Counted from the stretch's first letter, positions 1 to 51,139 are shown. The stretch: DNA of 51,139 nt from Candidatus Micrarchaeota archaeon (GCA_964501245.1 CAZCSE010000002.1:1-51139), one strand, 5' to 3'. Notes: generated by a model from the sequence alone, not told the origin. Numbers and translations are program-made.

Positions 1-1
1 G

Positions 2-2380
2 AGAAGGGATTTATTCTTCACTATAGCAAGCATACAGGATTTCCAGCGAATAGAGAATGGGGTTATGGGCTTTGAATATAATGCCAATCCTCTTGTCGTA
101 CCTCAGATATGCTTACGTTTTGGAGATGTTGAGAATACCGGTGTTACTGGAAGGCACTTTACAAGTTTCATGATGGCAGGTCAGCATGCGTTTAACTGGC
201 CTAAGGAAGGTTATTGGAGAGATAGGTGCATCGAGTTAAACTACAAATTCCTGACAGATGAGATAGGGGTAAAGAAAGAGGATCTTGTTTATAACGAGGA
301 TGTCTGGGCCATGGGAGATTTCTCAGAGTTCGGACCCTCTCTTGAGAGCTTTGCAAACGGATGCGAACTTGTAAACAGCGTATTCACCCAGTTTGAGAAT
401 TCCAACGGCTCTATCAAGGAATTCAAAGGAAAGGTAGTGGATGTCGGATGGGGCTTCGAGAGGCTCGTATGGTACTACACAGGATATGACACGGCTTATG
501 AAGCCGTATTCAAGGACATACTGAAAAAGATAGAGAAGAAGAGTAGCATTGAATTCAACAAGAAGCTGTTCAACAAGTTTGCAAAGCATTCGAGCAAGAT
601 AGACTTCTCTGAGAAGGCAGGAGGGAAGGTAGAGGATGAGATACTGAAGAAACTGGGAATCTCGAAGGAGGATTATGACAAAGGGGTAAAGCCGCTGCAG
701 GCGCTATATGCCGTTCTTGATCATTCACGAACACTTCTTTTTGCTGTATCTGATGGGGCCCTGCCATCCAATATAGGGGGAGGATACAATCTTAGGGTTA
801 TACTGAGAAGGGCGCTGAGCTTCATAGAGGAGTACGATCTCGGAGTTAGCATAGAGGAGATTGCAGATATGCATGCCGATGAACTGAAGGGATTATATCC
901 TGAGCTCAAGGAGAGCCTTGACATATTCTCAAAGGTAATTGATATTGAAAAGAAGAGGTATGCGGCTACCAAGGAGAACAGCACAAAGATAGTAGACAGG
1001 ATAATTGCAAGGAAGAGCGCTGTAGATGTGAAGGAGCTGCGGACAATGTATGAGAGCAATGGGATAACCCCTGAGATGATATCGTCTGTAGCTGCGAAGA
1101 AGGGAGTACATCTTGAGATACCGAGAGATGCTTATGAAGGAATAATGAAGGGAGACTTCACAAGAGAGCGTGAGACCAAGAAGCACATAGACATAGATAT
1201 GAGCAAGTTCCCCAAGACCGAACAGTTATACTATAAACTTGCTGAAGAGTCCGATTCAAAGGTACTTTATGCTGACAAGAGTCATGTGATACTTGATAAG
1301 ACTCCGTTCTATCCTGAAGGAGGAGGACAGGAAGCAGATCATGGAACAATTGATGGTGCAAAGGTGCACGACGTTCAGAAGTATGGAGATGTGATTGTGC
1401 ATTTTATAGAGGGAGGTAACATAAAGAAAGATACAAAGGTGAAATGCGTAGTGAACCATGAGAGAAGGCAGAGGCTGATGGTGCACCACACAGCCACACA
1501 TCTTATGAATGCAACATTGAGGAATGTGCTTGGAAAGCACGCATGGCAGGAGGGAACAAGGAAGGAAGAGGAGAAGGCGCACATAGACATAACGCATTAT
1601 GATAAACTGTATGACAAAGATGTTGAAAGGATAGAGGATTTCGCAAATGGCGCCCTTGCAGATGGCATTAAGGTAACGGTAAAGGATATGGAACGCGGAG
1701 AGGCCGAGACAAAGTATGGCTTTACGATTTATCAGGGACACGGCGTGCCATCAAAGATAATGCGCATAGTTACTATAGAATCAAAGGATGGTAAGCTGAT
1801 AGATGCAGAGGCATGCGGCGGCCTTCATGTTGTTGGCATGGAGTACATGATAGGAATGATAAAGGTAATAGGTACATCAAGAGTTTCTGACGGAGTTGAC
1901 AGGGTTGACTTTGTCGCAGGAAAGGCAGCACTCAGATACTTCCAAGAGTCATACAAACAGCTGAAGACGATATCACAGACACTTAATTCGGATCTTTCCA
2001 GCACGGGAGCAAGAGTCCAGACACTGCTTGAGGAGAAACTGGCATTGGATAAGGAGAATGCAAAGAGGCTTGAGGAGATTGCAGCTGCTGTTGCAGACTC
2101 GAAAGAGGTTATTGACGCGATTGATGCAGCTCTCTCTAATAAAGAGAGCATCGCTGAAGTGAAGCTCAATTACAACAAGCAGATAATGAGGAAGTCTATA
2201 GGAGACCTGACGTCAAAGTTCAAGAGACTTACTGTTATAATGGTTGGCAGCTCAGGAGAGGTTCTTGCGTCACGCGGCTCAGAATCAGATATTGCTGCAA
2301 TAGACGCGTTGAAGAAGCGATTCGGTGCCAAGTTCAAGGGAGGAGGAAGCAGAGATTATGCTGAAGGAAGAGTAGACTAG
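2..2380 (+). CDS. alaS: Alanyl-tRNA synthetase; the N-terminus lies upstream of the window
   Basis: Track ORF is 65..2380, but the frame stays open back to base 2 (..FFTIASIQDFQRIENGV-MGFEY..). Editing-domain HxxxH and CxxxH motifs (HHTATH, CGGLH). C-terminal GGG-containing DHHA1-like end (KFKGGGSRDYAEG). Confidence 0.85.
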   Translation, partial: RRDLFFTIASIQDFQRIENGVMGFEYNANPLVVPQICLRFGDVENTGVTGRHFTSFMMAGQHAFNWPKEGYWRDRCIELNYKFLTDEIGVKKEDLVYNEDVWAMGDFSEFGPSLESFANGCELVNSVFTQFENSNGSIKEFKGKVVDVGWGFERLVWYYTGYDTAYEAVFKDILKKIEKKSSIEFNKKLFNKFAKHSSKIDFSEKAGGKVEDEILKKLGISKEDYDKGVKPLQALYAVLDHSRTLLFAVSDGALPSNIGGGYNLRVILRRALSFIEEYDLGVSIEEIADMHADELKGLYPELKESLDIFSKVIDIEKKRYAATKENSTKIVDRIIARKSAVDVKELRTMYESNGITPEMISSVAAKKGVHLEIPRDAYEGIMKGDFTRERETKKHIDIDMSKFPKTEQLYYKLAEESDSKVLYADKSHVILDKTPFYPEGGGQEADHGTIDGAKVHDVQKYGDVIVHFIEGGNIKKDTKVKCVVNHERRQRLMVHHTATHLMNATLRNVLGKHAWQEGTRKEEEKAHIDITHYDKLYDKDVERIEDFANGALADGIKVTVKDMERGEAETKYGFTIYQGHGVPSKIMRIVTIESKDGKLIDAEACGGLHVVGMEYMIGMIKVIGTSRVSDGVDRVDFVAGKAALRYFQESYKQLKTISQTLNSDLSSTGARVQTLLEEKLALDKENAKRLEEIAAAVADSKEVIDAIDAALSNKESIAEVKLNYNKQIMRKSIGDLTSKFKRLTVIMVGSSGEVLASRGSESDIAAIDALKKRFGAKFKGGGSRDYAEGRVD

Positions 2381-2387
2381 TGAGTGC

Positions 2388-2894
2388 ATGTCAGATATTT
2401 TATACCAGCTTATACTTTATCCTCTAATCTATATCTTTCCCGCATATGTTTCAAATGGGGCTCCGGTGATATTCGGGGGAGGAATGCCTCTCGACTTCAA
2501 TAGAAAGCTTGGAGGCAAGCCGATATTCGGCAGCCATAAGACCATCAGAGGGCTTGTAGCAGGCCTTCTCTCCGGAATTATAATCGCATATGCAGAGTCT
2601 ATTGCATTCCAGATGCCTTATCTGCTTGCGATAGGTTTATTGCTGAGCGTAGGCACCCATTTCGGAGACCTTTTCGGAAGCTTCGTCAAGAGAAGGATAG
2701 GGACTAAGGAAGGAGTGAGCATGCCATTCATGGACCAATACCTCTTCCTGCTTTTTGCATTCATATTTGCATTCCCGTTAGGCAACCTTCCAGCATGGTA
2801 CGGGATAATATTCATAATAGTATTGACTGGAGTACTGCACAAAGGAACAAATATAGCAGCATATATAATGAAGCTGAAGAATGTTCCTTGGTAG
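2388..2894 (+). CDS. carS: CDP-archaeol synthase (CarS/DUF46 family) integral membrane protein
   Basis: 168 aa and multi-TM. N-terminal FPAYVSNGAPVIFGGG..PLDF...GSHKTIRG string is typical of CarS as I recall the family. Confidence 0.7.
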   Translation: MSDILYQLILYPLIYIFPAYVSNGAPVIFGGGMPLDFNRKLGGKPIFGSHKTIRGLVAGLLSGIIIAYAESIAFQMPYLLAIGLLLSVGTHFGDLFGSFVKRRIGTKEGVSMPFMDQYLFLLFAFIFAFPLGNLPAWYGIIFIIVLTGVLHKGTNIAAYIMKLKNVPW

Positions 2895-2902
2895 CTGGTT
2901 CT

Positions 2903-4366
2903 TTACGCCTCCCAGATCCATGGAAGTATGTTTATCAGTATGGCTATAACTGCTATAAGCGCTATTGCGGTCACTATCTTCTTGTTCTTTATGCTGGTCT
3001 GGAAGATACGCCATCCATCAAACCCAGGTATTGGAAGCAGATTGACCACGCCTACAAGGAAGTTAAGTATCGCTGAGAGTGCAACAAAGGTGTATATAAA
3101 GTATATGCTCTGGGAAGGAAGATTGCCAGGTATAGGGCCGCTCTCCTGTGCAAGATCCACACCTATCTTCCCATCAGATGCAGCTATGATAGAGTATGAG
3201 CCTTTGTTGGTAACAACGTTTACCTTTGAGAAAGCTTTGTCCTGTGCAGCTGCTGCTTCCAGAGAGGTTATGTTGTTTACAGTGTGGCCGTTCCACGAGT
3301 ATATTATGCTTCCTGGAGCGATAACATTATATGCAGGAGTACCGTTAAGCACAGCAGTGACTGTAACAAAACTTGTAACATAGTGTGGAAGCACGTAAAT
3401 GAGCATGATGACAAGTAAAGCCGTGAATATTATTGATAGAAGTATGTTTGCAGATATCCCAGCTGCAAAGATTCTGTTCTGTTCGTGAGCTTTTAGTTTC
3501 AATACCTTTTTCTCATCCGGTTCGACAAAAGCTCCCATTGGTATTATTCCGAATACCACCAGGCCTATTGATTTTATCTTTATCTTTGAAAGCTTTGAGA
3601 GGACACCGTGCGAGAACTCATGCACGACCAGTATCAGTATAAGCGATAAAAGTCCTGCAAATATAGGTATAGTTATCCCTGGTATAAGCGGCGCTACCCC
3701 AGGAACCTGGCTTGAGAGTGCTGCTGAATTGGGAACGGCAGTCGATAAGGAAAGCAAGTATGTGCCTATTCCATATAGTATGCTGGCCGCATTGTAAACT
3801 ATCGAGTATATTATGAACAATGTAAATCCGCCGATGAAATTGACAGCATATATCGCATATGCAAGAAGATCTACTGATGAAGAAGCAGGAGCTGATCCAA
3901 GCCTTGAACTTATCTGAGGTATGCTTATGAATGTGAATGCTTCTGCCATGAATGGAACTACGAAGAACATTATCAATACGGCTGAGATAGCCCCGAATAT
4001 CGCCATCTTGGCGCTTATCCGTTTTTTGAACATGAAATAGGAGAATAGGCCAAAACCTGTCGCTAGTCCCCAGTCTGCCATAAACTCCCAGTAGGGTTTT
4101 CCCCTGCTTGCCAGTCTGTCTATTATCCAGGTCCCTCTCTTGCTTCCGAGCATATACATTCCAAAGAAGCCCATGAACCCATTCGCACTGCTTATTATGT
4201 ATCCGGTTATAAGCAGTATGATTATAGCTGCAGGCCAGCTGATTATCGGGCTTATCCCGCTGAAATAAAGATATATTATTGCAAATAAGGCCGCTACTGC
4301 TACAACTATGCTTGATGAAGCATTGAGCTTAGTTCTTAATTTTTCTTCTTCTTTTTTTACAGGCAT
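2903..4366 (-). CDS. Site-2 protease family (peptidase M50) intramembrane zinc metalloprotease with a PDZ-like insert
   Basis: HExxH inside a TM segment (VVHEFSHGV) and C-terminal NLLPIPGFDGWRIF (NxxPxxxxDG). Many TM helices. Starts 9 nt after the stop of the giant surface-protein gene. Confidence 0.8.
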   Translation of the reverse strand: MPVKKEEEKLRTKLNASSSIVVAVAALFAIIYLYFSGISPIISWPAAIIILLITGYIISSANGFMGFFGMYMLGSKRGTWIIDRLASRGKPYWEFMADWGLATGFGLFSYFMFKKRISAKMAIFGAISAVLIMFFVVPFMAEAFTFISIPQISSRLGSAPASSSVDLLAYAIYAVNFIGGFTLFIIYSIVYNAASILYGIGTYLLSLSTAVPNSAALSSQVPGVAPLIPGITIPIFAGLLSLILILVVHEFSHGVLSKLSKIKIKSIGLVVFGIIPMGAFVEPDEKKVLKLKAHEQNRIFAAGISANILLSIIFTALLVIMLIYVLPHYVTSFVTVTAVLNGTPAYNVIAPGSIIYSWNGHTVNNITSLEAAAAQDKAFSKVNVVTNKGSYSIIAASDGKIGVDLAQESGPIPGNLPSQSIYFIYTFVALSAILNFLVGVVNLLPIPGFDGWRIFQTSIKNKKIVTAIALIAVIAILINILPWIWEA

Positions 4367-4375
4367 TTTTGCGCC

Positions 4376-7300
4376 TCATTTCTTTCCTGTCTTCCTTGTT
4401 ACAAAAAGCAGAAGACCTACTATTATTCCTCCGGCTAATATGTAAATATATCCTATGTTTCCATAGGAGAGCAATAAAGCGCCTATAGGGAAGTTTGTTA
4501 ATGATTGTGCAGGAGCCCATGAATAATCAGTCGTGTAGAAGGTGTCCTGTGGACCGCTGTAGCTAGGGTTATAAGCATATTCTATAGGAGACTGTGTAAC
4601 CTTGATAGGTTCAGGGGTTACTGTAGAGATGCCAGGAGAACTCGAGCCTGCCGAAGGGGCGCCGTAGAATACAGCTTTTATATTTGCATATCCGTATCCG
4701 CAAGCGGTTATCGTCTTTGAGAATGCACCGTTTGCATTTGTAGTTGCACTTCCTATCAGACCTAGCTGTGATGTGCATAATCCAGTACCATTTGAGAATA
4801 CAGGATCGCACCACTGGTTATTTCCTCCTGAGTTTACAGGGCAGGTATTAGGTATCTTGGTCTTCCCGTCAGTACCATATATATTGCAGTTGTACTGTAT
4901 GGGCTGCAGCAGGCTATTTGGCGCTGCAAGGCAGGATCCCGATGCGCTTGTTGATGCGTGATATGTTGGGATTTCTGCGTTTGGATTAGGAGTCGTTCCT
5001 CCGTATAACCATCCAGGAATTGCAAGCTGGCAGTTCTGTGGAACGTTTGCGCCAAAGCCGAATGCACAGAGCTGTACATTAGCAGGATCCGTATATGGAT
5101 TGTAGTTCTGGAAGCCGAGGTTTGTATCGTAGTATAGGTATACAGTGCCTCCGCTCATAGGGATCTGCTGAGTGCTGAATGGAGGGGTGTAATTTAGGTT
5201 TCCTGTTATCGTAAGTGTGGTCTGGTTTGAATTGCTTCCGCTGACAGAGGATGCTACAGATACGCCAAGCTGTGTCGCATTTGCAACATCTACGTCCATA
5301 GGAAGGTATATGTTGTTGTTGAATCTGTCATTTAAGACTACAACTATTCTATGATAGCCATAAGGGTCTGTAAGAGTGCCTGGTGTCCCGACTCCGTTTC
5401 CTGTGAAGTTGATGAATGTATCATTTGCGTATATCATATCCTGATAGAAGTTGAATAACGTTACGGCATTAGGGAAGGTTTTTGACGCAGTGTATGTAAA
5501 TGTATTCTGATCACCATTCCCAGAAATTGACAAGGCAGATGAGAGTACCGATGATAAAGAGGTTTGAGTCATGCATACTGCACCAACGCATGGAAGCAAT
5601 GACGTACCTCCTAAGCTTACAGGACCGGTTATAAGATGTATGGATTCATAGTAAGGATAACCTAGGACTGATCCAGGATTACCTACACCTTGCCTGTTAT
5701 CTTCTATGCCGTATGCCATGGTGCGTATCGCATTTACCGTAATCTGCTTGTTTGTTTGGTATGCCAAGGAGTCATTCACATATACTGTTCCGAATATCCT
5801 GTTTGTAAATAGATTGAATAGTATCTGTTTTGGCACTATCGTAGCATTAAGCATCTGCTGGTAGAACGTACCGTTCAATATGTATTGTGCATATGATGGG
5901 CCGCCTTCTATAGGAGCAGATAGAGTTGGGGAGGTGTACGTCTTGCTGACTCCTGTCGAGAAGAGCGTTGTGAGAGTATCCCATGTCCTGCTTATGTCAA
6001 AAGGCGGAGCAGTTGCAGGCTTTGTAAAGCACCAATATACTGTAGCTGTTGGAAGAATCTTAAATGTCTGCTGCTGAATCTGCTGTTGGGTCTGGAAGGT
6101 TTCTTCGTATGGAACTACAGCATAACCGGAAAGTAAGCTTTGCAGTTTTGTCTGCTCTGCAGAAGCAACCTGTGAGGGAGATACTGCGCCTGTAGAAGTA
6201 GGGATAGTCTCTCCCTGGTTTACGAAATTAGGGTTTCCAAGTAATGATTCGTATTTGCTCTCTGTAGAACCATAATTTGTAGTAGGCGATGTTGAACTTG
6301 TTATGCTAGTTGCACCTGAAAATGTAGAGTAAAGATACTCGCTGTACGTAAGTGTCTTAAGTGATCCGATATTCTCAGTATAGTTGAATGGGCTTGACAG
6401 CAGGAGCATAGGGCTTTCAAATGAGTTTACGTTATTGTCCTTTATGCAGAGGTTCGGATAATTGTCTCCAGATGGAAGGGATATTGCACTATTGCCATTT
6501 GCATCCATGTAGCATACAGACTGTGCAAGCACTGGTGGACCTTTCGGGCTCAGGAACTGCGTATAGTTCTCAAGATCAAACCTTGTGAATAGCAGTTCTG
6601 CATACTGGTTTGCAATCTTGGCTGAACCGCCGTTTAGGTTCTGCGGAGACGGGAATAATATGCCGACTGTATTGTTGAAGCTTACTGAAAATCCTACTCC
6701 TGACAACGGAAGGAAGGCGCATCCATATGTTCCGCTCGTGAGTGTTACCAGTATACTTGAACTGCAATCTAGCCCGCTTAGAGCTGGGCCAAGAGGCCAG
6801 TAATTGCTGTTTTGAGTGTAAGTGCTTGAGGGCATTGTGCAAGGATTGCTCCATGAGTCTAATCCGCATAGATTTACTACACCTGAAGAGGTACCATCTG
6901 ACAGGCTTCCTGCTATCATCCATCCGAACGGAGGATACATGCCCCCACTCTGGTATCCAGTATATTGCTGGTATACATCCTGACCATTTGGATTTGTGCC
7001 GGTCTGGAACCATACGTCGTTATACTTTGTAGGATTTATAGGCACATCCTGTCCTGTTGAGTTTATAACCCTTAACATAAGGGTATCGAAATTTGCAGTA
7101 TCTGTGGATGTCCAGCACCATTTTTTAACAATTATGTTTATGTGGAAGTTGCATGTCTGCCCTAAACCGCCATACCAATTGTCAAGCACATATAGGTAGC
7201 CGTTTACATCCTGTATAGCTACTGGATGATGATAGGATGCCTGATCAAGCTGAGTTATCCCTGCACTCTTAAACTTGTTAACTATTGCTGAGATCTCGTT

Positions 7301-10300
7301 ATTGTTTATCGTATTAAGACCGTAGAAGCCACCGTTGGCTATGAATTCTGTTATGTTTACTGATGGAGTAGGGTTAGTAACAGAAGTTCCAGATACGCTT
7401 GATAACGAACTTGTAGCGCCTTGATAGGTTATGCCCAGAGGAGCCACATCTGATGAATATGCCAGATTGTATGTGCTCAGATACTTCAGGGTGGTTCCTG
7501 AGAATACATATATGTTACTGCTCTGCTGACTTGCTATGAATATAAGCTTTCCATCAGGAGATGCTGCTATCTCCGTAGGTGCGATAGGTTTACCGGAATT
7601 GTCTTCTGGGACCTTCCCATTTGCAAGCGTAAGCATCGCACCGGTTATTGGAGGTCTGCCATTTTCTGCGTTGCTTATTCTTATTATCCATGGAGATGGA
7701 GTACCTGCTATTGTAAGCGTACCGACTACATAAACATCGCCAACAGAATCTGCAGATATGTTCATAGGCGTAAAACTTATTGCAGGTCCATGGTATATGC
7801 CATTTCCAATGCATTTTTTCCTTATGCTGTCCCAGAAATCATTGTAGGAGCATTTGTTGCCGTATCCTCCTGCTTCTAGGAGAGTGCTTCCTATCCATGT
7901 TGATTCTACGAACGTTTGTGTTATTGGTATCTGATTTATAACATAGGTATTTGCGCTCTGCAGTTTTATCAGGCTTGTCCAGTAGTTCTCCCAGTCGGTA
8001 TTCCAGACATTTTGGCAGGATACAGCCCCGGCACAAAGGCTTGATGCAGGCTTTGTAGATGACCCTAGAGCAGTATCGCTTGTAGTTATAGTATCAACTA
8101 TATTTGGAATAGACCCAGGAGGCATTATGGAATTGTTGTAGTAACCCTGGTTCATTACCCTCATTACATATATACTATTTGTTGCGCCTGCAAAACTTGC
8201 AGCACTTTGCGTCCCTGTTTGTGATGATGCAGTTATGCCCTGAGCCCAGGATACTAAAGCTGAAGCTGCTGCAGAGTCACTGCCCGATGTTGATATCTGG
8301 TCACTGATGGTCCCTGATATTGTAGATGATGCTAAGATAGAGCTTGATGAAACGGACTGCAACAGAGGAAACTCTGACAGCTCTGAAGATGCTTCGGAGT
8401 TGGTCGTGTAATAACTTAGAGGTTCATTATTTTTCAACCCGTAGATTATGGCATTATAAGTAGCCAATGTTGCTCCGTTAGCGGATACTGTCTGCTTTAT
8501 TGCATCTGCAGATGCAGTAGCTCCCTGGCTTGGTGAAGAGTATTCAGGAGTACCATCAGATGCAGTGCAAGGAGATGACGGAGTTTTGATATTTACTTTC
8601 AGGCCCTGGTTAGATCCACTTCCTTGAATAGGATTTATACCTAGCGGGTTATTGTATATGAAATCAGCACCGTTGCTGTATGATTGTGCTATGGCAGCGA
8701 TAAATGCCTCATTGTTTGTTGTATCAGATACGCCAAGATCCGAGAGCGTAGATTGTATAAAGTTGTCTAAGTTGCTTCCAGAAGATGGTTGTGTTATAGT
8801 ACATGATGATGAAGTTACTGCCTTGATTGGAGGAACTGTTATCGTATTTGCAAGTACAAAGACATAATCATTAGGAATTGCAGCTATTGACAACGGGTCC
8901 TTTATAGAAACCATTGCATTTACTGTATTTGCTCCGGCAGTAGCTAACTGCTGCTGGGTTGCCCCGTAACCGTACATTATCGGCTCTCCGATGTTAGGAT
9001 ACACTATCGCTTCGCTCTGCATTGTATTTACTACCATGTTTGGCATCGCATAAGGTACAAGGATTGTTTTGCTGTTCAGCCCGCTTCCAAAATGATCGGA
9101 AAAGAAACATCCTATGGAACCGAAGAAGCCAGTATTTCCAGAATTGCAGTTCTGCTGGTACTTATTGGTATTGTAAGAAACCATGAAGAGCTGAGGCGTG
9201 CTTATGTTTATAGGTATCTCACTTGTCTTAGGGTTATTGTAATTGAAAGGGCTATATGCAGCATAAGAGAGCTGGTCAAGCGTATAAAGATTGTTTCCAA
9301 GAGATGGATTTTTTACCTGAAAGTTATATAGTATATATGGTAGGAAATTAGTATCGAATGTTGCATTTGTACCTGGCGTCTTGCCATTTGGAGGAGCTGT
9401 CTGGTATACATAGGGTATTTCAGCATTCTGTATACTCTGGAGTGTGGTGGATATAGTATATTTGTAAGTGTATATACAAGCTATAGGATATACTTCAAAT
9501 GGCGGAGTGTATCCTATCCCTGGAGCAACATAAGGAAGATATCCTGCAGGTACACTGAGACCGAAAAAGCTAGGTATCGGCAATCCTGCAAGCACGGAAG
9601 TAGTCTTTGTAACTGCAGGAGCACCTGCGAAATTCGCATACTCTGCAAACCATGACCATAAGCCATGCTGCGGTTGGGGAGACACTCCTGAAAATATATT
9701 GGAATTTGAACTGTATGCAGTAGATATTGCACCTGATTCTAGCTGGGGAGAGTAAGCGACAGCCTTAAGCACCATATATGCAGTATTCTCTGCAGACACA
9801 TTAGAATAGCCATGCGCAAGATCGAATAATGAAAAATCATAATGCTGCGTGTACACCAGATCTGATAATAAGAATACTGATTTGACGCCAGCTGAAGCAA
9901 TCTGGCAACCGTCACCTGCTATGAATGGCTCCGCACCGGTTACAAAGTAGATGTTATCTGTAGGATTTGTTGGTGGACTCTTAGGGCATGTTTCCATGTA
10001 CGCAGCGTTCTGCTGATTGTATGAAGCCACTTGGGAAGCAGGAGATACGTAAGGATTTCCAGCATAAGGTATTGGGATATGGCTGTTTGCCCCAACGCCT
10101 GCAGTGATTGGATTATACAGAGTAGCAAATGGACAAGTATAAGTTACAGTTACTGACGCGCCTGTACCAGTAGACTGTATGTGGGCATCCGGAATGCTTA
10201 TAGCTTTGCAGAACTGATAGGCTGCAGTGCCTACAAAACTTGATGCGCCTGATGACGCATATGCTGTGTGCACGATTAATGAATATGAAGAATATAGCAG

Positions 10301-10333
10301 GATTACAATGAATAACATGTTCTTCTTATCCAT
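4376..10333 (-). CDS. Giant (1985 aa) secreted, C-terminally membrane-anchored, S/T/N-rich surface protein with beta-propeller-like repeats
   Basis: Signal-like N-terminus MDKKNMLFIVILLYSSYSLIVHTAYA. C-terminal TM helix plus basic tail (IYILAGGIIVGLLLFVTRKTGKK). Many N-x-S/T sequons. VGDVYVVGT, DGKLIFIASQQSSNIYVFSG and VNGYLYVLDNWYGG resemble YVTN/NHL propeller blades. Confidence 0.7.
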   Translation of the reverse strand: MDKKNMLFIVILLYSSYSLIVHTAYASSGASSFVGTAAYQFCKAISIPDAHIQSTGTGASVTVTYTCPFATLYNPITAGVGANSHIPIPYAGNPYVSPASQVASYNQQNAAYMETCPKSPPTNPTDNIYFVTGAEPFIAGDGCQIASAGVKSVFLLSDLVYTQHYDFSLFDLAHGYSNVSAENTAYMVLKAVAYSPQLESGAISTAYSSNSNIFSGVSPQPQHGLWSWFAEYANFAGAPAVTKTTSVLAGLPIPSFFGLSVPAGYLPYVAPGIGYTPPFEVYPIACIYTYKYTISTTLQSIQNAEIPYVYQTAPPNGKTPGTNATFDTNFLPYILYNFQVKNPSLGNNLYTLDQLSYAAYSPFNYNNPKTSEIPINISTPQLFMVSYNTNKYQQNCNSGNTGFFGSIGCFFSDHFGSGLNSKTILVPYAMPNMVVNTMQSEAIVYPNIGEPIMYGYGATQQQLATAGANTVNAMVSIKDPLSIAAIPNDYVFVLANTITVPPIKAVTSSSCTITQPSSGSNLDNFIQSTLSDLGVSDTTNNEAFIAAIAQSYSNGADFIYNNPLGINPIQGSGSNQGLKVNIKTPSSPCTASDGTPEYSSPSQGATASADAIKQTVSANGATLATYNAIIYGLKNNEPLSYYTTNSEASSELSEFPLLQSVSSSSILASSTISGTISDQISTSGSDSAAASALVSWAQGITASSQTGTQSAASFAGATNSIYVMRVMNQGYYNNSIMPPGSIPNIVDTITTSDTALGSSTKPASSLCAGAVSCQNVWNTDWENYWTSLIKLQSANTYVINQIPITQTFVESTWIGSTLLEAGGYGNKCSYNDFWDSIRKKCIGNGIYHGPAISFTPMNISADSVGDVYVVGTLTIAGTPSPWIIRISNAENGRPPITGAMLTLANGKVPEDNSGKPIAPTEIAASPDGKLIFIASQQSSNIYVFSGTTLKYLSTYNLAYSSDVAPLGITYQGATSSLSSVSGTSVTNPTPSVNITEFIANGGFYGLNTINNNEISAIVNKFKSAGITQLDQASYHHPVAIQDVNGYLYVLDNWYGGLGQTCNFHINIIVKKWCWTSTDTANFDTLMLRVINSTGQDVPINPTKYNDVWFQTGTNPNGQDVYQQYTGYQSGGMYPPFGWMIAGSLSDGTSSGVVNLCGLDSWSNPCTMPSSTYTQNSNYWPLGPALSGLDCSSSILVTLTSGTYGCAFLPLSGVGFSVSFNNTVGILFPSPQNLNGGSAKIANQYAELLFTRFDLENYTQFLSPKGPPVLAQSVCYMDANGNSAISLPSGDNYPNLCIKDNNVNSFESPMLLLSSPFNYTENIGSLKTLTYSEYLYSTFSGATSITSSTSPTTNYGSTESKYESLLGNPNFVNQGETIPTSTGAVSPSQVASAEQTKLQSLLSGYAVVPYEETFQTQQQIQQQTFKILPTATVYWCFTKPATAPPFDISRTWDTLTTLFSTGVSKTYTSPTLSAPIEGGPSYAQYILNGTFYQQMLNATIVPKQILFNLFTNRIFGTVYVNDSLAYQTNKQITVNAIRTMAYGIEDNRQGVGNPGSVLGYPYYESIHLITGPVSLGGTSLLPCVGAVCMTQTSLSSVLSSALSISGNGDQNTFTYTASKTFPNAVTLFNFYQDMIYANDTFINFTGNGVGTPGTLTDPYGYHRIVVVLNDRFNNNIYLPMDVDVANATQLGVSVASSVSGSNSNQTTLTITGNLNYTPPFSTQQIPMSGGTVYLYYDTNLGFQNYNPYTDPANVQLCAFGFGANVPQNCQLAIPGWLYGGTTPNPNAEIPTYHASTSASGSCLAAPNSLLQPIQYNCNIYGTDGKTKIPNTCPVNSGGNNQWCDPVFSNGTGLCTSQLGLIGSATTNANGAFSKTITACGYGYANIKAVFYGAPSAGSSSPGISTVTPEPIKVTQSPIEYAYNPSYSGPQDTFYTTDYSWAPAQSLTNFPIGALLLSYGNIGYIYILAGGIIVGLLLFVTRKTGKK

Positions 10334-10523
10334 CTTATCAGCGCAACCTCATTATCTAACACGAGAGAGATTTATAATAATAGTGTTTTCAAGAATATGG
10401 CTGTTCTTGGGTTAGGAATTGTGAATGCTGAGCCTATGACAGGATAAACGGTTTCTTTGTTTGGCATATGGCATGCGTCAGCTTTAAAAGGATTCATTCT
10501 TTTAAGTATACATTGTTGGTAAG

Positions 10524-10934
10524 ATGGCAAGAAATGCAAGAAATGCACGTGATACAAGAAGTACATTGGCTAAGCCAGTATCTGGCAATGCCGCTGCACA
10601 CGTTCTGCAGTTTATAGGCAGCTTGATCTTCCTAGGATTGATCTTCTGGGGAGGAGTAGGTGCGCAATATAACATGAATTCGTGGAATGCGCTTGGCGGA
10701 GGAGTCTGGCTCCCCGTATTCTTCTCTCTTGCAGTAGTAGCGTCTGTAGCTCTCTTCTTTGTAAGTATAGCTAACATAGCTAGTCCAGGAGGGATATACA
10801 GATATGGAGGAATGCAGCTTGCTGCTGTTGCAGGAATATGCCTTACTGCTCTGACATACGGTTCAGCAAGCTATTTCTGGGCTGCAGTAGTAGGATTCAT
10901 AATAGCAGTGATAGGAGGCATCTTCACAAGATAA
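10524..10934 (+). CDS. Small multi-pass membrane protein of unknown function
   Basis: 136 aa with a basic N-terminus (MARNARNARDTR) followed by about four hydrophobic helices. Divergent from the giant surface-protein gene. Confidence 0.5.
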   Translation: MARNARNARDTRSTLAKPVSGNAAAHVLQFIGSLIFLGLIFWGGVGAQYNMNSWNALGGGVWLPVFFSLAVVASVALFFVSIANIASPGGIYRYGGMQLAAVAGICLTALTYGSASYFWAAVVGFIIAVIGGIFTR

Positions 10935-10946
10935 GACTCTTACAGA

Positions 10947-10970
10947 TTTTATTTTTTAATTTTATTTTTT
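10947..10970. terminator. Oligo-T tracts between convergent genes; likely bidirectional archaeal terminator
   Basis: ttttattttttaattttatttttt lies between the stop at 10934 (+) and the stop at 11026 (-). Confidence 0.4.
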
Positions 10971-11025
10971 GTCTTTTCCTTATTTACTTTGCTGATAATC
11001 AGTACTTAATAGCAAGTATGACAGT

Positions 11026-13812
11026 CTACTTTTTGCTGACCGTAGCGTTTGTCTGATTTTTAGCAATGCTGTTCGAGGCACTGGACTTTGTGTTATTGGT
11101 TGTTGTAGATGATATGCTGTTAACAGTAACAGTATTCGAGTTTATGCTATTAGCGGATGAGACCTTTGTAGATGTACTGTTATTGGATACAGAACTTACA
11201 GGTATGCTGCTTGAACTGTTAGTAATGGCAGGCGTGCTGTTCGTATTGTAAAGAATCTTGAATATCTTTGTATCTGGATTTGCATATATCAATTGCATAG
11301 AGACATTCCTGTTGTTCCATGCGCATGAATAGCTTGAGCATAAGAACAGGAACTTTGCCAGGTTGGTATCCGCAAGATAGCTGCTGAGTATGTATGCACC
11401 GGTTATATTTACAGGGTATCCCTGTCTAGGGACATTTGAGTACATTAATACAAGCATGTTTCCACTTGTCTGATTGAAGTATGTAGGCTTCACCACACTG
11501 AAGTTTGCATTGTCCTGATTGTATAGCACTACGGTTGAAAATGGAGATATCTCCTCCTGTCCTGTCTGCAATGTCTTGTATAATATATATGCCTTAAAGT
11601 CAGTGATAGAATTGTTCCTTGGGATTGACATCACTACATCTATTCCTTGTGGATTCGAAAGCTGGAAGAGTTCGGTTGTAGAATTGAAGTTCTCTGCAAA
11701 CTGGTCCAGTAGAACAGATCCGTATAATGAAGCATTTGTAGTGAGGTTTGATTCTATATATATGCCCTGTGTTTCTACCATCCATGTATATCTTGCAACA
11801 AAATATTCCGGTTTCCCGTTTATCTTGCTGGAGAGGAACTGGGGATCTGAACTTGAATTGAATAGCCATGCTGCAAATGGGTCTGCCTTGCTTGAATTCT
11901 GTGAACCTACACTGTCCGTAACGCTTGTCCTGTTAGCCCAGCCTTCAACTACGCTACCATCAGGCCATAGGGTAAGAACAGTAGCGTTTGCAGGTGAGTT
12001 TGCCTTCAGCCATGTCATTGCGCTCAGGAACTGAGGATTTACGTTGTCTGCCTGAGATAGATTATTAGCGTATATGCCGCCCACATACATCAGCACTATT
12101 ATGAATGATATTAGCAGTACAGACCCAACAGCCAATGTTGCATATTTGGCATGTATCTCATGCTTGTCGTGATGGTTTGTTTCGTAATAGAGATATGCAG
12201 GATATGCAAATGTAAGTACCAGGAAGAGCGCAATGGTAGGAATTAAACCGAATGTGGAGATGTAAGAATACATGTCAATCGAGTTTACAGCGGAGAGAAT
12301 TAGACCTGTTATGAGAAGTATCTCTAGAAATGCCATGATATACTTAAATTGTGTCTTTGATGAGCTTCTCACAAACGATAGAAGCCAGTATACAGTATAT
12401 GCTGCAAATATTGCAAGAGGAACAGATATCAATGAGTTGAACCTTATTGCATTTATCTGAAGGTAAGCTGTTACGGCAAAGTATGCCATCAGTATAAGCA
12501 TTCCTGGATTTATGCCGAACACTGCCTTTGCCTTTCCTTTCATATATCCTCCGGAATCAAAGACCTGCATGAACAGGTAGGGAAGCATAAGGACCATCAT
12601 TATAATCCAGATTGCTGCCCTTGAGACAGTTGTTGCTGCTGTGCCGAGATACATTATTATGGTCATTGGGGTTATGAAGAGAACATTTCCAAAGCTTGCA
12701 TAAAGGAACGCTTGCGTAGGAGGCTGGAGCTCCTGTATTGTAGCTGCAAAATTGCTCGTTATGATGAAGCCGTTCCCCACAAATATCTCGTATATGAACT
12801 GGTTATCAACAAAATATATGATTGCTAATGCTACAAGAAACACAAGCACCGTGATTATGGTCCTTGTAACTGGTGATCCGACAAATGATTTGTATTTGCT
12901 TGCATTGTCAGATAGATATTTAGCGATAAACCACCCTATAACTGCGAGCACTATCAGAGATATAGTATTTAATCCGGTAAATGTCTGGTGGACAAAGAAC
13001 CCAAACGCGATGTATATGTTTACAAGTATGTACCATAAGATAAATGAAGCTACAAGATATTTGGAATCCTCTAGAAGATCCTTCTTATCAAATATGAATG
13101 ATACGAATATCACGAGCATCAGCATTACCATATAAACCGCAGTTGCAAATGCCGCTCCGTTCCAGACATAATTGGATAAACTCAGGAAGACCGCAGAGAG
13201 TATCGCATATGCCATTTTCTTTTTGTCAAATTGTATTTTTGATATCTTATGCCTGTGCTTTTCCTCTGAAGGCTCTTTCATTATAAGAGCTGCAAATATC
13301 AACGCTATTATCAGAAAGATTGTGACAAAGCCGTCTCCCCTGTATATAAGCGCACTTGTTCTTGCGGCATCTCCCATGCTAAGCGCAACAAAGAGCATTG
13401 ATAATATGCCGAAGAGTTTGTCTTTCGTTATCATTCTTGCAAGGAGGTATGCGCCTATAACGTCGAATATTCCGAATAATACAGGAACTAGGCGCATTAC
13501 ATCGTAGTAGCTTATTCCAAAGAACTGAAGGAAGAAGTATGGGAATAGGGTCACCCAGTAAAGACCTTCAGGCTCAAGGACCACTGTAGGAGATGGATAG
13601 CCTGATATGTGAAGCACATGGGGCACTATGAAATTGTTGTTTACAGCTGCCCTTATTACAGAGAAGTGGTAGAAGCCGTCAGGCTCATAAAAGCCTGCAT
13701 CTCCCAGCATAGTCGTTCTGTATATTATCGTCAAGTATATGATTGCTATCGTTATTACAAGGAAGACGAGAAATTGCACTCTCCTTGATTCTAAAGCCTC
13801 TTTTATTCCCAT
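11026..13812 (-). CDS. STT3/AglB-like GT-C membrane glycosyltransferase (oligosaccharyltransferase family) with a degenerate catalytic motif
   Basis: 928 aa: a long multi-TM N-terminal half, a soluble C-terminal domain and an S/T/N-rich tail. First loop YEPDGFYHF resembles the acidic xDGY loop of PglB/AglB. TLWPDGSVVEGW sits where WWDYG is expected. Confidence 0.5.
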   Translation of the reverse strand: MGIKEALESRRVQFLVFLVITIAIIYLTIIYRTTMLGDAGFYEPDGFYHFSVIRAAVNNNFIVPHVLHISGYPSPTVVLEPEGLYWVTLFPYFFLQFFGISYYDVMRLVPVLFGIFDVIGAYLLARMITKDKLFGILSMLFVALSMGDAARTSALIYRGDGFVTIFLIIALIFAALIMKEPSEEKHRHKISKIQFDKKKMAYAILSAVFLSLSNYVWNGAAFATAVYMVMLMLVIFVSFIFDKKDLLEDSKYLVASFILWYILVNIYIAFGFFVHQTFTGLNTISLIVLAVIGWFIAKYLSDNASKYKSFVGSPVTRTIITVLVFLVALAIIYFVDNQFIYEIFVGNGFIITSNFAATIQELQPPTQAFLYASFGNVLFITPMTIIMYLGTAATTVSRAAIWIIMMVLMLPYLFMQVFDSGGYMKGKAKAVFGINPGMLILMAYFAVTAYLQINAIRFNSLISVPLAIFAAYTVYWLLSFVRSSSKTQFKYIMAFLEILLITGLILSAVNSIDMYSYISTFGLIPTIALFLVLTFAYPAYLYYETNHHDKHEIHAKYATLAVGSVLLISFIIVLMYVGGIYANNLSQADNVNPQFLSAMTWLKANSPANATVLTLWPDGSVVEGWANRTSVTDSVGSQNSSKADPFAAWLFNSSSDPQFLSSKINGKPEYFVARYTWMVETQGIYIESNLTTNASLYGSVLLDQFAENFNSTTELFQLSNPQGIDVVMSIPRNNSITDFKAYILYKTLQTGQEEISPFSTVVLYNQDNANFSVVKPTYFNQTSGNMLVLMYSNVPRQGYPVNITGAYILSSYLADTNLAKFLFLCSSYSCAWNNRNVSMQLIYANPDTKIFKILYNTNSTPAITNSSSSIPVSSVSNNSTSTKVSSANSINSNTVTVNSISSTTTNNTKSSASNSIAKNQTNATVSKK

Positions 13813-13876
13813 GTCTTACTCCTTTAAGTCTTTGGAAAAGTAATTAAAATTACAGAAATTTTATGATGTGCAAACA

Positions 13877-14479
13877 TTAAATAGGTTTATGCAGTTGCTT
13901 TGCATCTGGCTTTCTTGCAAAGACAAGGTATGCAGTATGCCATAGCCCTTTTGTAGATGGGCGCATGCCCTCTTTCCTTACCAGCATATCCCTGACTATT
14001 ACCTCTACAGTATGAATGTCTGAGAACTTCAGCTTCTCAAGCTTGGAAGCGAATCTCTGTACCTGCTCCATATGCGGCAGATAGCCGACAACCGTACCCC
14101 CTTCTGCTAGTGCCTTCTTTGCATTTGCCAGCGCTTTTTCGGAAGAAGGCAGATCCAGAACTATAAGGTCAAGATTCTTTTCGTATATTTTTTTGAATAC
14201 GTCTTCATTCCTGAACTCTATGTTTGTGAGTCCCAGCATATTTGCATTCCTCTCCGCTATAGCAATGAATTCCTTTCTTAGATCATAGCTGTAGACCTTG
14301 CCGCAGATCCTTGCAAGCGAGACGGCGAGCCATCCGCTCCCTGTGCCTGCGTCCATGCATGTGCTTTCTTTGCTTATTCCGGAATATGCGATGATTATAC
14401 CTATGTCCTTTGGCAGCATCACCTGTGGACCCCGTTTTAGCTTTCGGTACATCTTCGGGTATATGAACATGTTATTCAC
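13877..14479 (-). CDS. trmI: tRNA (adenine-N1)-methyltransferase, TrmI/Gcd14-like SAM-dependent methyltransferase
   Basis: SAM motif I DAGTGSGWLAVSLA, then LDLP and GGTVVGYLPHMEQV, typical of TrmI. Overlaps the topA stop by 8 nt. Confidence 0.6.
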   Translation of the reverse strand: MNNMFIYPKMYRKLKRGPQVMLPKDIGIIIAYSGISKESTCMDAGTGSGWLAVSLARICGKVYSYDLRKEFIAIAERNANMLGLTNIEFRNEDVFKKIYEKNLDLIVLDLPSSEKALANAKKALAEGGTVVGYLPHMEQVQRFASKLEKLKFSDIHTVEVIVRDMLVRKEGMRPSTKGLWHTAYLVFARKPDAKQLHKPI

Positions 14480-16607
14480 TTGCTTTTGCGGCCTTCTTAA
14501 CCTTTCTCTTTTTTGAATCTGCTTTTTTCTGGGTCTTGCGCACAGGAGCTTTCTTAGTTGTTTTCTTAACAGCGGGAGTATCTGCTTTTTTCTCTGTTCC
14601 TTCCTGCTCGCTCTTTATCTGCGCTGCTGTCTTAGGCTTCCCCCAGTCTTTCTTAGTCTCGCAGTTTGGATCGAGGCACATCTGGAAGACGCGCTTCCCT
14701 CTCCTGAATACCTTTACTATAGGCGTACCGCAAAATTCGCATGTCTTTCCCGTAGGCTTTACAAACGAATACTGTGGCAGCGGGTAAGAGAGCTGGCAGT
14801 TGTTGCACTGCACGAATGACTTGCCTGCAGTAGACCTTCTTACTATCAGATCACCACCGCACTTGCACTTGCCTATGCTTGCTTCCATCTCGCTCTTTTC
14901 CAGGCCCATTGACAGCCTCTTCCCTATCTCAGTCTGCTTCTCCTTGAATATGTTTGTTATTTTTGTTATTATGTCCTTCCCTTCCTTTATCACCGTCTCG
15001 CTTTCGAGAGTTCCTTTTGATATGCTATCCATGTCCTCTTCCAGCTTCCTTGTCAGCTGTTCGTCTAGTATATCAGGGCAGTATGAGTGAAGTGCGTCGT
15101 ATATGCTCATTCCGAATCCAGTAACCTCTATCTGTGAGTTCCTTATGTACTCCCTCCTGAAAAGCGTGTCTATAATCTCTGCCCTTGTTGCCTTTGTCCC
15201 CAGCTCCTTCTCCTCTAGAGTGGATATGAGGCTTGCCTTGTTGTATCTCCTTGGAGGCTCGGTCTTAAGCGCCCTTGATTCTATCTTTTCAACAGGATAT
15301 AGGTCTCCTTTGCCAAATTCAGGAAGCTCTCTTGTCTTTGGATTATAATATTTATATATCTCTATCCATCCTTTCTTGAGAAGCCTTGAACCTGAAGCCC
15401 TGTACTTCTCGTCGCTTATGCCTATTACCACCTCGTTATTCTCCGTGGATGCACTCTCCGCAAAGCATGCAAGGAACCTTCTTGTTATCAGGTCGTAAAG
15501 CTTTTGCTCCTCTGCAGTCAGCTTCTTTGGCTCTTCGCCAGTAGGATATATTGCAGGATGGGCTTCATCTGCCTTCTTTCCCTCTATAGGCTTGAACCTG
15601 TTGCCATTAATCAGCAGCAATGCGTCTTCCTTGTATCCCTCAATCTTTGAGAGCATGTTGAGTATGTTCCTGAAGTTCAGTGTGAACGGAAGCTTCTGCG
15701 AACTTGTTCTTGGATATGAGATGTATGAACGTTCGTAAAGAGACTGTGCAACAGCAAGTGTCCTGGAAGGGTCCATCTTGAATACCCTGCTCGCTTCAAG
15801 CTGCAGAGAGGTAAGATCAAATGGAGGGAACGGCCAATGCTCCTTTATGTTCTTCTCTACTGATTCGACCTTTGCCTCCTTTCCTGCATTCTTGATTATT
15901 GATTCTGCTTCCTTTGCATCGAATATAGAACCCTTTATGCATTCGAATTCAGTTCCGTTTACAAATGCGAATATCTTCCAGTAATCTTTTGGGGAGAAGT
16001 TCTTTATTGCAAGTTCTCTCTCAGCAAGAAGACCTAATGCAGGCCCTTGTACCCTTCCTATGCTGAGTATCTTCTTCACTCCTTGAGTTGATATCGCCCT
16101 CATCAATGACCTTGAGAGGTTTATCCCCCACATCCAGTCAAGCTTGTGGCGTGCCTCACCTGCATAGAAGTTCTCGAAATCGAAATCGGATACGTTCTCA
16201 TATGACTTGACAAGATCTGGTTTTGTAGTCGTCGAGAATTTCATTCTCTTTACGTTTGCCTTTGGCAGCTCTGAATTGACATTGGAATTTACCACATACT
16301 TTATCAGGTTGCTGCCTATTACCGTACCCTCTATATCGTAGTCGCACGCGTTTATGTAGAACGAGCACTTTTTGCCTACCGCGTATATCGTATCTATGTA
16401 TTTCTTAGTGAAGTAAGCTGATTTGTTAACCTTGTACGACTCTACCCATTCCACATCAAAGACTGGAACGTCGGAATCGCTGCGCTGCTTTATTGTAAAA
16501 AGATGGCCTGCAGCTGCTACTATATATAGAGTGTCGCCGCCTTTCTTTATTTCATAGTATCTCACACCGTTAGTAACATATGAGAGCGGCTTGCCATCAT
16601 CTGCCAA
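14472..16607 (-). CDS. topA: Type IA DNA topoisomerase (TopA/Topo III-like) with C-terminal zinc ribbons and a lysine-rich tail; the true start is probably upstream near 16664
   Basis: SIGRVQGPALGLL and YISYPRTSSQ (active-site Tyr region). Two Cys4 ribbons (CKCGGDL..CNNC, CEFCGTP..CLDPNC). The conserved Toprim strand KLIIAEKPSVA is encoded in frame just upstream of the track start. Confidence 0.85.
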   Translation of the reverse strand: MADDGKPLSYVTNGVRYYEIKKGGDTLYIVAAAGHLFTIKQRSDSDVPVFDVEWVESYKVNKSAYFTKKYIDTIYAVGKKCSFYINACDYDIEGTVIGSNLIKYVVNSNVNSELPKANVKRMKFSTTTKPDLVKSYENVSDFDFENFYAGEARHKLDWMWGINLSRSLMRAISTQGVKKILSIGRVQGPALGLLAERELAIKNFSPKDYWKIFAFVNGTEFECIKGSIFDAKEAESIIKNAGKEAKVESVEKNIKEHWPFPPFDLTSLQLEASRVFKMDPSRTLAVAQSLYERSYISYPRTSSQKLPFTLNFRNILNMLSKIEGYKEDALLLINGNRFKPIEGKKADEAHPAIYPTGEEPKKLTAEEQKLYDLITRRFLACFAESASTENNEVVIGISDEKYRASGSRLLKKGWIEIYKYYNPKTRELPEFGKGDLYPVEKIESRALKTEPPRRYNKASLISTLEEKELGTKATRAEIIDTLFRREYIRNSQIEVTGFGMSIYDALHSYCPDILDEQLTRKLEEDMDSISKGTLESETVIKEGKDIITKITNIFKEKQTEIGKRLSMGLEKSEMEASIGKCKCGGDLIVRRSTAGKSFVQCNNCQLSYPLPQYSFVKPTGKTCEFCGTPIVKVFRRGKRVFQMCLDPNCETKKDWGKPKTAAQIKSEQEGTEKKADTPAVKKTTKKAPVRKTQKKADSKKRKVKKAAKASE

Positions 16608-16676
16608 TGAGTAAGCTATCCTTATCGCTACGCTTGGTTTTTCTGCTATTATCAGTTTGTTTATTCTACCTACCTT

Positions 16677-16916
16677 CTATCTTCTTTTAGGCCTTTTTTG
16701 CTTTGTACGTCCCTTTTGTCTTTGAGGAGTGCTTTCTTTATAACTTATATTCTTTGAAAGATAAAGACCTGCTATTATTGTAAGGACTACACATATATAG
16801 AAAACTACCGGAGAATTTAGTATGAATGGCGATGATATTATCGCCACTATTCCCAGTGCCACTACTATTAACGATACTGCCATAAGTTGCTGTTCGCCGT
16901 TCGTGTAAGATTTCAT
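16677..16916 (-). CDS. Small two-TM membrane protein with a basic C-terminal tail; unknown function
   Basis: 79 aa with two hydrophobic helices, then QRQKGRTKQKRPKRR. Its TAG stop is in frame with the topA N-terminal extension. Confidence 0.4.
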   Translation of the reverse strand: MKSYTNGEQQLMAVSLIVVALGIVAIISSPFILNSPVVFYICVVLTIIAGLYLSKNISYKESTPQRQKGRTKQKRPKRR

Positions 16917-16989
16917 ATACTTATCAATTCCAAGATACTGTTAAAAGTTATAATAGTTTATGCTATGAAGATATTCGGCAGGTATTGGA

Positions 16990-17343
16990 ATGGACACTCT
17001 TTTAATAGTATTAATAACCTTCATAGCCGCTTTCTTTGCAGCTCTTGCGCAGTACTTCTTCAAGGGAGCCCTGCCCAAGTTTGGTTTCAATCTTAAGGAG
17101 ATGCTAGGACTTTTCAGGAATAAAGGAGTGATTACAGGTATAATAGTTTATCTGATAGGATTGGGCTTCTACCTCTATGCACTTAAGTCTGGAGAGCTCT
17201 CTTTCGTATATCCGGTCTTTTCTATAATATTTGTCTTTGTCGCGCTGATAGGCATGGTGAAGTTCAAGGAAAGACTGGGGGTTAAGAGGATCTTGGGTCT
17301 GGCGCTGATAATAATAGGCATAGTTGTTATAGCACTCACTTAG
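16990..17343 (+). CDS. Half-size DMT/EamA-type (ArnE/ArnF-like) small membrane transporter subunit
   Basis: 117 aa, multi-TM. EamA-like C-terminal pattern SFVYPVFS...GMVKFKERLGVKRILGLALIIIGIVVI. Paired with the adjacent paralog. Confidence 0.5.
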   Translation: MDTLLIVLITFIAAFFAALAQYFFKGALPKFGFNLKEMLGLFRNKGVITGIIVYLIGLGFYLYALKSGELSFVYPVFSIIFVFVALIGMVKFKERLGVKRILGLALIIIGIVVIALT

Positions 17344-17351
17344 ATGGTATT

Positions 17352-17693
17352 ATGGAAAAGGATAGCAAGCTGTTTTATATTGTTCTTCTCGTATTCAGCA
17401 CGTCATTGGGAGGCATCGGTCAGTTCCTATTTAAGGAAGGGTTGCTACAGCCTGCCATTTATCTTGAGGTATTGATAATAGCAATAGGCGTACTCGTCTA
17501 TGTGATATCTACGGCCATATACTTCTATACTCTGGCAAGAACACATCTCAGCTGGGCTTATGGCTTTGGAGGGATAAGCTATATTGTAGCTGAGCTGCTC
17601 GCATACTTTGTACTGCTTGAACCTGTAGGCATAACAAGGTGGATAGGCGTTCTGATAATAGCCGTAGGCACTGCACTTGTCGGCCTTAGCTGA
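17352..17693 (+). CDS. Half-size DMT/EamA-type (ArnE/ArnF-like) small membrane transporter subunit, second of the pair
   Basis: 113 aa, multi-TM, starts 8 nt after the previous gene. LSWAYGFGG...LLEPVGITRWIGVLIIAVG pattern. Confidence 0.5.
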   Translation: MEKDSKLFYIVLLVFSTSLGGIGQFLFKEGLLQPAIYLEVLIIAIGVLVYVISTAIYFYTLARTHLSWAYGFGGISYIVAELLAYFVLLEPVGITRWIGVLIIAVGTALVGLS

Positions 17694-17713
17694 TAAGAAG
17701 TGCTTTTTATCCT

Positions 17714-18613
17714 TTGTACCTATCATATATAGGTTGGATGCTGCCCGAATGGTTGAGCGTAAGGCCCGCAACTACTGAGAGATATGCGCATATCAAGGAT
17801 AGGGTTAGAGAGCTCTCTTTGCATACAGTTTGCGTCGAAGCACAGTGCCCAAACATAACAGAGTGCTGGTCAGGAGGCACGGCCACCTTTATGGTACTTG
17901 GAAGCAGATGCACACGCGGCTGTAGGTTCTGTGCGGTTACCAAGAGCGCAATCGGCAACGCTATTGACAAAGATGAGCCGGACAAACTTGCCCAGGTAAT
18001 CAAGGAGTGGGGATTAAGCTATGTGGTAATAACATCCGTAGCTAGGGATGATCTTGAAGACCAGGGATCGCTGCACTTTGCAGCTTGCATAAAGGCGATA
18101 AAAGAGATATGCCCTGATACTATGATAGAGGTACTGATACCAGATTTCCAAGGAAATGAAGGATTTCTGAAGAATGTCGTTGATGCAAGGCCGGATGTAA
18201 TAGGAAACAATATAGAGACAGTTGAGAGGCTGAGCAAAGAGGTAAGGGACAGGAGAGCTGATTACTGGCAGAGCATAGAGCTCTTGAAAAGAGTAAAATT
18301 ACTTGACAAGAGGATATACACAAAATCTGCAATGATGCTTGGGATAGGAGAAAGACCTGAAGAAGTCGTACAGAGCATGCGTGACTTAAGAGCTGCAGAG
18401 GTTGATTTTGTTGCGATAGGACAGTACCTCAAGCCAAAAGGCCATCATCTTGAGGTTAAGGAGTTCATAAAACCGGAAATTTTCGATGAGTACAGGAAGA
18501 AGGGCATAGAGCTCGGCTTCAGGTACGTTGCCTCAGGTCCTTTTGTAAGGAGCTCTTACAGGGCAGGAGAGCACTTTATATCGAATGTTGTGAAAGCGGA
18601 TAGCGCTCATTGA
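17714..18613 (+). CDS. lipA: Lipoyl synthase (radical SAM); likely start at MLPEWL (17738)
   Basis: Auxiliary-cluster CX4CX5C (CVEAQCPNITEC) and radical-SAM CX3CX2C (CTRGCRFC). C-terminal RSSY motif (VRSSYRA). Confidence 0.85.
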   Translation: MYLSYIGWMLPEWLSVRPATTERYAHIKDRVRELSLHTVCVEAQCPNITECWSGGTATFMVLGSRCTRGCRFCAVTKSAIGNAIDKDEPDKLAQVIKEWGLSYVVITSVARDDLEDQGSLHFAACIKAIKEICPDTMIEVLIPDFQGNEGFLKNVVDARPDVIGNNIETVERLSKEVRDRRADYWQSIELLKRVKLLDKRIYTKSAMMLGIGERPEEVVQSMRDLRAAEVDFVAIGQYLKPKGHHLEVKEFIKPEIFDEYRKKGIELGFRYVASGPFVRSSYRAGEHFISNVVKADSAH

Positions 18614-19689
18614 TCCAACAGGTATGTTGCACCCCTCCAGGTTATCCTCTTCATCATTCGTGCAGAGATCAGATTATAGGTATATATGAACGGAATCAGT
18701 ATTACTATCAATGCTATCGTAGGATCTGAACTCTTTGCCCTTTCATAAGACCTTTTCCAGCTTACGGCAAGATGCGCAAAGAGCAGCAGGAATATTGGAG
18801 AGATGTATACGGAGAGCAAAGCGGCAGATACCATAACGAATATCTCTGAGCAGTAGAAGAACATTCCTCTCTTGAAATTGTTGCTGTAGCCCAGAAGAGT
18901 CAAAGCTGTCTGCCTGTTAGACCACTCTATGAATTGTTCAAAGCTGTCATTTGTCTTTACAACAGGCTGAGCTTCCTTAACATAAGCAATCCCCATTCTC
19001 TTCCTTTTGCATATCTTTGTAATAGTTATATCATCTGAAACCGAGTACTTTGAATTGATGAAATAGAGCTGCTCCTTCCGTCCCACCAGATCCTTCCTGA
19101 AAGCCATCGTGCCTCCCCATGCAAATCTGCTTGACGGATTTTCAAGAAGATTCTCTCCGACAAAATTCCATACCATCTTGACCTTAGGCCAGAATCCACC
19201 CAGTGGCTGAAAGCGCGGATATGTTGTTGATATGCCAATGTTCTTCTGGGATAACGGTGCGATAATACTGCTAAGCCAAGACCTGTTTACCGTTATGTCA
19301 GAATCAGCAATTACATAAGCCTCGTAGTTCCTAAAACACTTCAGGGCAGATGCTATTGCTTTTACCTTGCCACTCGCCCTTCTGCTTTTAACGTTTGATA
19401 TGATGTAGGATATGCCTGCCTTTTTTATCAGATGCGTGGCCTCGTCATTCTCTGAGTCAACAACTGCAATTACTTTGTACTTTTTGTAACTCTGGTTTTT
19501 CAACGCAAGTAGATTCTGATAAAGGCTTATGTCAATCCCTTTGCATGGAACTATTACCAGGGTTTTAGGGGCATACTTTTTCTCATACAACTCCTTCTTC
19601 CTGAATAATCTTGCAGAGTCTATTGATAATAGCATTATGGCAGCAAGAACTGCAAGCAATTCCAATGCTTCCAAGAGTAGATCTGGCAT
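18607..19689 (-). CDS. Family 2 glycosyltransferase with N- and C-terminal TM segments
   Basis: VIVPCKGID...VIAVVDSENDEA, a DxD-like ADSD, and membrane helices at the C-terminus. Confidence 0.65.
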   Translation of the reverse strand: MPDLLLEALELLAVLAAIMLLSIDSARLFRKKELYEKKYAPKTLVIVPCKGIDISLYQNLLALKNQSYKKYKVIAVVDSENDEATHLIKKAGISYIISNVKSRRASGKVKAIASALKCFRNYEAYVIADSDITVNRSWLSSIIAPLSQKNIGISTTYPRFQPLGGFWPKVKMVWNFVGENLLENPSSRFAWGGTMAFRKDLVGRKEQLYFINSKYSVSDDITITKICKRKRMGIAYVKEAQPVVKTNDSFEQFIEWSNRQTALTLLGYSNNFKRGMFFYCSEIFVMVSAALLSVYISPIFLLLFAHLAVSWKRSYERAKSSDPTIALIVILIPFIYTYNLISARMMKRITWRGATYLLDQ

Positions 19690-19738
19690 GGAGATACCTT
19701 AATTAAGATAATTTATTATACTATTTTAAGCTGTTTGG

Positions 19739-20779
19739 ATGTACAACACTTTCCAGACGATAATAATACCTGGAGTACTGGCATTTGTTGCCGCATACTT
19801 AGGGATAAGTTTCCTTATGAGGTATCTCTATTCTGCAGGTATAGTTGCAGAAGACCGGAACAAGGCAAAGGTGGTTAAGCTGCCGAGCAGCGCAGGACTA
19901 GGTTTCGCCTTAGGCATAGTAATAGGCATACTTGCATATACATTTGGAGGATCATTCGTCTTCAAGCCTGTAATAAACCTCTCTATACTACTTTCTGTTG
20001 CACTGTCCATAATACTGATAACATTGGTCGGATTCCTTGACGACATAAACGTAAAACAGGAGCGCGTTAAGAGCACAGGGATGATGGATATAAGGGAGGG
20101 GCTTAAACAGTGGCAGAAACCCATACTGACCGTATTAGGAGCACTTCCGCTGATGGCTATAGACGCAGGGGTACATACGGTAGAGCTTCCTTTTGTGGGA
20201 GTGGTAAGCCTTGGTCTCGTATACCCGATCATACTTCTCCCTCTTGCAGTAATATTCGTATCTAATTCTGTTAATCTTCTAGGTGGCTTTGACGGATTGC
20301 AGCCTTTGATGGCTCTTGCTGCTGCCCTGGGACTTCTTGCATATAACATAATGTTCGGCACATATATGGGTGCATTCCTCTCAGCGCTTCTGAGTGCAGC
20401 GCTCCTTGCAATGCTCCCTTTCAATCTTTACAAGGCAAAGGTGGTTCCTGGAGACAGCTTCACTTATGCAGTAGGGGCAACGCTTGTGGCAATAATGGTC
20501 ATGGGCAATTCAGAGGCCTTTGGAATAATAATATTCATACCTTGGATAATAGAGTTCCTGCTGCATGCGAGGAAGAAGTTCAAGGTTACCGATCTTGGAA
20601 TAAGGCAGAGGGATGGAAGCTTCAAGGCCCCTTATGGCAGGAATATATACAGCCTTACCCATGTTGTAATGAATCTTAAGAAAAAGGCTACTGAGACAGA
20701 TGTTGCTTACTATTTAACAGCACTTGAGGTAGCGTTCGTAGTATTGGCATTTGCGATGAAGCTTTCAGGCCTGCTGTGA
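19739..20779 (+). CDS. Dolichyl/polyprenyl-phosphate N-acetylhexosamine-1-phosphate transferase (AglH/GPT, MraY-WecA superfamily)
   Basis: Multi-TM with GFLDDINV and NSVNLLGGFDGL signature motifs. Confidence 0.7.
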   Translation: MYNTFQTIIIPGVLAFVAAYLGISFLMRYLYSAGIVAEDRNKAKVVKLPSSAGLGFALGIVIGILAYTFGGSFVFKPVINLSILLSVALSIILITLVGFLDDINVKQERVKSTGMMDIREGLKQWQKPILTVLGALPLMAIDAGVHTVELPFVGVVSLGLVYPIILLPLAVIFVSNSVNLLGGFDGLQPLMALAAALGLLAYNIMFGTYMGAFLSALLSAALLAMLPFNLYKAKVVPGDSFTYAVGATLVAIMVMGNSEAFGIIIFIPWIIEFLLHARKKFKVTDLGIRQRDGSFKAPYGRNIYSLTHVVMNLKKKATETDVAYYLTALEVAFVVLAFAMKLSGLL

Positions 20780-20792
20780 CTCTTTAGTCTTA

Positions 20793-21092
20793 TTAATAAG
20801 CAGAGGTACTTTTGTCTGGCAGGCTTCCCTTAAGCAGCGCCATATTCTCAGATATACTGTCATCAAGCTCCTTATCATCAAATAATGCAAGCAGTATATC
20901 CTCGCTTTTTATCAGCTTCCTTCCGGCATGTTCCGCATACTTTATAGCTTCCTGGGCTATCGAGTCTGCAAAGTTCTCCAGCTCCATCTCAAGATCAAGA
21001 ACCGCATCCTCTGAGATCCGCTCCGCACCAGCTTCCCTTATGAACTGCTCCACATCATACAGACTGAATTTTCTATTTCCCGCCTTTCCCAA
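20793..21092 (-). CDS. Archaeal histone-fold protein with an acidic C-terminal extension of about 30 aa
   Basis: AGAERISEDAVLDLEMELENFADSIAQEAIKYAEHAGRKLIKSEDILLAL matches the HMf-type histone fold, followed by FDDKELDDSISENMALLKGSLPDKSTSAY. Confidence 0.7.
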   Translation of the reverse strand: MGKAGNRKFSLYDVEQFIREAGAERISEDAVLDLEMELENFADSIAQEAIKYAEHAGRKLIKSEDILLALFDDKELDDSISENMALLKGSLPDKSTSAY

Positions 21093-21177
21093 TCACTCAC
21101 CAAAAGTAAAGTGGTATATAGTTTGTAGCAAGCTTTAAAAGGGTTATAATAGGGCATGAATAGTGGCATAACACGGC

Positions 21178-22371
21178 TTATTTGTATCTCAAAAGTGCAC
21201 CTATTCCTCCGAATCCCATCATAAATTGCTTTCCGTAAGAGCTCTCTTCGGATACGAATATTGTCTCGGTGCCCTTATGGTCCGCTTCTTCTATAAGCTC
21301 CTCTATGGCATCCTCTTCCTTGACTATCTCCAGCTTGCCTCCGCAATTATGCTTCTGCTGGCGCTCCTTGCCGATCTCCATGGCTTCTATCATAGTTCCG
21401 TCATTCGTGCACCTGTATGTTACCCGTGTTATCTCAAGAGCCTCGCTTATTATCAGCTTTGATGCCTGGTCCGATTCCACTGCAGCCCTGGTATTAGCAT
21501 AACCATGAACGGCTAGTCCGTTCACCGCAGTTTCCTTTATGAAACGTTCTATGATAGTGCGCTCCTGTGCAGCTTCCTGCTCCTTAAGCAGATCTGAGGC
21601 TTTCTCAACCAGTTCATGAAGCCCAAATTCGTCAGTGTAACCAGTATCATAGACTCCAAGCAGCTTTACCTGATAGTTGAGCTTGTTTGCCTTCGCAAAA
21701 CCTTCCTTTGTCGGTCCAGGGCCGCCAAGAATCACTCCCTTAGGGGTAAATCCGTTCTGCTCGCAGTAGCTGTTTATTACCTCTGCAACTCTTGTATGGT
21801 AATCGCCTATGCTCTCCTCTATTCCGCGTGCATATCTGCCTGCAGATTGCCCTCCCTTCCTAACCTTTGCATGGACCATTGAGTTTAACTTCTTTATTAC
21901 CTGTATGTGATGACCCTTCAGGCTGGCTATCGTAGCCTCACGACCATCCATTACCACAAGCACATAGACATCCTTGTTTGACATCATCGCCTCAAGAGGT
22001 TCAAGCAGGAATGTCGAATCGCATCGGTATATGTTCACCTTTAGCGGGGATGGAGGCTCCATTGAGAATAGCTCTATCTCGCTCCTTCCAGGATTGTCAG
22101 ATATGTTTCCGGCAAATATGGCTATGCCGTTAGGTGGAGTCTCACGGAATAGTTTTAGGTATTGTATTATCTTGTCAAGAGCACTCTGGACATTTGTCCT
22201 TACTGATTTTGACTTTATATTAGATGATTGACTGTACTCCTCACGGAGCTTTGCTGTCTCTTCAGAAAGCTGGAAACCTGCAGGTATGTATACGCTGATG
22301 AGTTCCGTACCATAACCTCTTACACCCTTCAGCTTCCTTATCTCCTTGTTTATGCTGTACTCATTCTTCAT
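21178..22371 (-). CDS. prf1: Peptide chain release factor aRF1
   Basis: NIKS motif (SSNIKSKS) and GGQ motif (RKGGQSAGRY). Confidence 0.9.
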   Translation of the reverse strand: MKNEYSINKEIRKLKGVRGYGTELISVYIPAGFQLSEETAKLREEYSQSSNIKSKSVRTNVQSALDKIIQYLKLFRETPPNGIAIFAGNISDNPGRSEIELFSMEPPSPLKVNIYRCDSTFLLEPLEAMMSNKDVYVLVVMDGREATIASLKGHHIQVIKKLNSMVHAKVRKGGQSAGRYARGIEESIGDYHTRVAEVINSYCEQNGFTPKGVILGGPGPTKEGFAKANKLNYQVKLLGVYDTGYTDEFGLHELVEKASDLLKEQEAAQERTIIERFIKETAVNGLAVHGYANTRAAVESDQASKLIISEALEITRVTYRCTNDGTMIEAMEIGKERQQKHNCGGKLEIVKEEDAIEELIEEADHKGTETIFVSEESSYGKQFMMGFGGIGALLRYK

Positions 22372-22390
22372 TTCAAAGACCGTTTTGTTT

Positions 22391-23704
22391 TTACTGCTTT
22401 CTTATCCTATCCTTGCCCATGTACTTGACCAGTGCATCTGGCACTCTTATAGTGCCATCATCATCTGCATAGTTCTCAACTATCGCAACTATCGCCCTCT
22501 CTATCGCAAGAGCAGTAGAATTGAGAGTATGTACGTACTTCCTCTCACCAGCCTTGTCATACTTTATATCAAGTCTTATCGACTGCCAATCGGTGCAGTT
22601 GGAACATGAGACCATCTCACGGTACTTTTTCTGGACAGGCATGAATGCTTCCAGGTCGTACTTCTTTGCAGCAACTGTGCCGATATCGCCCGTACAGATA
22701 TTAACTATATGATAAGGTATGCCTAGTTTCTTGAATAGCTCCTCACTGTTTGCAATCAACTCATCGAATAATGCATAGGAATTTTCCTGTTCTGCAAATA
22801 TGAACTGTTCGACCTTGTAGAACTGGTGCACGCGGAATATGCCCTTGGTATCCTTGCCGTGTGAACCTGCCTCTCTTCTGAAGCACGGACTTATGCCTAT
22901 GAACCTTAGAGGGAGCTCCTTCGCAGAGAATACATGATCAGAATACATGGCAGCTATAGTGTGCTCCGATGTCCCTATCATATACAGGTCTTCATCTGTC
23001 TTCTCGAAATCCTTTTTGTTCTCTGCTTCCTTGGGATCCGTAACCATGTAGAGCAGTTCCTCGAAATCCCCTAGCGCAGTTACACCTCTGTAATACTCCT
23101 TGCGCATCATCAATGGAGGGGATATGAGCATGTAGCCCTTTGCGACCAGCTCGTCTATTGCAAATCTTATAAGTGCCTGTTCAATAAGAGCGAGATCGCC
23201 TTTAAGGTAGTAGAATCTTGCACCTGATACCTTTGCAGCAGCTTCAAGATCAAGCAATCCTAATTTGGTAAGTATCTCCTCGTGTCCTGGCAGGTTCTTT
23301 GCAACCGCTTTACCATGAACTTTTATCTCTACATTCTGCGAATCATCTGTACCATATGGAACGCTCTTGTCAAGTATGTTTGGCATGTTCCAGAGTAAAT
23401 TGTTTAGTCTTTTCTCGTCTTCAGGCAGCTCCTTTTCCAGAGTGTCCAGTCTTTTCTTTATATCAGAAACCTTGGCAGTGATATCCTTATCTACCACATT
23501 CTCCTTTTTCTTTTTGTCAGCTATCTCCAGGCTAAGTCTGTTCCTCTCTGCCCTCAGCTGCTGAACCTCCATGTTTGCCTTTCTCAGCTTTTCATCCAGC
23601 TTCAGCATCTCATCTACAGGATAGTCGGACCTCCGCTTCGCCATCGACTCCTTTATCGCTTCGATGTTGTCCCTAAGATACTTGCTTGTCAGCATAATAT
23701 GCAA
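22391..23704 (-). CDS. serS: Seryl-tRNA synthetase (class II)
   Basis: N-terminal coiled-coil arm, motif 2 FRREAGSHGKDTKGIFRVHQF, motif 3 region LNSTALAIERAIVAIVEN. Confidence 0.9.
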   Translation of the reverse strand: MHIMLTSKYLRDNIEAIKESMAKRRSDYPVDEMLKLDEKLRKANMEVQQLRAERNRLSLEIADKKKKENVVDKDITAKVSDIKKRLDTLEKELPEDEKRLNNLLWNMPNILDKSVPYGTDDSQNVEIKVHGKAVAKNLPGHEEILTKLGLLDLEAAAKVSGARFYYLKGDLALIEQALIRFAIDELVAKGYMLISPPLMMRKEYYRGVTALGDFEELLYMVTDPKEAENKKDFEKTDEDLYMIGTSEHTIAAMYSDHVFSAKELPLRFIGISPCFRREAGSHGKDTKGIFRVHQFYKVEQFIFAEQENSYALFDELIANSEELFKKLGIPYHIVNICTGDIGTVAAKKYDLEAFMPVQKKYREMVSCSNCTDWQSIRLDIKYDKAGERKYVHTLNSTALAIERAIVAIVENYADDDGTIRVPDALVKYMGKDRIRKQ

Positions 23705-23788
23705 CTCTTTATTCTTGCTTATTCTTCATTTCTATAAACTAAGAATAGGCAACTAATATATACTCGCATATTTATTTATTATGTGCCT

Positions 23789-23874
23789 GCAGGGGTGGCA
23801 GAGTTTGGCCAAATGCGACGGGCTTAGGACCCGTTTCCTTTGTGGATGCGAGAGTTCAAATCTCTCCCCCTGCA
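23789..23874 (+). tRNA. tRNA-Leu (anticodon UAG), class II with a long variable arm; no encoded CCA
   Basis: Hand-folded: acceptor GCAGGGG/CCCCTGC, anticodon stem ACGGG/CCCGT with loop CTTAGGA, T arm GAGAG-TTCAAAT-CTCTC, discriminator A. Confidence 0.85.
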
Positions 23875-23897
23875 TGCAGGAATAAATTAAAGCAGAT

Positions 23898-24827
23898 TCA
23901 GCTTGCTCTTTTCAGTAGGGCGAGAATCTCCCTGCATACCTCTTCAGGATTTGTCTCTTCAGGCTGGTGCGCTGCATCTATCGATACGAATCTTGAGTTG
24001 TTTATCTTCTCCGATATCTTCTTCTGATTCTCTATCGGGAAGAGACCGTCCCTTGTTCCATGCAGGAACAGGACAGGTATGCCAGTGCTGTTCAGTTCAG
24101 GTATCCTGTTTGTGAAGTTGCTCCTTATGCCGTGCAGTGTTACCTCGCTCTGGACGAATTCCAGACAGGCTTCTGTTAGATTGCGGCGCTGCACATATTC
24201 CTGCACAATCTTGGCTTCTCCGTTGCTAGGGCCGCTTCCGTTATGTCCTTTCAGCAGAATCTTAAGTACTGCTGAGAAAGCCGCATCGCTCTTTGCAAGG
24301 TTCTTGATAAGCGACTGCTGTATGTCAGCAGGAATCCTTGTTAGAAGGTATGCTGCAAGCGGGAACTTTTTGTCGAAGAAGCCATATGCATCTATAAGCG
24401 CAAGACTGTTTACTCGTTCTTTGTGCTCAAGCGTAAAACCCAGAGCTATCCCGCCACCGAACGACTCTGCTATTATATTTGCCCGCTTTATGTGCATGTG
24501 CTTCATGAAGCTCTCTGTGAAATCCACATAATAAGCAAGAGTGGCCTTCTCCCTGCTCTTCTGGCTCTTGCCGTAGCCAGGCAGATCCGGAGCTATGACA
24601 TGATGCTCTGCGCCTATTACAGGCATTATCTTGGACCATGATACTGCACCTGATGACACACCGCCACCATGTATCATAAGTACCTTTTTATCATTGTCCC
24701 TTCCCACTTCCGCATACCTTATATGCAATCCTGCAACCTTAGTATAAGCTATAGATATCTTTTGATCCTGAGAACCGCTGCTTTCAACGACAAATTGATT
24801 TGTCCTCTGCATAAGATAACCCAACAT
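23898..24827 (-). CDS. Alpha/beta-fold hydrolase
   Basis: HGGG oxyanion string (MIHGGGVSS), nucleophile elbow AESFGGG, late LHGTRD and DAAHQP segments. Confidence 0.6.
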   Translation of the reverse strand: MLGYLMQRTNQFVVESSGSQDQKISIAYTKVAGLHIRYAEVGRDNDKKVLMIHGGGVSSGAVSWSKIMPVIGAEHHVIAPDLPGYGKSQKSREKATLAYYVDFTESFMKHMHIKRANIIAESFGGGIALGFTLEHKERVNSLALIDAYGFFDKKFPLAAYLLTRIPADIQQSLIKNLAKSDAAFSAVLKILLKGHNGSGPSNGEAKIVQEYVQRRNLTEACLEFVQSEVTLHGIRSNFTNRIPELNSTGIPVLFLHGTRDGLFPIENQKKISEKINNSRFVSIDAAHQPEETNPEEVCREILALLKRAS

Positions 24828-24936
24828 CTTTAGATGGGCAATTTCTCATATTTAAAGCTTTTAGTGCCACCTTATGTTTCTTGGCACGGAATAAGCGGAT
24901 TTTTGGTAAGCATTTATTAAATTAAATAGTATTGTA

Positions 24937-25962
24937 TTGTTGCTTATCAATGCAGCATATACTGCTGTTTCAGAGGGGAATTTATTGGCAGAGATACTTG
25001 ACAATGCATGGACGGAGAAGTACAGGCCTTCCAAGCTAAACGATATAATAGGCCAGAAGGCCATAGTCGAGAGATTAGAGGCTTTTGTCAAGGCAAAGAG
25101 CTTCCCCAATATGATATTCGCAGGTAGCGCAGGCATAGGAAAGACCACATCAGCCATAGCGATGGCAAAGGAGCTCTACGGAGAGAGCATAAATCAGGCA
25201 TTCCTTGAGCTCAATGCGAGCGATACTAGAGGTATAGAGATAATACGCGGCAGGGTCAAGGAGTTTGCCAAGACTCTTTCGTTGTCTACTGGTCTTGTAA
25301 AGATAATCTTCCTGGATGAGGCCGATGCACTGACACCAGAGGCACAGCATGCGCTTAGGAGAACCATGGAGAAGTACTCTGCAAGCACAAGATTCATACT
25401 CAGCGCCAATTATGCTAGCAAGATAATAGAACCAATACAGAGCAGATGCGTAGTGCTCAGGTTCAAGCCTCTGAAAGAAGAGGAGATGCTCGGATACATA
25501 GAGAGGATAAGGAAGAATGAGAATATAGAGATATCAGAGGATGCTGAGAAGGCACTTATTTATGTGAGCGAAGGCGACTTGAGGAAGCTTACTAATGTAC
25601 TTCAAAGCGCTGCGATATCCAACAAGAAGATAACTGAAAAATCAGTATATGACATAGCCTCAAGGGCACGACCTAAAGAGATTGTCTCTATGTTAAACTT
25701 CGCATTCAATGGAGATTTCATAAGGGCGAGGAACGAACTTGACAAACTCCTTTTGGTATATGGAATGAGCGGCGAGGATGTGCTTATACAGTGCTATAGG
25801 GAGGCGATTAACCTTGATCTGGATGACAAAGCAAAACTGAAACTTATAAGTGCCATAGGTGAGTACAATTTCAGGATAGTAGAGGGCGCAAATGACAGGA
25901 TACAGATAGAGGCTATGCTGGCCTCTCTTGCACTGACAGGAAAGCAGCCTTTATCTCCCTGA
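24937..25962 (+). CDS. rfcS: Replication factor C small subunit (clamp loader AAA+); the start may be the downstream TTG near 24985
   Basis: WTEKYRP box, Walker A GSAGIGKTT, Walker B DEADAL, SRC motif (IQSRCVVLRF). Confidence 0.85.
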   Translation: MLLINAAYTAVSEGNLLAEILDNAWTEKYRPSKLNDIIGQKAIVERLEAFVKAKSFPNMIFAGSAGIGKTTSAIAMAKELYGESINQAFLELNASDTRGIEIIRGRVKEFAKTLSLSTGLVKIIFLDEADALTPEAQHALRRTMEKYSASTRFILSANYASKIIEPIQSRCVVLRFKPLKEEEMLGYIERIRKNENIEISEDAEKALIYVSEGDLRKLTNVLQSAAISNKKITEKSVYDIASRARPKEIVSMLNFAFNGDFIRARNELDKLLLVYGMSGEDVLIQCYREAINLDLDDKAKLKLISAIGEYNFRIVEGANDRIQIEAMLASLALTGKQPLSP

Positions 25963-25965
25963 CCA

Positions 25966-26184
25966 CTAAACTCTATTCAGATGGTCCAGTTCATTCTCTA
26001 CAGGATCATATCTTGTGCATTCATACTTGGAACGTTTTATATCAGACCTGCCAAAAGGAGCTGGCCTATTCGGATCCAGGGCAATCATCACTTCCTTGCG
26101 CAGTACATCTGATATCTCTCCTGGTCTTCTTTTTTCTTCCTTGAGTTTGTTTATAGATACCACTTTCTCTGTCATGAATACCAC
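25966..26184 (-). CDS. Hypothetical 72-aa protein
   Basis: ORF fills the gap between rfcS and the PGM gene. No recognisable motif. Confidence 0.35.
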   Translation of the reverse strand: MVFMTEKVVSINKLKEEKRRPGEISDVLRKEVMIALDPNRPAPFGRSDIKRSKYECTRYDPVENELDHLNRV

Positions 26185-26249
26185 TAATGTTACTGAGTTT
26201 ATCCCGCTATTTAAACATGCTGTAGAGATACGCTGATAATAGAAATAGG

Positions 26250-27515
26250 TTATGCTCCTTTTGCCTTCTCGAATTCCGATAATCCAAGCGTATACAATCT
26301 GTCCAGGGATCTTTTGTCAGCGGATTCTGCGATTATCTTTACCTTTGGAGTTGTGTTTGAAGCCCTTGCCATCAACCAACCGTCTTTTGCTATCATCTTC
26401 ACCCCTTCGGTAGTCACTATCCTTGCACCTTTCATTTTCTTCATGCTCTGCTTCATCCTTGATATTATCCTGAACTTCTCGCTCTCCTTCACTTCGAATT
26501 CGCTGACTATGCGCTCATATCTGGGGAGCTCGTCCATCAGTTCCGACATCTTCTTTTTGCTTTCTGATGTCAGCTCTGCCATCTTTATTACGGCAAATAT
26601 TGCATCGTCAAAACCGTATATGTCACTGAAATAGAAATGAGTAGAATGCTCTCCGCCGAGCTTTGCGTCGTTCTGCAGCATCTTGTCTATTATGAATGCC
26701 CTTCCTGTCTTTGCCTTTATGCCCTTTGCCCTCTTCAGCTTTATCATGTCCTCTACGGCTTTTGAAGAGCTTAATTCGTATACTACTCCTTCCCCTTTGT
26801 TTATCGTATTCTTGACCATCATGGCAAGGGTCATGTCGCCGAAGAACGCCCTGCCCTTGTCGTCCACGAACATTGCCCTGTCGCCATCCCCGTCGAACGC
26901 TACTCCGAAATCGAGCTTCTTGCTCTTGACAAGATCGCTTAATTCGGTTATGTTATCAGGTTTCGGTTCCGGAGATCTTGATGGGAAGTTGCCGTCTGGC
27001 TTGTCATTTATAGCGACAGTAGATATGCCTGCTTTTCTAAGTATATTCGCAGCTATCAGCGAGTCAGCTCCGTTGCCAGGATCTATCCCTATCTTTATAG
27101 GCTTCCTTATCTTTGCCCTCTTAAGCAGAAAGTCTTCATAGTCTTTCATCAGTTTCTTGCTTATGTCCCTTACTCTTCCCCCTTCCCTGTATGCAAATCT
27201 CTTCTTAAGGTATATCTCCTTTATCTCTTCCTGCCCGAATCCTGCTCCGTAAGTCCTTCCCATAGGCCCGCATAGCTTCAGGCCGTTCCATTTAGGAGGA
27301 TTGTGGCTTGCACTTACAGCTGCACCTCCGTCTAGCTTGTAATGCGCTATAGCAAAATAGAGTAGCGGAGTTGGAACCCTGCCTATATATAATACCTCTG
27401 CCCCTGCTCTCTTCAGTCCCTTTACGAAGCTTTCCTTTAGAACCGGACTGCTCTCCCTTATATCCATGCTCAATGCTAAGCGCTTCTTTTTTCCGATAAA
27501 TGTGCCGAATGCCAT
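26250..27515 (-). CDS. Phosphoglucomutase/phosphomannomutase family protein; the conserved N-terminus continues upstream of the first ATG
   Basis: Active-site loop SASHNPPKWNG and metal loop FDGDGDR. In-frame upstream codons encode DIFRANDIRGIYPDTLNEKIAEEIG, the canonical PGM/PMM N-terminal motif. Confidence 0.8.
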   Translation of the reverse strand: MAFGTFIGKKKRLALSMDIRESSPVLKESFVKGLKRAGAEVLYIGRVPTPLLYFAIAHYKLDGGAAVSASHNPPKWNGLKLCGPMGRTYGAGFGQEEIKEIYLKKRFAYREGGRVRDISKKLMKDYEDFLLKRAKIRKPIKIGIDPGNGADSLIAANILRKAGISTVAINDKPDGNFPSRSPEPKPDNITELSDLVKSKKLDFGVAFDGDGDRAMFVDDKGRAFFGDMTLAMMVKNTINKGEGVVYELSSSKAVEDMIKLKRAKGIKAKTGRAFIIDKMLQNDAKLGGEHSTHFYFSDIYGFDDAIFAVIKMAELTSESKKKMSELMDELPRYERIVSEFEVKESEKFRIISRMKQSMKKMKGARIVTTEGVKMIAKDGWLMARASNTTPKVKIIAESADKRSLDRLYTLGLSEFEKAKGA

Positions 27516-27638
27516 CCCTATCTCTTCGGCAATTTTCTCGTTCAGAGTATCCGGGTATATCCCCCGTATATCATTTGCCCTGAAGATGTCTTCTTGTTCA
27601 GGCAGTTTAACACCGATGAGTATACGTGCTTGGGATAT

Positions 27639-28157
27639 TTATACTCTGCGTCCTCTTCTGCCCCCTGGCCTCTTGGTAGTATCAGTAGGTATTGGGGTTA
27701 CGTCCTCTATACTGCCTATCTTGAAGCCGCTCCTTGCGAGAGCTCTTACGACAGCCTGTGCTCCTGGCCCAGGAATCTTTGAGTTATGGCCTCCGGGAGC
27801 CCTTATCTTTATGTTTATGTGAGTCACTCCCTTCTCTATTGCAGTTGCAGCTACCTTGTATGTCGCGTGCATTGCAGCATAAGGGGATCCTTCCTCGTGG
27901 TCAGCGTCCACGACCATCCCTCCGCTTCCTACAGCTATGGTCTCTGAACCTGACAGATCCGTAAGTGTTATTATAGTATTATTCTTTGATGAGAAGATGT
28001 GAGCTACGCCCCACCTTACTGCCTTTGGCTTGAACTTCTCCTGTGCCTCCTGAACCGCAGCCTCGAAGGATGGGGCTTCTTTCTTGTTTGCCTTCTGCTG
28101 CTGTTGCTGTTGCTGCTTTGTCTGCTTCTTCTCTATCTTCTTTTTCTTTCCAGCCAT
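27639..28157 (-). CDS. rps11: 30S ribosomal protein S11 (uS11) with a K/Q-rich N-terminal extension
   Basis: Core [19 protein letters not shown]...[29 protein letters not shown]...GGRRGRRV, preceded by [26 protein letters not shown]. Confidence 0.9.
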
Positions 28158-28159
28158 GA

Positions 28160-28726
28160 TTAAGCACTCTCTTTATTCTCAGCTTCGGTAGCAGCACTCT
28201 TGACCTCTGTAGTCTTAGGTGCAGGAGCCTGTTCCGCTTCCTTATTGAAGTTTAGGTCTATAGGCTTGTAGTAATTTATCTTTGATTCTTCTGAAGCCAT
28301 GACCATATACCCAGGTGACTTTACCTGTCTTCCGTTTACCGATATGAAACCATGGGTTATTAGCTGCCTTGCTTGCTTTGCAGTCCTTCCGAGCCCTTTC
28401 TTGAATGCTACTGATTGCAATCTGCGCTCAAGTATAGCTTCCGGAGTGACTCCGAGAAGGTCGTCCATAGACGCACCCTGCCTCACTATGCTGTACTTAG
28501 CGAGCCTCTCTGATATCTCCTTTCCTTCCTTTTCAGAAGATGCTCCAGACAATACCTTTCTGACATTCCTCCTTATCCTGCTGACTTCGGTTGTTGCCTG
28601 CCAGAGCTCTCTCAGATTCTTAAGCCCATACTTCTCTTTAAGCGCATGCTCAGACTCTATTCTGTCCTTTGACCACATTGTCTTTGGCTTGTCAAACTTT
28701 CTCCTTATACGCTTCGGATCTCCCAT
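28160..28726 (-). CDS. rps4: 30S ribosomal protein S4 (uS4)
   Basis: [16 protein letters not shown]-terminus and S4 RNA-binding domain ([35 protein letters not shown]). Confidence 0.9.
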
Positions 28727-28730
28727 TCAG

Positions 28731-29279
28731 TCACTTCTTCTCTGCAGGCTTTCCTGCAGCTGCCTGAGCCTGCTTTGCAGATTTCTTCATGACCCCTATA
28801 GTCGTGCCGGTTCTTCCAGTGGACCTTGTCCTCTGTCCGCGGACCTTCTGGTTTGTCTTATGCCTTATTCCGCGCCAGCTCATCAGCTTTATATCGCCGT
28901 CTATGTCCTGCTTGACCTTGACTACGAGGTCTGTGCCAACAAGGTGCATATCCTTTCCTGACTGCATCTCCATGCGCCTGTTGAATAAATATGATGGTAT
29001 CTTTGAATCCGTTGCATCCTTTACCGCCTGCTCTATCTTTGCCATGTGGTCCTCGTCAAGGTGGCCTATCTGCTGGTTGCAGTCTATTCCCAGACCATTC
29101 TTTATGTGCACTGCGAGTGCATGCGACATCGTGTGCCCTATGCCCTTTATCTCTCCTATCGCCTGGGCTATCTTCTTGTCTCCGTTGATGTCCCTGCCTG
29201 CAAGTCTGACTATCATTCCCTGCGCTTTGGGCTTTGCGTCTTCATGCGCCTTTTTCTTCATAGGTTCTTCTTTTGCCAT
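28731..29279 (-). CDS. rps13: 30S ribosomal protein S13 (uS13) with terminal extensions
   Basis: IVRLAGRDINGDKKIAQAIGEIKGIG..., WRGIRHKTNQKVRGQRTRSTGR. First gene of the S13-S4-S11 operon. Confidence 0.9.
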   Translation of the reverse strand: MAKEEPMKKKAHEDAKPKAQGMIVRLAGRDINGDKKIAQAIGEIKGIGHTMSHALAVHIKNGLGIDCNQQIGHLDEDHMAKIEQAVKDATDSKIPSYLFNRRMEMQSGKDMHLVGTDLVVKVKQDIDGDIKLMSWRGIRHKTNQKVRGQRTRSTGRTGTTIGVMKKSAKQAQAAAGKPAEKK

Positions 29280-29432
29280 CTAATGACCACAGTAAGAATG
29301 CATCAATTAAACGTTGTTAAATCGCAGTTAAAATAGCTGCCGTTAACTGACTGCAGTGCATTATATTAATACAGAATGATTTAAAAGCCTTTATTCTTCG
29401 CATTAGTAATGCACTTTCAAGCGATTAATATA

Positions 29433-29559
29433 CGCCAGGGTTGGGACTCTCAGAAAGTTAGGTTCTCCTAAGATTCATTTGAACCCAAAAGGCCGTGAGG
29501 CCACGCGCTTGCGGGTATCATTTCCAGGCGCGCGCGTTACCGGATTCTGCCACCCTGGC
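29433..29559 (-). tRNA. tRNA-Ser (anticodon GGA) interrupted by two introns: 12 nt at 37/38 (29510..29521) and 31 nt at 59/60 in the T-loop (29447..29477)
   Basis: Hand-folded 127-nt precursor. Acceptor GCCAGGG/CCCTGGC+G; anticodon stem CGCGC/GCGCG restored after removing ATGATACCCGCA; loop CUGGAAA. Variable arm GGCC-TCAC-GGCC. T stem TTGGG/CCCAA restored after removing the 31-nt insert, which folds as a strict helix-bulge-helix-bulge-helix. Confidence 0.75.
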
Positions 29560-29611
29560 ACGCTATACCTTCAGTTTGCTATCCTTATAATTCTTTTCCC
29601 ATGCTTCCTGT

Positions 29612-31069
29612 TTATTTATTCGGTTTTCTCTTTTCCTCTGGTCTTACCGCTGGGAAGAGAATTACCTCCTTCATCGAAGGAACGTTTGTGAGCAGCATTA
29701 TCAGCCTGTCCATACCTATTCCGCATCCTGCCGTCGGTGGCATTCCGTACTCTATAGCCTCTATGAAGTCCTTGTCGGAAGGTGGCGCTTCCTCGTCTCC
29801 CTTCTTCCTCTCCGCTTCCTGCTCCTCGAACTTCTTCCTCTGTTCTATAGGATTGGTAAGCTCTGAATAGCAATTTGCAACCTCCATCCCATTAACATAC
29901 ATCTCGAACCTCTCGCTCAGAAGCTTGTTTCCCCGTTTGTCCTTTGTGAGAGGACACATATATGCAGGGAAATCAAGTATAAATGTAGGATCTATCAGTG
30001 TTGGCTTTATATACTTGTCAAACAGCGAATCCGCAACATGATAATTGTTCAGTATTTTTGTATCGAGCTTCTCTTCCTTTGCTATTTTCTTTGCCTCTTC
30101 ATCAGTCATTTTTGATATGTCTATTCCGGAAAGTTTCTTCAGCTCCTCCACCCAGTATATCCTCTTGAACTTTGGCTTGAAGTTAAGCTCCTTATCCTGA
30201 TAGGTAAATGTGTATGAGCCGTGAATATGCTTCGCGAGCCCTGAGAGCATCTCCTCCATGAGTTCCATGAAGTCCTCATAATCCTTGTATGCCTCGTAGA
30301 ATTCAAGCATCGTAAATTCTGGATTGTGCGATGAATCTATGTCCTCGTTCCTGAAGTCCTTTGAGAATTCATATACCTTCTCGAATCCCCCTATTATCAG
30401 CCTTTTAAGGTAAAGCTCATTCGCCACTCTCAGATAGAAGTCCGATTCCAATGAATTGTAATATGTAGTAAAGGGCTTTGCATTCGCTCCTCCGTATGTT
30501 GGCTGAAGTATAGGTGTCTCGAATTCAAGATAACCTCTTGCATTGAAGAAGTTCCTGACATAATCCATTATCTTTGTCCTTGTCCTGAATACCCTCCTTA
30601 CATCAGGGTTCATTATTAGATCAAGATAGCGCTTCCTGTATCTCAGTTCAGTATCACTTATTCCATGGAACTTGTCAGGAAGTGTGCGAAGGGATTTTGA
30701 AAGAAGAACAGCTTTCCTTACCTCTATGCTTATCTCTCCGCGTGTGCTCTTTGTGACATTGCCCTCAACTCCTATTATATCCCCGATGTCTATGAACTGA
30801 AGAATCTCTGCCGCTTCTTTGTCTACCACGTCCTCACGGACCATTATCTGTATCTTGCCCGACTCGTCAAGGAGATCGATGAATATTATCTTGCCCATCT
30901 TCCTTAGCCGTATTATCCTTCCTGCAATGCTTGCGCTCTTGCCTTCATTGCTGCTGAAATTTGAGATTATCTCTGATGCTGTCTTTGTACGCTTGTAGGA
31001 GTACGGGTATGGATTTATGCCCTTCTCCAGCAGCGCTTCCACTTTCTTGACCTTTGTTTCCTCTGCCAT
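29612..31069 (-). CDS. lysS: Lysyl-tRNA synthetase, class II type
   Basis: OB-fold N-domain, motif 2 FRNEDIDSSHNPEFTMLEFYEAY, motif 3 GCGIGMDRLIMLLT. Confidence 0.9.
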   Translation of the reverse strand: MAEETKVKKVEALLEKGINPYPYSYKRTKTASEIISNFSSNEGKSASIAGRIIRLRKMGKIIFIDLLDESGKIQIMVREDVVDKEAAEILQFIDIGDIIGVEGNVTKSTRGEISIEVRKAVLLSKSLRTLPDKFHGISDTELRYRKRYLDLIMNPDVRRVFRTRTKIMDYVRNFFNARGYLEFETPILQPTYGGANAKPFTTYYNSLESDFYLRVANELYLKRLIIGGFEKVYEFSKDFRNEDIDSSHNPEFTMLEFYEAYKDYEDFMELMEEMLSGLAKHIHGSYTFTYQDKELNFKPKFKRIYWVEELKKLSGIDISKMTDEEAKKIAKEEKLDTKILNNYHVADSLFDKYIKPTLIDPTFILDFPAYMCPLTKDKRGNKLLSERFEMYVNGMEVANCYSELTNPIEQRKKFEEQEAERKKGDEEAPPSDKDFIEAIEYGMPPTAGCGIGMDRLIMLLTNVPSMKEVILFPAVRPEEKRKPNK

Positions 31070-31126
31070 CTAAACCCTTCAAATGCATTATATACAGATT
31101 ATACAGATACACCTAACTTTTATAGG

Positions 31127-31873
31127 TTATCTGTTAAAGTTCCACTCTGCGTTCCTGTAGACAGTTTCCTCAAGCTCTATGCTTCTCTCCGTTTCTTCCT
31201 TTGTAAGCGGCGATTCCTTCCACGCTCTGCCTTTTGTGAAGCTGTTGAACAGCGCTTCTCTTAGTTCATCGATGCTCGCGTGGCAGTTTGACCTTACATC
31301 AGTTATCCTATCTTCTGCACTCTTTATCATCTTGTCGGATAGCTTCTCCTTGCTTACATTTAATACAGAAAACATCTTCTTCACATCTGCAGTGTAGAGT
31401 ATCGTTCCATGAAGAAGTACCGCTCCATCTCTCCTCGTCTGTGCGTTCCCCGATATCTTCTTCCCGTCTACAGTTATGTCGTTTATTGGAGCATACTCTG
31501 CGTTTATGCCTATGCTCTTCAGCGCATCTATTATCATTGACGCGGAGAACCTGTAGCACTTCTGTATGCCATCGGGCAGTTCACCTTCCTTTGCTATAAG
31601 ACTGTACGTTATCTCTCCTTCAGAATCATGGTATACTGCTCCCCCTCCGGTAATCCTCCTTACGAAATCTATTCCGAGGGATTTGCACTGCTCAAGGTTT
31701 ACCTCCTTCCGCATGCTCTGGAATCTGCCTATGGAGACTGCGCTTGGCTTCCATGAGTATAGCCTTAACGTCATGCCGGAATTACCCATGGCAACTGATT
31801 CAAGGAGCGCGTGGTCTATCGACATGTTCTGGTATGCTGAATTTGATGAATAAGGTATCACTCTAAGTTCCAT
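31127..31873 (-). CDS. lplA: Lipoate-protein ligase A, catalytic (N-terminal) domain protein
   Basis: RRITGGGAVYHD and the lipoyl-AMP lysine region VDGKKISGNAQ. Lacks the C-terminal accessory domain. Confidence 0.8.
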   Translation of the reverse strand: MELRVIPYSSNSAYQNMSIDHALLESVAMGNSGMTLRLYSWKPSAVSIGRFQSMRKEVNLEQCKSLGIDFVRRITGGGAVYHDSEGEITYSLIAKEGELPDGIQKCYRFSASMIIDALKSIGINAEYAPINDITVDGKKISGNAQTRRDGAVLLHGTILYTADVKKMFSVLNVSKEKLSDKMIKSAEDRITDVRSNCHASIDELREALFNSFTKGRAWKESPLTKEETERSIELEETVYRNAEWNFNR

Positions 31874-32179
31874 TTATATCTCCCTCGCTGTTGCATCCCT
31901 TATTGCAGTGACTATGCTGTTTGCTGATATGCCTACCAGCTTGGCCTTGTGCGATTCGACCACGTTGTTTATTATGTCCCTCAGCTCCATGTTATTCATT
32001 GCAAGCGGCACACCCTCCAGCGCCCTCTCTATATCCATTACGCAGCCTTCAGGATATATAAAGAAATCCCCGGTTATGATGAGCTTCTCTATCTTGTCTG
32101 AGTAAGTTATATCTACGCAGACTAGCTTCTCGCCAGGATTCTTCTTCTCAGCATACCCCTTCATAGTAATGAAGGTCAA
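31874..32179 (-). CDS. lplB: Lipoate-protein ligase accessory (C-terminal) domain protein, LplB-like
   Basis: 101 aa. Its stop TAA abuts the lplA ATG directly. ITGDFFIYPE string is typical of the LplA C-terminal domain. Same bipartite arrangement as known from Thermoplasma. Confidence 0.55.
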   Translation of the reverse strand: MTFITMKGYAEKKNPGEKLVCVDITYSDKIEKLIITGDFFIYPEGCVMDIERALEGVPLAMNNMELRDIINNVVESHKAKLVGISANSIVTAIRDATAREI

Positions 32180-32289
32180 AACGCAAAATATATAAATAAG
32201 TCCTTACAATATGAATCAGTTAAACATACCCTTAATTTGAAGTATGTTTATTGCGCAGCCTTTGCGCATATAATATCAAGGATGTGAAG

Positions 32290-32736
32290 ATGTACTTTAT
32301 AGTAAGAGTAACCGCGTCGCAGGAGAAGATAACTGCAGACATACTGCAGAATAAGTCAAAAGGAAAGGAAAATGGAGTATACTCGATAATAATACCGCAG
32401 GGAATGCGCGGCTACATAATAATAGAAGCGCAGGACGAGATAGCATGCAGGGACCTCATACTTAACGAACCCCATGTAAAAGGTATGCTTCCCAAGCCTC
32501 TCACTCAGGAAGAGATAGACAAGGTACTCGCCAAGAAGCAGCAGTCCCAGGACATAGCGCCAAACGACCTTGTGGAGTTCTTTGCAGGGCCGTTCAAGGG
32601 ATACAAGGCAAAGGTAATAAATACTGACCCATCAAAAGATGAGATTACAGTAGAGCTTATGGATGTTGCAGTTCCAATACCTGTAACGACAAAATCTAAC
32701 ATGGCTCGCGTAATAGAGAAGGCAGAAAAGGTGTAA
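32290..32736 (+). CDS. spt5: Transcription elongation factor Spt5 (archaeal NusG)
   Basis: NGN domain starting MYFIVRVTASQEK and KOW motif DLVEFFAGPFKGYKAKV. Immediately upstream of rpl11, the conserved order. The ATG at 32290 is preferred over the track start at 32251. Confidence 0.8.
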   Translation: MYFIVRVTASQEKITADILQNKSKGKENGVYSIIIPQGMRGYIIIEAQDEIACRDLILNEPHVKGMLPKPLTQEEIDKVLAKKQQSQDIAPNDLVEFFAGPFKGYKAKVINTDPSKDEITVELMDVAVPIPVTTKSNMARVIEKAEKV

Positions 32737-32738
32737 AA

Positions 32739-33206
32739 ATGGCAGATGCTATAATAAATGGATTAATAGAAGGAGGAAAGGCTACCAATGGTGCGCCTTT
32801 CGGCCCAGCTCTTGGCCCTCTCGGGGTCAATGTTGCAGCGATAATAGACGAGATAAACAAGAAGACACAGGCATTTGAAGGAGTAAAGGTTCCTGTAAAG
32901 GTTATAGTCAATCCTTCTACAAAGAAGTACACTGTTGAAGTTGGAGCTCCTCCCACAAGCGCCCTTATACTTAAGGAGATAGGGATACAGAAAGGGGCTA
33001 AGACCAAGGATGAGGTAGCCGGTAATATAACGCTCGAGCAGGTAAAGAATGTTGCCAAGGCAAAGGAGTCTAAGATGTATGGCAACAGCATGAAGGAGAG
33101 AGTCAATCAGATACTCGGCACCTGCAAGTCGATGAATGTGACTTGCGAAGGCATAAGTGCAAAGGAGATGATTGCAAAGATAAAGAGTGGCGAAGTGAAG
33201 GTGTAA
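32739..33206 (+). CDS. rpl11: 50S ribosomal protein L11 (uL11)
   Basis: GGKATNGAPFGPALGPLGVNV... typical L11 N-domain. Conserved spt5-rpl11 linkage. Confidence 0.9.
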   Translation: MADAIINGLIEGGKATNGAPFGPALGPLGVNVAAIIDEINKKTQAFEGVKVPVKVIVNPSTKKYTVEVGAPPTSALILKEIGIQKGAKTKDEVAGNITLEQVKNVAKAKESKMYGNSMKERVNQILGTCKSMNVTCEGISAKEMIAKIKSGEVKV

Positions 33207-33304
33207 TCAGCCACTGCACCTTTATAGTTAGATTAGGCTGCTCTTTGATCTGTCTTAATCATAGGTATAGATAAGCGGAGCTTATGCTAAGTGTCTAATT
33301 ATAA

Positions 33305-33421
33305 TGCCAAACAGCAATATGCTTTCCCACTCTTCCGAGCAGTATTTCATATCGTGAACAGGCTTAGCTTCCGAGTTCGGGATGGGTTCGGGCGTTTCCC
33401 TGTTCCTATGGCCGTTTGACA
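33305..33421 (-). rRNA. 5S ribosomal RNA, stand-alone copy
   Basis: The minus strand reads TGTCAAACGGCCATAGGAACAGGGAAACGCCCGAACCCATCCCGAACTCGGAAGCTAAGCC...GCTGTTTGGCA. It has the universal CCGAAC..GAAGTTAAGC-type core, and helix I closes between the two ends. Ends are accurate to a few nt. Confidence 0.85.
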
Positions 33422-33505
33422 GCATAATTAAGACAATAAAGTATTTAATGTTTGCTGTTAGCTGCTGCTTTGATGGAATTCTGCAGATTTTGCTTCTGAA
33501 TGGAT

Positions 33506-34396
33506 TCAGCCGAATATGTTGACATGCTCATGCAATGTGCCGTTGTATGGCTTGCTTCCTACAGTGAGCAGCTCTGGGCCTATTCCGCCTCCGCATGGTC
33601 CGTCAAAGTTTATCCAGTATGTGCCGTAAGTGGCATTGGCAGCTATTCTTACGTATGCTGTGGTATTTATGCTGCCGTTTGCTGCCTGGAAGACCTTCGG
33701 GCTGAAGGTTATGTTCACTCCTGTCGGTTGGAATGATGCTATACTATCATTGTACCTTAACAGATAGTAATGCGTCCTTGTGCTGTTGAAGCCTTGAGGT
33801 TCTGAGAGTGTCTGTGTTATGCTCTCTGCAAGCCTGAAGCTTCCTGATGATCCCCTGCCGATGACATAATCGGTAATGTTCTTTGTAGTGTTGCCGACAG
33901 TATAGTTCAGGGCGTATGCTGAAAAGCCACTTTCACTGGCTATGCTCCCATTCATATGATAGTTAAGGAAGATGCACGAGTATGCTGAAGATATCTGCCC
34001 AGGGGTTACTGTAGCATTTGCAGATGAATTGACATATGATACTGTTGTTACAGGTGCTGTCGTTAAGCTTGTTTTGCTGCTTGTATTATGCGCATTGGAA
34101 TATGGAGAGATACCCGCATATGAGTATAGAGCATATGCCACTATTCCAAGTATAATAACTACACCGATGATCTTTGCAAACATTGCAGAGTAATTGTTGG
34201 TTGTTTTGTAATATTTCAGTTTCTTGAAGTATTCCGAATCGACCTTCTGCACTGCATGCACTCTTATCAGTTCATCTATATGCTGGCTGACCGTAGCTTT
34301 TGATAGTCCCAGTTCTTTGCTAAGCTCGGTAATCGTCATCTTCCTGTTTTCAAGAAGTCCAAGTATCTTCTTCTTTGTCTCAAGAGTCTTTCCCAA
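33506..34396 (-). CDS. Membrane-tethered ArsR-type winged-helix regulator with an extracytoplasmic beta-rich, sequon-rich domain
   Basis: N-terminal wHTH (KKKILGLLENRKMTITELSKELGLSKATVSQHIDEL), one TM helix (FAKIIGVVIILGIVAYALYSYAG), then about 190 aa rich in N-x-S/T sequons. Confidence 0.6.
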   Translation of the reverse strand: MGKTLETKKKILGLLENRKMTITELSKELGLSKATVSQHIDELIRVHAVQKVDSEYFKKLKYYKTTNNYSAMFAKIIGVVIILGIVAYALYSYAGISPYSNAHNTSSKTSLTTAPVTTVSYVNSSANATVTPGQISSAYSCIFLNYHMNGSIASESGFSAYALNYTVGNTTKNITDYVIGRGSSGSFRLAESITQTLSEPQGFNSTRTHYYLLRYNDSIASFQPTGVNITFSPKVFQAANGSINTTAYVRIAANATYGTYWINFDGPCGGGIGPELLTVGSKPYNGTLHEHVNIFG

Positions 34397-34457
34397 ATAA
34401 TCACAGTAAGGATAAGTAATTCAAATTTAAACTCTTTTCTGAAAAGTTAGGTTTTTG

Positions 34458-35057
34458 TTAGGTTCTGTCTCGTAAAAGTTCCTTTACATTGCTTATGAAT
34501 ATAATCAGTTCACTTGTATGAGGCATCCTTTTGATGGATGTCTCGACTGCCTTAAGGGATTCCTTTACGGCATTTATCTCTTCCACAGGTATAGCTACTG
34601 TCGTTTTGTTTTGATTGCCTGACTTAGCGTTTTCATCTTTTACATATGCAACTTTAGCAACTTTGTATGACTTATACTCAGCGTCTATGTAAAGTCCGCT
34701 TTTATCAGGACTATTGGAGCATCTGACTATCACCTGTCCGATTCCAGGGCAGTGAGCAGAATAGTGGCCATCGGGAAGCATTTTTGCCTCTTCAGGAGTT
34801 GCCGGAAAGAATAGTCCGTCTTCGTTTATCCTGAATATTCCGCTGTTCTTGCTTCCTTTGTCAGAGGTCCATATGCTTCCTGCATTCCTAAGCTCGTTCC
34901 TGAAGTCAGCATCATTAAAGAATAACGATGCGATTTCCTTTAATGAAACCTGCCTGTAACCTGAAGGCATGACTCTTTGTATATCATCTACGAGAACCTC
35001 TTTTTCAGATAACATCGGCTTTTTGGATCTCTCCCTGAAAACTTTTGCATTATCCAT
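34458..35057 (-). CDS. Hypothetical protein, member 1 of the six-copy paralog family
   Basis: Shares the blocks GYRQVSLKEIASLFFNDADFRNELRN..IWTSD, TPEEAKMLPDG and KVAYVKD with ORFs at 39565, 40101, 45139, 45489 and 45996. Confidence 0.55.
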   Translation of the reverse strand: MDNAKVFRERSKKPMLSEKEVLVDDIQRVMPSGYRQVSLKEIASLFFNDADFRNELRNAGSIWTSDKGSKNSGIFRINEDGLFFPATPEEAKMLPDGHYSAHCPGIGQVIVRCSNSPDKSGLYIDAEYKSYKVAKVAYVKDENAKSGNQNKTTVAIPVEEINAVKESLKAVETSIKRMPHTSELIIFISNVKELLRDRT

Positions 35058-35162
35058 AGTAACACTTGCATATTTAATCTCTAAAAGGTAGATTAATCGT
35101 GTTAATAAAGTTAATCTGCAGACCTTGCCTGTTTTGGTCTGTGGAGGAAAGTTGGATGTCTA

Positions 35163-35237
35163 CGGGCCCGGTGGGATTTGAACCCACGACTTAAAGGTTA
35201 AAAGCCTTCCACTCTAGCCAAACTGAGTTACGGACCC
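35163..35237 (-). tRNA. tRNA-Lys (anticodon UUU)
   Basis: Hand-folded: acceptor GGGTCCG/CGGGCCC, D stem ACTC/GAGT, anticodon stem GAAGG/CCTTT with loop CTTTTAA, T arm GTGGG-TTCAAAT-CCCAC. Confidence 0.85.
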
Positions 35238-35298
35238 GCATGGATTATATGAATAGAAAGTAATAAATATGTAAAATCTAATATTTTAATTGATAGCT

Positions 35299-35433
35299 AT
35301 GAAGGAGGATGAGCACGTAAGGATGTATGGAAAGGAATTCCACGAAGTAGAGTTTCTTGAGATAAAGTGCCCAATCTGCAAAGGCAGAGTTGATGAGTTA
35401 GGTTATTGCAACTGCGGCTCAGGAGACTCATAA
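35299..35433 (+). CDS. Possible 44-aa zinc-ribbon mini-protein (not in the ORF track)
   Basis: ATG..TAA ORF MKEDEHVRMYGKEFHEVEFLEIKCPICKGRVDELGYCNCGSGDS with a CxxC...CxC pattern. Sits in the otherwise empty gap between tRNA-Lys and OFOR-beta. Confidence 0.3.
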   Translation: MKEDEHVRMYGKEFHEVEFLEIKCPICKGRVDELGYCNCGSGDS

Positions 35434-35437
35434 TCAA

Positions 35438-38204
<2,767 letters not shown>

Positions 38205-38274
38205 TGATACACCAACCGAATTATATATGGATTTTATTCCCTGCGCAAGTTAAAATATTTATCGTTAGTCTCTC

Positions 38275-39453
38275 TTACTTTCGTGCAGCGATTTTATACC
38301 CATCTTTCATCTCTGTAGAGTACCTATACTCTATTATGTCAAGCAGCTGCCGCTCCGTAGTCTTTCCAAGCCCTCTGGCAGCCTGATATAGAAGGCTCTT
38401 GATCAGATTGTTAGTATCCTCTGGAAGGAAGGTGACGGAATTCTCCACATCTATCTCTTTTCTTATCTTCCTTCCTATTACAAGCTCGTTGTTTTCACTT
38501 ATGCATAGGTTATAACCTCCGCCTAATGTAGATGGTATGAAGTGTGCGAATTTACTATCATCTACCTTTCCCCCATATACTCTGGGCAGTGGTACCTCCC
38601 ATGTCCTGAATAGCGTCCTTATAGATTCATTATCCTTAGTTGCTTTTTTGTGGCGTTCTATCATCTCCATAGCCCCAATATTTGTTATGTACTGATTCGT
38701 TGTCATCGCACCATTCTCCACTATATCAGGCTTGAGTCCAAGCTGTTCTACATACTTCAATATTGATATGAGGAAGTAACTCTCTGTAGATTGTGAGGCT
38801 TCAACAGTCTTTTTGTCAGCTATACCTAGCCTTCTATAGTATACCCTCTTTCCGAAAGGATCCGTAGTTTCATATGGGGTTATATCCCTCTGGAATATTC
38901 TCATCTCTCCTGCACCGTCGCTTGTTACTATGCTTGATATTGTTCTCTTGTTATCCCTCTCGGTGTTCCATGGAAGGCCATACTGCCATCCGTTTGTCTT
39001 TGACACCATCTCGAGTGCAGAACCCACCGTGCCTGTAAACTCAAAAAGGCTCTCGAAATTAAATTTTTTATAATCAAATATCTCATTGTCCTGAAGAACT
39101 GCAAGATTCCTTACGCCACTCAACAGATAGAAATCTTCTGCCACTGCACGTTCCTTTTGCTTTCCTCCTTTCCTGTTTGTCGTCCAGTAGAAGTCTTCCT
39201 CTCTTGCAGCCCTGTAGAGAAGTTGCTTGTACTCGTTCCTCTCGTGCTTCTCGAGGTTTCTCAGGTAGCCCTCACCTTCCATCCTTCCAACTGCACGCCT
39301 TATATCATCTAGAGAGACTGCAGGTACGCGATACCTCTGAAGCTCATCGGACCTTAGTGCTTCGATCCTTGTAGTTATGCCTGCCTGATCCAGCTTCCGC
39401 AATCCATTAGGATAAACCTGATATGTTTCCATCATTGCGATCCCTATGAGCAA
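38275..39453 (-). CDS. Hypothetical 392-aa soluble protein, no recognised domain
   Basis: Long ORF with normal composition, divergent from family members 2 and 3. The start is uncertain (ATG ATG at about 39435 is also possible). Confidence 0.5.
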   Translation of the reverse strand: MLIGIAMMETYQVYPNGLRKLDQAGITTRIEALRSDELQRYRVPAVSLDDIRRAVGRMEGEGYLRNLEKHERNEYKQLLYRAAREEDFYWTTNRKGGKQKERAVAEDFYLLSGVRNLAVLQDNEIFDYKKFNFESLFEFTGTVGSALEMVSKTNGWQYGLPWNTERDNKRTISSIVTSDGAGEMRIFQRDITPYETTDPFGKRVYYRRLGIADKKTVEASQSTESYFLISILKYVEQLGLKPDIVENGAMTTNQYITNIGAMEMIERHKKATKDNESIRTLFRTWEVPLPRVYGGKVDDSKFAHFIPSTLGGGYNLCISENNELVIGRKIRKEIDVENSVTFLPEDTNNLIKSLLYQAARGLGKTTERQLLDIIEYRYSTEMKDGYKIAARK

Positions 39454-39532
39454 TGTATATCTTGTATTTGCGATTCCCCATTATAACAAAGCAGGGAATC
39501 TTATAAAAGGTATCTGAGAGCATTGCGCTGAT

Positions 39533-39545
39533 TTTATAAATCAGG
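39533..39545 (+). promoter_or_regulatory. TATA-box-containing promoter string TTTATAAATCAGG upstream of paralog gene 39565; identical 13-mer at 45058..45070
   Basis: An exact 13-nt identity between two intergenic regions that both precede members of the paralog family. The TATA core lies about 25-30 nt before the ATG at 39565. Confidence 0.4.
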
Positions 39546-39564
39546 CATTTCATCCACATAGTAG

Positions 39565-40095
39565 ATGATAATGAACACGTTTACTGGTCAGTTTAAGGCG
39601 TATCCTGGATTTACTGTGGATAAGGATAATGAGCGCAGCTTTGTTATTGAAGATGGCAATTATAAGATAGGGATAACTGGCAGGGCAGTCGACAGTAGGA
39701 TGGTAAAATTCCTCATCCCTGATGATTGCAGGCAGATAAGCCTTCCAGAAGCAATAGAGGTATATGTGCACTCCAGACCTTTCAGGAAGATGCTGCATAA
39801 TTGCACCGTGTGGATAGGGCACAATGGTCTTGACACTGCAGGATACAAGGAGATACTTGACGATTATTCATTCAGAACCGTATCAAGGTATAAGTTCTAC
39901 AAACTTCCTGAAGAGAGGAGATCCTTCCATAACAGAGGAGGGGGTGCAGTAACCATAGACGGCATGTTCGGAGGTGGCTGTCTGAACATAAGTGCATGGT
40001 ACAATCCTTCAGCGGTAGAGGCGAGGATAGCTTATGTAATTGATAGAGGAATGTGCAGAGATGGAGCAGACTTGGCAAGTCTTAGAAGAGGCTGA
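39565..40095 (+). CDS. Hypothetical protein, paralog family member 2
   Basis: DCRQISLPEAIEVYVHSRPFRKMLHNCTVWIGHNG, LPEERRSFHNRGGG and ARIAYVID blocks shared with the family. Confidence 0.55.
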   Translation: MIMNTFTGQFKAYPGFTVDKDNERSFVIEDGNYKIGITGRAVDSRMVKFLIPDDCRQISLPEAIEVYVHSRPFRKMLHNCTVWIGHNGLDTAGYKEILDDYSFRTVSRYKFYKLPEERRSFHNRGGGAVTIDGMFGGGCLNISAWYNPSAVEARIAYVIDRGMCRDGADLASLRRG

Positions 40096-40100
40096 TTATC

Positions 40101-40640
40101 ATGGTTAACACGCATGGCATAAAGATGAATGATCATAGCAGTAAGAATCTGGAATTTGAGGAGATATCAAAATCAGGAATATTCAGGATGCATGCCCATG
40201 CCAACTGCGCAGAATCTTTGAAGCTGCTCGTGGAGCACGGCCTTAGACCTGCAGGTTATCAGGAGATATTGGCAAGGGCGTATGGAAGCTCAAGAAGGGC
40301 GCTTAGGTTCAGAAACAATCTGAAAGGAGACAGCTTCTATATTAACGGCTTCGGCATAGATGAGTTCAGTGAGCGCTGTACGTTCAACAGGGATGGCGAG
40401 CTTCTGCAGATTGGCAGAGAGGTTCCAGATAATGTTTATGGAATCGAGGACACTGTTTTTGTATACAAAGGGCATATGCCTTTGATACTCTCCGTGTACA
40501 GCGACCGCTTTGCAAAGCTGAAGGGATACCGTTTTGATATAGACGGAGATGCAAGTCCTGCAGTAAAAGAGCATACGGTAATCGGCATTAAGAATGATGG
40601 CAAGCTTGATACGATGTTCTCCATTCTGCTAAGGCATTGA
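40101..40640 (+). CDS. Hypothetical protein, paralog family member 3 (more divergent)
   Basis: AESLKLLVEHGLRPAGYQEILARAY...FRNNLKG aligns with the family core. Starts 5 nt after member 2. Confidence 0.5.
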   Translation: MVNTHGIKMNDHSSKNLEFEEISKSGIFRMHAHANCAESLKLLVEHGLRPAGYQEILARAYGSSRRALRFRNNLKGDSFYINGFGIDEFSERCTFNRDGELLQIGREVPDNVYGIEDTVFVYKGHMPLILSVYSDRFAKLKGYRFDIDGDASPAVKEHTVIGIKNDGKLDTMFSILLRH

Positions 40641-40739
40641 CTTATCTTCAGGCTTCGATGCGCTTCTTGGATACCAGAGGTTCCTGAAAATATTTGTAAA
40701 ATTTATATAACTTGGTTGTAAGTGTATAGTGTGAGTGGA

Positions 40740-41396
40740 ATGTTAGTAGAACATAAGATAAAGGATTTTTCAGCACTTTTGCAGGAAGGAGCAATAAAGG
40801 GACTTACCCCGAAGCAGATAAAGGCACATATAGGCCTTTATGAAGGATATGTTAAGAAGCTTAACGAAATAGAGCAGAAACTCGATGAGCTTAGGAAGCA
40901 GATGGATACCGATCCTGAGATATTGAGCAAGAATGCGAACTTCAGCTACGGCAGCTATAGCGAGCTTAAGCGCAGGGAGATAGTCGCATACAACGGAAGC
41001 TACCTGCACAAGGCTTACTTTGAGAATCTTGAGCCTGTCAACGAGCCTGATGACCAGTTCAAGTCGATGCTCAAGAGCTCTTTCGGAAGCGTGGACAAGT
41101 GGAAGGCAGAGACAAAGGCAGACGCAGCCTCTACCCCTGGATGGGTACTGGTAGCGGTCGACAGGAACAGGAACCAGCTGCACAACTGGGTCATAAACGA
41201 GCACAGTATAAACGTCCCTGCAATAGCCCAGGATGTGGTAATTGCACTTGACTGCTGGGAACACGCATATGCTATAGACTATGGAACTGACAAAGGCTCT
41301 TATGTAAAGGTCTTCCTTGAAAATATAAACTGGCAGGAAGCGAACAAGCGCCTTAATGACGTACTGAACGGAAACAAATCAAAGGCAATGTCATAG
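40740..41396 (+). CDS. sod: Fe/Mn-family superoxide dismutase (divergent N-terminal domain)
   Basis: C-terminal metal-ligand motif DCWEHAYAIDYG (D-x-W-E-H-A-Y), NGSYLHKAYFENL (second His ligand region) and INWQEANKRL. TATA-like atttatataa at 40701..40710 favours the ATG at 40740 over the GTG at 40722. Confidence 0.75.
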   Translation: MLVEHKIKDFSALLQEGAIKGLTPKQIKAHIGLYEGYVKKLNEIEQKLDELRKQMDTDPEILSKNANFSYGSYSELKRREIVAYNGSYLHKAYFENLEPVNEPDDQFKSMLKSSFGSVDKWKAETKADAASTPGWVLVAVDRNRNQLHNWVINEHSINVPAIAQDVVIALDCWEHAYAIDYGTDKGSYVKVFLENINWQEANKRLNDVLNGNKSKAMS

Positions 41397-41459
41397 TGTA
41401 AAAGAAGCAGATATGCGTGCATCTGAGTACTATGGAGAATTCTGAAGCCAGTATGAGCC

Positions 41460-41765
41460 TTACTCATGCTTATGTCCATGTGATGAGTGGTCATGTTCAA
41501 CGTTCACTGGCTTTTTTTCCTTTCTTCTCAGCCCTATCAACGCCATTGCAGTATTGGCAGTAACTACTGCTGCGTTTACAACACACCTTGGGCAGCTCCC
41601 GCATCCGCAGGTACTCAGTATTGTAAGATTATTCTGCATTGTCGGAGCAAGCACAGCAGTTTTTTCCGTGCTGGTAGCAGCAATGCGCCTTGCAGCCTTG
41701 AAAAGACGCTTCATGCCAGTAGCTTCTGATACTTCCTGCTTTTTTGTTACTGATTCTTCCGCCAT
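41460..41765 (-). CDS. Small Cys-cluster / His-rich protein with one hydrophobic segment; possible metal-binding protein
   Basis: 101 aa with TCGCGSCPRC followed by VVNAAVVTANTAMALIGL and a C-terminal EHDHSSHGHKHE. Convergent with sod. Confidence 0.4.
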   Translation of the reverse strand: MAEESVTKKQEVSEATGMKRLFKAARRIAATSTEKTAVLAPTMQNNLTILSTCGCGSCPRCVVNAAVVTANTAMALIGLRRKEKKPVNVEHDHSSHGHKHE

Positions 41766-42019
41766 AATTTTGTATGGTTATGCATGATATTTAAGCTTAT
41801 CCCAACGCAAACCGTAAAATAGCGCATATTGACACTTAACGTTCCTCGTGAAAAGGCGTATATACCTAAAAATTCACTATAATAGTGGAAGGCAATCTGT
41901 GGCCAACATATTAAAGCGGCTTGTCTTCCCTGCGCAACTGGCGCAATTCCTTGCCGGTCACATGTTTATCATATGTGTATCTTTGGATTGATATCTACGT
42001 ATAACTTTTATCTGATTTT

Positions 42020-42685
42020 ATGGGCGTAATTGATGCAGTAGTGGTTGATGGAGACAGAACTCTTTGGAAGGGATCTTCTACAGGGGCTCTTGGAAAGGCA
42101 TATCTCCTAAAGACCATCAGGGAGCTTAACTTATACAAGGCGGCAAATTACGCTTTTGGAATTGCATATGTGAATCTCATAGTAAATGCTTATAGAGATT
42201 CTGATGGAATACCCAGCGGTCAGAGGAAGTTCTATGATATTATGATAGAGAACAGCATAGGTATGAAAGAGGAGATGAACAGTATCGTAGGCAGGCATAT
42301 TAGAAAAAACGCAATTGAAAAGGTTGCAAAAATAGCAGATTACTACGTTACAGGAGATATCCCTGTCTTCCTTTCCACTATGGCCGGATCTACAACTGCC
42401 GAGTATGCAAAATATAACTTCAGACTTACAGATTTCGTATCTAACGTAGAGATATTTGATAATTCAAAGAAGCTGATAGGATTTGATGCGCGGATTACCT
42501 GCGGAGAGAGCAAACTTGCGCTTACTGAAGAGGTTCTGGACAGGCATGGACTGAAACTGTGGAACTGCATGGTAATTGGAGATAGTGTACACGATATACC
42601 TATGCTCCAATCGGCAAAGATCGCGATGGCTTCACCATTTGCATCTGAAAAAGTCCTTGAACTTAAGAGGATAGTACGCCTGTAA
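42020..42685 (+). CDS. HAD-superfamily hydrolase (subfamily IB/SerB-like)
   Basis: Motif I VVVDGDRTLW (DxD), late GDSVHDIPM motif, helical cap insert. Confidence 0.6.
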   Translation: MGVIDAVVVDGDRTLWKGSSTGALGKAYLLKTIRELNLYKAANYAFGIAYVNLIVNAYRDSDGIPSGQRKFYDIMIENSIGMKEEMNSIVGRHIRKNAIEKVAKIADYYVTGDIPVFLSTMAGSTTAEYAKYNFRLTDFVSNVEIFDNSKKLIGFDARITCGESKLALTEEVLDRHGLKLWNCMVIGDSVHDIPMLQSAKIAMASPFASEKVLELKRIVRL

Positions 42686-42756
42686 GAGTAGTAACATGTC
42701 GATTTTGCTTTCGTAGAGATATAAAAAGGTAAGTTGGCATATGCTTATGTTATAAC

Positions 42757-43371
42757 ATGGCAAAGGAGATAGAACTTAAGATTGTAGATATAAACAGGAA
42801 TGAAGCAAAGAAAAGATTGGAAGCAATTAATGCCAGATTTAGAGGTCATTTTGTACTTCAGCGAGTTACTTTCCAAGGAACAAGATCAGGTCGGATCAAG
42901 GATTATTCGTCAAGTACTGCCAATGATTTTTATCACACCTCGTGGGCACGCGTGAGAACCGATGGAAAGAAGACCGCACTAACGCTAAAAGAACAACGCG
43001 GCACTGGAATAAGGAAAAGATATGAATATGAAGTAGAGGTAAGCGATTTTGCAACTACAGTAAAGATACTGACAAGAATAATGCCAGATTCTTCCCGAAG
43101 CTACATGGTTACAAAAAGAGATGTATATGAATCTGGAGATGTGACAATTACCATAGATAAATGGCCGTATTTACCATACCAGCTTGAGATAGAAGGACCT
43201 ACGGAGAAAAAGGTCAGAAACACATATGATAAACTCAAGATAAGAGGAAAAATTGTTCCAAGCATTGCAGTTTCAGACGAAGAGTACTACAAACTACAAG
43301 GCATTGACTACAAAAAACTAGTTTCCAGAAATAATGCTAAATTAGACAGACTATTAAGCAAAGCCAGATAA
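42757..43371 (+). CDS. CYTH-domain protein (triphosphate tunnel metalloenzyme / CyaB-like)
   Basis: N-terminal ExExK signature (KEIELKIV) and alternating charged beta-strand pattern (RVR, YEYEVEV, LEIEG). Confidence 0.6.
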   Translation: MAKEIELKIVDINRNEAKKRLEAINARFRGHFVLQRVTFQGTRSGRIKDYSSSTANDFYHTSWARVRTDGKKTALTLKEQRGTGIRKRYEYEVEVSDFATTVKILTRIMPDSSRSYMVTKRDVYESGDVTITIDKWPYLPYQLEIEGPTEKKVRNTYDKLKIRGKIVPSIAVSDEEYYKLQGIDYKKLVSRNNAKLDRLLSKAR

Positions 43372-43462
43372 AACATCAGCATATTAGGGATTCATCCAGA
43401 CCTTTTAAGTACTTATATATAACCTTATAACTTCTCGGAAAGCAGACTAATACTCACTAGAA

Positions 43463-43535
43463 TGGGGAGTCCGTGATTTGAACACGGGTCGCAAGCTCCC
43501 AAAGCTTGAAGCCTACCAAGCTAGCCTAACTCCCC
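43463..43535 (-). tRNA. tRNA-Pro (anticodon UGG)
   Basis: Hand-folded: acceptor GGGGAGT/ACTCCCC+A, anticodon stem CAAGC/GCTTG with loop TTTGGGA, T arm CCGTG-TTCAAAT-CACGG. Confidence 0.8.
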
Positions 43536-43595
43536 TAGATTTAGTATATTAAAAACAGGGTAATCTATATAACTTACTTTTTACCTATTCCTTGT

Positions 43596-44489
43596 TTACT
43601 TCTTCTGCTTTTTCTTCTGCCCAGGCATCCTTCCTTTTGGTTTGGGTATCTTCAGCCCTGGGAACATGCTCACAAGCGTATCTGAGCTTACGTCCAAGTC
43701 CATCTTAATGTTCTGCAGCATTTTTCCGAATAAGTATATGACTGCTATGCCCCTTACCGAATCTGAAGGAATTGCTTTGCTTACCGTCTTCTTCGTATTA
43801 TCGCTGCATAGAATATCAACAATCTTCTCTAAGTTTGCAACGCTCTTCCGCATGTTGTTTGTGGAGTCGTTTGCATAAAGGTCAAGCTCTTCGGTGTTGA
43901 TTCCTAGGATCTGCGGAAGTTTCCTGTCAGTTGCCATGCGTATCGATGTTAGATGGGCTGCCACTTCCTCAGGCTTGGTCTCTTTGTCTATCGAGAGCTT
44001 CTTTATTGATATCCAGTCCTTGTACTTTGCCATGAATGCCACTCCTGCATAAGGAGGAGTGCCTGTCTTATTCGCTTTTGATTTGCTCTCCAGTATCTTG
44101 TTGTCCGCAGGTACATACCAGTTGAGCCCTAATCTCTTTGCAGCTGCCCTTAGAAGGTATACCTTTGCAAAGGGCTTCAGCTGATCGCTGTTCTTTGCTG
44201 CTTTTGTTATGTTAGAATCGGCATCTGCAGAACCTAAAGCCTTGTATGCTGCAGCCAGTGATTTGTAATCGTTCTTTGCAAAAGAAGAGGCAAACTTCTT
44301 TGCATATGCATCCAATGTCTTTGTGTCTATTCCAAGAACTTCGAATGCCTTGTCGCTGACCAGGCTCCTTACCGATGCAAGCTCATGTGCTATTTCTGTT
44401 GGCTTTGTAGAGTCGCTTACTTCAAGGTTCCTGGATTCTACCCAGCCATTATAGTTTGCAAAGAATTCTATAGAATCAGTGCCGGCCAT
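43596..44489 (-). CDS. Hypothetical 297-aa protein built from two copies of an unknown domain of about 135 aa, plus a basic tail
   Basis: Internal duplication: FFANYNGWVESRNLEVSDSTKPTEIAHELASVRS...VLGIDTKTLDAYA versus FMAKYKDWISIKKLSIDKETKPEEVAAHLTSIRM...ILGINTEELDLYA. C-terminus PKPKGRMPGQKKKQKK. Confidence 0.55.
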   Translation of the reverse strand: MAGTDSIEFFANYNGWVESRNLEVSDSTKPTEIAHELASVRSLVSDKAFEVLGIDTKTLDAYAKKFASSFAKNDYKSLAAAYKALGSADADSNITKAAKNSDQLKPFAKVYLLRAAAKRLGLNWYVPADNKILESKSKANKTGTPPYAGVAFMAKYKDWISIKKLSIDKETKPEEVAAHLTSIRMATDRKLPQILGINTEELDLYANDSTNNMRKSVANLEKIVDILCSDNTKKTVSKAIPSDSVRGIAVIYLFGKMLQNIKMDLDVSSDTLVSMFPGLKIPKPKGRMPGQKKKQKK

Positions 44490-44493
44490 GCTG

Positions 44494-44718
44494 TTACGCT
44501 GTCCCAGGTATTACATAATATCCAGAAGCTTTCTCCCTTGCAACACGCTTCACCACGCCCTTTCCCGCTAGCGATACCAGTGCGTTGTTTACCATCGACT
44601 TTGGCCTGTTGCATTTCTTTGCTATATCGTCAGCCGTCTTCTTCTTTTCCTCGCTCGTCGCTCCTATCTCCTTCATGGATTGAACGACAAGGCTCTCTAT
44701 AGGGTTTAAATCTACCAT
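44494..44718 (-). CDS. Small winged-helix (wHTH) DNA-binding protein
   Basis: 74 aa. TADDIAKKCNRPKSMVNNALVSLAGKGVVKRV shows a typical HTH plus wing. Its stop lies 4 nt before the 297-aa gene. Confidence 0.5.
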   Translation of the reverse strand: MVDLNPIESLVVQSMKEIGATSEEKKKTADDIAKKCNRPKSMVNNALVSLAGKGVVKRVAREKASGYYVIPGTA

Positions 44719-44738
44719 TATCTCAACTCAGAAAAGCA

Positions 44739-44891
44739 TCACTTCTTTACTCTCTTTTCCTTCCTCTTAGGGCGCAGGTACTTGTAGCCGCATCTCTTGC
44801 ATTTCTCTACGCCAGCCCTGTTTCTACCTTTGCACTTCCTGCATATCCAGGTCTTGGACAGCTGCGCGTCTGCTATTGGAAACTTTCCCAT
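44739..44891 (-). CDS. rpl40e: 50S ribosomal protein L40e
   Basis: MGKFPIADAQLSKTWICRKCKGRNRAGVEKCKRCGYKYLRPKRKEKR has the Cys4 ribbon and length typical of archaeal L40e. The internal ATG at 44891 is preferred to the track start at 44939. Confidence 0.8.
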   Translation of the reverse strand: MGKFPIADAQLSKTWICRKCKGRNRAGVEKCKRCGYKYLRPKRKEKRVKK

Positions 44892-45057
44892 ACTAAGCAC
44901 TTGATTTTTGGATCTAAGAATAGAACCTAATACTACCACTACTATGAAGGAGTAATATTAAAAATCTTGTGTTATCTGCACTGTAACGGTATTCTTCAAA
45001 ACATCAGCCCAATAAATTGTCGGCATACGGCGAATAGGACCGGATATTATAGTTATA

Positions 45058-45070
45058 TTTATAAATCAGG
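45058..45070 (+). promoter_or_regulatory. TATA-box-containing string TTTATAAATCAGG upstream of the tandem paralog cassette; identical to 39533..39545
   Basis: Exact 13-mer repeat of the promoter string of the 39565 locus. Similarity continues beyond it (cATtTCA versus ATATTCA). Confidence 0.35.
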
Positions 45071-45138
45071 ATATTCACAGATTTTACTTGTTTATACAAG
45101 CTAGATTTTAGAGTATCTGGAGTTAAAACTGCAGGTAG

Positions 45139-45456
45139 TTGACAATGATAACAAAAATAATGGAGTATAGGGAGGTACGGATAGGAAGTAACAGGGTAGT
45201 AATAGCCCAGTCGATAAACGCGCCTGATATTAAGGAAGTCAATAAGGTATTCGACAGTGCAGGTCTAAGGATGCTCAGAAGAGAAGAGGCTGAGAAGGTC
45301 ATTTCGCTTTACCCGAAGCTCAAGGAGGAGTTGAGAGGGACACATTTTGATACCTCAGATGGAAAGGGCTTTTTTGTTGATAAGGATTGCTCAGCTATAT
45401 TTAAGGCAATTGTCAGGACAGATCTGCCCTATTCTAAAGATAATGCCATTGGTTAG
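45139..45456 (+). CDS. Hypothetical protein, paralog family member 4 (short form, 105 aa)
   Basis: IKEVNKVFDSAGLRMLRREEAEKVISLYPKLKEELRG aligns with the family core. AGGT-type SD-like gcaggtag lies just upstream. The start is the TTG at 45139 or the ATG at 45145. Confidence 0.5.
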   Translation: MTMITKIMEYREVRIGSNRVVIAQSINAPDIKEVNKVFDSAGLRMLRREEAEKVISLYPKLKEELRGTHFDTSDGKGFFVDKDCSAIFKAIVRTDLPYSKDNAIG

Positions 45457-45488
45457 ATGTCCAATTTATGTAGTCAAGGCAAGGTATA

Positions 45489-45989
45489 ATGCATATGGTA
45501 AATGAAAGTCGTATCGCCGTTGCAGAAGAGACATCGTACATCAGAATTGCAGACAGATATACGTCGCTTGCAAGAATGGATTTCTCACCGCATATACCTG
45601 ACAATTCAAGGATTGCAACTTTTGATGAGTTACTCCGTGAACATAAAAAAGGAACCGGCTTCAGGGATGAATTGAGAGATTATTGCAGTAGCAAAAACGC
45701 TCATGACGGATGGGTACTCGTCGCTAAAGGAGCAGGATACTGCCCTGAAAATTTATACTGGCATTACCATATAGATAATGGAGTTGCAGAGCACGTGAGG
45801 CGTCCAATGCTGCGCAAGATACCTGGAGAGAGAAGATTGGCAGTATTTATGAAAAGCAATGGTTACCTATGTGTTAAATTTGGAGCAGATTATTTTCCTC
45901 CGGGTAATGAGCTATACATTGCGCGTGCAGTTTATGTTATGTTTGATAGAGATGATGAGAAATATGCATTTAAACGTGAAAAGAGATAG
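45489..45989 (+). CDS. Hypothetical protein, paralog family member 5
   Basis: NSRIATFDELLREHKKGTGFRDELRD...DGWVLVA, IPGERRLAVFMKSNG and ARAVYVMFD blocks. Confidence 0.55.
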   Translation: MHMVNESRIAVAEETSYIRIADRYTSLARMDFSPHIPDNSRIATFDELLREHKKGTGFRDELRDYCSSKNAHDGWVLVAKGAGYCPENLYWHYHIDNGVAEHVRRPMLRKIPGERRLAVFMKSNGYLCVKFGADYFPPGNELYIARAVYVMFDRDDEKYAFKREKR

Positions 45990-45995
45990 GCAGGC

Positions 45996-46505
45996 TTGTT
46001 TTGTGGTGTTATGAGTAGCAGTATAAAGAAACGTGAAAATGAGTGTCCGCAGGTATTCAGATCTGCTGAGAAAGTACTGCCAGTAGATATAGATGAGTTG
46101 ATTGGGTCATTGCGAGAAAAAGGGCGCATACTTGCTTCTGCTGAGGAGGTGGAAGTAAATTATGCGAGTAACGCGGTTTTCAGAAGCATGATGTATAGGC
46201 AGGGTTGGGCATTGACAGCACAGATAGGAATTTACAATATGGAATACAGAAGGCTTGGCAGTGATGGATCAGTTAATTATAGGGTTAGCAGGGATGAATT
46301 TTCTGCTTTGTCTCCTCAAGAAAGGTCTGTGCGGCTGCCTGGAAATGGAATAGTGCTTGCAAGCAACGCCTACTTTGAAGGCAACAGCTGCCTGATACTG
46401 CGCGCAGATATAACCAGATACAGGCCCGTCAGTTATCTGTACACTATAGACAAAGAAAAAAAGACAAGGGCTACTACGCTCGTAGAGGTACTGCGCAGGC
46501 TTTGA
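45996..46505 (+). CDS. Hypothetical protein, paralog family member 6 (the start may be the ATG at 46011)
   Basis: IDELIGSLREKGRILASAEEVEVNYASNAVFRSMMYRQGWALTA, SPQERSVRLPGNG and VSYLYTID blocks. Confidence 0.55.
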   Translation: MFCGVMSSSIKKRENECPQVFRSAEKVLPVDIDELIGSLREKGRILASAEEVEVNYASNAVFRSMMYRQGWALTAQIGIYNMEYRRLGSDGSVNYRVSRDEFSALSPQERSVRLPGNGIVLASNAYFEGNSCLILRADITRYRPVSYLYTIDKEKKTRATTLVEVLRRL

Positions 46506-46585
46506 ATTTAGATTATGGCAGGTGGGATAGGCCATAAGGATATATTTAAATACGAGAAATTAGTATATTTATATGAAGTGATACT

Positions 46586-48205
46586 ATGGCAACTGTAAAG
46601 AAAAGATCAAGTAAAATGACAGGAGGACAGGAAGTAAATGCGACAGACCTGCTTAACAATTTCACACATGCTTCACGTTCTATAAATGGCATAGATAGCG
46701 AAAATCTCTCCGAGAAGAGCAGCGGCTCGGCAAAGCACAATTATTATGCAGAGATGGTAACTGAACTGCAGACGCGCGTCAGGGCTGCAAGCAGGAAAAG
46801 CGAACTTAGCGTAAAGGAGAGAATAGAACTTGAAAAAAAGGGTGAGGAAGAGGCAAAGAAACTCTCAGGAATGCCTGCAGATAAGCTTAGGGCGTCATTC
46901 TCTGGATTTGTCGAAAAGATAAAGGGACCGTCTTATGAAGATGCAGTGCGCAGGGTGGCAAAGCTCACAGGAGACCTTCAAAAGCTTGCAAGCACCGATT
47001 CAAAGGCAGCATATCATGCACTTGAAACTGCGATACATGATTTCAGCGCTGCTTCAAAAAACAAAGCGTCAGGCAAGAAAAAAGATGGTAAAAAGGATGA
47101 TGAGCCACAGATAACTAAGGATCTGAAGCTGATAAGAAAGGTTGCGATTATAGAGGAACTGGGCAGAGATCTTGCAAGGTATGCTGATAGTGTAAATCCT
47201 GTTAGAAAGAGACCTGTACTTAGGGAAGACTCTCCTTTCAGGAGCGTACTTTATCCTGAGGAGAAGACTAGTAAAATGTCAACTGCAGATAAAAGTACTG
47301 CAAAAACTGCTGAGACAGCACCTGAGATGAAGATAAGGGAAGGGGATGAAAAGAGTGAAGCTGCAGCTGAGAATCAGGGCAGCAGGGAAAATGGCGGAGC
47401 TGAGAGAAATACGGGTTCACAGCACAAGGCTGGAGAGGAACAGCCACTGATATTGGATCTTAGAAAGCTTGATACTCCTGAGAAGATAATAAAGCAGCGC
47501 AGTATAATAGAGGCAAATATAACCAAGAGAATGGACCAGATTAACCACGTCTTAAATATTATCGGTAATAAGGAAAAGAATCAGATTACAGAAGCAGATC
47601 TTGAAAAGGTATCTGATACCAACATAAAGCTTTTTGTAGAGATAACAGCGTATAAAGACCTGCTTATTGAGATGAAAGATAATCTGAGTAAAACGTTCCC
47701 TAATGATAAAGAAGCACGCGAATCGCATGAGAAGTCAATAGACGCGCTTGTGAAGAAGATAGGGGATGCCGGAGCGTATTCCAACAAAAGGATAGCTAAG
47801 ATCGCAGAGGAGAAAGGACTCAGTGTTAGCAGAGTGCCAATGTTTCTGCATGAGATAAGGGACATGCAGAGAGACCTTTATAGTATCAGGGATTCATCAG
47901 GGAAGCCTATTTATGAGAGGCTTGGGGCGAATACGCTCTTCTTTGATGAAGGAAACAATAGCCAGAGGGTAGTAAAACAGATTGGGGAGGACTACGAAGA
48001 GATAATGAAGCGGCTTAACGCTAAGAACAAGGCCGTCCTGAAAGGATATGAAGATGATTATGCCGATATGTCCGAACTTGTTATAACACAGCTAGCAGCA
48101 ATAGGGGTTCAGCTAAGGTGGGAAGGGAGAGGCACAGTTGGAAGGGAAGGATTGTGGCAGGATCTCAGCGCACCTTTTGTATTTTCCGGTGAGAGTGCGC
48201 AGTAG
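46586..48205 (+). CDS. Hypothetical 539-aa highly charged, predicted helical/coiled-coil protein
   Basis: K/E/A-rich heptad-like stretches and a central low-complexity segment (KTAETAPEMKIREGDEKSEAAAENQGSRENGGAERNTGSQHKAGEE). No catalytic motif recognised. Confidence 0.5.
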   Translation: MATVKKRSSKMTGGQEVNATDLLNNFTHASRSINGIDSENLSEKSSGSAKHNYYAEMVTELQTRVRAASRKSELSVKERIELEKKGEEEAKKLSGMPADKLRASFSGFVEKIKGPSYEDAVRRVAKLTGDLQKLASTDSKAAYHALETAIHDFSAASKNKASGKKKDGKKDDEPQITKDLKLIRKVAIIEELGRDLARYADSVNPVRKRPVLREDSPFRSVLYPEEKTSKMSTADKSTAKTAETAPEMKIREGDEKSEAAAENQGSRENGGAERNTGSQHKAGEEQPLILDLRKLDTPEKIIKQRSIIEANITKRMDQINHVLNIIGNKEKNQITEADLEKVSDTNIKLFVEITAYKDLLIEMKDNLSKTFPNDKEARESHEKSIDALVKKIGDAGAYSNKRIAKIAEEKGLSVSRVPMFLHEIRDMQRDLYSIRDSSGKPIYERLGANTLFFDEGNNSQRVVKQIGEDYEEIMKRLNAKNKAVLKGYEDDYADMSELVITQLAAIGVQLRWEGRGTVGREGLWQDLSAPFVFSGESAQ

Positions 48206-48230
48206 CACAATATGTTCATAGCATAGTGGG

Positions 48231-49415
48231 TTGATGGTAGGATATAAATCCAGAATTCCTGTGGAGAAGAATGAGAATGTAGAAAAGGTCAAGGCAGCTG
48301 AGATAAAAAGCGCACGGGATTTTATATCCCATGTGGGAAGAACCTCAGATAGACTTAAACATAGGAAGCTTTTGGACCTTGCAGGAGCAGCTGCAGCTGT
48401 GTATATTGCAGCAGCACCTATCGCATTTGCTGCAGGACAGCCATTACACGAATCAGGATACAGCAAGCAGGATATTGCAGCTCTGAACAAACTTATGAGG
48501 AGCGAGGCAGCATATTCTGCCAAAGGCGAGAGCATTACAAACGGTTTGCCTACAAATGAGATTTTAGGAGTAGTAAACATAAACAAGCTAAAAGGGATTT
48601 CCTCTCAAATGCTTGATGGAGGAAGAACTGCAAACGGAGCTTCTATTCAGCTAAATACATATGTGCATCTGGTAAGCAGTGGAGGTGGGAGCAGCTGGAT
48701 CTGGGTGCAGAATGGAGTTCAGATATTCATACATGGAGACAAAGTATCGGAAAAACCATCATACACCTATGGGAGCATATCACAAATATTTAAGGACAAC
48801 CTCAAGCTTGATGTAAAGGCGGAAGAAGGAAAGAAACTTACGCAGAAAGACTTTGACAAACTGAGATTAAATGGGATGAGTGGCAGAGGAATCCTTACAG
48901 ATTCTGAAGGTACAATACCAACCTATGTTTATTCCGATTATAAGGTATACAAGGAAGGCAGCAGATGGGGCATACGTGGAGGAGATACGCATACGTCAAA
49001 CAGGATCAGGTTTGCTGTTGACATAAGAGTTACAGAAAAACAGGATATCGCATATATCAATTTCAGCATAGTACCTGTGAAGGGAGATGTACTTGACTGG
49101 AATAAAGAGGTAAAGTTTGATAAGGTATCGTACAGGGTAAAAGGATTAAAGAGTGCGAAGATTGAGTTCGGTAAGCTAAAGGATACAGGACTTGTTATAG
49201 CAGGCGTGGGAGGTGGGGCTTACTTCCATGCTGAAGAGATAACAGGGGCTTTCAGCATGTATGAGAAAGAATCAGGCAGATTTGTGCCTCTTGCAGTAAG
49301 TGGCAATAGCGATTGGAATACAGGAGAGCATGATGTTGGGGTGCGTTCCGTAAGGTTAAACTCTTACACTGTAGAGTTGGTAAGGGCTAAAAAAGCAAAT
49401 AATGCCGGAAATTAG
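48231..49415 (+). CDS. Membrane-anchored protein with a thermopsin-like (peptidase A5 family-like) ectodomain
   Basis: One TM helix (LLDLAGAAAAVYIAAAPIAFAAG) after a basic cytoplasmic tail. ASIQLNTYVHLVSSGGGSSWIWVQNGVQIF, GLVIAGVGGGAYF and NSDWNTGEHDVGV resemble the LQ(F/L)N...W(L/V)Q(D/N)V, GGGG and DT.E strings of thermopsin as I remember them. Confidence 0.4.
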   Translation: MMVGYKSRIPVEKNENVEKVKAAEIKSARDFISHVGRTSDRLKHRKLLDLAGAAAAVYIAAAPIAFAAGQPLHESGYSKQDIAALNKLMRSEAAYSAKGESITNGLPTNEILGVVNINKLKGISSQMLDGGRTANGASIQLNTYVHLVSSGGGSSWIWVQNGVQIFIHGDKVSEKPSYTYGSISQIFKDNLKLDVKAEEGKKLTQKDFDKLRLNGMSGRGILTDSEGTIPTYVYSDYKVYKEGSRWGIRGGDTHTSNRIRFAVDIRVTEKQDIAYINFSIVPVKGDVLDWNKEVKFDKVSYRVKGLKSAKIEFGKLKDTGLVIAGVGGGAYFHAEEITGAFSMYEKESGRFVPLAVSGNSDWNTGEHDVGVRSVRLNSYTVELVRAKKANNAGN

Positions 49416-49528
49416 AGAGTTGAGCTGTAGAGTGCCTTACGCTTTATAAAAGGTTTTATAACTTTTAGTATACAATCTAATGGTATAAATACCAACGGGA
49501 AAATTAACTCTTTTCTTAGGTGATATAG

Positions 49529-51139
49529 ATGCCTGATGGCATAGAATTGACTGTGGCAGATGCGCTTGTGACCGATTCAGGGAGGAGCGTAGCCAGGATA
49601 GATTCAAAATCAAGGAAGATGCTTGATGTCCTTTCTGGGGACATAATTGAGATAAAGGGCAAGAAAAAGTCTACGGCTGCGATTACGTGGCAGTCCCATC
49701 CGAGCGACGAAGGGCTTGGCTTCATAAGAATAGACGGTTACATAAGGCAGAACCTCGGCGTTGGAATAGGAGACAAGATATTTGTTTCGAAGGCAGCGGT
49801 AAAGGATGCAGAGAAGGTTATTCTTGCGCCCCCTGTAGGCCAGAAGATGCCTTTATCTCCTGATTTCCCTGAATTTGCGAAGAAAAGGCTTGATGGAAGG
49901 CCTCTTGTGAAAGGGGATTCCATACCGATACCAATGTTCGGGATAGTCTTCAACTTCATAGTTGTGCAGGTAGTGCCACATGGAGTTGTGAAGATAACTA
50001 GGGACACCAACCTTGTTGTGAAAGAAGAGCCTGTATCAGAGTCAATAGTCAAGGTAGGTAATGTCCATTACGAGGATATAGGAGGTCTTGAGGATGCAAA
50101 GCAGAAGATAAGGGAGCTTGTGGAACTGCCGATAAGATATCCTGAGCTCTTCGAGAGGCTTGGAATAGAACCTCCTAAAGGAGTTCTCCTTTACGGCTCA
50201 CCAGGTACGGGAAAGACGCTTCTTGCAAAGGCTGTAGCAAACGAGAGCGACGCGAACTTCATATCCATATCAGGACCTGAACTCGTATCGAAATTCGTGG
50301 GAGAGAGCGAGGAGAAGCTCAGGGAGATATTCAAAAACGCAAATGAGAAAGCGCCTTCTATAATATTCATGGATGAGATAGATGCGATAGCTCCAAGAAG
50401 GGAGGAGTCTACAAATGAGGTCGAGCGAAGGATGGTCTCCCAGATGCTCACACTCATGGATGGTATGGGGCAGCGCGGACAGGTGATAGTTCTAGCAGCT
50501 ACAAACAGGCCTGATGCCATAGATCCTGCATTGAGAAGGCCGGGAAGATTTGACAGGGAGATAGAAATAGGAGTTCCTGGAAGAAATGCAAGAAAGGAGA
50601 TACTGCAGATACATACAAGGAATATGCCGATGAAAGATGTTGACATAGATGAACTTGCAAACAAGACGCACGGTTATACCGGAGCAGACCTTAATGCACT
50701 TGTAAGGGAGGCTGCAATGGCAACCCTAAGGACCATATTGCCTAAGATCGCAGACAAGCAATCAATTCCGAATGAGATTCTTCTGGATCTCAAGGTGTCA
50801 CGGGAGGATTTCCTTGAGGCAATGAAGAGCATACAGCCAAGCGCATTGAGAGAGGTATTTGTAGAAAGACCAAATGTGCATTGGAATGATGTAGGCGCAC
50901 TTGATAAGGTCAAGGATGAATTGAGGGACAGCATAGAGCTGCCTCTGAAGAATCCGAAGGCTTTCGAAGATATGGGAATAAGGCCTGTAAAGGGATTACT
51001 GCTCGTAGGGCCGCCAGGCACAGGAAAGACATTACTGGCAAAGGCAGTAGCGACTGAGAGAGAGTCAAACTTCATATCGATAAAAGGTCCTGAGATACTT
51101 TCCAAGTATGTTGGGGAGAGCGAGAAGACCCTGAGAGAG
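49529..51139 (+). CDS. cdc48: CDC48/VCP-type AAA+ ATPase (3' end outside the window; not listed in the ORF track because it runs off the edge)
   Basis: The ATG at 49529 opens a frame to the window end (537 codons). N-domain ([24 protein letters not shown]), D1 Walker A GSPGTGKT and Walker B IIFMDEID, start of D2 with GPPGTGKT. Confidence 0.9.

What the first reader, a model, noticed from the sequence alone, without database searches (positions are those of the whole stretch)
45139..49415. Five-gene same-strand cassette of unknowns: three tandem paralogs, a 539-aa charged helical protein and a membrane-anchored thermopsin-like protein
Five co-directional ORFs with gaps of only 32, 6, 80 and 25 nt lie between rpl40e and cdc48. 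Genes 1-3 (105, 166 and 169 aa) are diverged copies of one small-protein family. Gene 4 is a long K/E-rich protein, apparently coiled-coil, with a low-complexity linker. Gene 5 has a cytoplasmic basic tail, one TM helix and a beta-rich ectodomain with thermopsin-like strings. I see no P-loop, nuclease, HTH or transporter motif in any of them. The layout is diversified small soluble paralogs, a long helical scaffold and an extracellular protease-like module. It does not match any described system I know. In an apparently reduced genome, a dedicated envelope, proteolysis or host-contact function is plausible.
Basis: partly seen in the sequence, partly recalled or inferred. Interest (0 to 1): 0.75.

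Follow-up and report, generated by a model that had tools for sequence, protein, structure and literature searches.

The report
Variable thermopsin-linked gene cluster in Micrarchaeota
A small group of Micrarchaeota (tiny archaea whose cultivated members live attached to other archaea) carries, at one fixed chromosomal spot, a fast-diversifying cluster that encodes a probably cell-surface relative of the acid protease thermopsin plus four protein families with no detectable relatives outside this clade; it is a real but narrowly distributed locus whose function is still unknown.

Summary
The five same-strand ORFs exist as described, between rpl40e and cdc48.

**Gene 5.** It is a divergent, full-length thermopsin (MEROPS A5) domain behind one hydrophobic segment, predicted N-in/C-out. 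Pfam gives 39.5 bits against a cut-off of 25. The profile-profile match is 97.7% probability over 237 columns.

**Gene 4.** It is all-helical: two helical regions joined by a disordered linker. It has no family or fold match, and no long coiled coil is evident.

**Genes 1-3.** Only genes 2 and 3 are credible distant paralogs. Gene 1 is unrelated.

**Distribution.** The cluster sits at the same position in all six distinct relatives, all Micrarchaeota. It was found in 4 of 185,579 species genomes and on no viral contig.

**Variation.** Gene content varies: an extra small paralog, an extra protein carrying gene 4's core domain, and a gene 4 duplication.

**Transcription.** Conserved TATA-like blocks suggest two units, genes 1-3 and genes 4-5, not one operon.

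**Divergence.** Genes 2, 3 and 4 have dN and dS 3-8 times those of ordinary neighbours, in a mosaic pattern that implies allele exchange.

**Best reading, low confidence.** This is a clade-specific, recombining envelope-associated accessory locus built around a surface thermopsin-like protein and a cytoplasmic helical partner. Whether it is one functional system is unproven.

The parts
45054..45096 (+). Promoter-like block upstream of gene 1. TATA-like TTTATAAAT lies at 45058-45066, followed by a conserved block of about 30 nt (CAGGA..TTCACAG.TTTTACTT). The block lies about 50-90 nt upstream of the gene 1 ATG.
   Evidence: The block is near-invariant in six loci while the sequence on both sides diverges. 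Reading it as an archaeal TATA box is an inference from the TTTAWATA consensus.
45145..45456 (+). Gene 1 (family A, 103 aa from the ATG; the ORF opens at TTG 45139). It is small and has no hydrophobic segment, and it is the best conserved of the small proteins. It has no detectable relative outside this locus.
   Evidence: ORF. Orthologs are 71-95% identical in L016, L011, L007 and L008. No Pfam, NCBIfam, PHROG or PADLOC hit. Unrelated to families B, C and D.
45489..45989 (+). Gene 2 (family C, 164-166 aa). A small soluble protein that is very divergent between genomes and is absent from L008 and L010.
   Evidence: It is 43-48% identical to its orthologs, with dS 1.4-2.4. It is a distant paralog of the B+D families.
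46011..46505 (+). Gene 3 (family D, 164 aa from the ATG; the ORF opens at TTG 45996). A small soluble protein present in all six distinct loci.
   Evidence: Families B and D are paralogs (hhalign probability 92%, E 7e-7). The AF2 model is unusable (pLDDT 52). No PDB or Pfam hit.
46540..46559 (+). Promoter-like block in the gene 3-gene 4 spacer (ATATATTTAAATACGAGAAA), about 27-46 nt upstream of the gene 4 ATG.
   Evidence: The core A.ATTTAAATA.GAGAA is invariant in six loci, including distant L010, whose surrounding sequence does not align.
46586..48205 (+). Gene 4 (family E, 539 aa). It has an N-terminal helical region (about residues 16-203), a disordered variable linker (about 204-290) and a conserved helical core (about 291-535, ending in SELVITQLAAIGVQL). 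It has no signal peptide or TM segment.
   Evidence: Alignment A2. AF2 model with pLDDT 63, all helices. No fold match in PDB or BFVD with E below 0.1. No PDB sequence hit. The core domain recurs in the E' proteins of relatives.
48234..49415 (+). Gene 5 (family F, 393 aa from the ATG). Numbering from TTG 48231: a conserved basic N-terminal tail (residues 1-49), an Ala-rich hydrophobic segment (50-68, nt 48378-48434) followed by invariant A-G-Q, and a thermopsin (A5) domain (99-373, nt 48525-49349).
   Evidence: Pfam PF05317, 39.5 bits against a cut-off of 25. hhalign against eight A5 members gives probability 97.7% and E 1.5e-12 over 237 columns. Hydropathy and flanking charge. Invariant residues.
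49442..49453 (+). TATA-like element (CTTTATAAAAGG) upstream of cdc48 (start 49529). It marks the downstream boundary of the cluster.
   Evidence: The gene 5-cdc48 spacer is largely conserved across loci, and the TTTATAAA core is present in all six. Cdc48 start.
43596..44891 (-). Upstream neighbours on the opposite strand. DUF2666 protein (43596-44489) is itself highly divergent with a discordant history. The 74-aa TrmB-like winged-helix protein (44494-44718) and L40e (44739-44891) are both highly conserved.
   Evidence: Pfam and NCBIfam. The same order is found in all loci. DUF2666 is 76% identical to L016 but 87% to L010, the reverse of the cdc48 order.

Best explanation
This is a clade-restricted accessory locus of a narrow Micrarchaeota lineage, fixed between rpl40e and cdc48. 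It is probably made of two transcription units.

Unit 2 (genes 4-5) is the invariant heart of the locus. Gene 5 is inserted N-in/C-out, or exported and cut after the conserved AFA|GQ site. It displays a divergent but complete thermopsin-family (A5) domain outside the cell. Its conserved basic N-terminal tail stays in the cytoplasm. Gene 4, a cytoplasmic two-region helical protein with a disordered linker, is made from the same message. I infer that it acts on or with that tail, for example in targeting, holding or organising the surface protein.

Unit 1 (genes 1-3) encodes small cytoplasmic accessory proteins: one conserved family, plus a family expanded into paralog types B, C and D.

The locus diversifies by exchange of old, divergent alleles and by gain and loss of paralogs. 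Such a pattern is often seen at loci exposed to a partner organism or to the environment, which here would be the host-facing envelope of an episymbiont.

Shown: gene order, family membership of gene 5, topology by charge, helical nature of gene 4, conserved promoter-like blocks, divergence pattern. Inferred: co-transcription, a gene 4-gene 5 interaction, proteolytic activity, and any role in host contact.
For: - The locus sits in the same chromosomal slot in all six distinct relatives. Genes 4 and 5 are always adjacent, 11-54 nt apart.
- Gene 5 is a thermopsin domain. It keeps the family's best conserved residues: Q140/N142 = Q109/N111; Q160/N161 = Q128/D-or-N129; D297 = D228; D318 = D257; T364/E366 = T303/E305.
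- The N-flank charge is +1 to +5 and the C-flank charge is -2 to +1 in all ten family members.
- The cytoplasmic tail carries conserved motifs: an MVGHKS-type N-terminus and H-x-G-R-x-SD(R/H)(L/V/I).
- Genes 1-4 have no hydrophobic segment.
- Invariant TATA-like blocks lie upstream of gene 1 and of gene 4.
- Genes 2, 3 and 4 show dN 0.29-0.40 and dS 1.3-2.4, against dN 0.04-0.09 and dS 0.24-0.54 for ordinary neighbours in the same genome pair. The omega values are similar at about 0.17-0.23. Which gene is most divergent changes between genome pairs.
- There are no relatives on viral contigs, no flanking repeats and no defence-system match.
- Thermopsin-like surface proteins have already been proposed as host-surface-degrading factors in another DPANN ectosymbiont (bioRxiv 10.1101/2023.10.27.564410).
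Against: - There is no direct evidence that the five products work together.
- The two promoter-like blocks and the discordant gene histories fit independent genes equally well.
- The divergences of genes 4 and 5 do not track each other. Window vs L008 gives gene 4 73% and gene 5 60%; window vs L011 gives 60% and 87%. That argues against tight co-evolution.
- Gene 5 lacks the DNVWN motif (D144/N148), and D302 is N, S or T.
- Thermopsin's catalytic residues are unknown (PMC3842238), so activity cannot be judged.
- Gene 5 has only 0-3 N-glycosylation sequons, against the eleven potential sites reported for thermopsin (PMC3842238).
- The gene 4 and gene 3 models are of moderate and poor confidence respectively.
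Confidence: 0.4

Rival explanations
1. There is no system. The slot between rpl40e and cdc48 is simply a recombination-prone place where this lineage keeps unrelated accessory genes. Gene 5 would be a stand-alone secreted or anchored acid protease for peptide scavenging, as thermopsins are assumed to be in acidophiles. Genes 1-4 would be unrelated lineage-specific proteins.
For: Separate promoter-like blocks. Gene content varies between genomes. Divergence histories differ gene by gene. A neighbouring tRNA and, in one relative, an integrase next to DUF2666 show that the neighbourhood accepts insertions. The same MITK start on four non-homologous genes suggests gene replacement behind a fixed leader.
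Against: Genes 4 and 5 are adjacent in every locus with a conserved short spacer containing AGTGGGTT. Families A, D, E and F persist down to 33-57% protein identity. All the families are confined to this one locus and clade.
Confidence: 0.33
2. Gene 5 is a non-catalytic thermopsin-fold surface protein, an adhesin or recognition module. The locus would set partner (host) specificity rather than carry out proteolysis.
For: The DNVWN motif is lost and D302 is variable. Divergence between strains reaches 57-60% identity. Protease families commonly include non-peptidase homologues (PMC3842238).
Against: The residues best conserved across family A5 (Q109, N111, Q128, D257, E305) are invariant here. 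Against L019, gene 5's dN and dS lie within the range of ordinary neighbours, which is not what a specificity determinant under diversifying selection would show.
Confidence: 0.15
3. It is a conflict system, such as toxin-immunity or antiviral defence. The small, copy-number-variable paralogs would be immunity-like proteins and gene 4 an effector.
For: Diversity is high, paralog number varies, gene 4 is duplicated in L010, and alleles are exchanged.
Against: There is no significant PADLOC match (best E about 0.01) and no nuclease, ATPase or toxin domain. The conserved part of gene 4 is its C-terminal core, not a variable toxin tip. dN/dS is well below 1. No mobile-element hallmarks were found.
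Confidence: 0.08
4. It is a remnant of an integrated virus or plasmid.
For: The proteins are ORFans. Foldseek against viral models lists weak similarity to tape-measure-like helical proteins, all with E above 0.1. An integrase is found nearby in one relative.
Against: No relatives were found in 2.9 million viral contigs. There is no significant PHROG hit and no flanking repeat. The position is the same in genomes with cdc48 dS up to 1.7. GC content is ordinary.
Confidence: 0.03

Closest known systems
Thermopsin, MEROPS family A5 / Pfam PF05317 (Sulfolobus acidocaldarius thermopsin and its archaeal homologues)
   Same: The gene 5 ectodomain aligns over essentially the whole peptidase unit and passes the Pfam threshold. 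It keeps the QLN, W-x-Q-(D/N), (Y/F)-D-K, D-x-x-L-V-x-x-G-x-G-G-G and T-(A/G)-E motifs. It is predicted to face outwards.
   Different: It is very divergent: the word-indexed homologue search returned no classical thermopsin at E 1e-3 or better. The DNVWN motif is replaced and D302 is not conserved. It has a long conserved cytoplasmic-type N-terminal region of 49-79 aa instead of a short signal peptide plus propeptide. It is almost free of N-glycosylation sequons. It occurs in Micrarchaeota, whereas the 2013 survey found the family only in acidophilic archaea, usually hyperthermophiles (PMC3842238).
Thermopsin-like surface proteins of the DPANN ectosymbiont Nanobdella aerobiophila (MJ1_0076, MJ1_0361)
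   Same: Both are DPANN proteins annotated as thermopsin-like and membrane-anchored. The authors speculate that theirs degrade the host S-layer (bioRxiv 10.1101/2023.10.27.564410).
   Different: The Nanobdella proteins have C-terminal TM helices, 4-7 Ig-like folds and 14-49 glycosylation sites. Gene 5 has an N-terminal anchor, no extra domains detected by Pfam, and 0-3 sequons. Homology between the two was not tested here.
Glutamic peptidases (MEROPS G1, Gln/Glu catalytic dyad)
   Same: Rawlings noted that the best conserved polar residues of family A5 include a Gln and a Glu, as in a G1-type dyad (PMC3842238). Both are invariant in gene 5's family (Q140 or Q160, and E366).
   Different: There is no sequence match to any solved structure. 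The fold of gene 5 was not modelled here. Thermopsin is pepstatin-sensitive, unlike G1 enzymes. This is a lead, not a finding.
Strain-variable genomic islands encoding envelope or surface proteins in prokaryotes (general kind)
   Same: A fixed chromosomal slot between conserved housekeeping genes, variable gene content, divergent alleles with raised dS, and mosaic histories.
   Different: Four of the five families have no known relatives, and most products appear cytoplasmic. No glycosyltransferases or typical surface-polysaccharide genes lie in the island.

Membership tests
Thermopsin / peptidase A5 (PF05317): gene 5 | Match to the family HMM above the curated threshold | tested here: met
   39.5 bits against a gathering score of 25, E 5.8e-10, in two stretches. 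All nine homologues carry PF05317 in the precomputed table.
Thermopsin / peptidase A5 (PF05317): gene 5 | Alignment over the whole peptidase unit, not just one motif | tested here: met
   hhalign of the gene 5 family against eight A5 sequences transcribed from Rawlings 2013 Fig. S1 gives probability 97.7%, E 1.5e-12 and 237 columns. Gene 5 residues 99-373 align to unit positions 27-271 of 289.
Thermopsin / peptidase A5 (PF05317): gene 5 | Best conserved family residues: Gln109, Asn111, Gln128, Asp/Asn129, Asp228, Asp257, Glu305 | tested here: met
   Q140, N142, Q160, D297, D318 and E366 are invariant in the ten-member alignment, and position 161 is N or D.
Thermopsin / peptidase A5 (PF05317): gene 5 | DNVWN motif (Asp144, Asn148) and Asp302 of the D-T-G/E/A motif | tested here: not met
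   DNVWN corresponds to S-x-I-F-K, and D302 corresponds to N, S or T at position 363. Both are variable within family A5 itself: 48 and 61 of 75 sequences keep them.
Thermopsin / peptidase A5 (PF05317): gene 5 | Acid endopeptidase activity, pepstatin-sensitive | not testable with these tools
   The catalytic residues of the family are unknown (PMC3842238).
Thermopsin / peptidase A5 (PF05317): gene 5 | Extracellular location | tested here: inconclusive
   The charge distribution predicts N-in/C-out in all ten members. The near absence of sequons and the unusually long N-region leave open whether it is an anchor or a cleaved signal. No experimental data are available.
   Family C against B+D gives hhalign score 29.3, E 5e-4 and 99 colinear columns, against a maximum of 17.6 in 40 shuffled controls. 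Families B and D match at probability 92%. The relation is distant, at about 23% identity.
   BLASTP E 0.51 and 0.097. Profile-profile E 0.18-0.5.
Single five-gene operon | No internal promoter; one transcript | tested here: inconclusive
   The gaps are short, but a TATA-like block invariant in six loci sits in the gene 3-gene 4 spacer. No transcript data are available.
Coiled-coil scaffold (gene 4) | Long uninterrupted helices or a coiled-coil fold match | tested here: inconclusive
   The AF2 model (pLDDT 63) has 18 helices of 4-36 residues. The best PDB and BFVD matches are generic helical bundles with E above 0.1. No heptad analysis was run.
Known antiviral defence systems (PADLOC-DB v2) | Match of any component to a defence-system model | tested here: not met
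   There are no significant hits. The best are E about 0.01 on single proteins.
Integrated virus or mobile element | Viral relatives, an integrase inside the cluster, flanking direct repeats | tested here: not met
   There are no relatives on IMG/VR contigs and no PHROG hit below E 0.05 for genes 1-5. Only short chance-level repeats were found.

The most novel reading that the evidence does not exclude
The locus is a dedicated host-interface module of Micrarchaeota. A surface thermopsin-like enzyme would be held and regulated from inside the cell by the helical gene 4 protein through the conserved cytoplasmic tail. The small diversifying B/C/D paralogs and family A would act as strain-specific modulators. 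Together they would determine which host cells (plausibly Thermoplasmatales, the hosts of cultivated Micrarchaeota) the symbiont can attach to or feed from, and allele exchange would track host diversity.
Probability: 0.12. Interest if true: 0.75.

Novelty: new variant of a known kind. Interest (0 to 1): 0.42.

Why it matters
Cultivated DPANN archaea depend on contact with a host cell, yet almost nothing is known about the proteins that mediate this contact. This locus offers a concrete, compact candidate for study.
- It has an outward-facing protease-family domain always paired with a cytoplasmic partner gene.
- It lies in a region that diversifies far faster than its surroundings by exchange of old alleles.
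- It extends the thermopsin family into Micrarchaeota in an unusual N-terminally anchored, sequon-poor form.
- It defines four protein families found nowhere else among 1.8 billion representative sequences (shown exhaustively for the gene 2/3 family only).

If the products do act together, they would be a handle on host specificity in an uncultivated lineage. If they do not, the locus is still a clear example of a recombination hot spot in a reduced genome.

Tried and rejected
1. Pfam, NCBIfam, PHROGs and PADLOC on all five proteins, on the extra proteins of relatives, and on every member of the small-protein alignment. Nothing was found for genes 1-4.
2. Profile searches of PDB sequences for gene 4, gene 5 and the B/C/D family. 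Nothing fell below E 0.1.
3. A concatenated query (genes 1, 2, 3 plus B and E') to save a homologue search. It returned nothing, not even the window's own proteins, so the search was wasted.
4. Structure prediction with an alignment of orthologs taken from the loci.
pLDDT was 52, so it was unusable and was not sent to fold search.
6. AF2 of gene 4. Confidence was moderate, and Foldseek against PDB and BFVD gave only generic helical matches.
7. P0025, a 1302-aa apparent relative of the small proteins. It was rejected as an artefact of about 21 near-identical tandem units that also hit unrelated Pfam families.
8. Two JGI metagenome scans found nothing. This probably reflects what the collection holds rather than true absence.
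9. Internal duplication of gene 4, and any link between the cassette families, the E' C-terminal halves and DUF2666. All were negative.
10. Co-variation of gene 4 with gene 5, or with gene 5's tail length. None was seen.
11. My first reading, 'hypervariable relative to Cdc48', was tempered. Cdc48 is exceptionally constrained. Against ordinary neighbours, only genes 2, 3, 4 and DUF2666 stand out, while genes 1 and 5 lie near the normal range in that pair.
12. Literature searches for DUF2666 and for the sample and assembly accessions found nothing, so the habitat is unverified. The isolate labels DBS and MAS resemble acid-mine-drainage site codes, but that is recollection only.

Full report
**Observation.** The window holds five + strand ORFs at 45139-45456, 45489-45989, 45996-46505, 46586-48205 and 48231-49415, with gaps of 32, 6, 80 and 25 nt as reported. 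Upstream on the - strand lie a two-repeat DUF2666 protein, a 74-aa TrmB-like winged-helix protein and L40e. Downstream, cdc48 starts at 49529. Conserved N-termini in relatives favour ATG starts at 45145, 46011 and 48234. GC content is unremarkable. The rest of the window is ordinary chromosome, with AlaRS, an M50 peptidase, an STT3-like protein, a topoisomerase, eRF1, SerRS, AspRS and POR.

**Source and distribution.** The 539-aa protein has only 13 clusters of relatives and the 394-aa protein only 9 in the word-indexed collection of 5.8 billion proteins. A pattern scan of one genome from each of 185,579 species found gene 4 relatives in four genomes, all labelled Candidatus Micrarchaeota. An exhaustive HMMER search of 1.84 billion representatives with a profile of genes 2 and 3 found four real clusters. 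It also found one artefact, a 1302-aa tandem-repeat translation. No relatives occur on IMG/VR viral contigs. Two JGI metagenome scans found nothing.

**Synteny.** In every related contig long enough to judge, the cluster occupies the same slot: DUF2666, TrmB and L40e on the - strand, then the cluster, then cdc48, S6e and eIF2-gamma. Content varies between genomes:
- The window and L016 carry families A, C, D, E and F.
- L011, L013 and L019 carry A, B, C, D, E and F.
- L007 carries A, B, C, D, E', E and F.
- L008 carries A, D, E', E and F.
- L010 carries a 106-aa protein in gene 1's slot, a remote A-like 135-aa protein, B, D, a 225-aa protein, two full-length gene 4 paralogs (551 and 503 aa) and F.

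E' (471-489 aa) carries gene 4's conserved core at its N-terminus, with E values of 1e-18 to 1e-28. Families D, E and F are present in all six distinct loci. Family A is present in five, plus a remote relative in L010 (hhalign E 2e-4).

**Paralogy of genes 1-3.** Pairwise BLASTP gives E 0.004 for gene 2 against gene 3, and non-significant values for gene 1 against either. With ortholog profiles, families B and D are clear paralogs (probability 92%, E 7e-7). Family C (gene 2) against a B+D profile scores 29.3, with E 5e-4 over 99 colinear columns. Forty column-shuffled controls reached at most 17.6. Family A (gene 1) shows nothing against B, C or D. So two of the three window genes belong to one diverged family that has a third branch in relatives, and gene 1 is a separate family.

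**Gene 5.**
- Pfam Thermopsin scores 39.5 bits against a cut-off of 25, but on partial stretches.
- I transcribed eight family A5 members from the supplementary alignment of Rawlings 2013 (PMC3842238) and compared profiles. The result was probability 97.7%, E 1.5e-12 and 237 aligned columns, with gene 5 residues 99-373 matching unit positions 27-271 of 289. The whole peptidase unit is therefore present.
- The residues Rawlings lists as best conserved have invariant counterparts: Q140/N142, Q160 with N or D at 161, D297, D318, and T364/E366.
- The DNVWN motif and Asp302 are not kept.
- The catalytic residues of the family are unknown and no structure has been solved, so activity cannot be inferred.
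- Only gene 5 has a hydrophobic segment, at residues 50-68, Ala-rich, with a mean Kyte-Doolittle hydropathy of 1.9.
- In all ten family members the N-flank is basic and the C-flank is neutral or acidic, which predicts N-in/C-out.
- The segment is followed by invariant A-G-Q with small residues at -3 and -1. Cleavage that releases the domain is therefore possible.
- The tail of 48-79 aa carries conserved motifs.
- The domain has 0-3 N-glycosylation sequons. Thermopsin itself has eleven potential sites.

**Gene 4.**
- K is 10.9% and E is 10.0%, with no Cys.
- The alignment shows a moderately conserved N-terminal region, a highly variable linker and a strongly conserved C-terminal core.
- AF2 with ten sequences gives pLDDT 63. 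The model is all helices of at most 36 residues, with disorder at about residues 204-290.
- Foldseek finds nothing below E 1 in PDB or below E 0.16 in BFVD.
- The N-terminal and C-terminal regions are not related to each other.

'Helical with a low-complexity linker' therefore holds, but 'coiled coil' is unproven.

**Transcription signals (inference).** A block TTTATAAATCAGGA..TTCACAG.TTTTACTT upstream of gene 1 (window 45054-45096) is almost invariant in six loci. A block ATATATTTAAATACGAGAAA in the gene 3-gene 4 spacer (window 46540-46559) is also conserved: its core A.ATTTAAATA.GAGAA is invariant in six loci, including L010, where the surrounding sequence does not align. A third TATA-like element precedes cdc48. 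These fit the archaeal TATA consensus, which I take from general knowledge. They suggest two units, genes 1-3 and genes 4-5. Genes 4 and 5 are 11-54 nt apart in every locus, and in five of the six the spacer contains AGTGGGTT.

**Divergence.**
- Cdc48 is 96-99.8% identical to the relatives, with dN/dS of 0.004-0.016. It is, however, an exceptionally constrained protein.
- Ordinary neighbours (window vs L019) are 85-93% identical, with dN 0.04-0.09 and dS 0.24-0.54.
- In the same genome pair, gene 1 (82% identical, dS 0.65) and gene 5 (87.5%, dS 0.43) are near that range.
- Gene 2 (48%, dS 2.4), gene 3 (52%, dS 1.7), gene 4 (60%, dS 1.27) and DUF2666 (76%, dS 1.35) have both dN and dS raised several-fold. 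Their omega values of 0.13-0.23 lie within the range of the ordinary neighbours (0.07-0.26).
- The pattern is mosaic. Against L008, gene 4 is 73% identical but gene 5 is only 60%. Window gene 3 is 76% identical to L011 but 52% to L019, although L011 is otherwise of the same gene-content type as L013 and L019 and shares 90-97% protein identity with L013. DUF2666 is closer to L010 (87%) than to L016 (76%), the opposite of the order for cdc48.

I read this as old allele lineages exchanged by recombination under purifying selection within each lineage. No formal recombination test was run.

**Other checks.** No defence-system models match. No flanking repeats were found. Rfam finds only a tRNA at 43463-43535 near the locus. 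No literature exists on DUF2666 or on the accession numbers. A preprint on Nanobdella aerobiophila already speculates that DPANN thermopsin-like surface proteins attack the host S-layer.

**Verdict.** It is better described as a variable two-unit accessory locus than as a fixed five-gene cassette. Gene 5 is a divergent member of a known family. Genes 1-4 remain without a known relative or fold. The best-supported working model is a surface thermopsin-like protein paired with a cytoplasmic helical partner, plus small accessory proteins, at a host- or environment-facing interface. That model rests on adjacency, topology and the mode of diversification, not on any direct test, and I give it 0.4. 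The main rival, at 0.33, is that the genes are merely co-located cargo in a recombination-prone slot.

Noticed in passing
window 45145; L007:8360; L010:2324; L010:4312: Four cassette protein families with no detectable similarity to one another all start with ATGATAAC(A/C)AAA (M-I-T-K). The only other occurrence in the 51-kb window is internal to the STT3-like ORF. In L010 a different 106-aa protein occupies gene 1's slot behind a similar leader. This suggests either gene replacement behind a fixed start region or a shared N-terminal signal.
   Followed up: partly
window 43596-44489 (- strand): The two-repeat DUF2666 protein is itself highly divergent (73-87% identical, dS 1.2-1.5 in most pairs). 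Its history disagrees with cdc48: it is closest to L010, the most distant genome. The TrmB-like gene and L40e between it and the cassette are 93-100% identical. No literature on DUF2666 was found.
   Followed up: partly
window 43463-43535 (- strand); L011:4132-6328; L008:994-4949: A tRNA gene sits just outside DUF2666. On that side of DUF2666, L011 carries an integrase-containing three-gene insert and L008 carries other unannotated genes. The neighbourhood therefore looks like an insertion hot spot.
   Followed up: no
window 4376-10333 (- strand), next to 11026-13812 (- strand): A 1984-aa ORF with no Pfam match lies close to an STT3/AglB-like oligosaccharyltransferase. It could be a giant surface protein, but this was not examined.
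   Followed up: no
L019:8129-8263 and the 293-nt gap L019:8072-8364: Some relatives without an E' gene have a longer spacer between family D and gene 4, with a 44-aa called ORF. It may be a remnant of a lost E' gene.
   Followed up: no
window 45067-45096: The conserved block of about 30 nt immediately downstream of the gene 1 TATA-like box is as invariant as the box itself. It could be an operator, for instance for the adjacent, divergently transcribed TrmB-like regulator, or a leader element.
   Followed up: no
P0025 (not in the window): A 1302-aa database protein made of about 21 near-identical 60-aa units scored E 1.7e-29 against the small-protein profile, and it also hits several unrelated Pfam families. 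It shows how additive repeat scores can mimic homology.
   Followed up: yes
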